NCBI GenBank assembly: GCA_965203175.1
Contig: OZ241867.1
Location: forward strand, 2,656,001-2,720,000
From: Candidatus Latescibacterota bacterium
GTDB lineage: Bacteria; Latescibacterota; UBA2968; UBA8231
DNA length: 64,000 nucleotides
Direction: 5' to 3'
Below are positions 1 to 64,000 of this stretch, in pieces. A program made the translations under genes and the position numbers. Below the pieces are notes generated by a model, which saw only the letters and a list, made by a program, of their open reading frames with translations, did no database searches and was not told the origin of the DNA. Numbering within the stretch: position 1 is the first letter of the stretch; the number at the start of each line of letters is the position of its first letter.

Positions 1-1
1 C

Positions 2-772
2 GCCCTCGACTTCTTCGGCGTATCTGATAATGCCCAGATTATCCGCGTGCTCCACGATGGCGAGTCCGCTCGCACGGAAACCGTCCACACGCATTCTAAT
101 CTTATCAAGATAATTTCCGAATTGGGAGCAAGGCCGTCAGATTTGCTCCAAGCGAACGGACTTATTTGGGTGGAGGGACCTTCGGACCGCATCTATCTCA
201 ATCGGTGGATTGAACTTTACACCGATGGCCGTCTTCGAGAAGGCCGCGATTATCAGTGCGTATTCTACGGCGGTGCGCTCCTAGCAAAGGTCCAGTTCAC
301 ATCGCCCGAAGACGGGGACGAGGTCTCCGAACTCGCCAACCTGTTTCAAATCAATCACAACCTCATCGTCGTGTGTGATGGCGATCGAGAGGCCGAGGAC
401 TCTGACCTAAAATCGAGAGTGCTGAGAATTCGCGAGGAAGTCGAAAAGATAGACGGCGCGCACATTTGGATTACTGACGCCAAGGAAATTGAAAATTACC
501 TTCCTAGTTCTGTTCTTGAGAAAGTCCCTGACGCTGTCTTCAAGAAAGCACCAGCCTTGTCATCGCTACCAGACCCTGGACAATATGAAAGTTGGTCGTC
601 ATATATAAAAGAGAACATGGAGGGAACGAGTATAGACAAGGTAGCCTTAGCCATTTCGAGTGCCCCCCATACGAAAAAGGAAGTGATGGAGGAGCGATTC
701 GATTGGAAAGTACAGATGGAACAGATCGTCAAGCGCATTAAATCGTGGAACGGGGATTCTGTTAGTACATGA
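2..772 (+). CDS. OLD-family ATP-dependent nuclease, C-terminal TOPRIM part (5' end outside window)
   Basis: Frame is open from base 2 (ALDFFGVSDNAQIIRVLHDG). It has the TOPRIM_OLD-type motifs IWVEGPSD, VCDGD and KEIENY. Confidence 0.8.
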   Translation, partial: ALDFFGVSDNAQIIRVLHDGESARTETVHTHSNLIKIISELGARPSDLLQANGLIWVEGPSDRIYLNRWIELYTDGRLREGRDYQCVFYGGALLAKVQFTSPEDGDEVSELANLFQINHNLIVVCDGDREAEDSDLKSRVLRIREEVEKIDGAHIWITDAKEIENYLPSSVLEKVPDAVFKKAPALSSLPDPGQYESWSSYIKENMEGTSIDKVALAISSAPHTKKEVMEERFDWKVQMEQIVKRIKSWNGDSVST

Positions 773-812
773 GCTGCCGAGCGATTTGCATCGTCAAGAA
801 AGGACAAAACCA

Positions 813-1102
813 ATGAAAAATTATGCTCACGTCGGATCTGGAGCGCATGTTGACCGAGCAGGCCCGCAAACTGGGAATTACTTCCTGAACAGCTCGTCGT
901 GGATAGCCTGAAGGCGCGTCTCGCGTCGGCATCGGCCGTGCCAGAGACACAAGGAACGCTGGCGGATTTTCTCCATGAGCATATCGGCGTTTTAGACAGC
1001 CGCGAATACATCCCCGGCGGTGCGCGCATGTCGGAAGACAGCGGCAAGAAATTCGCTACGGGATTGCTCAAATCGACAAATGAAGAAGGACTGTCATGCT
1101 AG
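813..1102 (+). pseudogene. Frameshifted small antitoxin-like gene
   Basis: RBS GAAAGGA precedes ATG813. ATG823 reads MLTSDLERMLTEQARKLGIT and stops at 886-888. Removing one T near 882 continues as PEQLVVDSLKARL into ORF 899-1102, an RHH-like antitoxin pattern. Confidence 0.6.
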
Positions 1103-1332
1103 GATTTGAACGCATTACCTTTGACCCAGATGTAATGGGCGGTCGGGCCTGTATCCGCGGTATGCGCGTAACGGTCTCCCTCGTGATCAACTTGGTTGCC
1201 AGCGGGATGTCAACCAAGGAAATCTTGGAAGCCTACCCATACCTCGAAGCCGAAGATGTCAGCGAGTGTCTTCGTTACGCGGCTTGGTTGGCGGAGGATG
1301 CCGTATATTCGGTGGAACCGTCCTCGGCATGA
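1096..1332 (+). CDS. DUF433 family putative antitoxin
   Basis: RITFDPDVMGGRACIRGMRVTV...EILEAYPYLEAEDV matches the DUF433 pattern. Confidence 0.9.
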   Translation: MLGFERITFDPDVMGGRACIRGMRVTVSLVINLVASGMSTKEILEAYPYLEAEDVSECLRYAAWLAEDAVYSVEPSSA

Positions 1333-1451
1333 GATTCTTGGCGGATATGGGAATCTCCCCGAACACCACCGCGTATCTAGCAAAACAGGGACATGATGCC
1401 GCGCACTTGGCTGATCAAGGGCTACCTCACTGTATCAATCGGTCGATTTGA
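1329..1451 (+). pseudogene. Truncated DUF5615 PIN-like toxin (N-terminal ~32 aa only)
   Basis: ATGA overlap with the DUF433 stop. MRFLADMGISPNTTAYLAKQGHDAAHLADQGL is the family N-terminus, and similarity ends near 1425 at the convergent gene's stop. Confidence 0.75.
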
Positions 1452-1948
1452 GCCAAAATTGCATCGGGCGTCGGCCGGTCGGAGACGCTTTCCCCTACGT
1501 ATTTCCATTCGATGTATCCCTCAGGCGAGACGATGATGGCGGACGGCGTCGCGAGGGTGTCATTCAGAAGGTTGTAAACTCCGTAGTCCTTGGCTACCTC
1601 GGCACCCTTGTCTGACAAAATGGGGAATTCAGCGCCGGTGAGCTCCATCATTTCCAACGCGTCCGCGGTGTTATCAGTGCTGATCGCCGCAAGCGACACA
1701 TTGCGCTCTAGAAACTCGGGATACACATCTGCCAACTCACCTAGTTGGCTCCGACAGGAACCTCAGAAGAATCCTCTATAAAACAGCAGTACCGCCGCCG
1801 CGCGGTTGTCGAGTAAGTCGGATAGGGAAACAGAAGTCCCATCTGCCGCCGGTAAGGTGAACGCAGGCGCTCGACCGCCCGTAGAGACCGGATTGGAATT
1901 GCAGCCAGCGAGGGCGATGAGAGTCGCGGCTGCCAAGGGCAGAAACAC
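1427..1948 (-). CDS. AhpC/TSA peroxiredoxin-like selenoprotein (UxxC), probable lipoprotein
   Basis: ORFs 1763-1948 and 1427-1735 are in one frame joined by a single TGA (1763-1765). Read-through gives LLFYRGFF-U-GSCRSQLGEL, with U at the first Cys of FYRGxWCxxC. LAGC lipobox. Start codon uncertain. Confidence 0.88.
1731..1749 (-). promoter_or_regulatory. Bacterial SECIS-like hairpin
   Basis: mRNA reads UGA, 13 nt, then GCCAACU-AGGUG-AGUUGGC. This is a 7-bp stem with a G-containing apical loop 20 nt after the UGA. Confidence 0.75.
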
Positions 1949-2499
1949 TAGAAAATCTCGTTTAAGCCAACAGAGAAACCTGTGAGCGTGGGCGAGCTCA
2001 TCGTCTGCCCCTCACCGTAGATGTTCTCCACCTCGAAGGTACCCTCGTCGAGCAGCAGCACCGTTACCGTCCGGGCGTCCGAATCGACTAACCAGTACTC
2101 CTTCACGCCATACTTGGCGTATAGAGCGCGTTTGAGCGTCCGATCCCGCCCAGCAGTAGAGGGGGACAGGATTTCGACTACCAAATCAGGTGCACCGCGA
2201 ACACTCGCGCCACCGAGCAGCAGGTGCGCTCGCTCATTGGAGACGAACAACAGGTCCGGCTGTACCACGTCTGTGTTCGACAGCACCACGTCGCAGGGAG
2301 CGGGGAAGACCTCGCCTAGACTCCTCTCCTGTACGAAAACATGGAGCAACGCTCCTAGCCGGATGCCAATTCTCTGGTGCTCTAGGTTGGGCGCAGGGAC
2401 CATGATCAACTCTCCGTCCAATAACTCGTAGCGCTTGTCCTCCGGGGTGTGTTGGTAGTCCTCATAGGTGAACTTGACGGCTGGGTTGGGGCTGAGCAT
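1948..2499 (-). CDS. Uma2 family endonuclease (PD-(D/E)xK)
   Basis: RYELLDGELIMVPAP, VQPDLLFV, GAPDLVVEILSPST, YGVKEYWLVD. Confidence 0.92.
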   Translation of the reverse strand: MLSPNPAVKFTYEDYQHTPEDKRYELLDGELIMVPAPNLEHQRIGIRLGALLHVFVQERSLGEVFPAPCDVVLSNTDVVQPDLLFVSNERAHLLLGGASVRGAPDLVVEILSPSTAGRDRTLKRALYAKYGVKEYWLVDSDARTVTVLLLDEGTFEVENIYGEGQTMSSPTLTGFSVGLNEIF

Positions 2500-2585
2500 A
2501 TCGCCCTCCTCTCGTCGCTAGATGTGCTGTTTACGGATGCCTAAATGACGATCAATCAACTACTAATAATCTAACCGCCGCCGCC

Positions 2586-3407
2586 CTACTCGGCGAGCCG
2601 CCCAATCGGCATCCGCGGACCGACCAAGATCATCCGCCCCCACGTGTTATCGTCGTCGCCATTGCCGTAGATCATGAAGTGCCCACCGTACGCGCCGCCG
2701 TCCGGGTCGGTGTGGACGATTTCCATGCTGTATTCGTCGCCCACTTGCGGCGGCTGCCAGCGGGGATCGCTGTGGGGAAACGTCGCGTGCATATCCACGC
2801 GAGCCTCCAAGATGAAATCAGCCGCGCTCCGGCCCCAAGGATCCATGCGTACCACGTAGTCGCAAGCAGCCTCGGGGATCGGCTCTTCAATGTAGCTTTG
2901 GCCGGGCGCGCCGTGCCGCCACCAAGCGTTTTGCGGGGTGCGCTGCGGGTCGGCCACAAAGCAGAAGGCGTTGTCGCCTTGGCCAAAGCGCTCGTTGGCC
3001 CGGTCGCGCGGGCCTTCCATAAACCAGCAAATCGCATCCTTGAAATACCAGCGTTTGTCCGCTGGATCGGGATCGTCGAGATCGTTGACATTGTCCCAAA
3101 CCTCGGCCCCGAAATAGAAGTTTTGCGCGTCCCAAGCAATGTAGTAGCGGGCGCGCAAATCGTCTTCGAGGTGCGGCTCGTTGCCGTGGTCGGTGAGGCG
3201 GTTGCGCGCGCCGCGATCGAGACGGTAGAAGCTGGCCTCGCTGATGCGGCGCATGTCCCAGATGCCGTCGTTGTGAGCGAGATCCTTCCACTCGGCAAGA
3301 TCGCCGTCAATAGTTGGAGCCGCCTCCAATAAGGGAGCGTTGATGTTCATGTCCGCGCGCGCGGCGGAGGCGACGAGCAAAATCGCGCATATAGCAAAAG
3401 GCAGCAT
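2586..3407 (-). CDS. Secreted CBM9/DOMON-like sugar-binding domain protein
   Basis: RBS GAGGAG before ATG3407 and a signal peptide. PTIDGDLAEW and YIAWDAQNFYFGAEVWD are CBM9-like motifs. Confidence 0.7.
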   Translation of the reverse strand: MLPFAICAILLVASAARADMNINAPLLEAAPTIDGDLAEWKDLAHNDGIWDMRRISEASFYRLDRGARNRLTDHGNEPHLEDDLRARYYIAWDAQNFYFGAEVWDNVNDLDDPDPADKRWYFKDAICWFMEGPRDRANERFGQGDNAFCFVADPQRTPQNAWWRHGAPGQSYIEEPIPEAACDYVVRMDPWGRSAADFILEARVDMHATFPHSDPRWQPPQVGDEYSMEIVHTDPDGGAYGGHFMIYGNGDDDNTWGRMILVGPRMPIGRLAE

Positions 3408-3418
3408 GAATTTTCTCC

Positions 3419-4165
3419 TCAGCGGTAGTCTTCGGCTCGGTCCGCGGGCACAAAGCCCACCGTCTGGCGAGCGTGTTCTAAGTCGCGGTAGCCCCATTTG
3501 TTGTCCGAGGTGACGAAGAAGGTGTCGAAGGATAAGTCGAGGGGAGCGGCAAGGCACTTTTCGATCATCTGCACGGCGTCGCGCTGGCTGCACCAGACGC
3601 AGAACTCGCGAGAATGGATCGGACGATTTTCCGGGTTGACGCGGCCAAAGCGAAGGCAGAGGACAGACATGCCATAAGCCGAAGCATACTCGCGCCCCAA
3701 CTCTTCGCCCCAGACCTTGCTGGCCGCGTACAATCCCGTTGGCCGCAGGGGCGATTGCGCGGTCAGCATCGGCCACTCAGCGGGCACTTGGTCGTACTCG
3801 CCGGCCAAAAGCTCCTTGTATGGGGAAAGTGCGGCATAACCACCCATGACTGACCCACTGCTGGCGAAGAGAACGCGCCGTACTCCGGCCTCGTGGGCCG
3901 CGGCAAAAACATTCCCCGTCCCCTGCAAGTTGGCGCGGGAAATCGCCGCTAGGTCGTTTTCAATATGGGCGGCAAGATGGACGACCGCGTCGATCCCCGC
4001 AAAGGCTGGTCGGATGGCATCGAGATCGGCAATATCGGCCTGGTGGCAGTCGATGTGCGGAAGCGGGCGGCGATTGAGGGCACGCAAGTTATAGCGGGTG
4101 CGTAAGCTAGCGACAGCGGCTGTGCCGATCAGACCCGTGGCGCCTGTGATGAGGACGTTTTGCAT
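3419..4165 (-). CDS. NAD-dependent epimerase/dehydratase (uronate dehydrogenase-like SDR)
   Basis: ITGATGLIG, VVHLAA, YAASK and WCSQRD. Confidence 0.85.
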   Translation of the reverse strand: MQNVLITGATGLIGTAAVASLRTRYNLRALNRRPLPHIDCHQADIADLDAIRPAFAGIDAVVHLAAHIENDLAAISRANLQGTGNVFAAAHEAGVRRVLFASSGSVMGGYAALSPYKELLAGEYDQVPAEWPMLTAQSPLRPTGLYAASKVWGEELGREYASAYGMSVLCLRFGRVNPENRPIHSREFCVWCSQRDAVQMIEKCLAAPLDLSFDTFFVTSDNKWGYRDLEHARQTVGFVPADRAEDYR

Positions 4166-4278
4166 AAGCCATGTTAGGGTTGAGGATTGGCTCTCATTAG
4201 TAAGGAATACGGCCAGACGTGTCCAGCGGGCGCGGCCCGTGTTGTGGGCAATTGGCGCTTTGGCTACTATAAACCGCC

Positions 4279-5559
4279 GTGAAATACACAATGGCGATAT
4301 GGAGTTTTTGCGCGTTAGCAGCGCTGCTTGCTATCGGCTGCACAGCCGATAGAGAAAGAGTGCCCGGCGAGCCGGTACAAATTTCGATGTGGATGTTCGG
4401 CGGGGTGGAGGAGCAGGACCGGTGGTTGCGGCAGGCAGTGAACCGGTTTAATGCCGTACAAGACAACATCCACGTCGATTACGAGAATCGGGATTGGGCC
4501 ACGCAGCGGGAGAGCCTGATTACCTCGACGATTGCCGGCGAGGGGCCGGACATCATTCGCGTTCACCACAAGTACTCAGTGGAATTTGGCGAGTTGGGCG
4601 GGCTGTACGCGCTGGAGCGGTTTGCGGATTTTCCCCAAGTCAAAGCGCGGATTCTCGACAATCTGTGGGAGCACGTCGCGTACGGAGGCCAGCACTTTGG
4701 GCTACCCATCCAGATTTTGCCTTTTATCATGGCAGTGAACAAAGCGCTATTGGCCGAGCACGAGGTGGAAGTGCCCCAGACTTGGGAGGATATGCTGGCG
4801 CTGGGGCCGGTGCTCAAGGAGCGGGGGCTTTTCGCCTTCACCATGCCGGCGGGGCTGAACCAAGACACGGCCTACCGCTTTTTGCCTCTACTCTACAAGG
4901 CGGGTGGGAGAGTATTCAACGAGGACTGGACGCGAGCTGCCTTTAATGGCCCAGCCGGTATCTCGGCGTTGGAGTTCCTCGTGGCGATGAAGGAGCAGGG
5001 CTTTATGCCGCCAGCGTGCGCCGCCTATGCCTTTGACGAGAACGCGGCAACGTGGTGTACGGAAAAAGCGCTGCTGTCGATTGAGGGGCCGTGGTGGCAG
5101 CATATCGCGTCCAATAACTACGACTTCCCGGTGGAGAAGTTGCAGTTGATCCGGTTGCCCGGACCGGCTCAGCCGCTCGGACCGCATCCACCGCGCACCC
5201 TGCTAGACTTGGTCATGGTGGCAATCACCGGCTATACCCGAGCGCCGGAGGAGGCGTGGACGGTGATCAAGGCCCTGTGGCTCGACGACCCGCAGTGGCA
5301 CGTCCCCAACGCTGAGATGCTGGGCTTCCCCACTCAGAAGATCGCCTACGCCCCGGGAATCGAGTCGAATTTCATCAACGCCGAGGTGCTGGCTGCGGCT
5401 GGACAAAACGGCTTAGCTTGGCCGGGGCACCCAGCAGTGACACAGATCCAGCGGCAGATGGCCGACGCGGTCAATATGGCGCTGAGCGGGACCTTGTCTC
5501 CCAAGGAGGCACTCGACCAAGCAGCGGAGGAAGTGGACGAAATTTTGGAGGATTATTGA
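4279..5559 (+). CDS. CUT1 carbohydrate ABC substrate-binding lipoprotein, paralog 1
   Basis: Lipobox AIGC, GPDI, PQTWEDM and C-terminal SPKEALDQAA, typical of SBP_bac_1. Confidence 0.88.
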   Translation: MKYTMAIWSFCALAALLAIGCTADRERVPGEPVQISMWMFGGVEEQDRWLRQAVNRFNAVQDNIHVDYENRDWATQRESLITSTIAGEGPDIIRVHHKYSVEFGELGGLYALERFADFPQVKARILDNLWEHVAYGGQHFGLPIQILPFIMAVNKALLAEHEVEVPQTWEDMLALGPVLKERGLFAFTMPAGLNQDTAYRFLPLLYKAGGRVFNEDWTRAAFNGPAGISALEFLVAMKEQGFMPPACAAYAFDENAATWCTEKALLSIEGPWWQHIASNNYDFPVEKLQLIRLPGPAQPLGPHPPRTLLDLVMVAITGYTRAPEEAWTVIKALWLDDPQWHVPNAEMLGFPTQKIAYAPGIESNFINAEVLAAAGQNGLAWPGHPAVTQIQRQMADAVNMALSGTLSPKEALDQAAEEVDEILEDY

Positions 5560-5577
5560 CCTGCGCATGCTGTTCGT

Positions 5578-6846
5578 ATGTCCGTAAAACGAATGCTCAT
5601 TCCGCTCTTCGTGGGCTTGATCGCCTGCGGAGGCGACGACCGCCCGCGTCCCGGCGAGCCGACCACAGTAGTGTTGTGGGAGTTCGGGGGCGTGCCGGGC
5701 CTGCGCGCATGGGTGCAACAGGCCGTGGCCGACTTCAACGCCGCGCGCAGCGATATCCAGATCGAGCTGGAGTTCCGCGACTGGGCGACGCAGCGCGAGA
5801 GCTTAATCAGCACCACCATCGTCGGCGATGGGCCGGATATTGTGCGGGTGCATCACAAGTACTCGGTGGAATTCGGCGAGTTAGGGGGACTGTACGCGCT
5901 GGAGAATTTTCCCGACTTCCCCCAGGTCAAGGAGCGCATCCTCGACAACGTCTGGGAACTAGTCGAATACGATGGCAAGCACTACGGCCTGCCGGTGACC
6001 ATGCTGCCCTTTGTGCTGGCGGTCAACACCGACATTATGGGGCGGATGGGGCTCGAAGTGCCCGAGACTTGGGACGAGATGTTGGCACTAGGGCCGCAGT
6101 TCGCGGGTACGGGAATCGAGCCTTTTACCATGCCTGGGGGCGTCAATCTGGACACGGCCTACCGCTTTTTGCCGTTGCTGTACAAAGCGGGTGGGCGCGT
6201 CTTTAACGAAGATTGGTCGGCCGCCGCCTTTAACGGCCCAGCCGGGCAAGCAGCGTTGGAATTTCTAGTAGAGATGAAAAACAAGGGCTATTTGCCAGCC
6301 GGCAGCGCGGCCTATCGCTTCGACGAGAACGCCGCGCACTGGTCAACCGGCAAGGCAGCGCTGTCGATTGAGGGGCCGTGGTGGCAGGATATCGTCCACG
6401 GCAACTACGACTTCGATTTGAACAACCTGGCGCTGGCGCAAATTCCTGTGCCCACAGAGCACATCGGGCCGCACGAATCGCGGACGTTGCTCGACGTGAT
6501 TATGATTGCCATAACGGGCTACACCAAGGTCCCCAATGAAGCCTGGGAAGTGGTCAAGGCACTGGATTTGGACCATCCGGTCTGGCGCAACCCCAACCCC
6601 ACCATGGGCGGCATTCCCACGCTGAAGGCCGCCTATGCCGAAGGCGTGCAGTCCGATTACATCGACCTGGACCAGCTCGCCACAGCCGGGGCCAATGGGC
6701 TAGGCTGGCCGGGGCATCCGGCGATCACCCAAATCCAGCGGCACATTGCCGACGCGGTCAATATGGCGCTGACCGGCTCGCTAAGCCCCAAGGAGGCGCT
6801 GGACTTTGCCGCCGAAGAAGTAAACGAGGTGTTGAGTGATTACTAA
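5578..6846 (+). CDS. CUT1 carbohydrate ABC substrate-binding lipoprotein, paralog 2
   Basis: Lipobox LIAC. Colinear with and very similar to paralog 1. Confidence 0.88.
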   Translation: MSVKRMLIPLFVGLIACGGDDRPRPGEPTTVVLWEFGGVPGLRAWVQQAVADFNAARSDIQIELEFRDWATQRESLISTTIVGDGPDIVRVHHKYSVEFGELGGLYALENFPDFPQVKERILDNVWELVEYDGKHYGLPVTMLPFVLAVNTDIMGRMGLEVPETWDEMLALGPQFAGTGIEPFTMPGGVNLDTAYRFLPLLYKAGGRVFNEDWSAAAFNGPAGQAALEFLVEMKNKGYLPAGSAAYRFDENAAHWSTGKAALSIEGPWWQDIVHGNYDFDLNNLALAQIPVPTEHIGPHESRTLLDVIMIAITGYTKVPNEAWEVVKALDLDHPVWRNPNPTMGGIPTLKAAYAEGVQSDYIDLDQLATAGANGLGWPGHPAITQIQRHIADAVNMALTGSLSPKEALDFAAEEVNEVLSDY

Positions 6847-7741
6847 AGGCGCACTGCGCAAAAATCTGACGCCGTACTATTTCTTGCTACCGGCCATACT
6901 GGTCTTAGCAGTCGTCATCCTCTACCCGGTGTTCAGCAACCTGATCATGAGCCTGTACAAGGTGAAACTCTTTCGCGGCGCTGGCGACGAGTTCATCGGC
7001 CTGACTCACTACGCCAAGCTCTTCGGCAGCCGCACCTTTGTCAACAGCATCTGGAGTTCGGTGCGCTTTACGCTCTACTCCCTGCCGGTAGCCTTCGTCC
7101 TGGGCTTGGGGATGGCGTTGATCTTCAACGAGATCCGCAAGTATCGGCCGGTCTTTACCGGCTTTCTGCTCATCCCCTGGGCCATCGCTCCGGTCGTAAC
7201 TGGCTACATGTGGCGCTGGCTCTTCCACGACAGCTTCGGCCTCGTCAATCATACGCTCTTAAGCCTCGGCTTCATCGACGCCAACGTCCCTTGGCTGGCG
7301 CAGCCAGACGCGGCTATGGGTGCGGTGGTGGTGGCCAATGTCTGGCGCTTCATGCCCTACATCACTATCATGCTGCTGGCGGGTTTGCAGGGCGTGTCCG
7401 CCGAGCTGTACGAGGCCGCGCACGTCGATGGTGCCAATGTGTTCGGGCGCTTCTTCCACGTGACCCTGCCGCAGCTCAAACACGTAATCGGAGTGGTCTT
7501 CCTCTTCGCCACCATCTGGATGGTCAACGACTTCGCACTGATCTTCATAATGACCGAGGGCGGCCCAGCCAAGGCCACGCAAGTAGTGCCGATTACGGTC
7601 TACCGCATCGCCTTCGAGCACTTGCGGCTCGGCAAGGGCGCGGCCGCAGCGCTGATTCTGCTGCTCTTTTTGCTGGCCATGAGCATCGTCTTCATCCGCG
7701 TGCTCTTCCGCGAGGAGAGGAGGAGTGCGGATGCGAATTAA
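6836..7741 (+). CDS. Carbohydrate ABC permease (MalF/UgpA-like)
   Basis: Multiple TM segments and EAA loop ELYEAAHVDGA. Confidence 0.9.
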   Translation: MITKGALRKNLTPYYFLLPAILVLAVVILYPVFSNLIMSLYKVKLFRGAGDEFIGLTHYAKLFGSRTFVNSIWSSVRFTLYSLPVAFVLGLGMALIFNEIRKYRPVFTGFLLIPWAIAPVVTGYMWRWLFHDSFGLVNHTLLSLGFIDANVPWLAQPDAAMGAVVVANVWRFMPYITIMLLAGLQGVSAELYEAAHVDGANVFGRFFHVTLPQLKHVIGVVFLFATIWMVNDFALIFIMTEGGPAKATQVVPITVYRIAFEHLRLGKGAAAALILLLFLLAMSIVFIRVLFREERRSADAN

Positions 7742-8570
7742 GACCCAAGAAAAAGTCCGCGCCTATCTCGCCTACGGCTTAGGCTCGGTTTTCGTACTCA
7801 CGCTGGTGATGCCGCTGATATGGGTGGTGACCACGTCCATGCGTCCCCTGTCCGAGATGACCCGCACCCCGCCGCTGGTCTTCCCCCGCTCCCTCACCTT
7901 CCACGCGTACGTCGAGATGTGGGACACCGGGCCGTTTGTGAAGTACTTTGCCAACAGCATGGCCATTTCCCTTTCTACCGCCCTGATCGCCCTCGCGTTT
8001 AGCGTCTGCGCGGCGTATGCCTTTGCCCGCTTTCGCTTTCGCGGCAACACCTTGTTGCTAATGGTAGTGGTGATGTCGCAAATGCTACCCGGCTCTTCGA
8101 TCCTCATCCCGCTCTTTCAGGTGATTCGCTCGTTCGGCTTGCTCGACACGCACGTGGGCATGGTGCTGATCTACACGGGCTTTGCCATCCCGTTTTGCAC
8201 CTGGCTGCTCAACGGCTACTTCCGCGCCATCCCCACCGATCTAGAACAAGCCGCGCTCATCGACGGCTGCAACCGCCTCCAGCTACTCTACCGGATCGTC
8301 TTGCCGCTGGCCGCACCGGCGATCGTGGCAGTGGGGACCTTTGCGTTTTTGCTTTCGTGGAATGAATTCTTGTTCGCTTTTGTGTTTACCAAATCGCAGG
8401 CCCTGACCATTCCGGTGGGGCTGCGTGCCGCGTTTTTGGGACAATACGTCAACAAATACGATCAGCTATTCGCCGCATCGCTGATTTTTAGCCTACCGCC
8501 AATCGCGCTCTTTGTCGGATTGCAGCGGTACTTTGTCCAGGGATTGACGGCTGGCGCTGTAAAGGGATAG
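7731..8570 (+). CDS. Carbohydrate ABC permease (MalG/UgpE-like)
   Basis: EAA loop LEQAALIDGC and C-terminal QRYFVQGLTAGAVKG. Confidence 0.9.
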   Translation: MRIKTQEKVRAYLAYGLGSVFVLTLVMPLIWVVTTSMRPLSEMTRTPPLVFPRSLTFHAYVEMWDTGPFVKYFANSMAISLSTALIALAFSVCAAYAFARFRFRGNTLLLMVVVMSQMLPGSSILIPLFQVIRSFGLLDTHVGMVLIYTGFAIPFCTWLLNGYFRAIPTDLEQAALIDGCNRLQLLYRIVLPLAAPAIVAVGTFAFLLSWNEFLFAFVFTKSQALTIPVGLRAAFLGQYVNKYDQLFAASLIFSLPPIALFVGLQRYFVQGLTAGAVKG

Positions 8571-8578
8571 GAGAACAG

Positions 8579-9568
8579 ATGACTAAGACTAAAACATGGC
8601 TGCTGTGCGCCCTATTGGTCGCCGCTTGCGGGCAACCAGACGACGCGCCCGATAAACTCAAGATCGGCTACGTCATCAACTTCATGTCGCACGAGTGGTA
8701 CCAAAACATCAGTAGGTCAGCGACAGCGCGAGCGACCGAGTTGGATGTCGAATTGATCGTCGCCGACGCCAACCTCGACGTGGCCGCGCAAATCTCCAAA
8801 GCCGAAAACCTACTCGCCCAAGGGGTGAAAGTGCTGATTCTATCGCCAGTGGACGCCAAGGCGATGGGGCCGATAGTGCGGCAAGCCAAGGCCGCAGGTA
8901 CCAAAGTGATTACCGAATCCAACCCCGTGTCCGAAGCCGCCAGCTACGTGGGAATCGACAACTACGCGGGTGGGGTCAAGGCCGGCGAGTGGTTTGCCAG
9001 CTACGCGGCGGAGAAGGGTCTTGACCCCAAAGTCCTCATCGTCGGCTTTCCCAACTTCGAGGACTGTCGGCAGCGAGTCGATGGCTTTAAAGACGCGCTC
9101 GCCGCCTCGGGTCTGACCCATGAGATCGTCCAAGAAGTCGATGGGCAGGGCCTCAAGGAAAAGGCGTTCAAGGTGGCGCAGGACGCGCTGACGGCCAACC
9201 CGCAGATCAATGTGATCTACGGCATCAACGACGACTCGACGACCGGCGGCATGGCAGCCTACAAGGCAGCCGGGTTGGACGAATCAACGCTGACCGCGAT
9301 CGGCTTCGGCTTCGAAGGCACCGTGGGACAGACGGCTCTAACCGGCGACACGCCCTACGCGGCAGCGCTGGCGATGTTTCCCAACTTTGTCGGAAGCGCG
9401 CTCATCGATGCGGCCGTACAAATAGCGCGCGGCGAGCAGCTCCCCCCCCACTACGAGACACCGACCATCGTCGTCACCCGCGACAATCTCAGCCGCTTCT
9501 ACGACATGAGCACCGAACCGCCCTTCGCGCTCAAGGTGGATGCGGTGCGGGCCTTGATGGCACAATGA
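8579..9568 (+). CDS. CUT2 monosaccharide ABC substrate-binding lipoprotein (RbsB-like)
   Basis: Lipobox VAAC and Peripla_BP motifs VGIDNYAGG and GINDDS. Confidence 0.87.
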   Translation: MTKTKTWLLCALLVAACGQPDDAPDKLKIGYVINFMSHEWYQNISRSATARATELDVELIVADANLDVAAQISKAENLLAQGVKVLILSPVDAKAMGPIVRQAKAAGTKVITESNPVSEAASYVGIDNYAGGVKAGEWFASYAAEKGLDPKVLIVGFPNFEDCRQRVDGFKDALAASGLTHEIVQEVDGQGLKEKAFKVAQDALTANPQINVIYGINDDSTTGGMAAYKAAGLDESTLTAIGFGFEGTVGQTALTGDTPYAAALAMFPNFVGSALIDAAVQIARGEQLPPHYETPTIVVTRDNLSRFYDMSTEPPFALKVDAVRALMAQ

Positions 9569-10536
9569 GCCGCTTGCTGTCGCGGATGCTCCACAGCGAG
9601 CAGGCCGGGCTGTTGCTGGCGCTGGTCTTGCTCTGCGTGGGGATTTCCCTGCTGACGCCGGTCTTCTTTACCGCCGTCAATATCAAGAACGTGCTGCGCG
9701 ACGCCTCGTTGGTGGCCATCGCCGGAATCGGCATGGTGATGATCATCCTGCTCGGCGAGATCGACCTGAGTGTCGGCTCGACCCAAGCAGTGGCTGGAAT
9801 CATCGCCGTGGCCGTGCTCAACCAGTTTGAGAGCGTAACGCTGGCACTCGTCGCCGCACTCGCCGCCGGAGCGCTCGTCGGCCTGTGCAACGGACTGTTA
9901 GTCACCAAGGCCGGTATCAACTCCCTAATCGCGACCTTGGGCATGATGGCGATTTTACGCGGCGCAGCCATGGTCAGCACCCAAGCGGTGTCGATCCAAG
10001 GCAAAGTAGAAGGCTTCATCGAAGTGGGAACCGGGCATTGGGGGCCGATCCCGATCCCAGTGCTGGTGACCTTTGTCCTCTTGGGACTGTTTTACTACGT
10101 CGTACACCACACCATCCTCGGCCGCTATATCTACGCCATCGGCGGCAACATCCAAGCGGCGCGGCTCGCGGGCTTGGCCGTCGATCGCACGCGCGTCTTG
10201 GTCTTTGTGCTCGGCGGCGTACTAGCGGCGCTGAGCGCCTTTATCTTGGCCTCGCGCCTCAACTCCGGGCAGCCGAATGCCGGCCTGGGGTTTGAGTTGC
10301 AGGTAATCGCCGCGGTGATCTTGGGCGGCATCAGCCTGACGGGCGGCGTGGGTACGCTCGGCGGTGCCTTTATCGGCATCCTGATTCTGACAGTGCTCTC
10401 CAACGGCTTGGTGCTATTGAACGTGTCGTCCTTCTACCACGACATTGCGCGCGGCGCAGTAATTATCCTCGCTGTGTATCTAGACACTCGCCGCAAGCAA
10501 AGCCTCCTGCGGCGGTTACTCGCGCCCCCGACATGA
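9565..10536 (+). CDS. CUT2 ABC permease (RbsC-like)
   Basis: GEIDLSVGS, YAIGGN..AARLAG, ELQVIAAVILGG. Confidence 0.9.
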   Translation: MSRLLSRMLHSEQAGLLLALVLLCVGISLLTPVFFTAVNIKNVLRDASLVAIAGIGMVMIILLGEIDLSVGSTQAVAGIIAVAVLNQFESVTLALVAALAAGALVGLCNGLLVTKAGINSLIATLGMMAILRGAAMVSTQAVSIQGKVEGFIEVGTGHWGPIPIPVLVTFVLLGLFYYVVHHTILGRYIYAIGGNIQAARLAGLAVDRTRVLVFVLGGVLAALSAFILASRLNSGQPNAGLGFELQVIAAVILGGISLTGGVGTLGGAFIGILILTVLSNGLVLLNVSSFYHDIARGAVIILAVYLDTRRKQSLLRRLLAPPT

Positions 10537-12023
10537 CGCCGCTACTGTCCCTAGAGGACATCCACAAGCGCTTCCCCGGCGTCTATGCGCTCAAGGGCGT
10601 TGACTTTGCAGTGCTGCCAGGAGAAGTCCACGCGCTGGTCGGCGAAAACGGCGCGGGCAAGAGCACCTTGATCAAAATTGCGGCTGGTGTGTACCACCGA
10701 GACCAAGGCCGCTACCAGATCGCGGGCCGTCCCGTAGATATCCGCCATCCGCGCCAAGCCCTGGACCACGGCCTTGCGGTCGTTTACCAAGAGTTAGAGT
10801 TAGTCCCCTCGCTGTCAGTCGCTGAGAATCTGTTCTTCGGTCGCCTGCCACACGGGCGCGGTGGGCGCGTCCAGTGGAATGCGCTCTACGCTGCTTCGGC
10901 AAAGCTATTGGACGAGGTCGGGCTGGCGGTCGATCCGCAGACCAAGGTCGGCCACCTCGGCGTAGCCGCGCAGCAATTAGTCGAGATCGCGCGGGCGCTG
11001 GCGTGCGACGCCCAAGTAATCATCATGGACGAGCCGACCTCGGCCCTGAGTACGCGCGAGATCGACAAGCTCTTTGCGCTCATTGCCCGGCTCAAGGCGC
11101 GGGGCGTGGGCGTGGTCTATGTATCGCACAAGCTCGCCGAGGTCATGGCACTGGCCGACCAGGTGACGGTCTTGCGCGACGGAGAGCGCGTCGCCTGCGA
11201 GCCAGCAGCCGACCTCGACGAAGAGCAACTTATCGCCCTGATGGTCGGACGGGAGTTGGGCCAAGGATTCCCCGCGGCCGATCGCACGCCGGGGCCGTGT
11301 GCGTTGGAGGTGGAGGGGTTGACTACGGACCGAGTGCAGGATATTTCCTTCCGGGTATACACTGGGGAAATCGTCGGCTTCTCTGGACTAATGGGCGCAG
11401 GACGGACGGAACTAGCGCGAGCCGTGATGGGCGCGGATCGCCGCCGCGCTGGAACCATTACTATCGACGGAGTCGCCGTACCAGCGAACGCACCGCCGCA
11501 GGCGCGTACTCTCGGGTTGGGCTTAGTACCGGAAGACCGCCGGGCCGACGGCCTGTTCGCGCAGCAGAGCGTGCGCGCAAACGCGAGCGTCGCAGCCTTA
11601 GAGCAATTCTGCCGAGCCGGCCATGTGCAGGTAGGCATGGAGCGGCAGCAGGTTGGCTCACTCGTCGCACGCCTGCGCCTGCGTCCCCCCGACCAAGAAC
11701 AGACCATCGCGCGGCTCAGCGGCGGCAATCAGCAAAAGGCACTGCTGGCCCGCTGGCTGCTCAAGGAAAACTTGCGAGTGCTGCTCGTTGATGAGCCGAC
11801 CCGGGGAATCGATGTCGGCGCCAAGGCCGAGATTTATCAACTGCTAGACGGACTGGCGCGCCAAGGACTGGCAATCGTGGTCCTCTCGTCAGAAATGCCC
11901 GAAATTCTGGGACTGTGCGACCGAGTGTACGTGATGCGCGAGGGACAGATCGCCGCCGAGTACGCACGAACCGAAGCCACGCCGGAAAAACTCTTGGCCA
12001 GCGCCCTGCCCAGTACCAGCTAA
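10533..12023 (+). CDS. CUT2 sugar ABC ATP-binding protein (RbsA-like, two NBDs)
   Basis: GENGAGKST, LSGGNQQK, DEPTRGIDVGAK. Confidence 0.93.
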   Translation: MTPLLSLEDIHKRFPGVYALKGVDFAVLPGEVHALVGENGAGKSTLIKIAAGVYHRDQGRYQIAGRPVDIRHPRQALDHGLAVVYQELELVPSLSVAENLFFGRLPHGRGGRVQWNALYAASAKLLDEVGLAVDPQTKVGHLGVAAQQLVEIARALACDAQVIIMDEPTSALSTREIDKLFALIARLKARGVGVVYVSHKLAEVMALADQVTVLRDGERVACEPAADLDEEQLIALMVGRELGQGFPAADRTPGPCALEVEGLTTDRVQDISFRVYTGEIVGFSGLMGAGRTELARAVMGADRRRAGTITIDGVAVPANAPPQARTLGLGLVPEDRRADGLFAQQSVRANASVAALEQFCRAGHVQVGMERQQVGSLVARLRLRPPDQEQTIARLSGGNQQKALLARWLLKENLRVLLVDEPTRGIDVGAKAEIYQLLDGLARQGLAIVVLSSEMPEILGLCDRVYVMREGQIAAEYARTEATPEKLLASALPSTS

Positions 12024-12053
12024 AGCCATTCCTCCCTATCAAAGAGGTGCAAC

Positions 12054-13082
12054 GTGAAAATCCTAATCACCGGCGGCACCGGCCGCGTTGGAGCCAATTT
12101 GGCAAAAGCCCTGCTCGACAAAGGGCACGACATCCGCTCATTTGTCTATCCCGGCGACCAAAGTCGCGCCCACAAGCTCGACGGCTTTGACCGCGTCGAA
12201 ACCATCGAAGGCGATTTGCGCAATCTCGCCGATGTGCGCCGCGCCATCGAGGGAGTCGATGCGGTGTACCACATTGCCGCGGCCTTTGGCGGTCCCTTCG
12301 ACAACCGCGAATACCTCGAAATCAACGGCATGGGCACCATCAACGTGCTGGAGTCCATCCGCGAGTTGACACCTAATCTGCACCGCTTGGTCTATGCCTC
12401 CACCGAGGCGATTTACTGGGAGAATCCCTACAACGGCCGCTGCTTTGAAGAGCCCATCCGCGAAGACCAAGTCGCCCGCTACCAGACGATGCCCTACTTC
12501 CTGACCAAGTGGATCGGCGAGGAGCTGGTGATGAGCTATAACTTGCAGTTTGGGCTCCCATCGGTGACCACGCGCTTTGCCACGATTATTGAGCCTGGAG
12601 AATTCCTCGACCAAAACGGCTTACCGCACCTGTTCCTGTTCGGGCCGGTTTACGAGCAGTTCAAAGACCGAGAGGGGGCCGAGGAGCTCAAGGCACTGTG
12701 GACGGGCGAGGAGCAGTTCTTGCTATCGCGCAATCCAGACGGGCGGCCCTTTCGGCAGGTGTATGCCGACGTGCGCGACATCGTCCAAGGGCTGGTGTTG
12801 GCGCTGGAGCGGGACGAGGCCGTGGGCGAGGTGTTCAACTTAGGCGGGGCCGCGCTGTTCGATTGGGGCGCAACCGTGCCCTATCTCGCCGAGCGCTTCG
12901 GATTGGGGTACGCCGATGCGCGGCGACCGGATTGGAACTACTTCGAGTTGGATTTGACGAACATCAAGGCAAAGCTGGGGTTTGAACCCAAGCACGACTT
13001 GGCGAGCATCCTCGACGCGGCTGAGGCCATGCGGCGCGGGGAGGACGTGGGGATTATTCCAACGGGCGTGCGCTTTGGCTAG
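12054..13082 (+). CDS. NAD-dependent epimerase/dehydratase
   Basis: ITGGTGRVG and YFLTK (YxxxK). Confidence 0.85.
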   Translation: MKILITGGTGRVGANLAKALLDKGHDIRSFVYPGDQSRAHKLDGFDRVETIEGDLRNLADVRRAIEGVDAVYHIAAAFGGPFDNREYLEINGMGTINVLESIRELTPNLHRLVYASTEAIYWENPYNGRCFEEPIREDQVARYQTMPYFLTKWIGEELVMSYNLQFGLPSVTTRFATIIEPGEFLDQNGLPHLFLFGPVYEQFKDREGAEELKALWTGEEQFLLSRNPDGRPFRQVYADVRDIVQGLVLALERDEAVGEVFNLGGAALFDWGATVPYLAERFGLGYADARRPDWNYFELDLTNIKAKLGFEPKHDLASILDAAEAMRRGEDVGIIPTGVRFG

Positions 13083-13106
13083 CGTAGTGGTGCGAAGGAG
13101 ATCCAC

Positions 13107-14723
13107 ATGATCGAAGGACACCAAGTACTAGCCGACGGCGGCGCTGTGTCCGCCCAACAGCCAGCCGCAGCGCGCATTGGCGCACAGATATTGGCCCAAG
13201 GCGGCAACGCCATGGATGCGGCCACAGCCACCAGTTTGGCCTGCTGCATGTTGGCCCCCCAATCCAACGGCATCGGCGGCTACATGTCGGCGGCAGTTGT
13301 CTTAGAAGGCTCCACCGACCGCGTCTGGTCACTCGACGCCAATGCCGTAGCCCCGGCCGCTGCCCACGAGCACATGTACGACATTCTGCCGGCCCGCCGC
13401 GACAACATGTGCACCAACGAAAAGGAATACGCCTGTAGCGTGCGCGACGATGCCAACGTGTACGGTCCCCAAGCAGTGGCCGTCCCCGGTCAAATGGCCG
13501 GCATGGGCTTTTTACACGAACGCTGGGGGCAGTTGCCTTGGGACGCGATTGTCGCCCCGGCCCAAGGGCTGCTCGCCGACGGCTTTCCCTACGGCCCGGC
13601 CCTGGCCAATACCATCCGTAGCCAAGAAGCCATCCTGCGCCGCTTCCCCGCAACATTTAGCCACCTCGCGCCGCAAGGCGAGTTGCCCAGCTTCGATGAC
13701 ATTTGGCATCGCCCCGACATGGAGCGCACCCTAGCGCGTTTGGCTCAAGCTGGTTGGCGCGACTTTTACGGCGGCGAATTGGGGCGTACCATCGGCGATT
13801 ACGTCCAAGCCAGCGGCGGTGTTCTCACCCGCGAGGATATGGCTGGCTTTGAACCGCGCCTGACCGAGCCGTACCAAATCACCTACCGCGATGTGCCAGT
13901 GTACGGACCAATTCTGCCCAACGGCTGCCTCTCCGCCCTCCAGATTCTGCACATGCTGGAATGCCTGCCCTTAGTATCCGACGACCAAGCCCAGTACTGG
14001 CACCAGCTAGCCGAGGTCGTCAAACAAGCCTGGCGCGACCGCCTGCGCTACGTCGGAGACCCCGATTTCGTCGATGTGCCAGTCGAGCGCTTACTGAGCA
14101 AGGACTACGCCGCCGGCCGCGTCGAAGCTCTGCAACAATTTCCCGAGCGAGTTGACCAGCAAGTGTACGAAGCCTCGGGTCCAGCCGTCGCCGAAACCTT
14201 GCACGTATCGGCCGCAGACGCCGAGGGCAATCTCGTTGGCATCACCATCACCCAAGGCGGAGCTTTTGGCTCCTGTCTCACCGTACCGGACACGGGCATT
14301 ATCCTAGGCCACGGCATGTGCCGTTTGGATCCCCGTCCCGGTCGGGCCAATTCCGTGGCCGCGCACAAGCGTCCGCTCAACAACGTGGTTCCCATGATCC
14401 TGCGCCTGCCCCAGCGCGACGTAGCCATCGGTCTGCCCGGCGGTCGCCGCATCATCAGCGTCGGAGCCCAACTCGGCCAGCGCATCATCGACTTCAACGC
14501 CACCGCCTTGGGAGCAGCCACAGCCCCCCGACTCAACGCCGAAGCCCAAGAACCCCTCGAACTAAAGCGCGGCATCGACCCGGCGATTGTGCAAACCCTA
14601 AGAGAAATGGGCCACCGAGTGCAGGTAGTTCAAGGGGTAGCCGGCGGTGCCCACGGTGCCGAAGTACTCAAAAGCGAGGGCAAAGTGCGCGCTGGGGGCA
14701 ATGGCTGGGCCGCGGGCGTATAG
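13107..14723 (+). CDS. ggt: Gamma-glutamyltransferase family Ntn-hydrolase
   Basis: GGNAMDAA, GIGG, AVPG, nucleophile Thr in ETLHVSAADAEGN, and GLPGG. Confidence 0.88.
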   Translation: MIEGHQVLADGGAVSAQQPAAARIGAQILAQGGNAMDAATATSLACCMLAPQSNGIGGYMSAAVVLEGSTDRVWSLDANAVAPAAAHEHMYDILPARRDNMCTNEKEYACSVRDDANVYGPQAVAVPGQMAGMGFLHERWGQLPWDAIVAPAQGLLADGFPYGPALANTIRSQEAILRRFPATFSHLAPQGELPSFDDIWHRPDMERTLARLAQAGWRDFYGGELGRTIGDYVQASGGVLTREDMAGFEPRLTEPYQITYRDVPVYGPILPNGCLSALQILHMLECLPLVSDDQAQYWHQLAEVVKQAWRDRLRYVGDPDFVDVPVERLLSKDYAAGRVEALQQFPERVDQQVYEASGPAVAETLHVSAADAEGNLVGITITQGGAFGSCLTVPDTGIILGHGMCRLDPRPGRANSVAAHKRPLNNVVPMILRLPQRDVAIGLPGGRRIISVGAQLGQRIIDFNATALGAATAPRLNAEAQEPLELKRGIDPAIVQTLREMGHRVQVVQGVAGGAHGAEVLKSEGKVRAGGNGWAAGV

Positions 14724-14732
14724 GTCGTCTTT

Positions 14733-14776
14733 GGGTGATTATCACCCTTGACATGGGTGATTATCACCCATATCAT
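14733..14776 (+). promoter_or_regulatory. Sigma70 promoter with two palindromic operators
   Basis: TTGACA (14748-53), 17 bp, TATCAT (14771-76). GGGTGATTATCACCC occurs at 14733-47 and again fills the spacer 14754-70. Confidence 0.85.
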
Positions 14777-14782
14777 GGGTAT

Positions 14783-16012
14783 ATGAACACGAATCGACTG
14801 CTACCTCGATTTGCTTCCGCGAGCGTGGAGCGAGCGCTGAGGGTCATGCCCGTGACTGTTCTCACTGGCGCACGACAGACCGGCAAGAGCACCCTCGCCC
14901 GCATGCATCCCATCGGAGCAGATAGGTCTTACTTCACCCTAGACGATTACGGCGTCCTTGAGCAAGCCCAACGCGAACCGGATGCCCTTGTTGCTCGGGC
15001 CGTGCAGATCACGCTTGATGAGGTACAGCGGGTGCCGCATGTGCTGCTCGCCATCAAGCGCCTCGTTGACGAAGATCGGGTTGCTGGTCGTTTCCTCTTG
15101 ACTGGGTCGGCGAATCTACTGCTTATGAAGGAGGTGGGCGAAACGCTGGCTGGCCGCGCTAGCTACTTGACGCTCTGGCCCATGACCCGTCGCGAGCAAC
15201 GCGGATTGGCTAGGCCTGGTCTGTGGACAGAACTCGTAGATGCGCCCCCGACTGCATGGCGGGATGTGCTGCTCGCGGAGCCAGCCGAAGCAGAGCCGTG
15301 GGTGGCCCTTGCTCGACGCGGAGGTTATCCCGTCCCAGCCCATGAATTGATAGATGATGACGATCGGCGGCTATGGTTCGAAGGCTACGCGGCTACCTAC
15401 TTGGAGCGGGACATCCCACGTCTATCCGCCATCGAAGGCATCACAGACCTGCGGAGGTTGATGACGGCAGCCTGTCTGCGCGTTGGGGGGCTATTAAACC
15501 AAGCAGACCTAGCTCGGGACGTACATCTTGCCCCCTCCACAGTGCAGCGTTATCTCAACCTACTAGAGGTGTCGTTCCAACTGGTGCGACTGCCATCCTA
15601 TTCTGTCAACAGGACGAAACGGCTGGTCAAGTCATCCAAACTCTACTGGGGCGATACCGGGTTGGCTTTGCACTTAGCGGGCGAGGCACATCCCCGCGGT
15701 GCGCATCTAGAGAACATAGTGCTCTGCGACCTACTCGCCTGGGCTACTACTCGTATCGAAAGAACAGAGATTCTCTTTTGGCGGACTACCAAGGGTGCCG
15801 AGGTCGATTTCGTCATTGAAACGGGCCGCCGTCTGCTGCCCGTGGAGGTGAAGGCCGCCGCTAGCGTCCATCCCGGCGATGTACGACATCTGCATACGTT
15901 CCTAGATGAATACTCCGATATGGCGCAGTGTGGGATCGTTCTCTACGATGGCGAAGAAACGTTCTGGCTCACCAAGCGCGTACTCGCCGCACCGTGGTGG
16001 CGCGTGGTTTGA
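14783..16012 (+). CDS. AAA_14 ATPase with DUF4143-like wHTH/PD-(D/E)xK C-terminus
   Basis: GARQTGKST, LDEVQR, LLTGSA, GGYP, KLYWGDTG, EVDFV..PVEVK. Start set at ATG14783; the track's upstream extension overlaps ggt. Confidence 0.9.
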   Translation: MNTNRLLPRFASASVERALRVMPVTVLTGARQTGKSTLARMHPIGADRSYFTLDDYGVLEQAQREPDALVARAVQITLDEVQRVPHVLLAIKRLVDEDRVAGRFLLTGSANLLLMKEVGETLAGRASYLTLWPMTRREQRGLARPGLWTELVDAPPTAWRDVLLAEPAEAEPWVALARRGGYPVPAHELIDDDDRRLWFEGYAATYLERDIPRLSAIEGITDLRRLMTAACLRVGGLLNQADLARDVHLAPSTVQRYLNLLEVSFQLVRLPSYSVNRTKRLVKSSKLYWGDTGLALHLAGEAHPRGAHLENIVLCDLLAWATTRIERTEILFWRTTKGAEVDFVIETGRRLLPVEVKAAASVHPGDVRHLHTFLDEYSDMAQCGIVLYDGEETFWLTKRVLAAPWWRVV

Positions 16013-16031
16013 AGCTACTATCTAACATACA

Positions 16032-17174
16032 ATGGAGAAAGAAATGAAGATTACTGATTTGCAAGTGATGCGGATAGGGTCGGAAGGGACCAACAATTGG
16101 ACGTTTGTGAAAATCGAAACCGACGCCGGTATTTACGGCTGGGGCGAGGCGAGTTTGCAATACAAAGACGACGCCTTACTCGGCGAGTTTGCGGCGTTCA
16201 AGCGCTTTCTGCTAGGCAAAAATCCGTTTGAGATTGAGCGAATTTGGACCTCGTTGTACCGACGCGTGACGTGGTCAGGTGGCCCGGTGACGACGAGTGC
16301 GATCAGTGCGATTGATCTGGCGTTGTGGGACATTAAAGGCAAAGCCTTGGGCGTTCCAGTGTACGAGTTGTTGGGAGGAAAGTCACACGACAAAATTCGC
16401 ATGTACGCCAATGGGTGGTCGAGAAAGGGAAATACACCTGAAGAAATTGCCGAGGGTGTAAAACGAGTAGTAGATCAGGGCTATGAGGCGTTGAAGTTCT
16501 ACCCTTTTAGCGGCGTACAAGTGGCAAGGATCGATCGAATCCAGCACGGCGTCGCCTTGGTGGAAGCGGCGCGCGAAGCGGCCGGGTCGCAAATTGAAAT
16601 AGGAATTGACATTCGCGCGCGCTTGAACATATGGAGCGCCCGGCGCGTGGCGCAGGAATTGGAGCCTTATAACATTGCGTGGATGGAAGAGCCGATTTTG
16701 TGGGATAATCCAGAAGCACTAGCGCAATTTGCCCGCGAAGTAAATGTGCCCATTGCGACGGGCGAACAGCTATACACTCGCTGGGAATTCCGCGCCCTGT
16801 TGGAACTGAATGCGGTCGGACTTATTCAACCGGATATCTGTCATGCAGGCGGCATCACTGAATTAAAGAAAATTGCCGCAATGGCTGAGACGTATTACGT
16901 AACAGTAGCACCACACAATTCCAATGGGCCGATTTCAACAATCGCTAGCTTGCATTTGGATATGTGCATTCACAACAGTTTGATGCAGGAAATTTTCGTG
17001 TCGTCCATTGATCTCTACAATAAGGTACTTACGCAACCTATTGAAGTGATCGCTGGACATTGCGTGCCACCAGAAGGGCCGGGTTGGGGCGTAGAGTTGC
17101 GAGAGGATGCTATGGAACAACATCCGCCGAAGTCGTTTACGCCGGTTGAGTCTGAACCGTATGTGGAATTTTAG
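16032..17174 (+). CDS. Mandelate racemase/enolase superfamily dehydratase (galactonate dehydratase-like)
   Basis: GWGEA, SAIDLALWDIKGK, WMEEP, ATGEQL, QPD, APHN. Alternative start at 16044. Confidence 0.88.
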   Translation: MEKEMKITDLQVMRIGSEGTNNWTFVKIETDAGIYGWGEASLQYKDDALLGEFAAFKRFLLGKNPFEIERIWTSLYRRVTWSGGPVTTSAISAIDLALWDIKGKALGVPVYELLGGKSHDKIRMYANGWSRKGNTPEEIAEGVKRVVDQGYEALKFYPFSGVQVARIDRIQHGVALVEAAREAAGSQIEIGIDIRARLNIWSARRVAQELEPYNIAWMEEPILWDNPEALAQFAREVNVPIATGEQLYTRWEFRALLELNAVGLIQPDICHAGGITELKKIAAMAETYYVTVAPHNSNGPISTIASLHLDMCIHNSLMQEIFVSSIDLYNKVLTQPIEVIAGHCVPPEGPGWGVELREDAMEQHPPKSFTPVESEPYVEF

Positions 17175-17175
17175 T

Positions 17176-19608
17176 TTACAATGATAGCCAGTAATTTACC
17201 TTAATAAAGAAAATATCCGAACCATCGTCTAGGAAACTCTCACCTATATTCCTCAGTGGGAGGAAAGAAGGATCTGCCGAGAACGCACTGTTCGCTTGGG
17301 ACCACACCAAGAATAAGGTACTTCCCGGACGATATTCCCAACGCAGTACCATATTACTCTGCAGTGAACGGTGGCGAAAATCGGGATTGTAGCCCAATTC
17401 TGTATACGGGGTAAACATATATGAATCCGGTCTCGCTAGTTCTTTGAAATGTTTGTAGGCACCAACCGCCAGAAACGGCTGCAAATAGAGCTCTAGACTC
17501 AGATCCCGGCTGAAGATCACATTGAGTCGGGTAGTCAGATCTAGGGTCTTGCTATTCAGTGTTCCGTATACGAAGTGTTCAACTATGCCATCCCCATCCA
17601 CGTCTATATTCCCAACCCACTGTGCATCATCGAAACCCCAATGATAGTGTGGCTGAAAGTAACACTCTATATAATAAGCTGGTTTAATTTCTACTCCCAA
17701 TGCCATCGCGCGCCAAGAACTACCTTCCGTGTCGTTCCCCCAAGAAAAGCCGAGTTGGCTACTTATGGCTCGCCGATCGTCGCTTGTGATACTAAGATCA
17801 AAAGCTGTTCTAGCGGGCCGTACGATGAGCGGTCCACCCCGGGTATCTAGATCGTCCTGAGTGCGGAAATTATGGTTAATTGCTCCATAGATGTCCCAAT
17901 AATTACTGAACCGATGCCGAGTGCTCAAACCGATGCCGTTTGCCAGTACCACGTCATCAAAGTTCCGACGCCTCCACTGATTGATGTTCAGTCTGTTCCA
18001 ACGGAAAAGATTCCAAGGACGATCCTTGCGAAGCTGGAGTTGAAATCGAGTTTCATAGTAGTTATTCCGCCATAGAAAACCCAGATCATTGATTTCGAAA
18101 TCTTTTGAATAGGCTTTCCAATGGAATCCTCCTTGTAGCCAGCCACTCCGCTTGCCCACAGCCATCTCGCTGCCCCACCCCCTCTTCTGATCCGCTGCCG
18201 CTCCGGCTTGGCTACTGGCGATCTGTCCCGAGAAATCGTATTCGTTCTGCCCCGAACGCAGCCACCAGTCTACACTCCCAGAGTAAGCGTCTGCAGCCTT
18301 GTGTCGGTTGAGACTCGTACCTGTCAGGCCGATGTGAGAGTTGCCTTGAAAAAGATCCTGCTGTACTCGGCCAACCAAGATATGCGAGCGCGGCTCAAGA
18401 AGAAAATCACGACGTTTTGATTCTTCCCCTACACTCTCCAGAGATACATACTCTCTAGCCGTAAGTGCTTCCATTAACCCAAAGCTCGTCTTGCCGGCCG
18501 TCTTGCCCACTATTTTAACTGCTCCTAAAATGGTGGTAAAATCTGGCCGGTCCACCATCCGGAAGCCACTGGGGATGCTATTGAAGCCGGGCTGCTTGCC
18601 AATGCGACGGGAATAGAAAAGCTGGATAGGCGTCCGGAAATTCTCAGCACCATCTACGAAAAAGGGGCGCCGCTCCTCAAAGAAGGTTTCAAAGACTGAA
18701 AGGTTTAGCACAGCCGGATCGGCCTCCACCTGCCCGAAGTCCGGATTGACTGTGGCGTTAAGAGAGAGGCCCGAAGTCAGTCCGTAGCGCATATTAACCC
18801 CTAGATTGCTGAAGAGATCGCGGCTAGCGGATCCATTGTCGGAGATAAAGGTGGATCGGCCGACGATATAAGGCATAATCTCCAAGGGTTTAGGGGGAAT
18901 AATCTGCTCAATACCTTCAAGATGGCCAAAGTGCGATGGCCAACCGCTTTGCTCAAGCGGAACCATACGCCAATACACATCCTCTTTTTTTCGACTTATA
19001 TAGCGAATTACATTGACGCCCCAAGTGTATTTCTCCTGAGGACTGAAGCGGAGCGTTTGGTAGGGAATCTTGTACTCTACACACCACCCGTTCTCATGCC
19101 TGCTTTGACGCGCTTGCCAGACCCCATCCCAGGCACCGTCCCAACCACCTCCATCATCGTAATTATAGCCATCTGTCAGGGAGCCACCGGCGTGTACATG
19201 GAACACAAAGTTTGTCTGATGATCATGGTGGGCATCAATGGCAATCTGGACGAAATCTGCTTCTGGAAACTGATCTCGGCGGGCAAGACGAGCCACGATG
19301 TGCTCTGGCTGGCGATCAAAGGCCATAACACCGACGTAAAGCGCTTTGTCGTCATAGGCAAATTGTACTGTGGTCGACTCGGTAGCAGCCTGTCCCGTAT
19401 CGGGTCGCCGCTGAGTAAATCCTGTAAAGACCGGGGCTTGCTGCCAGATTAAATCGTCTAGGTGGCCGTCGATTTTAGGTGGAGTAGAATGGATTCGTAT
19501 GGCTCTTAGAGTCTTGCCCGTGACTTCCCCATCTTCTACGTGACCCCAGAGAGGATTTCCCCCATCGACAATGGCAATGATTATTAAGATCCTCCATAAA
19601 CGCATCAT
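17176..19608 (-). CDS. CBM9 + DUF5916 outer-membrane protein
   Basis: PKIDGHLDD, NPDFGQVEAD, FFEERRPFF, LRWEYRPGS and C-terminal KVNYWLSL. RBS GAGGAG before ATG19608. Confidence 0.82.
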   Translation of the reverse strand: MMRLWRILIIIAIVDGGNPLWGHVEDGEVTGKTLRAIRIHSTPPKIDGHLDDLIWQQAPVFTGFTQRRPDTGQAATESTTVQFAYDDKALYVGVMAFDRQPEHIVARLARRDQFPEADFVQIAIDAHHDHQTNFVFHVHAGGSLTDGYNYDDGGGWDGAWDGVWQARQSRHENGWCVEYKIPYQTLRFSPQEKYTWGVNVIRYISRKKEDVYWRMVPLEQSGWPSHFGHLEGIEQIIPPKPLEIMPYIVGRSTFISDNGSASRDLFSNLGVNMRYGLTSGLSLNATVNPDFGQVEADPAVLNLSVFETFFEERRPFFVDGAENFRTPIQLFYSRRIGKQPGFNSIPSGFRMVDRPDFTTILGAVKIVGKTAGKTSFGLMEALTAREYVSLESVGEESKRRDFLLEPRSHILVGRVQQDLFQGNSHIGLTGTSLNRHKAADAYSGSVDWWLRSGQNEYDFSGQIASSQAGAAADQKRGWGSEMAVGKRSGWLQGGFHWKAYSKDFEINDLGFLWRNNYYETRFQLQLRKDRPWNLFRWNRLNINQWRRRNFDDVVLANGIGLSTRHRFSNYWDIYGAINHNFRTQDDLDTRGGPLIVRPARTAFDLSITSDDRRAISSQLGFSWGNDTEGSSWRAMALGVEIKPAYYIECYFQPHYHWGFDDAQWVGNIDVDGDGIVEHFVYGTLNSKTLDLTTRLNVIFSRDLSLELYLQPFLAVGAYKHFKELARPDSYMFTPYTELGYNPDFRHRSLQSNMVLRWEYRPGSTLFLVWSQANSAFSADPSFLPLRNIGESFLDDGSDIFFIKVNYWLSL

Positions 19609-19726
19609 GTTAAGTCTCCTCACTCATCAAAGGACTGGCCGACCTCAAGTAAACCAATTTTAATGCAGTCAATGGGATGGTTTCTCAAAGAAGAAAGCCC
19701 GGGTCACATAATGTCAACGTGAAAAC

Positions 19727-21361
19727 CTAGCGGAGCCAATCCTCCCATCGACGTGCCAGCTCCACTCGCGCATCACGACGCGCGTCTGAGTAATACTTCT
19801 GTCCGTGCATGTAATAAGGGGGCCTGTCCGGCAAGCGATGTCCTGTTATTGCTTCCAATGCATCTCTTCGGGCCGCGAAGTTGGATATTCGACCCATGCG
19901 GGCGTCCTCTTCAAGACCGGAGACGATTTCTTCGGCGAAACGCGGAAGAGCCGTTCTTCTGGCAAGGTTAAAGGATACATAACGAACATCTAGGCTCGGG
20001 TCATTAAAGAGAACACTGAGAGATGCGCTACATTCAGACCACAAAGTTGGACAATTCTGTAGCCAGTACACCGCCGCCGACCGGACAATGGGCGCAACGT
20101 CCCGAAACCCTTCTTTGATGTAGTCCGGATTCACTTCGGACGTTTTGCTTGCTAGGGCACACAAGGTAGCGGCACGAACCTCAGATTTCGGGTGGTTTAA
20201 ACACTCACTGATTGGTTGTAGAGCCGCGTCCGGGAATGGATCACCGACAAAAGAGAGAATGATATCCCTTACTTGGTCAGCATCGCCAGCACTAAGTTGA
20301 TCCATCCTGTATTCGACCGAACGTTTCCGCCACTCCGACCAGGTTTGGTAGGGGCTCGTTACCGGCTCGGGTGGATGATCCGTCGCTTCCATCGCCAAAG
20401 CACCTTCGACTGAAACCAGCCCAGCGCGTAGGTTCAACCACTGTGGACGCTTTATCGACGAAGCGATGAGGGCCGTTTTCATCTCCAGAGCCGTCCAACT
20501 CGGACGCGCCTGCCACACACAGGCTGCGGCTCCAAGAGCGATCGGCCCCGAGAACGATGTACCAAGTGTGCGGGCATAGCGCCGTGGGAGATCGTCTATC
20601 TTGTCATAAAAGTGGTTTTCGATCTCTTCATCGGTTCCATGGGGAAGGACGACGTTCTCCGCAGGTGCCAGAATCTCCGGAATCCATTTTCCCTCAAAGG
20701 TCGTTCCCCGGCTCCCTGGAAACGCTTCGGCCTGGTCTAGGTCCCCATCCGGGGAAATCGCGATCCCGCCAACCGAAAGGACCGAAGGAGCCGCGGGTTC
20801 GGTAACCCCAGCAGTCCGATCTGATGTATTCCCCGACCCTGCCATTACGAGCACGCCTGCGACCGCTATTTCTTCACACAAGACACGTATTGGTTCCGTT
20901 TGCCAAGGTAGAAGGCTTGAGTCGATCCCAAGTTTTTTTGCCGACAATACAGTTCGTATCTCGTACTTGCTCCAGTTATCCCGAACCCATTCCAGTGCCT
21001 TAAGATGTGCTGCATATCGTCCTTCAGGATCCTGGCTCTGGCCGGGGAAGTATTCGGCGACGAGAAAGAGATCGGCCTCCGGCGCTATGCCCCGGTACAG
21101 ACCCTGCGATTCGGCACCTGATCCAGCAGCCGCAGCCGCAGCCCACAACCCATGCGCGCCTCCTTTCCATGGCCCAGGCTCCGCCTCAAACACCTTGGGC
21201 TGCGGTTCAGGCTCCATCACCATTACTTTGTAAGTTGTACGTTGCTCGTTGGTGGTGATATCGGGATGGCTTGGGAAATCTCCATCGACAACAGCAATGC
21301 GAACCCCTTTCCCCGTAAATTCATCAGGTACGCCCAGGAAGTCTCGCAACGTCGGCCACAT
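19727..21361 (-). CDS. S8 subtilase with C-terminal HEAT-like repeats
   Basis: Triad AVVDGD / AHGLW / GTSFSGP and oxyanion GSGN. Repeats EVRAATL, IVRSAAV and DVRYVSF. RBS GGAGGAG before ATG21361. Confidence 0.82.
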   Translation of the reverse strand: MWPTLRDFLGVPDEFTGKGVRIAVVDGDFPSHPDITTNEQRTTYKVMVMEPEPQPKVFEAEPGPWKGGAHGLWAAAAAAGSGAESQGLYRGIAPEADLFLVAEYFPGQSQDPEGRYAAHLKALEWVRDNWSKYEIRTVLSAKKLGIDSSLLPWQTEPIRVLCEEIAVAGVLVMAGSGNTSDRTAGVTEPAAPSVLSVGGIAISPDGDLDQAEAFPGSRGTTFEGKWIPEILAPAENVVLPHGTDEEIENHFYDKIDDLPRRYARTLGTSFSGPIALGAAACVWQARPSWTALEMKTALIASSIKRPQWLNLRAGLVSVEGALAMEATDHPPEPVTSPYQTWSEWRKRSVEYRMDQLSAGDADQVRDIILSFVGDPFPDAALQPISECLNHPKSEVRAATLCALASKTSEVNPDYIKEGFRDVAPIVRSAAVYWLQNCPTLWSECSASLSVLFNDPSLDVRYVSFNLARRTALPRFAEEIVSGLEEDARMGRISNFAARRDALEAITGHRLPDRPPYYMHGQKYYSDARRDARVELARRWEDWLR

Positions 21362-21380
21362 ATCTCCTCCTATGGGTTTC

Positions 21381-23522
21381 TTAGACGAGCTGCTCATGGG
21401 GCTGCGCCTCAGCCACATGACAATTGAACCAATCCACAACGCGCCGACACAGATCATCGAGAGCATCGCGGGACCAAGCACTTGTGCCGTGGTGCTCGTC
21501 CTTGTACAGCCGTAGCTCGACGCGCTTGCCGAGTCGGCGCAGGGCGATAAACGTCTCTTCGGCCTGATTGGAACCTTCCTGGTCCCCTGTACCACACACG
21601 AGCAGTAGTGGAGTAGATACTCGGTCTAGGCAGAAGAAAGGCGAGTTCTCGATGTACGCAGCCCGGTTCTCCCACGGCGAACCGCCGAGGCGGGCTTGTC
21701 CCGTTTCGCACCATCCTATATGATGGATGTAGAAGCTCGTCATATTCACCCCCCAAGGGGCAATAGCCAACGCAGCTCGGAATCTGTCGGTCTGCGCAAC
21801 CAGCGCCACAGTGCTATATCCGCCATAACTCGTGCCCATTAGACCCACGCGTTCGCCATCGGCCAGACCGAGTTCGACCGCCCGATCTACGGCGGCTAGT
21901 ACCGGCTCCACCAGACCTGTCATCGGGTCTTTCTCTCCCAGCGGTACCTCTGGGAACAACACCGCGTAGCCAGCACTGCATAGAAGCTGTGGCTCAATAG
22001 CCTGCGGCCCTTGGAGACTAAAGCGATTGATCGTCCCCACACCTCGGTATCCCCCATACACACTGACGATCATCGGATACGGTGGCTGTGTCTCGGAAGG
22101 AAGCAACATCACTCCCCGGCATTGCATACCGGCTGCTTCGAAGTCTATCAGTTCACTGCGGCCGAGCTTGGACACCTGAACTTCAGGCGCTAGGCAAAAT
22201 AACCAGTCATGGCTTCCATTCTCTATGCGTAGCACGGAGGATGGACGCTTTGCCTCCTCCGCCATCAGGTAGTAGCACCCAGAAGAATCGTCCACCTCCA
22301 TGTACCAGATTTGGCCCGTGCACGTGCCCGGGATATCTGCTACGTGCTTCAGCCCTCCGTCCTGCCCCAAATGGACGACCTGCTCGCTCAGGTCGGACCG
22401 ATTCTGCAGCACGACGGGCAGGCCCCCGGCCTGCGTCAATTGAATGGTGGATTCAGTCGGTCGTGCGATCCAATGACGCCTAGACCACTCTTCTGGGATC
22501 GATGCGCAGCGGTGCTGGCCGGATTCCAAATCGAATTGCCACCAAGCCTTGCTACCGAGTGAGTGCAGCTTCGAACCATCCACACTCCAGCGCGGCGTGT
22601 CGTATTTCAGCAAGCGGTCAAACTCCGGTCCCGGAGTCAGATTTACAGGCGCTTCAGAACCATCGGCCGCGACAATGAACAGCTCGTCGGGACGACCTCT
22701 ACCGGAGGAGGCATACGCAACATTCGCCGAATCCGGCGACCACGCGTAGTTGATGCCAAAGGCGCTGGCGATATTCGAGGCAAGCACCCTTTCCACTCCG
22801 GTCTCGATATCCACGGTGAAAAGCTCAAACAGAGAGTACTGCAAGCTCGCTACACCTTCGACGTAGCGCGTACAGGCCACATGTCGGCCATCGGGCGCGA
22901 TGCGCCATTGGCCGGAGGCCCATTGTTGGAGCAGCCTCTTGACCGATCCAGTCGAGAGGCTGATATGGCCCAAGTCGCACAGCCTCCTACTCGGCAGATC
23001 TGGCTCGACCTCCACGTCAGGATAGTTGGATCTGACGTCGATCTTGGGCACGGGGCCGTGCGCATCTTCCCGATAGTCGCGCTCGGCAGGCCAGAGGGGT
23101 ACTACGATGCCCTTTCCATCGGGCGTCCACACTGGCAGTTCAAAACCAAAGCGGACTAGAACAGGCGCATTCCGCAGCAACTCAACCTCTCCTGTGCCAA
23201 CGTCCCACAAACCCAGACATGCCACTCCTTCGTGCTGCACGCAGGCCACCAGCCTGTCGCCCGCTGGCGACCACTGAGCCCCCCAGCTTACGCTGTCTTC
23301 GGGAAAAGGCCGCATCGACTCCCCGGTCGCTGTATCTACGATAACCACGGAACTACCAGCCATTTCCGTAGGGACGCCCCACTCGTCAAATCTCGGTCCT
23401 CGTACGCCTTGGATGCGCCTCTGTACGCCAAGGGCGAGCCGCCGTCCATCCGGGGACAGATGAAAGGGCATCCGCCCGGTGGGTTTGGGCAGATCGATGA
23501 GAGAGGCGATGGTATTCTCCAT
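21381..23522 (-). CDS. S9 family peptidase (beta-propeller + alpha/beta hydrolase)
   Basis: WSP(D/A) propeller repeats, GTSYGG nucleophile, Asp in GTGD, His in EHH. Confidence 0.9.
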   Translation of the reverse strand: MENTIASLIDLPKPTGRMPFHLSPDGRRLALGVQRRIQGVRGPRFDEWGVPTEMAGSSVVIVDTATGESMRPFPEDSVSWGAQWSPAGDRLVACVQHEGVACLGLWDVGTGEVELLRNAPVLVRFGFELPVWTPDGKGIVVPLWPAERDYREDAHGPVPKIDVRSNYPDVEVEPDLPSRRLCDLGHISLSTGSVKRLLQQWASGQWRIAPDGRHVACTRYVEGVASLQYSLFELFTVDIETGVERVLASNIASAFGINYAWSPDSANVAYASSGRGRPDELFIVAADGSEAPVNLTPGPEFDRLLKYDTPRWSVDGSKLHSLGSKAWWQFDLESGQHRCASIPEEWSRRHWIARPTESTIQLTQAGGLPVVLQNRSDLSEQVVHLGQDGGLKHVADIPGTCTGQIWYMEVDDSSGCYYLMAEEAKRPSSVLRIENGSHDWLFCLAPEVQVSKLGRSELIDFEAAGMQCRGVMLLPSETQPPYPMIVSVYGGYRGVGTINRFSLQGPQAIEPQLLCSAGYAVLFPEVPLGEKDPMTGLVEPVLAAVDRAVELGLADGERVGLMGTSYGGYSTVALVAQTDRFRAALAIAPWGVNMTSFYIHHIGWCETGQARLGGSPWENRAAYIENSPFFCLDRVSTPLLLVCGTGDQEGSNQAEETFIALRRLGKRVELRLYKDEHHGTSAWSRDALDDLCRRVVDWFNCHVAEAQPHEQLV

Positions 23523-23594
23523 GGATTCCCTCCGTTATGGGGAAAAATGGCTGCGATTCTGCGGTCTTTGGATGGTGGATTTTCGCGTTGACAA

Positions 23595-23623
23595 AGAGTA
23601 CTGGAGAGTCTTATTTTAGTCAA
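23595..23623 (-). promoter_or_regulatory. Putative sigma70 promoter of the S9-S8 pair
   Basis: Minus strand TTGACT, 17 bp, TACTCT. Confidence 0.45.
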
Positions 23624-23674
23624 GATAAAAATGACGTATCTATATATTTATATTGATTTTATGAGACATTATAT

Positions 23675-23703
23675 TTGACAACATTCAGCCGATTGTTTAT
23701 ATT
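23675..23703 (+). promoter_or_regulatory. Sigma70-like promoter with no downstream CDS
   Basis: TTGACA (23675-80), 17 bp, TATATT (23698-703), with an AT-rich upstream region. Confidence 0.5.
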
Positions 23704-23711
23704 TTATGTAC

Positions 23712-23758
23712 AACAAAAAGATGGGGGCCGCTTACGTGAGCACCCCCATCTTTTTGTT
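23712..23758. terminator. Bidirectional intrinsic terminator-like hairpin
   Basis: 16-bp arms AACAAAAAGATGGGGG / CCCCCATCTTTTTGTT, giving a U-tract on both strands. Confidence 0.7.
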
Positions 23759-23880
23759 TTTTCTCCGCTTCCAGAATTGAGCGGATTGTGGACGCGTGGA
23801 ATCTGTGATCAAATTTCCCCTAGGTAATCTCCATTTCCGGGGCTAGAAGATTTTTTATTCACTCCCTTCTCAAAAAGGGT

Positions 23881-24390
23881 TCATCCGCTCCCGTGAGACA
23901 TGGTCGCGGCCGATTCCGGCGACGAGGTGCCCACGGAGTTGGATTTGGCGTGTTTGAATTGCACGTAGGTCGGCTGCTCGTTGGCCATCGCCATATCGGC
24001 AGCTTGGCCAAAAGCATCCATAATCTGCGCGTAATCGGAACCGTATGGCAGGCTGACAACCGTTTCTGCACCCTCGTCAACTGCCGACATGTCCTTAGCA
24101 CACGTCACTATTACCGTCATGGGCGTGTATATCCCACCGGTAAGGACATTCACCAGTCCGTTGACAAAACTCTGCTGCGTCTCAACCCTAGCTACGCCAT
24201 TTTCGCACTCGCTTTGCGCTTCAACCACCGACGGCGGCACTAGACCATATATCCAGCTATGCTTCCACAGTTCCACCGTCTTGGAACCTGGGGCAAGCCC
24301 AGTATCAATAGTCGCGTGATAACATCCGACTAAGAGAAAGAAACAAGACAAAAAAGCTAGGACGAAGTTTGTCCGCTGACGCTTATTCAC
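23881..24390 (-). CDS. Bor/Iss family lipoprotein with C-terminal extension
   Basis: LVGC lipobox; C..GVARVETQQSFVNGLVNVLTGGIYTPMTVIVTC. Confidence 0.8.
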   Translation of the reverse strand: MNKRQRTNFVLAFLSCFFLLVGCYHATIDTGLAPGSKTVELWKHSWIYGLVPPSVVEAQSECENGVARVETQQSFVNGLVNVLTGGIYTPMTVIVTCAKDMSAVDEGAETVVSLPYGSDYAQIMDAFGQAADMAMANEQPTYVQFKHAKSNSVGTSSPESAATMSHGSG

Positions 24391-24573
24391 TGCAAATCCC
24401 TCCTTGGGTTAATGTGAGAAAATTACCGCCTCTTATACTGCGAATGGGCTAATCAAAGCAAACGCCAAAAGCCGTGCAATTAGGGACAGACGCAGGTGAT
24501 AGCCTTTTGCGGAATGCAGCGATTGTATCGCCGTCGAGCCTCCCCACTAGCACACCAGCGGGGATGGAATTAT

Positions 24574-25539
24574 TCACTTGCGTTTCGCCATAATCTCAGC
24601 CGCCTCAATCTGATCCACTAGCGCGATCGAGTGAATCACGTCGCGGATGTCGGTGATCGGCTGCCGGTTTTCAACCACGCAATCGAGGAAGTGCTCGTGC
24701 ATGGTCAGCAGGCCCTCGTAGCGGGGCACGTCGTCTTGAGGCACTCCGTCGACTTCCCAGCCGCCGAGGGTGCGGACCTGATTGTCCTCGTGGATTTCGA
24801 TTTCACTGGGAATTTTCATGTAGCAGCCAATGCCCACGCCATGTAGCTCCGAGCGCAACACTCGCCCGCCAGAGGCGCGGTTGCCGAGCATCACGCCGGT
24901 CGCGCGATTGTCAAAGCGCACCAGCGCCGTGTAGTGGTTGAAGCCCTCGCCGCCGAACTTGTCTTGGTAGGCCGTAACTTCCACTGGCTCGCCACCGGCC
25001 ATGTAGCGCAACAGATCGACGATGTGGACCAGGTCATTCCACAAGGTCGTAGTGAATTCGTCGGCGCGCTGCGGGAGCTGTTTGTTGAAGGTCGTCGTCG
25101 CCAGCGACACCGGGCCTTTGGCCGCCACTAGACGCATGGCCTCGCGGGTGACGGCAGTGTAGCGGCGTTGCAGACCGACCATCACCCAGACCCCTTGGCT
25201 CTCGGCCGCCGCCAAAATCGCCCGCGTCTCGTCGCTGTTGGCACCAGGCGGCTTTTCGATAAACAGGTGCTTGCCCGCGGCGATGCAATCGAGAGCTGGC
25301 TGCAGGAGCCACTTCTCGTTCATCACGCAATAGACAATGTCCGGGGCGATCTCGTCGAGCATAGCGCGGTGGTCTTGGTACGTGCGCGTAAAGCCGTACT
25401 TTGCGACCACTTGCTTGAGGCGCTCCTCGTCCAATTCGCAAACCGCAGCCATCTCCACGCGGTCGGCGAGGCGATGGACCGATGGGTAGTGGGCGCTCTG
25501 CCCGCGGCCCCCCGCGCCGATAAATCCCGCTTTAAGCAT
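24574..25539 (-). CDS. Gfo/Idh/MocA oxidoreductase
   Basis: FIGAGGRG, HLFIEKP, VGLQRRY, DLVHIVD. Confidence 0.9.
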   Translation of the reverse strand: MLKAGFIGAGGRGQSAHYPSVHRLADRVEMAAVCELDEERLKQVVAKYGFTRTYQDHRAMLDEIAPDIVYCVMNEKWLLQPALDCIAAGKHLFIEKPPGANSDETRAILAAAESQGVWVMVGLQRRYTAVTREAMRLVAAKGPVSLATTTFNKQLPQRADEFTTTLWNDLVHIVDLLRYMAGGEPVEVTAYQDKFGGEGFNHYTALVRFDNRATGVMLGNRASGGRVLRSELHGVGIGCYMKIPSEIEIHEDNQVRTLGGWEVDGVPQDDVPRYEGLLTMHEHFLDCVVENRQPITDIRDVIHSIALVDQIEAAEIMAKRK

Positions 25540-26371
25540 GATCTTCCCCTTTCTGGCACAATGCCGTAAAAAAGCGCACGTCAATCCGCGCCAAGTCGAT
25601 GACGGATTCCACTGGCTCGCCGCTGTACTCACTGTGGAAGCTGACTGGGCCGGCAAAGTCCAGCCGCTTCAAAGTCGCAATTACCGAAGGCCAATCGACA
25701 AAGCCCTGCCCCATGCGCACGACGCCGGTAGCGGGATTGCCCTGCTGCGTGATACTCAAGGGTCGCTGGTGGACCAGATCCTTCAAAGCGACTAGGCACA
25801 AGTGCGAGCGCACGATGTCTAAGGCCATGGCGACCGGCTCCCCGCACAGCGACAAGTGCCCAGGGTCGGCAAAGACGCCCACGTATTGCGGGTCACAGTC
25901 CTTGACGATGTTCATCGCGGCGCAGGCATTGAGGCCCATAGACGCGCCCGAATGATTGTGAATGACGGTCTTGACACCGTATTTTTTCGACAGCGCCTGA
26001 AACCCCTGCACAAAGCCTCGCACCTCGTCTAACTGCGTCCAGTAGGGCGTATCCGGCTGCCAGTGCCAGTAGCCGAGCTTGACGTGAGCCACACCAGCCT
26101 CGCCCAAGGCCGCGTAATACCTTTCCGCATAGTCGATGTCCGGGCGGTTGAAGTCGCCCGGAGCTGTGACCAAGGGGATGCAAAGACCGGCGTCGGCAAA
26201 GCGACGCGCGGCCTCCGGCAGAGCCGTGGCTACATTGTCGGGGTTGACCGGGTAGCCGTCGCGCACGCACAGGTCGGCCCCCTGCACGCCAATGGACTGC
26301 AAGGCGTCGATGAGTTGCGGGACATCGAGCCCCTCTAAATGCTTGGTAAATACGATATACGTCAGATCCAC
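25532..26371 (-). CDS. Sugar phosphate isomerase/epimerase (AP endonuclease 2 TIM barrel)
   Basis: HNHSG, DPGH, ALKD, MGQGFVDW, SFHSEY. RBS AAGGAG before GTG26371. Confidence 0.85.
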   Translation of the reverse strand: MDLTYIVFTKHLEGLDVPQLIDALQSIGVQGADLCVRDGYPVNPDNVATALPEAARRFADAGLCIPLVTAPGDFNRPDIDYAERYYAALGEAGVAHVKLGYWHWQPDTPYWTQLDEVRGFVQGFQALSKKYGVKTVIHNHSGASMGLNACAAMNIVKDCDPQYVGVFADPGHLSLCGEPVAMALDIVRSHLCLVALKDLVHQRPLSITQQGNPATGVVRMGQGFVDWPSVIATLKRLDFAGPVSFHSEYSGEPVESVIDLARIDVRFFTALCQKGEDHA

Positions 26372-26468
26372 GATGTGCGCTCCTTTCTCTATATTTGTTT
26401 GACAAAGCGAGGTAAGGGTATCAAAATATCGGCCAAGTGCCAACGACTTAAACGGAGCAAGTCGAGTT

Positions 26469-27401
26469 ATGGAAGCAATCAAGATGGAGCCCAGTCCGTC
26501 GATTGAGGTCCCCAAACCGCTCACCCCCACCCAAGTGCAGTCCTTTATCGACGACGGCTATCTCGTCGTGCCGGGCCTGATGGAAGAAGCCGAGCTAGAC
26601 GAACTCAAACGCGACCTAGTGGACGTGGCGCGCGGCCGCTACGAGTGCGATAACATCGAGCCGGTCGATCCCGCCATGAGCGACCAAGCGGTGCTGGAGA
26701 GCATCCTCTGCATCCACCAGCCCCACTACGTCAGTCCAGTCATCGAAAAGTACGTCCGCCACCCCAAAATCTGCGGTGCCCTGAGCCAGATCACGGCCGC
26801 GCACCTGCCCTTTTGGGACGGCAGCGTCAAGTGCATGCAGTCCATGTACTTCGTCAAGCCGCCCAACTTCCAAGGCCAAGCTTGGCACCAAGACGAGATC
26901 TACATCCCCACACGGGATCGCTCGCTGATCGGCGCGTGGATCGCCGTGGACGACGCCACCGTGGGAAACGGCTGCCTCTACGTCATTCCGGGATCTCACC
27001 GGCCCGGGTACCTCTACCCACAGCGTCCCCACGAAAACCCAGACGAGTTCGACTTCGCGCCCGAAAGCTACGGCTTTGACGAGAGCGTCGAGATCCCGGT
27101 TGAAGTGGAAGCCGGTGCCCTCGTATTCTTCAACGGCTATCTCCTCCATCGCTCGTACAAAAACCGCGACGACACCTATCGCCGCGTCTTAGTCAACCAC
27201 TATTGCAACGCCTGGAGCCTGCTGCCTTGGAGCATTGAAGAGGGCGAATCGCCCGCCCGCGCCGACCGGCGCAACATCGTGCCCGTGGCCGGCATCGACC
27301 CCTACGCCTGGAAGGGCTATCAAACGCCGGCCAAGTCCGTGGGGCTGCGGCACTGCAAGGCCATCGACGAGGTCCGCGCCGCCCGCGAGGATCACGCATA
27401 A
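26469..27401 (+). CDS. Phytanoyl-CoA dioxygenase (PhyH) family Fe/2OG oxygenase
   Basis: WHQD, NGCLYVIPGSH, LLHRS. Confidence 0.9.
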   Translation: MEAIKMEPSPSIEVPKPLTPTQVQSFIDDGYLVVPGLMEEAELDELKRDLVDVARGRYECDNIEPVDPAMSDQAVLESILCIHQPHYVSPVIEKYVRHPKICGALSQITAAHLPFWDGSVKCMQSMYFVKPPNFQGQAWHQDEIYIPTRDRSLIGAWIAVDDATVGNGCLYVIPGSHRPGYLYPQRPHENPDEFDFAPESYGFDESVEIPVEVEAGALVFFNGYLLHRSYKNRDDTYRRVLVNHYCNAWSLLPWSIEEGESPARADRRNIVPVAGIDPYAWKGYQTPAKSVGLRHCKAIDEVRAAREDHA

Positions 27402-27476
27402 AAATCGGCTACTCTACTTGGGGGATGGAGAAGATGCCCGGCACCCTGATCAGCATCCGACCAGGAGCGTAGGTTG

Positions 27477-27665
27477 ATGTTCGATACTAGAGATCAGATT
27501 CTGAACCAACTCCGAGCCGGCGAAGACGGCCGCTCCGAGTTCAAAGAAGTGCGCTTCGGGGATCGAGGTGTGCTAACCCCCAATACCCAAGAACTGGCCG
27601 GCGAACTCGTTGCGTTTGCTATTGTGGCTGTATCCAGTTTGCTTCGCCTCGCCCCATCCGGGTGA
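27477..27665 (+). pseudogene. N-terminal fragment of a Schlafen/AlbA_2-domain protein
   Basis: GEDGRSEFKEV...LAGELVAFA, where the family motif is AFAN. Similarity stops at about 27620, at the convergent helicase stop. Confidence 0.75.
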
Positions 27666-30409
27666 TACGGACACTTGAGCGATCAGGAGTGAACGAGACC
27701 TGTAGCAGGCTTGGTTGGATTTGTCCTAGTCGCAGTGGGATTTGAGTGAGCGGTCGATAATCCGGGGTAGTGATCGATACCTGCCCACTGGCGGAATCAA
27801 TGGCGATCCGGCCTAGAAATTCTGGATTGAAATCTGTGCTAGAGATCAACTTCCTTTCCCATTCTTGCGAGAACCATTTCTGTACCGAACTAGCGAGAGC
27901 TTCGTTTCTGAAGCGTTTCCAGATATCGCTGGTTTCTGGCGTAGGCCAGTCCGGCTGATCGGTCCAGAGCTTCATTTTGTTCGACCTGAGCCACTGATTC
28001 ATCTCGCTTCGTGAGGTAAACATCGGCTGTATTTGTTCGATGACGGTCTGCGCTGCAATACGAGAGGGCAAGCCAGATCGTACAAGCATCGCCATCATGG
28101 TCTGGGGCAACCCGGTTTCCAAACAGGCGGCTGCGCTTCCTTCTAAATGTTCGGGTTCATCGCCATTGGCTCGCCTGTGCATACGCAGGGCTTCGATGGC
28201 CCAGACTAATCGATAAACAAAGGCATCTTCGACGACACGCATGTTGTCTAGGCCAATGGCTGCAACGTCGGCACCTCCAATCCACTCACGCAGAAGCTGG
28301 TGCCAATAACTAGGCAAATCCTCGTCCGGAACAAACGGCCGGATCGACAACAGACGCTCCGCCAGACCGATCAGTGCGTCACCGAGAGTGTCGGCATCGC
28401 CTTGCAGTGCAGCATTATCGGCTTGGTCCAATAGGGCTATCAATTCGGAGGCCATCGCATCAATAGCAAGACCAGCCTCCAAACCAACACCCATGGCAAA
28501 TTGGCTTCGTCGTTGCTCGACTGTTGACTTGTTCCAGATCAGACGTGAGCGGGCTTTTAGGATAGAAAGCTGATGCTGTTTGTACTCTTCCTTGGCAAGT
28601 CTTGCTATCTGTCTCGACCAGAGCGACCCGGTAAGTGCTTCGTCGAGTAGACGCGGTAGATCGGTACTGTCGGCATCCAATGCTTCAATCAGCCCAAGGA
28701 TAGTCGCATCAAGACGCTCAATTAGGCTCTCGATCGATTCTGTCTCGCCTGGCGGATCTGTGGGGAACCAAGCCTCCTGTGCATTTGCGAGGTACTCCAT
28801 AGCGTCTCCGCGATTGAGAACTCCGCTATTGCTATTCGCCAGACGTCGCATGACCTCAGCGACGACCGCGATGATGCCGCTCAAAAGAGACCTAGCTTTC
28901 GCAGAATTGACGATGTCGCGCCATCGATTCAGCCGCCACGATTCGGCCTTATAGATGACATGGACGACAAGGCCTTCGAGATCAACGAATGCACGTCCGG
29001 CACGACCCGAGACATTAGCAAACTCCTCACCGGAAATTGGGACTTTAGAGCGATAGAGACTCGGGATGAGTAGGACAGCGGCATTGAGGTTGAGCCCTTG
29101 CGCCAATGTCGGCGAAGCCACAGTCACCCGAAACACGCCAGTAGCTAGAAGAGCTTCTACCTCGCGCAGAAACGGTTTGGGTAGACGTCCGTGGTGGATG
29201 GCAACACCAACCAGAAGGCATTGAACAGCGGGATGCTCAGCTCCGAGCCATTCCTGACCGACAGCTACAGCTCGCTGCACAAGTTCGGGATCATCGATCA
29301 GACTCGGCAGAAATCCTCGCTGATTAAGATCAATGATCGCCTTGGCATATCCCTCGACATGGTTTCTCTGTGTACAAAAGATCAGTGTGCGTTTGCCCTG
29401 ATCGAAGAACTTCCAAGCTGCGGCAAGCGTAAGTTCTTGGGTATTCTTCGGGAAGGCCGTCCTTCGAGGAGAGATCGGAGATGACTTCGAAACGAAGTGC
29501 TGAATGAAAGGGCTCTCGGACTCAAGATCAAAACTCAGTCGCGCCGAATTGCCTTGCCACACCAATGTGCCGAAACGCTGACGTGTCGGACGCCAGTCGG
29601 ATTGAATGGGAGCACCTTCAATGTCACTCCGGATCCAAGCCGTCAGGTCTTCAAGCTGATCGCCTTCTGGCAGGATCGCAGATAGGCAGACGATACGTCT
29701 GTTCTCATGATCTGGGCGTCGGAGCAGGCGTTGAACAAGATTTTCATACCGGATCTCGCGTTCACTGGGTCCGATGAGATGGCCTTCGTCGAGAATGACG
29801 AGGCCGACATCGTCGATGATAGTCGAGTCGTTTCTGAGCGCAAAATCCAATTTCTCAGGTGTAGCGATGACAATATTCTGTGTGCGAAGAGCATCCTCGT
29901 CGTCTCCTGCCACACCGCTTGTTCCATACAACGAAGAGACAGTAAAACCGAGCGTAGAAAAGGTCTTGCGAAACGACCTTTCCATCTGTGCGGACAGCGC
30001 ACGCAATGGTGTCACAATCAGAACGCGCTTACCACAAGCGAGAGCCATCAGAGCCGCAATCTCGGCTATACGGGTTTTGCCAGAACTCGTCGGCAGGGCA
30101 ACAACAAGATCGTCAGTAACATCGACTGCCCGAAGAGCGGCCTTGATCTGAGAAGGCCACAATTCGACTTCGGCAACTTTTCGGTTGTAAAGCTCCCCTA
30201 TGAAGAGCTTTCTGAGGGCTTGGTAATCCTCCGCGCCCGGAGGTCCATCATGTGGAAGGGTTTGGTGTAGACTACTCGACCAAAGGTCGTCAATCAAATT
30301 GAGCGCGATCCGTACGATCCACCATAAGGAGACAGCATTGGCGTGCTTCGTCAGTGATACAGCTTGGCGAAGTAGTCTGCGAGCTTCCTCGACGAGTACG
30401 TCGGCACCT
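27619..30409 (-). pseudogene. 5'-truncated Ski2-like SF2 helicase (Hachiman HamB-like)
   Basis: Motifs LWPSQ, LPTSSGKT, TPEK, DEGH, HHG and GRAGR are intact. The first ~36 codons of ORF 27619-30519 come from the IS end. Confidence 0.7.
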
Positions 30410-31641
30410 GGGTCGTAACGTGAGATTATCTCAGACCAGTTAGGTCTAGTGCTGGCCTTGTGCTCTTTATTTATCTCTCCAAACCGCCAAGCAAGGAGGG
30501 ATAAAGATGCAAGAGCCAAGACCAGCGTTGGAGAATTTGTGCTGTCTCAATACCCAATGCAAGACCTACGGCCAACGCGGCCAAGCCAACCTGCGGGTGC
30601 GCAAGATCTATGGGGCGGATCGGATTCGCTATCTGCGCTGTCGGTGCTGCGGCGAGGAATTTAGCGAGCGCAAAGGCACGGCGTTGTTTAACTGCAAGAT
30701 CAGCGAGGCGCAAGCCGTGTCGGTGATGGAGCATCTGGATAGTGCCTGTGGCTTGAATGCCACGGCGCGCTTGGTGGGGGTATCCAAGGATGCGGTTGGT
30801 CGTCTGCTGCGCGTGGGGGGCCGGATCAGCTATCAACTGCATGATCGGCTGGTTCGTAACGTGCATCCAGCGGCCCTCCAGTTTGATGAGAAATGGTCGT
30901 ATGTGGCCAAAAAACAACGGCACATGACGCCGATGGACGATCCGAGTGAACGGGGGGATTATTGGGATGCCAACAGCTTGGATCCGCAGAGCAAACTGCT
31001 GGTATCGCTGGTGCCTGGACGCCGTACGACCCGCACGATTCACCAAGTGGTGGCCGACGCGGCCGAGCGGCTGGCTGCCAAGGCGGGGCTGCCGGCGCTG
31101 TTTACCGATGGCGAACCGACCTATCGCGAAGCGATTGTAGCTACCTTTGGTCGGGCCTATCCCGTGCCGCGTCGAGGCCCCCGCGGCCGACCCCCGGCCC
31201 CGGTGGTGCGGATCCCCCAAGCGCTGGTGTATGCCCAGATTGTCAAACATCGGCAAGGGGGGCGGATCCAACAGATGGAAGTCCGACCGATCTTTGGCAA
31301 GGGCAAATTGGCCCAAGTCGTAGCCGATTTGGGCTGGACGAAAGCCAACACCAGCGCCATTGAGCGGTTCAACCTGACCGATCGGATGCGCAACGCACGA
31401 AAGGGGCGCAAAACCCTGCACTTTTCGCGTCGGACGGATCGGCATGATGCCCTCAGTTGGATTGGTGCGGTGCGCTACAATTTTCATCATCCGCATCGGT
31501 CCTTGCGACAGCCGACGCAAGAAGGCCGATGGCAACACAGGAGTCCGGCGATGGCCGCCGGCATCGCCGATCATCTCTATTCCTCTCTGGAACTCATGCG
31601 ACTTTGTCCGGTTGGACTGAGATAATCACAAGCTACGACCC
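30410..31641 (+). mobile_element. IS1-family insertion sequence
   Basis: Imperfect 29-bp terminal IRs: GGGTCGTAACGTGAGATTATCTCAGACCA versus reverse-complement GGGTCGTAGCTTGTGATTATCTCAGTCCA. No target-site duplication seen. Ends uncertain by 1 bp. Confidence 0.85.
30507..31625 (+). CDS. IS1-family DDE transposase (single ORF)
   Basis: Zn-ribbon CLNTQC...CRCC, HTH, and DDE motifs FDEKWSYV, FTDG and IERFN. Confidence 0.88.
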   Translation: MQEPRPALENLCCLNTQCKTYGQRGQANLRVRKIYGADRIRYLRCRCCGEEFSERKGTALFNCKISEAQAVSVMEHLDSACGLNATARLVGVSKDAVGRLLRVGGRISYQLHDRLVRNVHPAALQFDEKWSYVAKKQRHMTPMDDPSERGDYWDANSLDPQSKLLVSLVPGRRTTRTIHQVVADAAERLAAKAGLPALFTDGEPTYREAIVATFGRAYPVPRRGPRGRPPAPVVRIPQALVYAQIVKHRQGGRIQQMEVRPIFGKGKLAQVVADLGWTKANTSAIERFNLTDRMRNARKGRKTLHFSRRTDRHDALSWIGAVRYNFHHPHRSLRQPTQEGRWQHRSPAMAAGIADHLYSSLELMRLCPVGLR

Positions 31642-31755
31642 TCAATGCAGGCTAACCTTCAATTATAGAAATGCTAAAGCTGCCGCCGACTCAACCAAGA
31701 TAGCTTGGGCCGACGGCGACGTAGTAGCGAGAGAAATATACAGTACCGCGTAGCG

Positions 31756-34620
31756 CTATTCTTCCTCCGATTCGCCCCCCTCCTCCGGATAGAGCACCAC
31801 CCGCACATAGCGGTCCATGTTGAAATACTTCTGCGCCGACTGCTGCACCGTCTCCACCGTCAGCGAATCGACCAACGCTGGATACTGAGTCAGCAGCCGC
31901 GGATCGACCCCGTTGAAGTCGAGCGACGCCAGCGACCCGACCCAGAAGCTGTTCTCCTTGAGGTCTGTCTCGCGCTGGCGTTTGCGCATTTCCTTGACCT
32001 TATCGACGTAGAGGTCGGTGGTGCCGACGGTTTTTAGGCTGTCGATTTGCTCAAAGATTACCTGCGTCAGCTCCTCGACGCGGTCGGGATCGCTGCCGAA
32101 GGCGATGGAGATGCGGTACTCTTCGTCTGGATAGTGCGAGCCGCTGCTGCTGACCCAGACCCCATAGGTGCCACCCAAGTCCTCGCGCAACACCTCGCGC
32201 AGCTTGATTTCCAACACGGAGGTCATGGCCCTGAGTTCGAGGTTGTTTTTCCAGCCGTCGTATTCAAAGGGGCCGGTAAAAATCATCTGCGATCGGCTCT
32301 TGGGTTCAATGCCGCGATAGACCGCTTTGTCGATCACGCCCTCTGGAGCCTCGATGCCGACGTCGCGCCAAGTCTCCTCCCGTCCCGTGGTCGGCAAGCC
32401 ACCCAAATAAGTGCGCACCAACGGCTCTATCTCTTCGAGGGTGAAGTTGCCGACGAAGAAAAACGAGAAGTCGCCGGCGTCGGCAAAGCGATCCTGGTAC
32501 ACGGCCATAGACGTGGCCAAGTCCATCTCGTCGAGCAGCTCCAGCGACCAAGGGCGCGCCCGGTGGTGGTACTGCGCCATGGTGACCGCAATGGTGTCGC
32601 TGAAAGCCGTCTCCGGACGCGCGCTGCGATTCTGGATAGAGCCCCTCATGAGCGTCTGGTAGGCTTGGAAGGCCGTGCTATCCTGGCGCGGCTCAGTGAA
32701 GAAGGCGTAGATCAGCTCGAACATGGTCTGGATATCTTCGGGCGAAGCCGAGCCAGAAACGCCCTCCCGCAAGCTGCTGATCCACGGCGATACCCGCACC
32801 ACTTTGCCGGCCAGTTTTTTCTCTAGTTCGATCTTGTTAAACGGCCCCACGCCGCCTTCGCTTACCACCGAAGTCGCAGTAGAGGCTGCCACGTAGTCGG
32901 CGTCGGGGATCAGCGAGTGCCCGCCGGGACTATAGGCCCGGAAGAGGATCTCATCGTTTTTGAAATCCGTCGGCTTCAGGCAGACCCGGATGCCGTTGGC
33001 GAGCGTCCACCAAGTCGCGCCGATCTCGGGGATTTCGCTGCGTTCGACGATTTCAGCGGGAGCGGGCACTTGTGCCACCAGCGGCTCGTCGGATACCTCG
33101 TCGGCGTACGGCTCGATCTCCTGCTGCGCCGCCTTGGCGAAGATCGCCAGCAGATCCTGCTCGTTGGGCACGGCAATACCCTCTTGCTCAGGGGCTTCTA
33201 CGGTGATTACCCGGTTTTTTTCGCTCGTCCACTCGCTGGCCAGCACATTGATTTCCTCTAATGCAATGCCGGGTACCAGTTCTTGGTAAAGTTCGTACTC
33301 CTTGGCGATGCCGGGGATGGCTTCGTCGGTCAGCAGGTGGCGCACGTATTCGGACGCAAAACCGCTCGACTGTTGTTTGTCGCGCTCGCGGTAGGACTGC
33401 TCCATGCCGCGCAGCATTTCCTTTTTCTCGCGCGCTAGCTCAGAGGCGGTAAAGCCGTGTTCCCGCACTCGCACTGCTTCAACCAGCAGGGCCTCAAGTC
33501 CGGCGTCGAAACCGTTGTTTTGCACCCCAGCGCCGAGAATGAAAAACTCCTTGGAGCGCAGCCAGCGCCCTTGTCCCGAATAGGCCCCCAAAAAGGGTGG
33601 CTCGGGGAGCTTGGTCAGTTCGTGCAGGCGCTGGTTGAGCATCCGGTGATATAGGGATTCAATCAGCGAGCGGCGGTAGGTGCTCACCGTTCCTTGAGGC
33701 CGCACGTCCATCTTGTAGTAGATGCTGACGCTGTTGTAGGTGGCTTCTGGGTCGGTGGTAATGGCGAAGAGCGTCTCCTCGTGGTCGGGCACGGGGAACA
33801 CTGTACGCTCGGGGGGATTTTCGGCCGCAGGAATACGCGAAAAATACTCCTGTACCAGCGCCTCTACCTCTACTGGCTCAATGTCGCCGACGGCCACAAA
33901 ACCCATCAGGTCGGGCCGATACCAAGTGCGGTAAAAGCGGCGCAGGTCCTCGTGCTGAAAGGTGTCGAGCACGGCCTTCTGGCCGATGACTAGGCGCACG
34001 GCGTAGCGCGAATCCTTCAGGAGAATGGGTATTTGCTCGTCGAACATGCGCTGCTGGGCACCGCGCCGCAGCCGCCACTCTTCGATGACTACGCCCCGTT
34101 CCTTGTCGATTTCCTCGGCCTCAAAACTGATCTGGTGCGCCCAGTCCTCCAGAATTTGGAAGGCTGTGTGTACCACCTCGGCGCTGTCGGTGGGCACGGT
34201 CAGCATGTACACGGTCTCGTCGAAGCTGGTGTAGGCATTGAGATCCGGCCCGAAGCGCATGCCGATCAGCTCCAGATAATCCACCAACTCCTGCTTGGCG
34301 AAGTTTTTGGTGCCATTGAAGGCCATGTGCTCGGCAAAGTGCGCCAGCCCCTGTTGGTTTTCGTCCTCCAGCACCGAGCCGGCATCGACCACCAGCCGCA
34401 GCTCGACTCGGTTTTCGGGCTTTTGGTTTTTGCGGATGACATAGCGCAGGCCGTTGTCTAACTGGCCGACGGTCACCAGCGAGTCAATGGGCAGTTGTGG
34501 ATCCTCTAACTTCTCGGTCGTCTCCTCCATCGCCGCCTGTTGCACGGTCGTCGGCGACGTGCTGACGCAGGCGTACAACAGCACTGGCAGCACAGCGAAC
34601 AGCAGCAAAACTCGTTTCAT
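31756..34620 (-). CDS. M16 zinc peptidase (PqqL/pitrilysin-like) lipoprotein
   Basis: HFAEH inverted zinc motif, NAYTSFDETVY, LYAC lipobox. Confidence 0.92.
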   Translation of the reverse strand: MKRVLLLFAVLPVLLYACVSTSPTTVQQAAMEETTEKLEDPQLPIDSLVTVGQLDNGLRYVIRKNQKPENRVELRLVVDAGSVLEDENQQGLAHFAEHMAFNGTKNFAKQELVDYLELIGMRFGPDLNAYTSFDETVYMLTVPTDSAEVVHTAFQILEDWAHQISFEAEEIDKERGVVIEEWRLRRGAQQRMFDEQIPILLKDSRYAVRLVIGQKAVLDTFQHEDLRRFYRTWYRPDLMGFVAVGDIEPVEVEALVQEYFSRIPAAENPPERTVFPVPDHEETLFAITTDPEATYNSVSIYYKMDVRPQGTVSTYRRSLIESLYHRMLNQRLHELTKLPEPPFLGAYSGQGRWLRSKEFFILGAGVQNNGFDAGLEALLVEAVRVREHGFTASELAREKKEMLRGMEQSYRERDKQQSSGFASEYVRHLLTDEAIPGIAKEYELYQELVPGIALEEINVLASEWTSEKNRVITVEAPEQEGIAVPNEQDLLAIFAKAAQQEIEPYADEVSDEPLVAQVPAPAEIVERSEIPEIGATWWTLANGIRVCLKPTDFKNDEILFRAYSPGGHSLIPDADYVAASTATSVVSEGGVGPFNKIELEKKLAGKVVRVSPWISSLREGVSGSASPEDIQTMFELIYAFFTEPRQDSTAFQAYQTLMRGSIQNRSARPETAFSDTIAVTMAQYHHRARPWSLELLDEMDLATSMAVYQDRFADAGDFSFFFVGNFTLEEIEPLVRTYLGGLPTTGREETWRDVGIEAPEGVIDKAVYRGIEPKSRSQMIFTGPFEYDGWKNNLELRAMTSVLEIKLREVLREDLGGTYGVWVSSSGSHYPDEEYRISIAFGSDPDRVEELTQVIFEQIDSLKTVGTTDLYVDKVKEMRKRQRETDLKENSFWVGSLASLDFNGVDPRLLTQYPALVDSLTVETVQQSAQKYFNMDRYVRVVLYPEEGGESEEE

Positions 34621-34720
34621 CGATGACTCCTGTTTTGATTGGTCAATAGCCGATTGATCCATTTCAACCAGCGGTTTGTTCTAGGTTTTGTCTCATTGAC
34701 GCTTGATAGTGCCGAATGTT

Positions 34721-36184
34721 TCATGCTTGGGGAACACTGGCAAACGCTGCACTGGCTTCGGCAATGGAGCCAAACGCGCCGTCGGCCACCGCGGCACACA
34801 GCGCGGCACCGACAGCGGCTTCTTCGCCGTGCGAGCCCACGTGCAGCGGCATAGCGAACTCCGCTTCCAGCGCCGCTCGCAGCACGGGATTTAGCTTGAT
34901 GCCGTTACCTGCGCCAACCAACTTGGAGCGCGCGCTACCGCCCAGTAGGATGGCCTCACGATACGAATCGGCCAACTCGACGGCCATGCCTTCCAACAGC
35001 GCGCGCGTTAGGTGTCCGGCAGTCAGCGTCGCAGCGGTCAACTCGCGGAAGGCGGCTTTGGCGCGCGGTCTGCTGCGCGACCCGGAAAACAGCGGGTCGG
35101 CGCGCACGCCCTCGGCACCAGCCGGTACGTCAGCCGCTAATGCTACGAGCCGCTCGTAGAGGGCCTCGCTGTCGGGTTGGACATCGGCGAGGGTTTGGAT
35201 GGCGTCGGCGAAGAAATCGCGCAGCGTCCTGAACGTCCGCCCGCCGACGGCCCCCACACCGGCCAGCAGATAGCCGCGCTGGATGTAGGGACGCAGTTCG
35301 AGCGAGCCGCGCGGCAGTGGAGCTTCGATATGCAGGGCTGCTTGCCCACCGGTGCCGACGTTGACGGCCACGGTGTTGGCGTAATCGGCGACCGTGCCGG
35401 CAAAGCTGCACTGGTGATCGCCGGACGCCACGGCAACGGGCAATCCCGTTGGTACGCCGAGCTTTTGGGCCATCGCTTCGGTCAGGGGACCGGCCATGGT
35501 ACAAGATTCGACCAGTTCGGGAAACAGCGACTGGTCTAGGCCGAGATCGGCGATAAGCTCATTTGCCCAGGCGCGCTTGGGCACGTCATAGACGCCCCAG
35601 CCGAGCGCGTCTGTAGGATCGACCACTGGTCGTTTGCCCACCAGCCGCGACACCACAAACTCAGGAGCCGCTGTGCCGCTGACGTCGCTGGGAAGTTGAT
35701 TGTTGGCTTGCAGCCAAAACAGGTGCGGCGCGGCGTGGCCAGCCACGATAGGGCAGCCAGTATTGGCAAAGGCGGGCATTTCTCCCTCAGTGGAGATTGA
35801 ACCCCCGCGCTGGGCCATGGCGTCTAAGTAGCTGTGCTGCTGGCCCGGTAGGAAGTCTTGGGCGCGCTGGTCCTGCCAGGAGAAATAAGGCCCTACGACA
35901 TTGAGCGCGGCGTCGAGGAGTTGCAGGCCCTGTTGCTGCCCAGTGACGCCGATGGCTGCTGGCCGGGCGTTGGTGCGGGCTACGAGCGCGGCCGCGTTGT
36001 CGATGGCCAGTTCGGTCATCGCATCGAGATTCCACTCCGAGCGGCTGATGCGCTTATCTGCCGCAGAGGTCGTCTCGGACGAATTGGCTGCGCTGGCTGC
36101 GCCGACGACGGCGTTGGTGCCGAGGTCGATGACGATGGCGACGACAGTCGTCGAGCCGATGTCTAGCGCGAGGTAGGTTGACAT
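34721..36184 (-). CDS. FGGY carbohydrate kinase (sedoheptulokinase-like)
   Basis: ALDIGST, TGQQQG, SWQDQR, GDHQ, NVGTGGQ, AAVGAA. Confidence 0.87.
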   Translation of the reverse strand: MSTYLALDIGSTTVVAIVIDLGTNAVVGAASAANSSETTSAADKRISRSEWNLDAMTELAIDNAAALVARTNARPAAIGVTGQQQGLQLLDAALNVVGPYFSWQDQRAQDFLPGQQHSYLDAMAQRGGSISTEGEMPAFANTGCPIVAGHAAPHLFWLQANNQLPSDVSGTAAPEFVVSRLVGKRPVVDPTDALGWGVYDVPKRAWANELIADLGLDQSLFPELVESCTMAGPLTEAMAQKLGVPTGLPVAVASGDHQCSFAGTVADYANTVAVNVGTGGQAALHIEAPLPRGSLELRPYIQRGYLLAGVGAVGGRTFRTLRDFFADAIQTLADVQPDSEALYERLVALAADVPAGAEGVRADPLFSGSRSRPRAKAAFRELTAATLTAGHLTRALLEGMAVELADSYREAILLGGSARSKLVGAGNGIKLNPVLRAALEAEFAMPLHVGSHGEEAAVGAALCAAVADGAFGSIAEASAAFASVPQA

Positions 36185-36189
36185 GGGAT

Positions 36190-37209
36190 TTAACTCAGCA
36201 GCGACCAGTCGAAGACCACGCCGAGGTATTCCTCCTTATTGGCGGTCAGTCCTGCGTACATTTGCTGGCAGTCTGCCGGGGACGCTAGGTGGGTCAGCAG
36301 GGGTTCGACGACGAGTTGGCCGTCGGCGATCCACGCGGCGATCTGGCGGTAATTGGCGTCGAGGTCGCGGCAGCGCTCGGTGGCGTGCTGCGGCCAGCGC
36401 CACTCGAGGGCACCGATCATGCGGATTGCCTCTAAGTGGATGCGCAGCAGCATGGGCGTTACATCAAAGTGAGCTGGGGCGCGTGGGCTGCCGAGGAGGA
36501 TGAGTTCGCCGTGGCGGGCAATGCACATCGCGGTCTGGGCGATGACTTCGCTGATGCCAATGGCCTCGACGCCGATGCGGGCACCAGCACCGCCGGTCCA
36601 GTCGCGCACCACAGCTTCCAGATCGTCGCGGCCGGGATTGACGGTGTGCTCGATGCCACAGGCGCGCGCCTGCTGTAGGCGCAGTTCGGACAAATCCGCG
36701 AGCATGACGTCGGCACCAGCCAAGCGGAAGAGCTGGGCGGTGAAGTTGCCTACGAGGCCGCCGCCGATCACGAGCACAGTGTCTCCGGGCTGGACGCTAG
36801 AAGAGCGCAAGGCAGAGATGCTAACACCGGCCATGCGCGTGAACACGAGGTGCTGGCCGGGGGCCTCGCGCGAGACGGGCAGCGCCATGCGCTGCGCATC
36901 TGTCTTGACGATGGAAGCGTGGCGGGCAAAGGATAGCACGCGGTCGCCCGGTTGTACGCCAGAAACCGCGTCGCCGATTTGCAGCACTTGGCCGAGGTTG
37001 CCGTAGCCCGTGCCTCGGGGATACTGGCCAGCGTCGCCGAAGGGCATCTGCTTGACGAGGCCGGTAAATCCCGCGCCTTCGGTGCCAGCGCTGACGACGG
37101 AGTACTCGGTCTCTATCAGCACTTCATGGGGGTGCAGGTGGTCGTCGAGATCGGTTTGGGTGACCTCGATGCGCCCCGGCTCGACGACGGTGAGTTCATG
37201 AGTTAGCAC
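36190..37209 (-). CDS. MDR-family alcohol dehydrogenase-like protein
   Basis: SAGTE, GYGNLG, VIGGGLVG. Confidence 0.85.
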   Translation of the reverse strand: MLTHELTVVEPGRIEVTQTDLDDHLHPHEVLIETEYSVVSAGTEGAGFTGLVKQMPFGDAGQYPRGTGYGNLGQVLQIGDAVSGVQPGDRVLSFARHASIVKTDAQRMALPVSREAPGQHLVFTRMAGVSISALRSSSVQPGDTVLVIGGGLVGNFTAQLFRLAGADVMLADLSELRLQQARACGIEHTVNPGRDDLEAVVRDWTGGAGARIGVEAIGISEVIAQTAMCIARHGELILLGSPRAPAHFDVTPMLLRIHLEAIRMIGALEWRWPQHATERCRDLDANYRQIAAWIADGQLVVEPLLTHLASPADCQQMYAGLTANKEEYLGVVFDWSLLS

Positions 37210-37526
37210 AGCGTTCTATCCTCCTTAAACGGGCCGCAGTAAAGGCAAGTTGCGGCAGTATAAAGGGCCTTTGGACAACCGGCGTCAAGCCGTGCAGCGG
37301 TGGCGAAACGGCTTGACGAAAAATGCTGACCGTTCTATTTTTGGCGGACATACAAGTGGAAGATGTAAAGGAGTAGCTGTTCTTTTAATATTGACCAGTG
37401 AGCTGACAACCTACCCAAAATTTCCACGGCGCGATATTCAATCCAACCCATAAGCGCCGTTTTTCATTCCCGACTAAAACACTACTGAAGCCCGTCGAGC
37501 GGGCCGATTTGGAGAGGAGGTGCGTC

Positions 37527-39629
37527 GTGTCCTTGCGCACTCGAACGCTTCTTCCTATAGGATTTATTGCCCTGTACACGTTTGTTCAATGCAGCCAACC
37601 GGCGACCCCGGCTCCGGCACCGCCGCAGCCCAAGTACATCGGCGATCTGCCGGTATTGCAATCCCACGGCAAATTGCGTGTCATCGTCCCCCCGGAGCCG
37701 CTGGCCCACATGCCCAAGCGCGCGGAACCCGTGACGATTGACTACGATCTCGCCCGCGACTTGGCCGCAGAGCTCAATCTAGAACTGATGCTGGTAAAGG
37801 CCGAAAATCATGCCCAGATGGTCCAGAAGCTGTTGGAAGGCGAAGGCGACATCGTCGCTGCTAGCCTGACGATTACAGCAGCGCGCCAGGAGCAAGTGGC
37901 GTTTTCCATGCCGTATCTCTACGTGGATGAATATCTGATCACCGCGGCCAGTGACAGCCTGCCGGCGACGATTGAGGACTTGGCCGGGATGAAAATCGGC
38001 GTCCGGCGCTCCAGCTCGCACTACGAGACTCTATTGGATATTCAGCAACGAGTGCCGTCATTGCAGATTCACACCGCGCCGGAGAAGCTCGGCCTTGAGT
38101 ACCTCCTCGACGGCATCGTCCGCGGCGAATACCATGCGACCGTATCCGACGAACACTTGTGGCGGGGGGTGGAAAGCTACTACGACAACATGGTTACGCC
38201 GCTAATGGTGGCCGAAAACCGCCCGATTGCCCTGATGATGCGGCCCGCCGATGTGCGACTCAAGACCAAGGTCGATGAATATCTGCTCGCCCAGCAGTTT
38301 ACGCGCCAGTCCCAGCAGGCCTTCACCGACGATCTGCCCGGCTTAAAAGAGCGTCGGCGGTTGCGCATGATCACCCGCAATAATGCGCTGACCTATTTCA
38401 TCCATCGCGGCCGACAGGTGGGCTTTGAATACGAGCTTATAAAGGAATTCGCCGACCGGCACGCCCTGCGTCTCGATATCGTCATTCCAGAAAGCCACGC
38501 CGATCTGCTGGCGTATTTGAACGAAGGTAAAGGCGATGTCGTGGCCGCGGCGATGACCATTACCGAGGAGCGACGGGCACAGGCGGCGTTTACCCTGCCC
38601 TATAACGAAGTGGACGAGTTAGTGGTCGTGCGCGCTGAGGAGGATTCGATTGCTAGCCTCCAGGACTTGGTCGGGCGTACGATCCACGTGCGCCAAAGCT
38701 CTTCTTTTTATACCACCCTGATAGCCTTTGCCGATTCCATAGAGGGCTTGCAGATCGCGGCACTGCCCGACTCCATCGAAACCGAAGACATCTTGGCCGG
38801 CGTCGAAGAGGGTCGCTACGACGTTACCCTGTGCGACTCCAATCTGCTCGACGTAGAACTTGCCTACGGGCGCCAGCTCAAGGCGGCTTTTAGCATCAAG
38901 CCAACGGCTTTGGGGTGGGCGGTGCGCGAGGACAATCCAGCCTTGCTAGCGGCTCTCAACCAGTATGTAAAAGAAGAAAAGGGTGGCTTGTTTTTTAACA
39001 TGATGAAGAAGCGATACTTCGAAAACAAGCGCACCATCGCCAAAGCGAAGGATTCGCTGCGGGTCGATTTGAGCGGCCGCCTGTCGCCCTATGATGAGCT
39101 GGTAAAAAAATACGCCCGCCAGTACGGCCAGGATTGGCGCTTGATTACCGCGCAGATGTACCAGGAATCCAAGTTCGATCCCCAGGCCATTAGCTGGGTC
39201 GGCGCTCGCGGACTGATGCAGATTATGCCGGTCACAGGACTCGAGCTGGGAGTTACCGATCTGCACGACCCCGAAGAGAATATCCACGCGGGAGTGAAGT
39301 ACATGTCCCAACTGGTCAACCGCTTTGATTCGAACATACCCATAGAGGAACGGACGCGCTTGGCGCTGGCCGCCTACAATGTCGGGTACGGGCACGTGCT
39401 CGATGCGCGCCGCTTGGCCCGCGAAAATGGGTGGAATCCCAACCAGTGGTTTGGCCACGTGGAACAGGCGATGCGGCTGCTTGCTAATCCGGCGTATCAC
39501 GAACGGGCGCGCTATGGCTTCTGTCGCTGCGGCCAGCCCGTGCATTACGTTGGCAACATTCAGAGTATGTACGACGCCTATATCGGGATGCTGACGATGG
39601 TGAGGGAGTCGGACCCAGAGCGTCTCTGA
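37527..39629 (+). CDS. mltF: MltF-like lytic transglycosylase with two SBP_bac_3 domains
   Basis: Two PBP-type domains followed by SLT motifs YQES, GLMQ and AAYNVG. RBS GGAGG before GTG37527. Confidence 0.85.
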   Translation: MSLRTRTLLPIGFIALYTFVQCSQPATPAPAPPQPKYIGDLPVLQSHGKLRVIVPPEPLAHMPKRAEPVTIDYDLARDLAAELNLELMLVKAENHAQMVQKLLEGEGDIVAASLTITAARQEQVAFSMPYLYVDEYLITAASDSLPATIEDLAGMKIGVRRSSSHYETLLDIQQRVPSLQIHTAPEKLGLEYLLDGIVRGEYHATVSDEHLWRGVESYYDNMVTPLMVAENRPIALMMRPADVRLKTKVDEYLLAQQFTRQSQQAFTDDLPGLKERRRLRMITRNNALTYFIHRGRQVGFEYELIKEFADRHALRLDIVIPESHADLLAYLNEGKGDVVAAAMTITEERRAQAAFTLPYNEVDELVVVRAEEDSIASLQDLVGRTIHVRQSSSFYTTLIAFADSIEGLQIAALPDSIETEDILAGVEEGRYDVTLCDSNLLDVELAYGRQLKAAFSIKPTALGWAVREDNPALLAALNQYVKEEKGGLFFNMMKKRYFENKRTIAKAKDSLRVDLSGRLSPYDELVKKYARQYGQDWRLITAQMYQESKFDPQAISWVGARGLMQIMPVTGLELGVTDLHDPEENIHAGVKYMSQLVNRFDSNIPIEERTRLALAAYNVGYGHVLDARRLARENGWNPNQWFGHVEQAMRLLANPAYHERARYGFCRCGQPVHYVGNIQSMYDAYIGMLTMVRESDPERL

Positions 39630-39670
39630 GCTACTTCCATTTTACGTAGCTGAGGAGCATAGAAGGCGGG

Positions 39671-41683
39671 ATGGCCGAGCCTAAGCTGCGATTCCCGGTG
39701 CGGAAGTTAGCGGCGCTCAGGCCGGGTTATCTGGCGTTGCTGTTTGTCGTGCTAGCCTTGGTGTTGGGGGCCTTTGCGCTCTATGGCCTGCGGCAGGCAC
39801 AGCAATCGACCTTAGAGACACTCGAACGTGGAGCGCGGTCGTTGGCCGAAGCGGTTTCTCGCGCCGAGGAGAACGTGCTCCGCGCCGAAGGCGACATGGA
39901 AGAACTGGTCGAGGAACGGCTGCTGGACAACGCCCGACTGCTGGCTGAGTTGGGGCTGACACAGTCGTTTTCCGACACGCTCGTGGCGCGAATTGCAGCG
40001 GACAACGCCCTCGACCAAGTCGATGTGATCGACGCGACCGGCCGGCTGGTGGCGTCGAGTGGCGTCGTCGATGCGGAGGAGTTGATGGAGTGGCAGCGGG
40101 AGTTGGAGCCGCTGCTGGGAGGCGCGGAGGAGGTGCTGCTGTTCGAGTTAGACGACCAGCTCTTTGCCGTGGCCGTGGCCATGCGGGATGGAGGCGCGGT
40201 GATTGTGCGGGCTGCGGCCGAGCGGCTTTTGCACCTGCGGATTCGCTCCGGCGCTGGTCGGCTGATCCAAGAGATCGGCACCAACCAAGACATTGTATAC
40301 ATGGCATTGCAGGATACGCTGGGCCTGTTGGCCGCTTCGCACGATTTGGTCTTACTCGAAAGCATTGCCGGCGATGCATTTCTCGAGACGGCTCTGACGC
40401 GCAATGCGGCCGCTTCGCGCCTCGTCGAGTTTGAGGGCGAGGAGATTTTTGAGGTCGTCATTCCCTTCGCGCCCCAAGGGACGACGCTGGGGCTTTTGCG
40501 CATTGGCCTCTCGCTCGACGAACTCCGAGCGCAGGAGCAGCGCGGGCGGCTGCAAGTGGCGTTGCTGGTACTGCTGCTCCTGATATTAGGTGCCGTGGGT
40601 GCCGGGGCGGTAATTGTGCGACAAAACTTGGCCCTGCTCAGCGATGCGTACGCGAACATACAGACCTATAGCAGCCGCATCTTGGCGCAGATGACGGACG
40701 CGGTGGTGGCCACAGATCCGGCAGGGACCATTGAAGTCTTCAACCAAGCGGCCGAGGCATTGTTCGGGGTCGAGGGTGAGCAGGTGCGGGGGCAGCGCTT
40801 GCGCGATGTATGGCCGCACGAGGCCGTGGATAGGGCCTTGGCCGGCGAGGAACTGGTGGGCTTGTCTTGTCGTTTTACGGATGCTCAAGGCCACGAGCGG
40901 ACCCTGTCGCTGTCGAGTGCACAGGTGTACAATGCCAGCGGCGAGGTGGAGACCATCGTCTTGGTGATCCAGGATCTGAGCGAGAAGGTGGCGCTGGAAG
41001 CCGATCTCCGGCGGCGCGACCGCTTGGCCTCTATGGGGGCACTGGCCTCGGGCGTGGCCCACGAAGTGCGCAACCCACTCAATGCCATCAGTGTGATCGT
41101 GCAGCGGCTGCGGCGCGAATTTACTCCGCGCACAGACGAGGGCGAATACCGCCAGCTAACCCAAGTCGTCGCCGGTGAGGTCGAGCGGGTCAATCGCATC
41201 ATCCAGCAGTTTTTGGAGCTGGCGCGTCCACCCGCACTCGCAAAGACGCGCGTAGAGCTGACGTCGATCTTAGAGCGGGCGGCTGAGACGGTCGAGCCGC
41301 AAATTCTCGCCGCTGGGCTACGGCTGGAGCGAGATTTTGCCGGCGTAGGCGAAGCCCAAGTCGATGCGGATCAACTACATCAGGCGTTGCTCAACTTACT
41401 GGTCAATGCGGTGGAAGCCACGGACGAAGGACACATCCGGCTAGCGGCCCGGTCGCTGCCCGAGGAATGGGTGGAGATCGGCGTGACTGATACCGGCCAG
41501 GGCATTCCGGTCGAAGATGCCGAGCGGATCTTCGACCTATATTTTACGACCAAGGCCGCGGGCGCGGGGTTGGGTTTGAGCTTGGTGCACCGCATCGTCG
41601 CAGAGCACGGGGGGCGCGTTGAAGTGCAGAGTGATCGCGGCGCAGGCGCGCGATTTGTCATTCTACTGCCGAGGGAATTTTGA
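39671..41683 (+). CDS. Membrane PAS sensor histidine kinase (ZraS/AtoS-like)
   Basis: Two TM segments around a periplasmic domain, PAS (FNQAAE), H-box AHEVRNPL, and N/G/F boxes. Confidence 0.92.
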   Translation: MAEPKLRFPVRKLAALRPGYLALLFVVLALVLGAFALYGLRQAQQSTLETLERGARSLAEAVSRAEENVLRAEGDMEELVEERLLDNARLLAELGLTQSFSDTLVARIAADNALDQVDVIDATGRLVASSGVVDAEELMEWQRELEPLLGGAEEVLLFELDDQLFAVAVAMRDGGAVIVRAAAERLLHLRIRSGAGRLIQEIGTNQDIVYMALQDTLGLLAASHDLVLLESIAGDAFLETALTRNAAASRLVEFEGEEIFEVVIPFAPQGTTLGLLRIGLSLDELRAQEQRGRLQVALLVLLLLILGAVGAGAVIVRQNLALLSDAYANIQTYSSRILAQMTDAVVATDPAGTIEVFNQAAEALFGVEGEQVRGQRLRDVWPHEAVDRALAGEELVGLSCRFTDAQGHERTLSLSSAQVYNASGEVETIVLVIQDLSEKVALEADLRRRDRLASMGALASGVAHEVRNPLNAISVIVQRLRREFTPRTDEGEYRQLTQVVAGEVERVNRIIQQFLELARPPALAKTRVELTSILERAAETVEPQILAAGLRLERDFAGVGEAQVDADQLHQALLNLLVNAVEATDEGHIRLAARSLPEEWVEIGVTDTGQGIPVEDAERIFDLYFTTKAAGAGLGLSLVHRIVAEHGGRVEVQSDRGAGARFVILLPREF

Positions 41684-41684
41684 A

Positions 41685-43025
41685 ATGGCTGGAGAGACCA
41701 TTCTGATAATAGACGACGAGGTCACACAGCGCGAGGCTGTGGGCGGCTATTTGCGCAAGCGGGGTTTTGTGGTCTTACAGGCCGCTAACGGACGGGAGGG
41801 ATTGACCTTATTGCAGGACCAAGTGGTCGATCTGATCATCACGGATTTGCGGATGCCGGAGTTGGATGGGATGGGGGTGCTCGCTGCCGCCCGCGACATC
41901 AACCCCGCTATCGGGGTGGTGATGGCGACGGCTTTTGGAACGGTCGATGGGGCCGTTGACGCCATGCAGGGAGGGGCTTTCTACTACCTGCAAAAGCCGA
42001 TTGATCTCGATGTGCTCGACCGGATCGTCGATCGCGCCTTGGAGCAGCGGCACCGCATCTCGGAAAACGAACTCCTCCGCGAGCAGATCGGCGAGCGGGC
42101 GTCATTTGGCGGCATTATGGGCTGCTCTCCGGCCATAGAAGAGGCCCTCAATGTGGTGGCGCGGGCCGCGCCGAGCCGGGCGACTGTGCTGTTGCGCGGC
42201 GAGTCGGGCACTGGCAAGGAACTGATGGCGCGCGCAGTACACGAAGCCAGTCCCCGGGCCGCCCAACCCTTTGTGGCCGTCAACTGCGCTGCCCTCAACA
42301 AGGGCTTGATCGAGAGCGAGCTATTCGGGCACGAGAAGGGTGCCTTTACTGGGGCCGATGCCCGGCGCGCCGGGCGCTTTGAGCAGGCCGACGGCGGCAC
42401 CCTATTCCTCGACGAATTGGCCGAAATTCCCCTCGATGTGCAGGTCAAACTTTTGCGCGTCTTACAAGAACGCAAGATCGAGCGAGTCGGCAGCGGCGTT
42501 GAGATCGAGGTTGATGTGCGGCTGATCGGGGCGACGAATCGCGATTTGGAGGCGCTGGTCGCGCAAGGAGCGTTCCGCGAGGATTTGTTTTATCGGCTCA
42601 ACGTCGTCGCGGTGGAGTTGCCGCCGTTGCGACAGCGCAAGAGCGATATTCCGCTGCTCGTGGACCACTTTCTCGCCCGCTACGCCGAGGAAAATGGCAA
42701 GGCTATTGGCGAGGTTTCCAAAGAGGCGTTGGATCTGCTGACGCGCTACGCCTATCCCGGCAATGTGCGCGAGTTGCAAAACATCGTCGAGCGCGCAGTG
42801 GTCATGGCTCGCGGTCCGGTGGTGATGCGGGCGGACTTGCCGGTCGAAGTGCAAAAAGCATCCCCAGTTGCAGACACCTTGACCGCGCAAGTGGAGGAAT
42901 TGGAGAAGAAGGCCATTGCCCAGGCCTTGGAGCGGTCCGGTGGTGTTCAGAGTCGCGCCGCCGAACTGCTGGGGCTGACCGAGCGCAATCTGCGCTACAA
43001 GCTGAAGAAGTACGGGCTAAAGTAG
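41685..43025 (+). CDS. Sigma54-dependent response regulator (ZraR/AtoC/NtrC family)
   Basis: REC (IDDE, TDLRMP), GESGTGKE, GAFTGA, Fis-type HTH. Confidence 0.94.
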   Translation: MAGETILIIDDEVTQREAVGGYLRKRGFVVLQAANGREGLTLLQDQVVDLIITDLRMPELDGMGVLAAARDINPAIGVVMATAFGTVDGAVDAMQGGAFYYLQKPIDLDVLDRIVDRALEQRHRISENELLREQIGERASFGGIMGCSPAIEEALNVVARAAPSRATVLLRGESGTGKELMARAVHEASPRAAQPFVAVNCAALNKGLIESELFGHEKGAFTGADARRAGRFEQADGGTLFLDELAEIPLDVQVKLLRVLQERKIERVGSGVEIEVDVRLIGATNRDLEALVAQGAFREDLFYRLNVVAVELPPLRQRKSDIPLLVDHFLARYAEENGKAIGEVSKEALDLLTRYAYPGNVRELQNIVERAVVMARGPVVMRADLPVEVQKASPVADTLTAQVEELEKKAIAQALERSGGVQSRAAELLGLTERNLRYKLKKYGLK

Positions 43026-43027
43026 CT

Positions 43028-44188
43028 TCAGAAGCCGAATTGGATGCCGACGGAATACGCATGGGCGTCTGTGTCGTAGAAAGCGTCGTTGGACGCCACT
43101 GAGCGGTAGAGCCACTCCAATTCGAGGGCCATTTCTCGGAACGGGGTGCTGTCTAGGTAGAATGCGCGCGCTAGCCCCAAGCGCGCGGTGCGGCGCGTTT
43201 CAGTCGTGGATTCCCCCGTGAAAACTCCGGCGAGATCGTAGGCTGGCCTTTGGCCGTAGAGGCGACTTTCGCGATGGAAGGAGGCCGCTAGCTCGCAGTT
43301 TAACGGAGCCAAGTACTTCAGGGTAGCACTCCAGTGATCCCCGCTATAGCTGTAGCGGTCTTCAAAGAGTTCATCTGGATCGTACCAGTACGCCTTGGAT
43401 TGCGCCTTATAAAGTTCATCTGGATCGTACCAGTACGCCTTGGTCTTGTAAGGGTCGTCAAAGAGTTTGTTCGGGTCGTACCAGAACCAATCAGCATAGC
43501 GGCTCTGACCGGCGAGGATGCCTTGGTGGTGCCATGCTAGCTGCAACCCAAGGTTGGGACCAAGTGATTGAGCGGCTTTGAGGCGGATGCCCCATAGGAG
43601 TGGGTTGCGGCTGGGCTGGGCTGTTTCTTGTAAATAGGACTTAAGGCCCAACTCGCCGTTAAGCTGCAAAGTGGTGCGGCTGGGCAGGTAGTGGGTTAGC
43701 TGAGCATCGAGATGCTGTTCGCGGTAGCTGTAGTCAGCGGCGTTGAGAAAGTTTTGGTAGCTGAAGGTATAGTCTAGGCGAGTGATAAGCGCTGGGTGCA
43801 GATACGGTTCGAAGCTGGCGAAGGCTCGGCCAGCGGCAAAGTCGCGGTAGTCGTAGAGCGGGCGGTCCAAGCGCAGGCTCAGTGTGGTGCCGGCGAAGAA
43901 TAGACCCGCCGCGCCCAAGGGGCGCGCATAGCTTGCGCCAAAGCTGTGCAAATGGTTGAAGAGGTCGGCGTTTTTGCTGAATACGTTGGCGTTGCCCGAG
44001 TAGTACAAGCTCAAGTCTGTGTCGAACTGGTAGTCGAAGTCGATATAGGCCGACTGCATTAGATCGCCGCGCTGGCTGGCCGTGAGAAAAACATTGTCCG
44101 TATAGGTGGCATATAGGTCGGCGTTGAGGGCGACTTGGGCTTCAGCTACGGAAAGCAGCGCGACTAGATAGGCCGGTAGATATCTCAT
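43028..44188 (-). CDS. Putative outer-membrane beta-barrel protein
   Basis: Signal peptide, alternating aromatic beta-strands, C-terminal YSVGIQFGF. Confidence 0.7.
   Translation of the reverse strand: MRYLPAYLVALLSVAEAQVALNADLYATYTDNVFLTASQRGDLMQSAYIDFDYQFDTDLSLYYSGNANVFSKNADLFNHLHSFGASYARPLGAAGLFFAGTTLSLRLDRPLYDYRDFAAGRAFASFEPYLHPALITRLDYTFSYQNFLNAADYSYREQHLDAQLTHYLPSRTTLQLNGELGLKSYLQETAQPSRNPLLWGIRLKAAQSLGPNLGLQLAWHHQGILAGQSRYADWFWYDPNKLFDDPYKTKAYWYDPDELYKAQSKAYWYDPDELFEDRYSYSGDHWSATLKYLAPLNCELAASFHRESRLYGQRPAYDLAGVFTGESTTETRRTARLGLARAFYLDSTPFREMALELEWLYRSVASNDAFYDTDAHAYSVGIQFGF
43368..43489. repeat. In-frame tandem repeat in the barrel gene
   Basis: Exact 31-bp copies at 43368-98 and 43413-43 (45-bp period) plus a degenerate third copy. 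Encodes three WYDP(D/N)(E/K)L(F/Y) units. Confidence 0.9.
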
Positions 44189-44886
44189 TTGCCCCCCTTT
44201 TTCTTGGGCTGTTTGGGATCGCCTTTTTTGAGATGCGGCGGCACGCGGCGGCGTTTGAGGCGTTTTTTGGTGAGGTCTTGTACGCGCTCGTCCGGGTGCC
44301 TCAGGAGGCGGCGCAACAGGCGGGCGTCGTCGATGCCGTCGCCGTCCTCGTCCAAGAAGAAGTCCATCCGCCGTTTTTGAGCGTGCAGTCGCTGGTGCAG
44401 CCGCTTGAGCGGGTCGTGCATGCCGTCGCCATCGGCGTCGCGGAATTGCTTGACTTGGTGCCGGCGCTCTTCAAAGACGCGGCCAAAGCGATAGCCCAGC
44501 AGCCCGTGCGGGCCGTACTTTGCACCGGTGATGTCGTTTAAGCGGTCGCCATTGAAATCGACGACATTGTCGATGAAGCCGTCGTCGTCCGCGTCGCGGA
44601 AGCGGCCGTCGAGGTCGTTTACGCCGTCGCCGTCTTGGTCGCGGAAGCGGTCGTTTACGCCGTCTTCGTCTTTGTCTAAAAAGGGGAAGTGGTGGGGATA
44701 AGGCTGGCCGTTGAGGTCGTTTACGCCGTCGCCGTCTTGGTCGCGGAAGCGGTCGTTTACGCCGTCGCGGTCGGCATCGACATAGCCGACAATGGGCGCA
44801 GGGGACGCAGCCTCCTCTGGCGGCCCAGGTTGGGCGTGAACGGAACAGGCCAGCAGGGCGCTGGCGACGATAGCGATAACGACCAT
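44185..44886 (-). CDS. Secreted DxDxDG-repeat (EF-hand-like) putative Ca-binding protein with basic tail
   Basis: Signal peptide and eight Dx[DN]xD[GR] loops. Exact 54-bp DNA duplication at 44611-64 and 44713-66. Confidence 0.75.
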   Translation of the reverse strand: MVVIAIVASALLACSVHAQPGPPEEAASPAPIVGYVDADRDGVNDRFRDQDGDGVNDLNGQPYPHHFPFLDKDEDGVNDRFRDQDGDGVNDLDGRFRDADDDGFIDNVVDFNGDRLNDITGAKYGPHGLLGYRFGRVFEERRHQVKQFRDADGDGMHDPLKRLHQRLHAQKRRMDFFLDEDGDGIDDARLLRRLLRHPDERVQDLTKKRLKRRRVPPHLKKGDPKQPKKKGGK

Positions 44887-44903
44887 GTTTTTCTCAAAAG
44901 ATG

Positions 44904-44935
44904 CAGTAGGGGCGACCGGCCGGTCGCCCCTACTG
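44904..44935. repeat. GTAG-type REP-like perfect palindrome
   Basis: CAGTAGGGGCGACCGG|CCGGTCGCCCCTACTG, 32 bp, intergenic. Confidence 0.85.
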
Positions 44936-44938
44936 GGA

Positions 44939-45682
44939 TTACTGGCCGAAGGAGTCCTTGACGCGGCCCCAACTCGTCTGCTCGACGGCTGCAGCTTTGC
45001 CCGCAGCCGCTGTCTCGGTCGTCTCGGTTTCTTCTTCGCTGTTCTTCGAATGGCAGCCGCGATTGGCCTTTAGGTCTTCGAGAGTTGCAAGCTGATCAGC
45101 GGTCAGAATGGCCTCAAAATCGGTGCTGAATTCTTCGCGCAGGGCTTGCCACCCCTCTTTGAGGTCCTCTCTGAGTTCCTCGATCTGCTCTTGCTGGTCT
45201 TCGGTCAAGCCGAGTTGCTCGGCGAGTGAGTCCTTGTGTCCGCCGCGATTGGCCTTTAGTTCTTCGAGGGTTTCGCTCTGCTCGTCGGTCAGGATGTCCT
45301 CAAGGCTGGAGAGGAACTCTTCTTTGGTCAGGTCCTGGTCTTTGAGAGCTTGGATTTGCGTCTGCTGGTCTTCGGTCAGGCCGAGCGGGTTCCTGATTTC
45401 TTCGAGGGTTTCGAGCTGTTCGTCAGTTAGGATGGCCTCAACGTCGGTCCAGTACTCTTTGCGGAGGGCCTGCTTCTGCTCGTGTAGGGTGTCTTTGAGT
45501 GTTTGGATTTGCGTCTGCTGGTCTTCGCTCAGGCCGAGTTGCTCAATCAATGAGCCTTTGTGCCCGCTTTTCTTGCCGTACCCGTGGAATCCCCGCTTGC
45601 CTCCCCAGCCTTTTGCCGAGGTGTCCATAGCCGCCGCGGCCACCAGAAGCAGCGCGGCTGCGATGACCCATGTTGTCTTCAT
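44939..45682 (-). CDS. Spy/CpxP-like LTxxQ-repeat exported protein with C-terminal SWGRVK tail
   Basis: Signal peptide, six L(T/S)xxQ motifs, an E/T/A linker, then AVEQTSWGRVKDSF. Confidence 0.8.
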   Translation of the reverse strand: MKTTWVIAAALLLVAAAAMDTSAKGWGGKRGFHGYGKKSGHKGSLIEQLGLSEDQQTQIQTLKDTLHEQKQALRKEYWTDVEAILTDEQLETLEEIRNPLGLTEDQQTQIQALKDQDLTKEEFLSSLEDILTDEQSETLEELKANRGGHKDSLAEQLGLTEDQQEQIEELREDLKEGWQALREEFSTDFEAILTADQLATLEDLKANRGCHSKNSEEETETTETAAAGKAAAVEQTSWGRVKDSFGQ

Positions 45683-45747
45683 GATGCTCCTCCTTGCATG
45701 GGATGAGTGTGATGCTCAACGTGCATTGTCGAGTCGCACTGTGTTAG

Positions 45748-45763
45748 AGCAACATGTGTGCCA
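45748..45763 (-). promoter_or_regulatory. Sigma54 -24/-12 promoter
   Basis: Minus strand TGGCACACATGTTGCT matches TGGCAC-N5-TTGCW. Confidence 0.88.
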
Positions 45764-45849
45764 CGTTGGAAAATTTTTTGCAAAATGCGGTTTTACAGTG
45801 GGCAAAACCTCGCGTCGTTGTAAAGATGTCCAAGACTCGGTGCGACAGG

Positions 45850-45955
45850 TTCGACCAAATGGTCGAAGCAGGTATTTCTTAATGTAACGCAACATTTTGT
45901 TTCTATTTTATTTATAACGCATTCGTCCAAAGTCAGAAATTCGACCAAATGGTCG
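45850..45955. promoter_or_regulatory. Paired palindromic enhancer (bEBP) sites
   Basis: TTCGACCAAATGGTCG at 45850-65 and 45940-55, 90 bp apart, upstream of the sigma54 promoter. Confidence 0.75.
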
Positions 45956-45980
45956 CTAGCTAGACAAAGCCCGCTAAACC

Positions 45981-47375
45981 TTATCCGCGTCCGAACACCT
46001 TCGCCGGCAGATACGTAGCCAGTTCCGGCACGAACCACAGCCCCGCTAACAGCAGCACCTGAATCGCGATAAAGGGCACGACTCCTCGGTAGATTTGCGG
46101 CGTGCTGATTTCAGGGGGAGCGACGCCGCGCAAGTAAAAGAGCGAGAAGCCAAACGGGGGCGTGAGAAAAGAGGTTTGCAAGTTCAGGGCGATCATCACG
46201 CCCAACCACACGGGATCCAAGCCCATAGTCAAGAGGATCGGGCCGACGATGGGGACGACGACGAAGATGATCTCGAAAAAGTCGAGAAAAAAGCCGAGCA
46301 AAAACATCACGGCCATCACTAACGCGAAAGAGCCGAGCACGCCGCCGGTTGCCTCATGGGTCAGAAAGGCCTCGACTGCTTCGTCGCCTCCGTAGCCGCG
46401 AAAGACCAGCGAAAACACGCTCGCGCCAATGAGTATGATGAAGACCATGGCGTTGATCTCGGTGGTGGTGCGCATGACTTCTTTGAGCGCGGTGCGGTTG
46501 AAGTGCCCTTTGGCCAGCGACAAGAGCATGGCACCAACCGCGCCGACCGAAGCCGCCTCGGTCGGCGTGGCCACTCCGAAGAGGATAGAGCCGAGCACTC
46601 CACAGATGAGGACTAGGGGCGGGACGAGGGCCGCGCCGAGGCGGCGGAGGAAGGCCGCACTGAGAATTTGTGCGCGCTCTTCGGCTGGCACAGCCGGCAC
46701 GGTAGCAGGCTTGAGGAGGCCGAGGCCGATTATATAGAGAATATAGAGGCCCATCAGCACGAAGCCGGGCACGACCGCGCCCATAAAGAGGTCGCCAACC
46801 GACACGGAGACCGGGGCGAAATTGCCCATTTTGAGTTGTGCTTGTTGGTACGCCGAGGAGACCACGTCGCCGAGGATGACCAACACAATGCTGGGCGGGA
46901 TGATCTGGCCCAGCGTCCCCGAAGCGCAGATGATGCCGGTGGAAACCGCTGGGGAGTACGCGCGTTTGAGCATGGCCGGCAGCGAGATGAGTCCCATGGT
47001 GACGACCGTCGCGCCGACGATGCCGGTGGAAGCCGCCAACAGACCTCCGACGAGGCAAACCGAAATCCCCAGTCCGCCGCACAAGCTGCCGCAGAGCTGG
47101 GCCATGGTTTCGAGTAGGTCCTCGGCGATTTTCGAACGCTCTAGCACGACTCCCATAAAGACGAACAGCGGCACGGCCATCAGGGTCTCGTTGGACATGA
47201 TGCCGTAGATGCGGGCCGGCAAAGCCGAGAGAAAGGCCGCGTCAAAGTCTCCGGTGAGGACGCCGAGGCCGGCAAAGCCAAGGGCCGTACCCGCGAGGCA
47301 AAAGGCCACTGGGAAACCGGATAGCAGCACCGCGAAGGTGCAGAAGAACATGGCCAGCGGCGCGAATTCGCTCAT
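45981..47375 (-). CDS. dctM: TRAP transporter large permease
   Basis: SGTLGQIIPPS, ATPTEAA, LTPPFG. Confidence 0.92.
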   Translation of the reverse strand: MSEFAPLAMFFCTFAVLLSGFPVAFCLAGTALGFAGLGVLTGDFDAAFLSALPARIYGIMSNETLMAVPLFVFMGVVLERSKIAEDLLETMAQLCGSLCGGLGISVCLVGGLLAASTGIVGATVVTMGLISLPAMLKRAYSPAVSTGIICASGTLGQIIPPSIVLVILGDVVSSAYQQAQLKMGNFAPVSVSVGDLFMGAVVPGFVLMGLYILYIIGLGLLKPATVPAVPAEERAQILSAAFLRRLGAALVPPLVLICGVLGSILFGVATPTEAASVGAVGAMLLSLAKGHFNRTALKEVMRTTTEINAMVFIILIGASVFSLVFRGYGGDEAVEAFLTHEATGGVLGSFALVMAVMFLLGFFLDFFEIIFVVVPIVGPILLTMGLDPVWLGVMIALNLQTSFLTPPFGFSLFYLRGVAPPEISTPQIYRGVVPFIAIQVLLLAGLWFVPELATYLPAKVFGRG

Positions 47376-47863
47376 TGGGTGCGGAGGGTTTGCACGCTGT
47401 GGCGAATGATGGCTAGGGCTTGCAAGAACAGCAGCACAAAGCACAGGGGAATGGCGGTTTTGAGCAGATAGACTGCCTCCAGGCCGCCGCCGTCTTGGGA
47501 GCCTTCGAACACAGCCCAAGAGTCGGCGACAAAAGGCAGCGACTGGTAGAACAGCACTGCGCAGCAGGGAATCAGCAGCAGTGCGCTACCCAAGAGATTG
47601 ACTAGGGCCTTGCGCCGGTCGTCCATGGGCCGGTAGAGGATATCGACGCGGACGTGCGCGTCGCGCGAGAGGGTGTAACTGGCTGCGAGGAGGAAGGTAA
47701 AGGCGTGCATGTACAGGGCTATTTCCTGCATCCAGACCCAGCCGCGTTCAAAGAGGTAACGCAAGATTACGATGACAAAAGTCACCAAGACCATGCCCAG
47801 CGTCAGCCAAGGCACGGTGTGGACGATGAAGCGATTGAGGCGTTCCATGCGGGCGCTAGCCAA
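47372..47863 (-). CDS. dctQ: TRAP transporter small permease
   Basis: Four TM segments and HVRVDI. Confidence 0.9.
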   Translation of the reverse strand: MASARMERLNRFIVHTVPWLTLGMVLVTFVIVILRYLFERGWVWMQEIALYMHAFTFLLAASYTLSRDAHVRVDILYRPMDDRRKALVNLLGSALLLIPCCAVLFYQSLPFVADSWAVFEGSQDGGGLEAVYLLKTAIPLCFVLLFLQALAIIRHSVQTLRTQ

Positions 47864-48980
47864 ACGTCAGAGCGCGGGCTTGGGTATAGGCTTCCTCGGA
47901 GATGCGCGTGTACGCGATGGAGTTTTTGCGGAAGGCGTCAAACGAACCATAGACCCGGCTGGAAAAGGGGTCTTGGCCCGCGATCTCGGCGACGACTTCG
48001 GCGGACACTTTGCCGATTTGGGCCAAGAGCTCGTCGGAAAAGCGCCGGAGCTGGACGCCGTGTTCGTCAACGAGCGTCTTGAGGGCTTGGCTGTTGCGCG
48101 CGGTGAACTCGCTGAGCATGTCGTCGTTGGCTGCTTGGCAGGCGTACTCGACGACGGCTTGGAGGTCTGCAGGAAGGGCTTCCAAGGCCTGTTTGTTGAC
48201 CATGCACTCTAGCGCGGTCCCCGGCTCGTGCCAGCCCGGCCAGTAGTAGTATTGGGCGGCTTGGTGCAACCCAAAGGCGAGATCGTTGTACGGGCCAACC
48301 CATTCAGTGGCGTCGATGGCACCGGTCTTGAGGGCTTGGAAGATCTCGCCGCCGGGCAGGGCTTTGACCGTGACTTCGAGGCGGCGCAGGACCTCGCCGC
48401 CCAAGCCCGGCATCCGCATGACCAAACCGGAAAAGTCGGCTAGGGTGTTGATTTCTCGGTTGAACCAACCGCCCATCTGCACGCCTGTGTTGCCGACGGG
48501 AAAGGCCCGAAGGTTGAAGGGGGCGTAGAGCTCGTCCCACAGGGCTTGGCCGCCGCCGTAGCGCAGCCAGCCGTTGATCTCGGCTGCGTTTAGTCCAAAG
48601 GGAACGGCCGAGAAAAACTGGGTCGCCTCGTGCTTGCCCTTCCAGTAGTAAGCGGCTCCGTGCCCCATCTCGGCGGTGCCGCCGGAGACCGCGTCGAAGA
48701 CGCCCGAGGCTGGCACCAATTCCCCTGCGCCGTACACCTTGACGTGTAGGCGTCCATCGGACAGGGCCTCAATGCTATGGGCGAGATTGTTAGCTCCAGT
48801 GCCCAAGGCTGGAAAGTCCTTGGGCCAAGTGGTGACCATCTTCCACTTGAAATGCTGTTGGGATTGGACCGCAGGGGCCGCTTGCTGTTCGGCTTGGCCA
48901 CAGGCGGCCAAGCCGCCGGCCGCTAGTAATGGAGCGCTTTGCAGGAAGGAGCGGCGCGAGCGTTGTGCGGAATCGTGCAT
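47856..48980 (-). CDS. dctP: TRAP substrate-binding protein (TakP/SmoM-like, Tat lipoprotein)
   Basis: SRRSFL Tat motif, LAAC, GNTGVQMGGWF, EWVGPYND, YYWPGWHEP. Confidence 0.9.
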   Translation of the reverse strand: MHDSAQRSRRSFLQSAPLLAAGGLAACGQAEQQAAPAVQSQQHFKWKMVTTWPKDFPALGTGANNLAHSIEALSDGRLHVKVYGAGELVPASGVFDAVSGGTAEMGHGAAYYWKGKHEATQFFSAVPFGLNAAEINGWLRYGGGQALWDELYAPFNLRAFPVGNTGVQMGGWFNREINTLADFSGLVMRMPGLGGEVLRRLEVTVKALPGGEIFQALKTGAIDATEWVGPYNDLAFGLHQAAQYYYWPGWHEPGTALECMVNKQALEALPADLQAVVEYACQAANDDMLSEFTARNSQALKTLVDEHGVQLRRFSDELLAQIGKVSAEVVAEIAGQDPFSSRVYGSFDAFRKNSIAYTRISEEAYTQARALTFG

Positions 48981-48986
48981 GGAACC

Positions 48987-49667
48987 TCAGCTTTTGTTGA
49001 TCAGATGACAGGAGCCGTCGTCTTGGCCGACGATCACGAGATGGGTCATTGCGAGGAAAAGGCCGTTTTCCACGACCCCGGGCAAGGCATTGAGCCAGTG
49101 CTCGGTGGCGCGGACATCGTCGATCCCTGCGGGGAAACGAGCGTCGATGACGTAGTTGCCGTTGTCAGTGACATACGGGGTGTCCGGGGTCTGCAAGCGC
49201 AAGGCTGGGACGAGGCCCCGCTCTTCGAGACGCCGGGCGATGAGGGGATGGGACCAAGGGATGACCTCGACCGGCAGCGGGGACTTGGTGCCGAGCTGAT
49301 CGACTAGCTTGGATGGATCGGCGACAATGATTTGGTGTGTAGTGATGGAGGCGACGATTTTCTCGCGCAGGAGCGCGCCGCCTAGGCCTTTGATTAAGTC
49401 GAGGTTAGGATCGACCTCGTCAGCCCCGTCGATAGTCAAATCGACGCTGGACACCTCGGCGAGCGTTGTCAGTTCGATGCCGAGGGAGCGGGCCAAGGCG
49501 GCCGAGGCTTCCGAGGTGGGGATAGCCTTGACTGCCAGCCCGGCCGCGACGAGCTCCCCGAGGGCGCGGATGGCCCACTCAGTGGTTGAGCCAGTGCCCA
49601 ATCCCACGATCATACCAGCTTTGATGTACTCGGCGGCGCGACGGCCGGCGGCTTCTTTCGGCGTCAT
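48987..49667 (-). CDS. rpiA: Ribose-5-phosphate isomerase A
   Basis: GLGTGST, DGADEVD, KGLGGALLREK. Confidence 0.96.
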   Translation of the reverse strand: MTPKEAAGRRAAEYIKAGMIVGLGTGSTTEWAIRALGELVAAGLAVKAIPTSEASAALARSLGIELTTLAEVSSVDLTIDGADEVDPNLDLIKGLGGALLREKIVASITTHQIIVADPSKLVDQLGTKSPLPVEVIPWSHPLIARRLEERGLVPALRLQTPDTPYVTDNGNYVIDARFPAGIDDVRATEHWLNALPGVVENGLFLAMTHLVIVGQDDGSCHLINKS

Positions 49668-49679
49668 GTCGTTACCAAT

Positions 49680-50147
49680 TTAGAGGCGCGTGCAATAGTG
49701 GATCTGGCGGGCGACTTCCTCAAAGCCAAGGCTGGGATACAAGTGTGCGCCGACGGGGTTTTGCGCCAGCGTCTCTATCTTGGCGCACTCCATGCCTGCG
49801 GCGCGCAGGTGCGCTAAGCCGTGTTCCAGCAATTGGCGACCCACGCCCTTGCCTTGACAATGCGGCAGGACGGCGAGGTTGGGAATCCCGCCGATTTTGC
49901 TCTCGCGGTCGATGCGGGTGGTGATGTAGCCGACGACCTCGCCGTCTTCCTCCCACACAAAGACGCCGCTTGCTCGCTCGCCGGCTACGTCGTCGTCGAT
50001 GTGGCGCAGCTTGCGAAATTGCCAGTCGCGTTCGCCGATTAGTCCGAAGCGCTGCTCGATGTTGTGGTCGATGGATACCCCTGGGAAGCAGACGGCCGTG
50101 ATGTGCTTGAGCGCGGGCAAGTCCTCTGGGCGATAGGGGCGAATCAC
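49680..50147 (-). CDS. GNAT family N-acetyltransferase
   Basis: AVLPHCQGKGVG motif A and LYPSLGF. Confidence 0.88.
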   Translation of the reverse strand: MIRPYRPEDLPALKHITAVCFPGVSIDHNIEQRFGLIGERDWQFRKLRHIDDDVAGERASGVFVWEEDGEVVGYITTRIDRESKIGGIPNLAVLPHCQGKGVGRQLLEHGLAHLRAAGMECAKIETLAQNPVGAHLYPSLGFEEVARQIHYCTRL

Positions 50148-50151
50148 AGAG

Positions 50152-53100
50152 TCAGCTTCCAGTGGATACGGAGATCTGCAACATCTCCGGATCCGGGGCG
50201 GTCTCGCGCCCGGCTAGCAACTCAGCGGCCCGCTTCTTGGCAGCCTCCATTTTGGGCTGCCGGACGCCGCGGTAGCCGCGCACCTCCTCGGGCAGCGACA
50301 GGATTTGCACCCAAGTGTCGTACTCGTCTGCGGAGCGCGGGGAAATGTCGGCGATCAGGCTTTCGTACCAAGCGGCGAAGTCGCGCTCTTCGCGGTGCCA
50401 CCACGAGGAGCAGAGCCGGCGCAGGAACTTCATGCGAGCGATTAACTTTAGCGGCCTATCGCCCAGCTTGAGATCCGGGCGGAAGTCGCGGCCAAACAGG
50501 CGCAGATGCGGCCGGTTCAGGTGGCGGTAGCGGATGCGGTCGCCGCGGCTCGGGTCGATGTTGTAGCGGCGGCGGTCGCGGCGGTACTTCTCCTCGCAGG
50601 TGAGCAGATAAGCCACGTAGATCTCGTCCTTGATGGCGAGGACCTTGGCGAGTTGGTAGATGACCGTGCGGGTGGCCGCGAAATTGCGCTCAGGCCCGTC
50701 TTTGGCCTGCACGGCGAGCACTTGGTGGATATAGCGGTCGGCGTAATCGAGGTTTTCGTACTGGATCAGGTCGTACACCCGCAGTGCAAAGTGCCGCCGC
50801 GCCGTGGCGACGGGCGTATCGCGGATGCGGTTGCGGTAGGCCTCGGCGACGCGCTTGCCCTTCTTCTTGGCCAGTAGCGCGGTTTTGTCGGCGACGAGCT
50901 CGGCGTAGCTAAGTGGTTTTTCTTCGATCGGAAAATGGTTCGGATCGAGCGCTAGGTACCGCCCCATGTTAAAGGCTTTTAGGTTGGTCTCTAGGTCGCG
51001 GCGCACGGCCTGTCCGATGGCCCAGAGCAAAATGTCTAGGTCTAGGGAGAGAAGCCCGCGCTGGAAGGCCACGCCGAGCATCATGATGTTGGCGTAAAGT
51101 TTGTTGCCCAAGTAGTGCTCGCAGATGCGGAAGAGATTCGCGCCAAAGTACGCGTCTGGCCGGGTGTGTTGGTGGATCAGGTCGGCTTGATCTTCCGCCG
51201 AGAAATCCTCTTGGCCGATTAGGGTGTCGATCGTGGGGGTTTTGGCGGTGTTGACGATGGCGGCGGTGCGCTCTGGGTGGGCGATGCGGTAGCGGCCTTC
51301 GGGTTCGAGGCCGCGCGCCGCTTCGAGTATATCGAGCCCGAAGAGCAAGTCGGCCTTGCCGCAGGGAATCAGCGGGGAGACCGGGGTGCCCTTGGGTGAG
51401 TAGCTCAAGTGCGAATAAACCGAGCCGTTGCGGATGGCCAGCCCCTTCTTGTTGGTCAGTCGCACTTCGTAGCCCTGCCGTACCCCAGCTTGCGCCAGCA
51501 CCGAAGCCACCACGTTGACGCCCATGCCGCCGACTCCGGCTATGTAGGTGTACCAGATGTCGGTTAGAGGACGATGGGGAGGCGCGGGCAACTGGCCGAC
51601 GTCAATGGGCGGGGTCGAGACGGTGGGTGGAGCTTTGCGCTGGACGGTGATTTCCTCAAAAGATGGACAGGTTTTGTCGCCATCGCCGACTTCGACCCGG
51701 GTGCAGGCACCGTCGGCAACGCAGGAGGAAGGGTCGATGGCGATCTTGGGGCCGTACTCGGTGGCGGACGCGACCGTCAGGCCGCTGCAGCCAGTCGCTT
51801 GGGTGCATTCGAGGCAGTACTCGCAGACATCTTCGCTGATATTGATGTGCTTTTCGACCGGCAGGAAGCCCTGCTCTTTAGCGATCGCGCTCTGGCTGGC
51901 TCGCTCGCGGCGGTGGTAGGTGATGCCGCATTCCTTGTCGGCGATGATGATTTTGACTCCGTCGCGGAGCAAGGTTTCGCGGACCAGGGTGTCGTAGTCT
52001 TGGCGCTGGGATGGGTCCATGCGGGCGATAAAGGTCGACGAGCCGCCCGCTAGGCCGGTGACGGCCTTTTCTATGTCTTGGGCGAAGGTCGGTTTGCCCA
52101 AGACATCGACGTCCACACCTGGGGTGGGCTGGTGCCCGGTCATGGCCGTGGTCTTGTTGTCGAGGATGATGTAGGTGATGTCCTGGCCGTTTTTGATGGA
52201 GTCGGAGATGGCGATCATGCCGGTGTGGAAGAAGGTCGAGTCCCCCATGAAGACGAGCTGTTTATTGTCGATAAAGGGATCGATGCCCGCGCCGGTTCCG
52301 CCGCCTAGGCCCATGCCGGAAAGATTGTGCATCAGTTCGGAAAACGGCGCGTATTTGAGCATGGAATAGCAGCCAATGTCGCCGTGGAAGACCAAGTCTA
52401 CCGGGGCTTGGCCCTCGGGCGGCGCAGCTAGGTCGGCCGCGGCTTTCTTGAGCACGCTGGCCGAGTCGCGGTGTGGGCACCCCGGGCAAAAGGAGGGCGC
52501 GCGCGGTGGCACGGCCGTGGTGGAGTTGACAGGGGCCAAGGAGTTGAGTTCGGCCTGTAGTTTCTCGCGGTCAATGGGTAGCTCAGCGTCTAGCGCAACG
52601 AAGAGGCGCGCTAGGGTTTGGACGATGAGCGAGGGGTGCAGGCCCTGGATATCGGGAAAGCCCGGGGTGTTGCCTGGGAAGCGCTTGCCCCACAGCGCGG
52701 CACCAAGTTCTTTTTGCCGCGCCAATTCGGCGGCGATTTGCGGCTCTATAAAGGCGCGCTTTTCCTCGACCACGCAGAAAGTTTGCGCGCAATCGGCAAA
52801 GCGCGCGATCATGTGGGGATCAACCGGGTAGGTAATGCCCAGCTTGAGGATGGGGAAATGCCCGGTTAGCCCGAGGATGTGCAGAGCGTGTTCGAGATAG
52901 CTATAAGCCAAGCCGGAGGTGATAAAGCCCAGCGGCTTGGGAGCCGCGTTCGGAGGATAGAGGATTTGATTGATGCCCGCTTCCCGCGCTAGCTGCCACA
53001 GGCGGGGGTAGCGCTGGTGGACGACTTCGCGCTCTTTGTGCGCGGTGGCCGGCGGGATAATGACGCGGTCGTCAGAGCAAATGGTGCTGGTGTCCAGCGC

Positions 53101-53706
53101 GATGCGCTGCTTGCGGTTGAGGGCGGCAAAGCGGTTGGGATAGACGGTGACGCTGCCGCCGCCATCGGCTTGGTTGGAGGTGACCAGATAGGTCAGATAG
53201 AGACCCGAGCGGCGCGACAGTTCGAAGCCGTGTCCGATCCAGTCTTTTATCTCCTGAAAGGTCGCGGGTTCGAGGACCGGCATGTAGAGATGCTGCGACA
53301 GAAAGCGCGAGTCCGCCGGTACTTGGGTTCCCTCGGACCAGGTGTCATCGCCCACGGCGACTAGGGCACCTCCGCTGGGCGAAGCACCGACCATGTTGCC
53401 GAGGGCCAATCCGTCGGCCGCCACATGTAGGCCGACGCTCTTCATCACGGCTAGGGCGCGAATGCCCTCCATCTGCGAGCCGTTGAGGCGAGCCGCGGCG
53501 AGGGCTTCGTTGTTGGCGATCTGCGCGACGATGCCGTGTTCGTTAAAGAGGTCCTTGTTGTTTTCGAGGGTCTCGAAAAGCTCGGCCAAGGGCGAGCCGG
53601 GGTACCCGGTAATGACGCTGACTTGGCTTTCTAAGGCACCCTTGACGATCAGCTCGTTGCCGGTGTAAATGCCCGTGCCTTGTTCGAGTGAGAAGCGGGG
53701 ATCCAT
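50152..53706 (-). CDS. Fused indolepyruvate ferredoxin oxidoreductase (IorA-IorB) family protein
   Basis: GYPGSP, FCPGCPH, GDIGCY, TPP motif GDSTFFH..DNKTTAMTG, ferredoxin Cys cluster, GVGGMGV. Confidence 0.9.
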   Translation of the reverse strand: MDPRFSLEQGTGIYTGNELIVKGALESQVSVITGYPGSPLAELFETLENNKDLFNEHGIVAQIANNEALAAARLNGSQMEGIRALAVMKSVGLHVAADGLALGNMVGASPSGGALVAVGDDTWSEGTQVPADSRFLSQHLYMPVLEPATFQEIKDWIGHGFELSRRSGLYLTYLVTSNQADGGGSVTVYPNRFAALNRKQRIALDTSTICSDDRVIIPPATAHKEREVVHQRYPRLWQLAREAGINQILYPPNAAPKPLGFITSGLAYSYLEHALHILGLTGHFPILKLGITYPVDPHMIARFADCAQTFCVVEEKRAFIEPQIAAELARQKELGAALWGKRFPGNTPGFPDIQGLHPSLIVQTLARLFVALDAELPIDREKLQAELNSLAPVNSTTAVPPRAPSFCPGCPHRDSASVLKKAAADLAAPPEGQAPVDLVFHGDIGCYSMLKYAPFSELMHNLSGMGLGGGTGAGIDPFIDNKQLVFMGDSTFFHTGMIAISDSIKNGQDITYIILDNKTTAMTGHQPTPGVDVDVLGKPTFAQDIEKAVTGLAGGSSTFIARMDPSQRQDYDTLVRETLLRDGVKIIIADKECGITYHRRERASQSAIAKEQGFLPVEKHINISEDVCEYCLECTQATGCSGLTVASATEYGPKIAIDPSSCVADGACTRVEVGDGDKTCPSFEEITVQRKAPPTVSTPPIDVGQLPAPPHRPLTDIWYTYIAGVGGMGVNVVASVLAQAGVRQGYEVRLTNKKGLAIRNGSVYSHLSYSPKGTPVSPLIPCGKADLLFGLDILEAARGLEPEGRYRIAHPERTAAIVNTAKTPTIDTLIGQEDFSAEDQADLIHQHTRPDAYFGANLFRICEHYLGNKLYANIMMLGVAFQRGLLSLDLDILLWAIGQAVRRDLETNLKAFNMGRYLALDPNHFPIEEKPLSYAELVADKTALLAKKKGKRVAEAYRNRIRDTPVATARRHFALRVYDLIQYENLDYADRYIHQVLAVQAKDGPERNFAATRTVIYQLAKVLAIKDEIYVAYLLTCEEKYRRDRRRYNIDPSRGDRIRYRHLNRPHLRLFGRDFRPDLKLGDRPLKLIARMKFLRRLCSSWWHREERDFAAWYESLIADISPRSADEYDTWVQILSLPEEVRGYRGVRQPKMEAAKKRAAELLAGRETAPDPEMLQISVSTGS

Positions 53707-53785
53707 GGTCCTATCTGAGGAGGTTGGGGAATGAACGAAAACATAGTACGAGGTCTGAGGCGGTTGTCAAGTCGGCCTGGCGGCC

Positions 53786-54370
53786 TCACGCTTCGGCATC
53801 GAGCCAATAGCGCTGGTATTCCTCTACGAAAGTAAGGGTCTGTAGATCGGCCATGCGGTCTAGGAAGAGCACGCCGTCGAGATGGTCGATTTCGTGCTGG
53901 AGGACGCGGGCAAAAATCCCCTCTGCTTCCAGTTCCACCGCTTGACCCTCGCGGTCGTAGCCCTGGACCTCCACGGTTGCCGAGCGCGGGACGACACCGC
54001 GCAATTGGGGAATGCTCAAGCAACCTTCCCAGGCGTCTACTCGATCCGGCGACAGGGAGGTAAAATGTGGATTGAAGAGCACGGTTAGCGGAATGACGGC
54101 CTCGTCTTGAGGATCGGCTGCGGGCTTCGACGACTCGACTGAGCTCGCCAAAGTCCTGAGCTCAGCCGAAGGGTCGCCGAGGACGATCAGCCGCAAGGAT
54201 TCAAAGACTTGCGGCGCGGCCAAGCCAATGCCCTCGTAGTCGATCATGGTCTCGATCATGTCGTCGATCAAGCGCTGCATCTGAGAGCTTTGCATCTGGG
54301 CGGGAGGGATCTCTGCGGCGCGTTGGCGCAGCACCGGATGCCCCATCCGCGACACTTTGCGAATGGCCAT
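53786..54370 (-). CDS. def: Peptide deformylase with in-frame insertion
   Basis: GIGLAAPQ, EGCLS, QHEIDHLDG. Confidence 0.95.
   Translation of the reverse strand: MAIRKVSRMGHPVLRQRAAEIPPAQMQSSQMQRLIDDMIETMIDYEGIGLAAPQVFESLRLIVLGDPSAELRTLASSVESSKPAADPQDEAVIPLTVLFNPHFTSLSPDRVDAWEGCLSIPQLRGVVPRSATVEVQGYDREGQAVELEAEGIFARVLQHEIDHLDGVLFLDRMADLQTLTFVEEYQRYWLDAEA
54124..54173. repeat. Palindromic element inside def
   Basis: Minus strand TTCGGCTGAGCTC-AGGACTTTGGC-GAGCTCAGTCGAG forms a 13-bp hairpin with G-U pairs. Encodes PSAELRTLASSVESSK. Confidence 0.7.
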
Positions 54371-54374
54371 GGCG

Positions 54375-54971
54375 TTACGGCGTTTGGGGGGGAGCCGCCG
54401 AGAGACAGCAGCGGAAACCCACTAAATCGAGGTGGTAGTCGGAGTCGAGGAACCGGCCGTAGCGGGCGTCGGCCCGGGCTAGGTTGACGTTGTGAAAGAA
54501 GGAGCCGCCGCGCACGATCCGCCAGCGGTCGGAGCGCGAATACCAGGACGCGGTCCACTCCCAGACATTGCCGATCATGTCATAGACTCCGTAGGCATTG
54601 GTGCAGCGTTCATACGTGCCGCTGGGCACTAGGCCCGGTCCGCGCTGCCAGATCCCAGCGACGGCAAAGCGCGTATTGCAGCGTCCAGGCTCGAAATTCT
54701 CGCCATAGGAGTACGCGAAGTTCTGTGGCCCAGTGCAGGCTTTCTGCCATTCCTGTTCGGTGCACAGCCGCTTGCCCTGCGCCGCGCAGAGCGATTCGGC
54801 TTCGCCCCAAGTGACGTCGACTTTGGGCAGGGTGCCGCGCTGGTTGGGGTACTCGTACTTGTCGATGTAGAAGTCCGGGCCGATCCATACCATGCCTTCC
54901 ACGTCGGCCGCGGCTAGCGCTGGCAGGACGAGCAACAGGCAGAGGATTAGCAGATTTTTCATGGCACTCAT
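54375..54971 (-). CDS. Secreted SUMF1/FGE-sulfatase-fold protein
   Basis: RLCTEQEW, GVYDMIGNVWEW, RGGS, GFRCC. Lacks the FGE catalytic Cys pair. Confidence 0.85.
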   Translation of the reverse strand: MSAMKNLLILCLLLVLPALAAADVEGMVWIGPDFYIDKYEYPNQRGTLPKVDVTWGEAESLCAAQGKRLCTEQEWQKACTGPQNFAYSYGENFEPGRCNTRFAVAGIWQRGPGLVPSGTYERCTNAYGVYDMIGNVWEWTASWYSRSDRWRIVRGGSFFHNVNLARADARYGRFLDSDYHLDLVGFRCCLSAAPPQTP

Positions 54972-55762
54972 TCCGCGAATTGTACCGCGCCAAAGCGGGC
55001 GGGGTGGTGAAAGCCGCGTTGGTAGGTCTCGCTCCAGGCTGTGTACTCGGTCTGCTCGTGGTAGTGCTGATGAAGCGGGTCCGAGTCTGGGAGGTCATTT
55101 AGACGGCTTTTCAGGTTGCGCCCGCCCTTGCGTTCGATGCGGTAGAGGTTGAGCCGCCATATATCGCCTGCCGTTGGGCGCGCACCGCCTGTGACGCTAT
55201 CTGCCATAGCGGCCCAGGGAATGGCGATTTCCGTGGTCCAGCCCCAGTCGAGCGCGAGTGAGTCGTTCACTGTGCCGTAAGCTCGGACCGCCGTTTTAAG
55301 CCCGGCGATATCCCAGTCTTTGGACGAGTGCCACTCGGGCGACACCGAGTAGATTAGCAAATCGACGACCGCATTGAGCGGGTTGACCTCCAGCTCTAGG
55401 TAGCGTTTGCCGTCGCCGTCGGGGTCGATAAAGACCTCGACGACTTCCTCGCTCCACATCGGATCGTCTTCTTGGTCGTAGATAGCCCACATGTCCGCAT
55501 CTTGACAGACGAAGGCAAAGTAAAAGTAGTCGCTATCCCACAGCATCTTCGCCCGCGTGGGAAAGAGCACTTCGTCGTAATCGTTGAGGATGCGTTCAAA
55601 GCGGTTGATTTGATGCGCCCTCTCCCAAGAGAATTCGTCCAATTTGCCATCGACGACGATCGGTTTGAGGGCGCGTTGAACTGCGTACTGCGCCTGCAGA
55701 CCTACTTCGGCGTACGCTGCGAGTGGAAGGATGGCGAGCGTCAGAATCGTCAAAAAGCGCAT
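54968..55762 (-). CDS. Secreted CBM9-like protein
   Basis: VDGKLDE.SW, LWDSDYFY, VEVFIDP, EIAIPW, WRLNLYR. Confidence 0.82.
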   Translation of the reverse strand: MRFLTILTLAILPLAAYAEVGLQAQYAVQRALKPIVVDGKLDEFSWERAHQINRFERILNDYDEVLFPTRAKMLWDSDYFYFAFVCQDADMWAIYDQEDDPMWSEEVVEVFIDPDGDGKRYLELEVNPLNAVVDLLIYSVSPEWHSSKDWDIAGLKTAVRAYGTVNDSLALDWGWTTEIAIPWAAMADSVTGGARPTAGDIWRLNLYRIERKGGRNLKSRLNDLPDSDPLHQHYHEQTEYTAWSETYQRGFHHPARFGAVQFAE

Positions 55763-55879
55763 ACATTCTCCTTATTTTGGAGGGCTGAATATACGAAAAT
55801 CGCGCTGTCGTACCAAAATGTAAAAAGGGACGATGCCAAGCTGGCACCGCCCCTTGTGTCGTTTGAATATAGTTGATAT

Positions 55880-57361
55880 TTACACGTCGTAGTAGAGTGC
55901 GAACTCATAGGGATGAGGCCGCAAGCGGATGGCGTCGACTTCCTCGGTGCGCTTGTAGTCAATCCACGCGTCGATCAAGTCGTCCGAAAATACATCCCCC
56001 TGCAACAGAAAGTCCCGATCCTGCTCCAAGTTGTCCAACGACGCCTCCAACGAACCGGCCGTCTGCGGAACACCCGCTCGCTCCTCCGCCGACAGATCAT
56101 ACAGATTCTTGTCCAAAGGTTCACCCGGATCAAGCTGACGCTCGATCCCGTCCAACCCCGCCATCAGCATCGCCGACAGCGCCAAGTAGATGTTGCACGA
56201 CGGATCCGGACAGCGGAACTCCACCCGCTTGCTCTTGGGTGAAGGTGAATACATCGGAATGCGCACCGACGCACTGCGGTTGCGCTGCGAATAGGCCAGG
56301 TTCACCGGCGCCTCGTAGCCGGGCACCAGCCGCTTGTAGGAGTTGGTCGTCGGATTGGTAAACGCCAACAGCGCCGGCGCGTGGTGCAACAGCCCGCCGA
56401 TGTAGTGCAACGCCATCTGGCTCAGCCCGGCGTAGCCACTACCGGCAAACAACGGCGTATCGCCCTGCCACAGACTCTGGTGGGTGTGCATGCCCGTGCC
56501 GTTGTCCTCAAACAGCGGCTTGGGCATGAACGTGGCCGTCTTGCCGTGCCGATGCGCCACATTCTTGACGATGTATTTGTACAGCATCATCCGATCGCCG
56601 CAGATAAGCAGCGGACAAAAGCGAATGTCGATCTCGCCTTGGCCGGCGGTGCCCACCTCGTGGTGGTGGATCTCTGTGTCAATGCCGCAGTCGAGCATCG
56701 TCTGCACCATCTCGGTGCGAATGTCTTGCAGCGAATCCGTCGGCGGCACGGGGAAGTAGCCGCCCTTGTAATCGGGCTTGTAGCCGAGGTTAGGTCGGTC
56801 GGCGGAACCGGAGTTCCAGCGGCCTTCCTGCGAGTCGATCTCGTAGAATCCCAGATGGGCTTGCTGGTCGAAGCGGATGTTGTCGAAGATGAAAAACTCC
56901 GCTTCCGGTCCAAAGAATGCCGTGTCGGCTAGCTGGGTGCGTTGCAGATAGGCTTGGGCGCGCTGGGCGACGCCGCGGGGATCGCGGGCATAGGGCTGGC
57001 GGGTGATGGGGTCTTCAATCGAGCAGATCAGCGACAGAGTCGGCACCTGGGTGAACGGATCCATCACCGCGGTGGTCGGATCGGGCAGGACGAGCATGTC
57101 GGATTCGTTGATTTCCTGCCAGCCGCGAATGGAGGAGCCGTCGAAGCCGAGGCCTTCTTCGAACACGTCGGGTTCCAAATCGGCGATGGGCATGGTAAAG
57201 TGTTGCCAGGTGCCGGGCAGATCGACGAACTTGAAATCGACCATCTGCGCGTTGTTCTGGCGTGCTAAGGCCAGCGCCGACGAGACCGCGCTAGGCCCGG
57301 ATGACTTCGTTTTGGCTTTGGCTTTCGTTTTGGCTTTAGCTTTGGCTTTGGCTTTGGCCAT
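55880..57361 (-). CDS. glnA: Glutamine synthetase type I (GSI-beta) with Lys/Ala-rich N-terminal extension
   Basis: FDGSSI, HHEVGT, FMPKP..DNGTGMH, adenylylation-site NLYDL. Confidence 0.97.
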
Positions 57362-57398
57362 GAGAGATCCTTTCTCAAAGTAGTGGTTGATATGGGAT

Positions 57399-57432
57399 CA
57401 GGAGGCGCGCTCCCCGCCGCGCGCGCCTCCTG
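57399..57432. other. Intercistronic GC-rich hairpin (porin/glnA)
   Basis: 12-bp arms CAGGAGGCGCGC / GCGCGCCTCCTG. No U-tract on the coding strand. Confidence 0.6.
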
Positions 57433-57471
57433 CTTCTGGTCTGGGTTCCTCGTTGGAGTGCAGACTAGGTT

Positions 57472-58158
57472 TTAGAAGCTCCTACCAAAGACGAGGAAGG
57501 TGCTTTCTCTGTTGGGATTGAGGATATAGGAAGCGAAGTAGTCGCCCTTGCTCATGTTGAGGCCGACGCTGACCAGATCTATGGTATCCTCTGGATCTTC
57601 GCCGTCCCCTGGATTTTCGTCGACTTCATAGGTGTAAACCCCGTTGCCAAGGCCGACGGTGACGCTGACGGCAGTCTCTTCCATCTCTCCCAAGTCGTAG
57701 GTCGCTTCCGCCCAGAACGAATTATCGGAGTCGCCGGAGAAGTTATAGGCGACCAAGGCGCTCAAGGGCACGTCGTCTGGGGCAAGAGACGCGCTGACTT
57801 CGAGGACATGTACTGCGTCGTCGTTGCTGTAGCTGAAGAAATCGTCGTCTTCGGTCAGGCCCGGGAAATAGTAGTCGGTCAGGGTGACGCCGATGGGGCC
57901 GGACGAGAAGCTGACGTAGAGATCGTTCTCGTTGTTGGCACCGCCATCGGAGATCGCCCACGAGGACCAAGCGCCGACTTCGACGTTGCCGGAGCTGATG
58001 GACATGCCCGGCTGGACGCTGACGGCATTGCCAAAGTCCGTGCCGCGCCACACGTAGCGGTTGACTACGTCGGCACCAAAGCCAACCCCAGCATCGGCCG
58101 GAACGGCGGATAAGGTCAGCGCAAAGAAAAGGGGTGCGGCAAAAAGCAAGCGTTTCAT
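57472..58158 (-). CDS. TorF-like putative outer-membrane porin
   Basis: Signal peptide, NRYVWRG..VQPG, GAWSS, terminal Phe. Lies between glnK and glnA. Confidence 0.72.
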   Translation of the reverse strand: MKRLLFAAPLFFALTLSAVPADAGVGFGADVVNRYVWRGTDFGNAVSVQPGMSISSGNVEVGAWSSWAISDGGANNENDLYVSFSSGPIGVTLTDYYFPGLTEDDDFFSYSNDDAVHVLEVSASLAPDDVPLSALVAYNFSGDSDNSFWAEATYDLGEMEETAVSVTVGLGNGVYTYEVDENPGDGEDPEDTIDLVSVGLNMSKGDYFASYILNPNRESTFLVFGRSF

Positions 58159-58190
58159 CAATTCCTCCTTAGGTGGGTGGGGTAAGAGGA

Positions 58191-58219
58191 GGGCCGGTGT
58201 AGCCGAGCTACACCGGCCC
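58191..58219. other. Intercistronic hairpin (glnK/porin)
   Basis: 13-bp arms GGGCCGGTGTAGC / GCTACACCGGCCC. Confidence 0.6.
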
Positions 58220-58226
58220 CTTGCTA

Positions 58227-58565
58227 TCACAGGGCGCTTTCGCCCGTCTCGCCGGTGCGAATGCGCACAGCTTCTTGGATCGGCGAGGCGAAGACCTTGC
58301 CGTCGCCGACTTTGCCGGACTTGGCTGCCTCGACGATGGTGTTGATTGCCTGCTCGTGGTCAGCGTCCTTGACGACGACCTCGATTTTGATCTTGGGGAC
58401 GAAATCAATGCGGTACTCGGCTCCGCGATAGACCTCGCGATGGCCGCGCTGGCGGCCAAAGCCCCGCACTTCGGTTACGGACATGCCGGCGATGCCCCGT
58501 TCGCCCAGGGCCTTCTGCACGTCCTCAAGGGCCGATGGCCGGAGGTATGCTTCAATCTTATACAT
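58227..58565 (-). CDS. glnK: P-II nitrogen regulatory protein
   Basis: GFGRQRG..YRGAEY T-loop, GDGKVF, RIRTGE. Adjacent to amtB. Confidence 0.93.
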   Translation of the reverse strand: MYKIEAYLRPSALEDVQKALGERGIAGMSVTEVRGFGRQRGHREVYRGAEYRIDFVPKIKIEVVVKDADHEQAINTIVEAAKSGKVGDGKVFASPIQEAVRIRTGETGESAL

Positions 58566-58581
58566 CGTTGTTCCCCCTCGC

Positions 58582-59919
58582 TTAGTTGTTGATGTGCTGA
58601 AAATCCGCGTACGCGGGCTGGCCGTGCTCACTTAAGTCGAGGCCCTCATCCTCGTCTTCCTCATCGACGCGGAACCCGAGTGTCGCCTTGACAATGGTCG
58701 CGAGGATAAAGGAAAAGACAAAGGCGAAGATGGCAAAAGATAGGGTACCCAATAGCTGGATGCCTACACTGTGGTCGGCGTTGGTACTGAATATCCCGAC
58801 CGCGACCGTGCCCCAGACGCCACAGATGCCGTGGACGGAGATGGCACCGACCGGATCGTCGATCTTGATGCGGTCGATAAAGACAATAGAGAAGACGACG
58901 ATGATTCCGGCGATTAGCCCAATCCAGATGGCTCCGCCCCAAGTGACCACGTCGGCACCAGCCGTGATGCCCACTAGCCCGGCGAGAATGCCGTTGAGCG
59001 CCATGGTGATGTCGGGCTTTTTAAGGTAAATATAAGAGGTAAAAATCGAAGCCATGCAACCGGCCGCAGCGGCGAGGGTCGTGGTGACGAAGACCAGCGA
59101 TACGGCCGCGGGGTCGGCGCTGAGCACCGAGCCGCCGTTGAAGCCGAACCAGCCGAGCCAGAGCAGGAAGACGCCGATAGTTGACAGCGGCATGCTGTGC
59201 CCGAGGATGGGCCTGATTTCCCCGTTGTGGTATTTGCCCTTGCGCGCCCCTAGCACTATGACTGCGGCGAGGGCCGAAAAGCCGCCAAAAGCGTGCACTA
59301 CCGACGAACCGGCGAAGTCGTAGAAACCGAGGTCATCGAGCCAGCCAGCGCCCCACTTCCAGGAGCCTGCTATGGTGTAGCCAAAGGCCACCAAAATCGC
59401 GGCGTAGAGCATGAAGCCCGACAGCTTGACGCGCTCGGCCACCGCACCGGAGACGATGGTGGCGGCGGTGGCGGCAAACATGGCTTGGAAGATGAAGTCC
59501 GACCAATAGGTGTAATCTGCGTACTGATTGGTCAGATTGGCCACATCGTCGTCAAAGCCGATCCAGCCCTTGAGGGCCAACACATCGGCGATGATCCAAT
59601 CGTCGCCCGGATACATGATGTTGAAACCGCACAAGGCGTAGGTGAGGATGCCGGCCGAGATGATAAAGAGGTTCTTGAAGAGGATGTTGACCGTGTTCTT
59701 CTGCCGGGTCAGGCCGGATTCGAGCGTGGCAAAGCCCAAGTGCATGATGAAGACCAACGCTGCGGCGATGAGAATCCACAGGTTGTCCACCATGAATTTG
59801 GGATAGGCCAAGGGCATGGCCTGAAAATCTTCCATGGCTCCGGCTGAAGCCTGAGTGGCCGCCCCGAGGACCCCGGCACAGATCCATAAGAGCGAAGGAC
59901 GGTTGCGAAAAACAGACAT
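58582..59919 (-). CDS. amtB: Ammonium transporter
   Basis: FQAMFAAT, DFAGSSVVH, WFGFNGGS, DDPVGAISVHG. Confidence 0.96.
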   Translation of the reverse strand: MSVFRNRPSLLWICAGVLGAATQASAGAMEDFQAMPLAYPKFMVDNLWILIAAALVFIMHLGFATLESGLTRQKNTVNILFKNLFIISAGILTYALCGFNIMYPGDDWIIADVLALKGWIGFDDDVANLTNQYADYTYWSDFIFQAMFAATAATIVSGAVAERVKLSGFMLYAAILVAFGYTIAGSWKWGAGWLDDLGFYDFAGSSVVHAFGGFSALAAVIVLGARKGKYHNGEIRPILGHSMPLSTIGVFLLWLGWFGFNGGSVLSADPAAVSLVFVTTTLAAAAGCMASIFTSYIYLKKPDITMALNGILAGLVGITAGADVVTWGGAIWIGLIAGIIVVFSIVFIDRIKIDDPVGAISVHGICGVWGTVAVGIFSTNADHSVGIQLLGTLSFAIFAFVFSFILATIVKATLGFRVDEEDEDEGLDLSEHGQPAYADFQHINN

Positions 59920-59995
59920 GGGCAATCCCTTCCCTTGAATGAGGTAAGGAGGCATCCTGTCGATGCCTCGTAGATGCGAACGTCGGATACTACAA

Positions 59996-60011
59996 GGCAA
60001 GAAATGTGCCA
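59996..60011 (-). promoter_or_regulatory. Sigma54 promoter of amtB-glnK-porin-glnA
   Basis: Minus strand TGGCACATTTCTTGCC. Confidence 0.87.
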
Positions 60012-60100
60012 AGTGGATTGAGTGCGGATACGTCAGAATTGTAGCTTATTGTAAATTAGGGAGTTAGAAAAAATAACAATAAAGAGAGAAACGAGGTCGG

Positions 60101-60151
60101 CATAACTACAAAATTGAAATAGTGTTAAAAAATGACAATTTTGTAGTTATG
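60101..60151. promoter_or_regulatory. Inverted pair of activator sites upstream of the amtB promoter
   Basis: 16-bp IR CATAACTACAAAATTG / CAATTTTGTAGTTATG, overlapping TACAAAATTGAA and GACAATTTTGTA. Confidence 0.65.
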
Positions 60152-60155
60152 TTGT

Positions 60156-61709
60156 TCATTTCTTGTAGTTTTTTGGGCAGATATCCAGTTTTTGGATGCG
60201 ATAAGAGAAAATGCGGGTTGTAGTGCCGAGGGTGCGGGCGGCCTTGGCCATATTGCCGCGGGCGTTCTTGAGGGCTTCGATGATGATTTCTCGTTCATAG
60301 GACCGCATCATCGTCTTAAACGAACCCGTGACCGGTGTTCCGGTAGCGTCAGCCGTTTGCAGTGAGGGGGGCAGATGATGGCCGTGGATGACGCCGTCGT
60401 TACTGAGAATGATCGCCCGTTCAATGCAGTTTTCCAACTCGCGCACATTGCCCGGCCAGTGGTAGCTCATCATCATGTCAATGGCGGGCGTAGAAATGCG
60501 GTACATCTCCACGCCGTGCTGGTGGGAGTACTTTTCGAGGAAGTGGTCGGCGAGCTGGAGGATGTCGGATTTGCGCTCGCGCAAGGGCGGAATGAAGATG
60601 GGAAAGACATTGAGGCGATAGAAAAGATCCTCGCGAAATGTTCCCTCAGCTATGGCTTTTTCCAGATCTATGTGAGTTGCCGCGATGACCCGCACATCGA
60701 CTGGCACTGGGCCGCGGCCACCGAGGCGCTCGACTTCGCGATTTTGCAGCACGCGGAGCAGCTTGACCTGCGCGCCCAAGCTGAGCTCGCCGATTTCGTC
60801 GAGGAAAATCGTCCCGCCGCGCGCCCGTTCAAATCGACCGGCTTTGCTCGTCGAGGCTCCGGTGTAAGCGCCGCGCTCGTAGCCGAATAGCTCGGATTCG
60901 ACCAAGGTTTCCGGCAGGGCGGCGACGTGCACTTTGACGAAGGGTTTATCGGCACGTAAGCTGTTGTAATGTATGGCATCTGCGGCAAGTTCTTTACCCG
61001 TGCCGCTCGCGCCGCGCAACAGGACCGTGGCGTCGCTGGGAGCCACTTGACCGATGAGTTGGCAAACCTCTTGCATGGGGCGGGAGTTGCCGATGAGGTT
61101 GGCGGGGTGGAAGCGCTCGCGGAGCTCGTTTTGCAGGCGCAAATTTTCGTCGAGAAGCTGGGTTTGCTCGGCGCGGGCGCGTTGGCGGGCGGCGACTGAT
61201 TGGCCGATCATGACAGATATGATGGACAGCAGGCGCACGGTATCTTGCAGGCTTTCGTTGTCCTTATAAGGAATATCGACGCTAATGGTGCCTACCACCT
61301 GCTGCTGTTGGAGGATGGGCACGCAAATGAACGAGGTTTGGTTCTTGGCCGCACTGCCGCGGGCACCGGTGCGGTTGAGGAAGAGAGGCTCGCTGCTGAT
61401 GCGCGGCACGATCACGGGTTTGCCAGATTCTACGACCTTGCCGGTGATGCCTTCCCCGACGTCGTAGCGGCCCCGCTTGATTTCCGATTGTGAGAGTCCA
61501 TAAGCCACGTCAATGGAGACTTCGGAGGCTTCTTGGCTCAAGAGGCTGACCGTCCCCAAACTCATGTCGAGTTGGTCGCTCATGAGCTTGAGAATGACGT
61601 TGACTGCCTCCTCAAACTCGGTTGTCGAGCCTAGTAGCTGCCCGATTTCATGTAGAATAGAGATCTGTTGTTGAGCATTGGCGGTCGGTTGGGTGGACAT
61701 ATAAGCCAT
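60156..61709 (-). CDS. NifA-like GAF-AAA+-HTH sigma54 activator
   Basis: N-terminal GAF ([14 protein letters not shown]), [27 protein letters not shown]. No receiver domain. Confidence 0.9.
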
Positions 61710-61719
61710 CCTATTTTAC

Positions 61720-61895
61720 GACATTTTTGTCATTATAATAGATAAAAAATACATTTTTGTAAATATCGGAAAGTCACATATTCGTTGTTAAAGACGAAAA
61801 ATCGACCAAAAATACAGGGTTATACGCCGCAAAAGGCCGTTATTCAATCGAAATCAAAAGGAACGTCGTACATTGTTGTAGCATAAACTATGCCA
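61720..61895 (-). promoter_or_regulatory. Sigma54-like promoter and three palindromic sites upstream of the NifA-like gene
   Basis: Minus strand TGGCATAGTTTATGCT (61880-95). Sites GACATTTTTGTC (61720), TACATTTTTGTA (61750) and TACATTGTTGTA (61869). Confidence 0.65.
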
Positions 61896-62040
61896 TCGCA
61901 GGCTAGGGTTCAGAGGGGCCGTAGGAATGGTGCGGCCCTCAAGGCTACGGGAAGGTCATTGCCGCAACGCATCAACTCGGTTATTATTCTGCTATGAGAG
62001 TTTCTAAAACGTCAGTAAACAGCAGTCCTGCGAGGTCGGC

Positions 62041-62814
62041 ATGAGTCGAGATATGACCGACCTACTAAACGAATGGTCCTTCGACCCAGAGGCGAATGTG
62101 CGGAAAATATCGGGAAGGGACGGGGTTGCGAAGATCCAGATCCGGGTGGACCAAGGGGCCTTTCAGGGCATTTTGCAGGTAAACCTCGACGGCCGACCCG
62201 ATGGCCGCCGGCCCCACGGGCAGGACTTTGCTCTCGATTACTACCGGGACGAATTGGAAAGATACCGCCGCGAACATGGGGCCAGCGACGAGGGTTTCGC
62301 GCTCGATGAAGCGGCTTGCCGCGAGCTTTTTGACGAGGGGAGCCGCTTGTACAAGCGCTATGCCTTTCTGATCCAATTGCACGACTACCGGCGAGTCGTA
62401 CGCGATACCGAGCGCAATATGGAGCTCTTTCGGTTCGTCAACCGCTATGCCGAGGACGAAGAGGACCGCGACAATCTGGAAAAATGGTGGCCTTATATCT
62501 TGCGCATCAACGGCGTAGCTCAGGCCATGATAGCCATTGGCGACCAAGAGTACGACAGAGCATTGGCCATCGTGCGGCGGACCCGCGCGCGGATTGGCAC
62601 GTGGCCCGAGGTGGAAGCCGAAGAGTTCTATATCGAGCGCGAGCGTTCAGAAGCTGCCCTCGAAGAGTTGGAGCAGGAGATTTTGCAAAAGAGACCGCTG
62701 AGCCAAAAGGAGCAGTTAGAGCGCTGGCTACAAGAAGCGGTTGATAGCGAAGATTTTGAAAAAGCCGCGCTCTTGCGCGACGAACTCAAGAAGTTGCGGG
62801 AAGGTGAAGGCTGA
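62041..62814 (+). CDS. UvrB/UvrC-motif-containing conserved protein
   Basis: C-terminal LQEAVDSEDFEKAALLRDEL and N-terminal GRPDGRRPHG. Confidence 0.8.
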   Translation: MSRDMTDLLNEWSFDPEANVRKISGRDGVAKIQIRVDQGAFQGILQVNLDGRPDGRRPHGQDFALDYYRDELERYRREHGASDEGFALDEAACRELFDEGSRLYKRYAFLIQLHDYRRVVRDTERNMELFRFVNRYAEDEEDRDNLEKWWPYILRINGVAQAMIAIGDQEYDRALAIVRRTRARIGTWPEVEAEEFYIERERSEAALEELEQEILQKRPLSQKEQLERWLQEAVDSEDFEKAALLRDELKKLREGEG

Positions 62815-62856
62815 GCAATCGGGTGCCGCCCGCAACAAAATCCTACCGAATTAGCG

Positions 62857-62885
62857 GTCCGCTGCCCTAGACGCGGGCAGCGGAC
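62857..62885. terminator. Hairpin between convergent genes
   Basis: 11-bp arms GTCCGCTGCCC / GGGCAGCGGAC. U-tract is weak. Confidence 0.5.
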
Positions 62886-62897
62886 TCACTTACAATT

Positions 62898-63770
62898 CTA
62901 ATAAAATTCCGTCTCATCTACCAACGCGAGGAGCGACTGGTAGCGAGTCGGGTGGCGGAGTTTACTCAGGGCGCGCTCCTTGAGCTGGCGCACGCGCTCC
63001 CGCGTCAGGCCCATCAACCCACCGATCTGCTCCAAGGTCAGAGCTTGACTGCCATCGAGGCCGAAGTAGAGGCGAATAATGCGCAACTCGCGGTCTTCGA
63101 GGCTGGCGAGGGCTTCCTCTAAGTGGGCACGGGCCGAGGTTTGCAAGACGTCGCTGTCGGGCGTCTCCTGATTGTCATCGGCGAGGAGGCTGAGCAGGCT
63201 GCGATCGTCGTCGTTTTCAAAAGACTCGTCGAGCGAACGCACTGAGCGGGCGCTGAGCATAGTGTCGAGAATCTCTTCGGTTGGCAGGCCCAACTCAGTG
63301 GCGATTTCCTCGACATCCGGCTCGCTCTCGCGGCCTTGGCCCAGCTTGCGCACGGCCCGCGAAATATCCTTGAGCAGGCTGAGCTTATTCAACGGTAGGC
63401 GCACAGTGCGGGCGTGCTCGGCGATAGTCTGCAAGATGGATTGCTTGATCCACCACACGGCGTACGAGATGAACTTGTATCCCTTGGTGCCGTCGAAGCG
63501 CTCGGCAGCGGTCAGCAAGCCCACATTACCCGCGCTGATTAAGTCCTCTAGCGAGAGGCCGCGGTTCTGATAGTTTTTGGCCACATCGATGACGAAGCGC
63601 AGGTTGGCCTGAACCAACTCGTCGCGGGCGTTCATGTCGCCATCCTGGATCCGCTCCGAGAGTTCGACTTCCCGCTGACGGCTCAGCGGCCTAGACTCGG
63701 CGATGTCGTCGAAGTAGAGGCGCAGGGTGTTGTCCTCGTCATTTAGGGCTTCTTGGATCGCGTAAGCCAT
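62898..63770 (-). CDS. RNA polymerase sigma factor, RpoD/SigA family (no region 1.1)
   Basis: ANLRFV, DLISAGNVGL, KFISYAVWWI, LTRERVRQ. Confidence 0.93.
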   Translation of the reverse strand: MAYAIQEALNDEDNTLRLYFDDIAESRPLSRQREVELSERIQDGDMNARDELVQANLRFVIDVAKNYQNRGLSLEDLISAGNVGLLTAAERFDGTKGYKFISYAVWWIKQSILQTIAEHARTVRLPLNKLSLLKDISRAVRKLGQGRESEPDVEEIATELGLPTEEILDTMLSARSVRSLDESFENDDDRSLLSLLADDNQETPDSDVLQTSARAHLEEALASLEDRELRIIRLYFGLDGSQALTLEQIGGLMGLTRERVRQLKERALSKLRHPTRYQSLLALVDETEFY

Positions 63771-64000
63771 GTGCGAAACCTTCCTTAGGTAATGGGGTCA
63801 GCAGGTGCAAATTTTTGCACTTAGTTGCAACAATTTTGGGCCGATGTCCTGCAAGGCGCTTGAATTGCGCGAGTTAGAAGCATCAGGTTCTATATGCTCA
63901 AAGTGCAAAAATTGCATCTCTACAGTTTCAACTCGGGGCTGCAAAGCGTCCCCGCGTTGCTCAATGCTTGATCCGACAAAATTGTTTGCTCTGTATTAAC

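Follow-up and report, generated by a model that had tools for sequence, protein, structure and literature searches.

Among described systems, the Zra response of Enterobacteria comes closest to the regulatory part of the locus presented here: it combines a sigma54 promoter, the LTXXQ chaperone ZraP, the kinase ZraS and the NtrC-type regulator ZraR in a response to envelope stress that is zinc-dependent, as set out in the available text of PMC4987338. For the outer-membrane part the nearest comparison is T11SS/Slam, in which a lone outer-membrane barrel gene adjoins the gene for a Sec-exported partner, as it does here. T11SS are described as proteobacterial in the available text of PMC12282271, where no sigma54 control of T11SS was found (0 occurrences of "sigma").

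We describe a five-gene module in a 64-kb window (the whole stretch of DNA that was analysed), which together with its promoter and palindromes forms one conserved unit in Latescibacterota/Gemmatimonadota genomes. The module is real and hitherto undescribed, as is its function, and its DxDxDG protein and outer-membrane barrel are new, uncharacterised components. Its features are the following:

39671-41683, plus strand: sensor histidine kinase, 670 aa (domain and profile matches)
41685-43025, plus strand: NtrC-family sigma54 enhancer-binding response regulator (domain matches; start probable)
43028-44188, minus strand: outer-membrane beta-barrel, 386 aa (predicted structure)
44185-44886, minus strand: DxDxDG-loop exported protein, 233 aa
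44904-44935, minus strand: intercistronic G+C-rich hairpin, a 14-bp stem, then CATCTTTTGA (folding)
44939-45682, minus strand: LTXXQ-repeat exported protein (gene 1), 247 aa
45748-45763, minus strand: sigma54 (-24/-12) promoter TGGCACACATGTTGCT (consensus match and conservation)
45852-45865, no strand assigned: predicted proximal upstream activating sequence, palindrome CGACCAAATGGTCG (conservation)
45942-45955, no strand assigned: predicted distal upstream activating sequence, identical palindrome CGACCAAATGGTCG (conservation)

The three minus-strand genes form an operon (45682-43028), and all three open frames start with a signal-peptide-like sequence. Gene 1 has an AGGAGG ribosome-binding site 6 nt 5' of its ATG, and the ATG of the barrel gene overlaps the TGA of the DxDxDG gene as ATGA (44188-44185), an overlap of 4 bp that recurs in 12 related loci when ORF ends are set against ORF starts. 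The TAG of the regulator ends at 43025 and the stop codon of the barrel gene occupies 43028-43030, leaving 2 bp between convergent genes. The first-pass annotation had read the locus in this way, with genes for three exported proteins behind a consensus sigma54 promoter and two identical palindromes, the ATGA junction, and a gap of 2 bp between the operon end and the stop of a kinase/sigma54-regulator pair; each of these elements lies where it had been placed.

In the kinase, a periplasmic domain of ~250 aa lies between two hydrophobic segments (residues ~19-40 and ~294-316), and PAS, HisKA and HATPase_c domains follow. The regulator, which probably starts at ATG 41685, 1 nt past the kinase stop, in a frame open from TTG 41619, consists of REC, Sigma54 AAA+ and Fis-type HTH domains (Pfam Response_reg, 89 bits; Sigma54_activat, 241.7 bits; HTH_8, 58.6 bits). 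As in ZraPSR, a kinase and an NtrC-type regulator accompany a sigma54 promoter driving a periplasmic LTXXQ-family protein, and by this analogy the regulatory logic is Zra/Cpx-like; the matches to the ZraR and ZraS models are strong (456.7 and 214.8 bits). However, both fall below the equivalog cut-offs (760 and 479), and the pair scores nearest AtoC (507.9 bits, cut-off 714) and AtoS (285.8 bits, cut-off 646), likewise below the cut-offs. The AtoS and ZraS matches are restricted to the cytoplasmic part of the kinase, the latter to residues 435-668, indicating that the sensor domain is different from that of ZraS and larger. A search for sequence relatives of this domain in the PDB found none, and Pfam gave weak Cache-type matches (sCache_3_2, E 0.0067; dCache_1, E 0.073). 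The locus further differs from Zra in that its genes are arranged convergently whereas those of Zra are divergent and autoregulated, its output comprises three genes rather than one, its LTXXQ protein is a triplicated unit, its enhancer is CGACC-N4-GGTCG and its lineage is Latescibacterota/Gemmatimonadota. Neither a sigma54 promoter nor a palindrome was found in front of the kinase gene in the window, so that Zra-style autoregulation is not visible there. The proposal of an "expanded Zra-like system" therefore holds for the regulatory logic, which parallels that in the available text of PMC4987338, but not for orthology: a Zra orthologue was rejected on the basis of scores far below the cut-offs and the convergent gene arrangement.

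Twenty related loci were fetched by barrel profile and compared by tblastn. Of these, 19 carry the DxDxDG gene, directly upstream of the barrel gene in 18 and after the regulator gene in L015; L012 is without it. A complete kinase/regulator pair is found in 17/20, the incomplete cases being a contig that ends inside the regulator (L008), a kinase only (L019) and fragments only (L011). Identity to the window ranges from 53 to 96% for the regulator and from 36 to 96% for the kinase, and reaches down to 30% for the barrel; the kinase orthologues adjoin the barrel gene. The five-gene neighbourhood, whose conservation had been proposed as a check, is maintained down to ~30% barrel identity. Synteny with the TRAP transporter, rpiA and an MltF-like gene is kept in close relatives only, and the module is therefore the conserved unit.

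The sigma54 promoter and the palindromes are phylogenetically footprinted. The promoter TGGCACACATGTTGCT (45763-45748, minus strand) is the sole exact match to TGGCAC-N5-TTGCW in the 64 kb; since four matches with ≤1 mismatch occur there against 2.25 expected, the site alone is unremarkable, whereas its conservation is remarkable, a -24/-12 match (≤1 mismatch) preceding the first gene in all 16 related loci with usable upstream DNA. The two exact copies of CGACCAAATGGTCG, for which 0.52 matches with ≤2 mismatches are expected by chance, are spaced 90 bp apart, their first bases lying 102 and 192 nt upstream when counted from the promoter TGG; the proximal copy extends to TCGACCAWWTGGTCGA. A CGACC-N4-GGTCG palindrome lies 60-260 bp upstream of the promoter in 15/16 usable loci, including 8 of the 9 whose barrel identity is ≤52%; in L020, the remaining locus, the variant CGACGATCTCGTCG is found at -103. 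With ≤2 mismatches, 41 palindrome matches occur in 331,757 bp, 24 of them within positions -260 to -60 relative to the promoters (3,216 bp in total), where 0.17 would be expected.

The position of these palindromes bears on another reading of the locus, in which the two-component genes are a DctB/DctD-like pair for a TRAP dicarboxylate transporter, the palindromes belong to the dctM terminator region and the exported genes are unrelated neighbours. Indeed, dctPQM lies directly upstream of the operon on the same strand, the distal palindrome lies 26 bp past the dctM stop, and a long periplasmic kinase domain with weak Cache-type matches would suit such a pair. Yet the promoter is directed toward gene 1 and away from dctM, a stem of 5 bp closed by a 4-nt loop would terminate poorly, and only in L001, L002, L004-L008, L011 and L013 are TRAP genes found with the module. 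No TRAP match above the reporting threshold was obtained in L003, L009, L010, L012 and L014-L020, the contigs of L003, L009, L014 and L018 ending shortly upstream of the operon. In the TRAP-less loci that keep upstream DNA (L003, L010, L012, L015-L017, L019, L020), promoter, palindromes, barrel and two-component genes stay together, which largely refutes this reading; we consider it hardly credible.

Judged from its sequence, the product of gene 1 (P0001) is a Spy/CpxP/ZraP-like exported protein, predicted to be helical. It matches Pfam LTXXQ (PF07813) at 40.5 bits (cut-off 24.3), carries a signal peptide, is acidic (net charge -25 and pI 4.5 in the mature form) and has six LTxxQ-type motifs paired in three tandem units with Gly/His/Lys-rich linkers. 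Spy and CpxP share the paired motifs, but P0001 scores far under their equivalog cut-offs (34.3 bits against 174, and 25.1 bits against 148), its match to the Spy structure 3oeo is at E 0.63, and its tandem units vary in number, close relatives measuring 211-356 aa with 6-10 motifs. Nor is gene 1 uniform across the family: six distant loci have a divergent type that lacks the Pfam match, starts with a DxDxDG motif straight after the signal peptide and continues with a different helical repeat, aligning to P0001 with an hhalign probability of 89% over 44 columns only. In L016 the position is taken by a DxDxDG paralogue, and the operon of L017 has no gene 1.

Gene 1 is followed by a hairpin (44904-44935) with a minimum free energy of -30 kcal/mol and a z-score of -6.4; none of 200 shuffled sequences folded as stably. 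Folding of the region between genes 1 and 2 in the window and 12 related loci predicted a strong hairpin in all 13 cases, at the same position and with unrelated sequences; in the six regions compared with shuffles the z-scores ranged from -3.5 to -9.6. It is likely a partial terminator or an mRNA-stabilising stem-loop.

The second protein has the eight DxDxDG-type loops that the first-pass annotation had counted, in a core (residues 30-190) of net charge -16 followed by a C-terminal tail (191-233) of net charge +14. Its family shows 43 invariant columns, chiefly loop D, G and N; the layout of the eight loops is fixed, and the spacers (YPHxFxF, NDITG, GYRFGR) and the polybasic tail are conserved. 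Aspartate-rich DxDxDGxxD loops are shared with the Ca2+-binding repeats of bacterial thrombospondin-type-3-like (TSP3) type and with dockerin-type loops, and the family profile aligns to the repeats in the OmpA-family TSP3-type protein 5wtl (E 0.27) and to a dockerin (E 0.59), but these matches are at the level of the motif, and the layout, spacers and tail are the family's own. The predicted model, whose core is confident (pLDDT ~90 for residues 30-160), matches no solved fold. The protein has no Pfam family match, and among 40 family members compared with Pfam none matches a Ca2+-binding repeat family, two giving chance-level matches to unrelated families. From the resemblance of its motifs, the protein probably binds Ca2+. 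As a lead only, 35% of the members of one protein-atlas neighbour cluster carry TSP3_bac (score 0.83).

The last protein had been proposed to be a barrel, and its AlphaFold2 model bears this out, predicting 16 long strands (mean pLDDT 82.9, pTM 0.77) with short periplasmic turns. The protein has a signal peptide and ends in ...GIQFGF, in keeping with the conserved C-terminal GxQxGF of a family of 750 representatives at 50% identity; its strand residues alternate between hydrophobic and polar, and a long acidic/aromatic surface loop (227-281) carries WYDPDEL repeats. These repeats are absent from 366-aa relatives, so that the internal repeat expansion claimed for all three genes applies to this loop and to gene 1, whose unit number varies among close relatives, but not to the DxDxDG protein, whose eight loops are a fixed family architecture rather than a recent expansion.

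The earlier suggestion of a Slam/T11SS-like role gains some sequence support from the Pfam family SlipAM (PF04575/DUF560), which is matched by 10/50 distant members of the barrel family (5 above the curated cut-off) within the C-terminal ~120 residues, about the C-terminal third. Closer relatives match weakly (2/41), and three of four matches to P0293 carry a precomputed PF04575 annotation. The window's barrel (P0003) itself, however, has no Pfam match, PF04575 included, and the defining T11SS features are absent: it has no N-terminal TPR domain, its model has 16 strands where T11SS barrels have 14 (PMC8406197, available text), and the neighbouring DxDxDG protein is predicted to lack a C-terminal 8-stranded barrel domain. 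According to the same text, PF04575 also captures 16-stranded PgaA-type polysaccharide porins, and the strand number would suit a PgaA/AlgE-type barrel exporting an exopolysaccharide or other polymer, with the soluble proteins as periplasmic accessory or scaffold factors. The first Foldseek match, the alginate exporter AlgE (E 2.3e-10, TMq 0.53), and weak matches to two families of barrels associated with PEP-CTERM/EPS loci, BBP2_2 and TIGR03016, point the same way. Nevertheless, the AlgE match is generic (~10% identity, rmsd ~10 Å), the TIGR03016 match reaches 14.9 bits against a cut-off of 90.85, and no glycosyltransferase, polymerase, Wza/Wzc-type or TPR scaffold gene is part of the module or conserved alongside it, making polymer export improbable.

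Foldseek places generic porins first (AlgE, OprD/Occ, chitoporin; TM ~0.5, ~10% identity), and polar residues occupy the lumen-assigned positions of the strands. Such substrate channels raise the alternative of cation homeostasis without protein translocation, in which the barrel would serve as a porin, inducible and selective for ions or solutes, the DxDxDG protein as a high-capacity periplasmic Ca2+/metal buffer, the LTXXQ protein, through its His/Gly-rich linkers, as a ZraP-like metal-binding chaperone and the kinase as a metal sensor. The eight aspartate-rich loops with their invariant D, G and N, the Gly/His/Lys/Arg-rich segments in gene-1 products of both types, a weak Pfam Metal_resist match (18.7 bits, below the cut-off of 29.2) and the zinc dependence of the Zra precedent (PMC4987338, available text) are all consistent with this. 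Yet it does not require that translation of a soluble buffer be strictly coupled to that of a porin, it leaves the conserved polybasic tail unexplained, and neither the module nor its immediate surroundings showed a metal transporter, an efflux pump or a metal-binding sensor motif; we regard it as unlikely.

We lean, if slightly, towards a self-contained envelope signal-response module, with the barrel and its coupled partner working together. The membrane kinase would sense a periplasmic signal through its ~250-aa domain, most likely a divalent-cation or envelope-damage cue, and phosphorylate the NtrC-type regulator, whose dimers would bind the two CGACC-N4-GGTCG palindromes ~100 and ~190 bp upstream and spend ATP to open the sigma54 promoter; this circuit we consider highly probable. 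The chances that the module serves in envelope or cation stress appear evenly balanced. The transcript would give three Sec-exported products in set proportions: given the strong hairpin after gene 1 the LTXXQ protein should be the most abundant, and given the ATGA overlap the DxDxDG protein and the barrel should be made in roughly equal amounts. In the periplasm the LTXXQ protein would act as a holdase and might also feed back on the kinase. The DxDxDG protein and the barrel may act as a pair, with the barrel in the outer membrane. It is a tentative and rather doubtful proposal that the partner, with its acidic, probably Ca2+-loaded core and polybasic tail, docks inside the barrel or is translocated by it to the cell surface in the manner of Slam.

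In L019, where the LTXXQ gene is set apart, two palindromes of its own are followed ~100 bp downstream by a GGCAT-N7-TTGCT element, suggesting a shared regulon.

The module, comprising a three-gene minus-strand operon with its sigma54 promoter and two palindromes and a convergent kinase/NtrC-type regulator gene pair, is tightly packed in the window, and its minus-strand part (45955-43028) forms a compact transcription unit. The features are listed below.

Features of the module, in window coordinates
45942-45955: distal palindrome, CGACCAAATGGTCG
45852-45865: proximal palindrome, identical in sequence to the distal one, CGACCAAATGGTCG
45763-45748, minus strand: sigma54 -24/-12 element, exact match, TGGCACACATGTTGCT
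before 45682, minus strand: ribosome-binding site, AGGAGG
45682-44939, minus strand: gene 1, encoding the LTxxQ-repeat protein P0001 (247 aa)
44935-44904, minus strand: hairpin, a 14-bp G+C-rich stem, then CATCTTTTGA
44886-44185, minus strand: gene 2, encoding the DxDxDG protein P0002 (233 aa)
44188-43028, minus strand: gene 3, encoding the predicted outer-membrane barrel P0003 (386 aa), its ATG overlapping the gene 2 stop as ATGA
39671-41683, plus strand: histidine-kinase gene, upstream of the response-regulator gene
41685-43025, plus strand: response-regulator gene, convergent with the barrel gene

A sigma70 promoter scan of the operon region returned no sites, and an Rfam scan of 42800-46100 found a leader without riboswitch; the sole match in that interval, a sub-threshold Guanidine-III hit inside a coding region (19 vs 36 bits), was taken as chance. 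The stop codons of gene 3 and of the response-regulator gene are 2 bp apart. No terminator was seen at this junction (43028-43025), so that the 3' ends of the two transcripts would overlap unless termination occurs inside the opposite gene; in some relatives the gap is wider, e.g., about 50 bp in locus L002.

The five-gene neighbourhood proposed in the first-pass annotation is retained well beyond the window. One genome per species was scanned with the barrel profile, and from 119 pattern matches 20 related loci (L001-L020) were confirmed and compared with the window proteins by tblastn. The DxDxDG gene is present in 19 of the 20, directly upstream of the barrel gene in 18; in L015 it is located after the regulator gene, and the DNA fetched for L012 lacks it. 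The kinase and regulator genes are both found in 17/20 loci (in L008 the contig ends within the regulator gene) and are convergent with the barrel gene in most of them, lying after the barrel on the same strand in L012 and L015 and about 5 kb upstream in L016. Identity to the window's proteins is 53-96% for the regulator and 36-96% for the kinase, and drops to 30% for the barrel, and the 4-bp overlap of the DxDxDG and barrel genes recurs in 12 loci. Synteny beyond the module (TRAP transporter, rpiA, and an MltF-like gene located before the kinase gene) extends to close relatives only; judged from these sequence comparisons, the unit conserved across deep divergence is the module itself. The proximity of the TRAP transporter allows a reading in which the two-component system is tied to it, which we rejected as very improbable, since loci without the transporter contradict the link.

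The product of the MltF-like gene (37509-39629, plus strand), 706 aa in length, combines two SBP_bac_3 domains with one SLT lytic transglycosylase domain. The gene lies 42 bp from the start of the kinase gene, in the same orientation, and the two may be co-transcribed; as the MltF-like gene accompanies the module in close relatives only, it was not adopted as a sixth member.

Both the consensus sigma54 promoter and the pair of identical upstream palindromes that had been claimed for this operon were recovered, and both are conserved. The promoter lies 66 nt upstream of the P0001 ATG and is the sole exact match in the 64-kb window; with one mismatch allowed there are four matches against 2.25 expected, so that the single match is by itself not significant. 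Among the related loci, every one with usable DNA upstream of the first gene (16/16) has a -24/-12 match containing no more than one mismatch, a count that leaves out L009, L014 and L018, whose sequence begins within the DxDxDG gene or shortly before it, and L011, where the region is lost. The palindrome occurs exactly twice in the 64 kb, both times at this operon (chance expectation 0.52 with up to two mismatches). At the same tolerance the 20 loci hold 41 palindrome matches in 331,757 bp, and 24 of these fall within the 3,216 bp located -260 to -60 from the promoters (distance upstream of the sigma54 element), where 0.17 would be expected from the remaining sequence. A match occupies this interval in 15 of the 16 usable loci and in 8 of the 9 with a barrel identity of 52% or less; in the sixteenth, L020, the site at -103 reads CGACGATCTCGTCG, a variant form. 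The sites concentrate at two distances, near -100 to -120 and near -180 to -195, and several "background" matches are accounted for by the sites of the L019 LTXXQ gene, remnants in L011 and a recurrent two-mismatch site within the regulator gene. Textbook systems of this class have an inverted repeat at enhancer distance from a sigma54 promoter, beside the gene of an enhancer-binding regulator; the conserved palindromes, promoter and regulator match that layout, and the palindromes are the predicted sites of the regulator.

Folding of 13 regions (the window and L001-L008, L010, L013, L016 and L020) predicted a strong stem-loop between genes 1 and 2 in every one. These hairpins are G+C-rich and mutually unrelated in sequence, and in the six regions compared with shuffled sequences z-scores ranged from -3.5 to -9.6, with 0/200 shuffles as good in each. 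That of the window, found by terminator scan, is followed by a short T-run. We infer that the hairpin is a partial terminator or stabiliser, which would set the expression of gene 1 above that of genes 2 and 3. The window hairpin also contains CGACC-GGCC-GGTCG, with half-sites as in the upstream palindromes around a different spacer; a role as third regulator site was not adopted, because the hairpins at the same place in other loci are unrelated in sequence.

The kinase has two hydrophobic segments that enclose about 250 residues, followed by PAS, HisKA and HATPase domains, and the regulator is composed of REC, sigma54 AAA+ and HTH_8 domains. Among NCBIfam models the pair scores best with AtoS/AtoC, then with ZraS/ZraR, every score being under its equivalog cut-off. 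For the regulator, the ZraR model gives 456.7 bits (cut-off 760) and AtoC a higher score of 507.9; for the kinase, the ZraS model gives 214.8 bits (cut-off 479) in a match restricted to residues 435-668, the cytoplasmic core. Searches of Pfam and of PDB sequences found no recognisable relative of the kinase periplasmic domain. On these scores the regulator is of the same class as ZraR and not its orthologue, and the kinase, with an unrelated periplasmic domain, is not of the ZraS type. The earlier description as an expanded Zra-like system can therefore be kept in part: the LTXXQ periplasmic protein as target of a sigma54 promoter (P0001) and the class of the regulator agree, whereas orthology to ZraR and ZraS and the divergent promoters do not. 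The zraP and zraSR promoters are described in a passage of PMC4987338 as divergent and both ZraR-dependent; in the window, by contrast, the operon and the kinase/regulator genes are convergent, and the region upstream of the kinase gene contains no sigma54 match and no palindrome.

Taken as a whole, the regulatory part of the following scheme is in our view very likely correct. A periplasmic signal would activate the kinase, which would phosphorylate the regulator; the regulator would bind both palindromes and open the sigma54 promoter; and the operon would be transcribed with attenuation after gene 1, genes 2 and 3 being translated in a coupled manner. With moderate confidence, the output would be an inducible envelope or cation-stress response.

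The gene 1 product P0001 carries a signal peptide, is highly acidic (mature net charge -25, pI 4.5) and is built of three tandem units with two LTxxQ motifs each, with Gly/His/Lys-rich linkers between them. It passes the curated cut-off of Pfam PF07813 (LTXXQ) over two stretches (40.5 vs 24.3 bits), and its homologues score 37.8 bits in L005 (a close homologue), 27.7 in L013 and 28.0 in L019. While P0001 has membership of the LTXXQ family in common with Spy and CpxP, it is not an orthologue of either, being far under the NCBIfam equivalog cut-offs (Spy 34.3 vs 174 bits, CpxP 25.1 vs 148) and barely matching the Spy structure in a PDB sequence search (E 0.63). It would serve as a Spy/ZraP-like periplasmic holdase and possibly as a modulator of the kinase.

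By tblastn, the operon opens with a P0001-type gene in L001-L006 and L013, with varying numbers of units (211-356 aa, 6-10 LTxxQ motifs). In the more distant L007, L008, L010, L012, L015 and L020 the first position is taken by a different small exported helical protein, with no Pfam match in any of the six, which combines one DxDxDG motif at its start with LTxxQ...LRESGAS.EEI-type repeats and a Gly/Arg/His-rich end; the two types are moderately related (hhalign probability 89%, E 2.2e-6, 44 columns). A DxDxDG paralogue occupies the first position in L016, and the DxDxDG gene opens the operon in L017 and L019. The LTXXQ gene of L019 lies a few kb from the operon as a separate transcription unit (14445-15243) with two palindromes of its own and a sigma54-like element, GGCAT-N7-TTGCT, about 100 bp downstream of them. 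No other single observation points as clearly as these sites to a regulon common to the LTXXQ protein and the DxDxDG-barrel pair. Genomes whose remaining module proteins show about 80-97% identity to those of the window differ widely in how many LTxxQ units and Gly/Lys/His/Tyr-rich linkers gene 1 holds (an example is the repeated GFGKHGFGKY in gene 1 of L005, at 8173-9243; gene 1 of L013 lies at 8583-9218), and gene 1 appears to be evolving fast through repeat gain and loss.

In P0002 a signal peptide is followed by eight DxDxDG-type loops with the conserved spacers YPHxFxF, NDITG and GYRFGR, and by a polybasic tail (+14 over residues 191-233, vs -16 for residues 30-190). A word-indexed search in which 8,000 candidates were scored yielded at least 524 relatives (clusters at 90% identity), all unnamed or "hypothetical" and labelled in public record titles as Latescibacterota, Gemmatimonadota, Glassbacteria, Poribacteria and others; the family alignment has 43 invariant columns, mainly loop D, G and N. 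P0002 has no Pfam match, and none of 40 family members matched any Ca2+-binding repeat family or any TbpBBD-type or other cargo-barrel family in Pfam. Its AlphaFold2 model is confident at residues 30-160 (pLDDT about 90) and has almost no regular secondary structure, with almost no beta structure and no barrel; a fold search of the PDB returned nothing below E 8.5, and no solved fold was matched. The only resemblance to a solved structure is at the level of motifs, to the TSP3-like repeats of the OmpA-family protein 5wtl (E 0.27) and to a dockerin loop, and P0002 has no match to a curated family that would place it among the TSP3-type Ca2+-binding repeat proteins. A protein atlas look-up gave a best score of 0.87, to unnamed clusters, and serves as a lead only. 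Lipoprotein status was rejected as a family feature, the LLAC motif of P0002 being confined to the closest clade and distant homologues having no cysteine there.

The claim that the last protein is a barrel stands. The AlphaFold2 prediction for P0003 (pLDDT 82.9, pTM 0.77) has 16 long strands with hydrophobic/polar alternation of their residues, the first starting at residue 18, straight after the signal peptide; periplasmic turns comprise 2-7 residues and the outer loops are longer, up to 55. The one low-confidence segment (232-275) corresponds to a surface loop with WYDPDEL repeats, which is short in the 366-aa relatives, and lumen residues were guessed from strand periodicity. With its signal peptide, modelled closed antiparallel barrel, short turns and C-terminal aromatic beta-signal (a GxQxGF conserved in the family), P0003 has the general features of an outer-membrane beta-barrel. 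Foldseek matched the model to 408 PDB barrels at E <=0.001, with AlgE, OprD/Occ channels and chitoporin on top; these top matches have a TM of about 0.5 and about 10% identity, and the likeness of the model is a generic one to large barrels. In a rather unlikely alternative, the barrel would conduct ions or solutes and the DxDxDG protein would be a periplasmic cation buffer. The barrel profile matched only antibody chains among PDB sequences, at chance level.

When 1.84 billion representatives were searched in full with the barrel profile, 750 barrel relatives were obtained at E <=0.001, 555 at <=1e-10 and 175 at <=1e-30 (representatives at 50% identity), nearly all of 350-450 aa, and 50 of them, hand-picked across the ranking of the 150 listed, were scanned against Pfam. 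PF04575 (SlipAM), the Slam/DUF560 barrel of type 11 secretion, was matched by 10 of these 50 distant relatives at E <=0.01, five of them above the 22-bit curated cut-off, always over the last 120 or so residues (profile positions about 154-288 of 288); no match to it was obtained for the remaining 40. Three of the four database relatives of P0293, which like P0369 and P0370 is one of the positive proteins, carry a precomputed PF04575 label. Of the closer relatives 2/41 matched, weakly (best E 0.018), and P0003 itself matches neither PF04575 nor a TPR family in Pfam. In passages of PMC8406197, DUF560 proteins have a 14-stranded barrel preceded, at the N-terminus, by a periplasmic TPR domain of about 140 aa, and passages there and in PMC12282271 give their cargo a shared C-terminal 8-stranded barrel. 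P0003, in contrast, is without the TPR domain and has 16 strands in its model, and the adjacent gene exists here but the P0002 model has no barrel; on these three points the family cannot be filed as T11SS. What survives of the Slam/T11SS-like assignment are the PF04575 matches of distant relatives, and the family is plausibly a distant branch of the broad Slam/DUF560-type barrel superfamily. PF04575 also captures some 16-stranded PgaA/HmsH polysaccharide porins, according to PMC8406197; for the window's barrel a role as polymer exporter is improbable, as no synthesis genes are co-conserved.

Barrel and translationally coupled DxDxDG partner would act as a pair. It is possible, and we propose it tentatively, that the partner is docked in the barrel or moved through it to the surface; a complex prediction for barrel residues 17-386 and DxDxDG residues 20-233, both as alignments, gave a score of 0.05 and a mark of 0.32, which speaks neither for nor against binding. 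More speculatively, and with considerable doubt, the family might be a TPR-less, 16-stranded Slam/DUF560 branch outside the Proteobacteria that secretes or displays a new class of cargo, a Ca2+-folding DxDxDG protein with polybasic tail and, in many lineages, a helical LTxxQ protein with that motif at its start; the targeting signal would be this N-terminal DxDxDG motif and not a C-terminal barrel domain, and a dedicated two-component/sigma54 circuit, acting through a defined enhancer sequence, would switch the unit on. In parts of PMC12282271, T11SS is reported as spread across Proteobacteria, and a marine T11SS cluster co-occurs with DUF1194 proteins in place of barrel-domain cargo. If the barrel does move its neighbour across the outer membrane, Slam/T11SS-type secretion would be extended beyond the Proteobacteria, with a new cargo signal.

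The regulatory code of the module is ready for use (promoter, enhancer palindrome, intercistronic hairpin), which makes heterologous reconstitution practical, and it offers a way to learn which surface signals these organisms perceive. To our knowledge, LTXXQ-based envelope-stress circuits (Cpx, Zra, Spy) have hardly been described outside Enterobacteria and their relatives, and have single periplasmic proteins as outputs; the module places the same circuit logic in the little-studied, mostly uncultured Latescibacterota and Gemmatimonadota, and the related genomes include some up to 97% identical to the window in module proteins. The circuit type is already known (Zra/Cpx-like), and the present variant comprises two uncharacterised families and a defined enhancer motif. 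No description of this gene set was found in the open-access literature searched, and database names of barrel and DxDxDG families are all "hypothetical protein" or absent, so that the output holds two sizeable unannotated families.

Individual loci show further variation. In L011, a close relative, the module has decayed (9400-10900): both palindromes remain (9426, 9515), promoter and gene 1 are gone, the DxDxDG gene is without its first 104 or so residues, the barrel match ends at residue 199, only fragments of the kinase are left, and the flanking TRAP and MltF-like genes are intact. The truncated barrel of L019 (to residue 230) abuts a truncated kinase, with no regulator gene seen there, a junction that may be a deletion or an assembly artefact. 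Two close relatives carry a gene for a 550-aa ATPase inserted between kinase and regulator genes (minus strand; L001, 13268-14920; L004, 12517-14169), with Pfam matches to AAA_21 and AAA_15, an OLD/AbiEii-like type that defence genes frequently show. Elsewhere in the window, a second sigma54-like element with one mismatch (59996-60011, minus strand, TGGCACATTTCTTGCC) lies at the 5' end of an ORF (58582-60012), a few kb from the glutamine synthetase gene (55880-57361).
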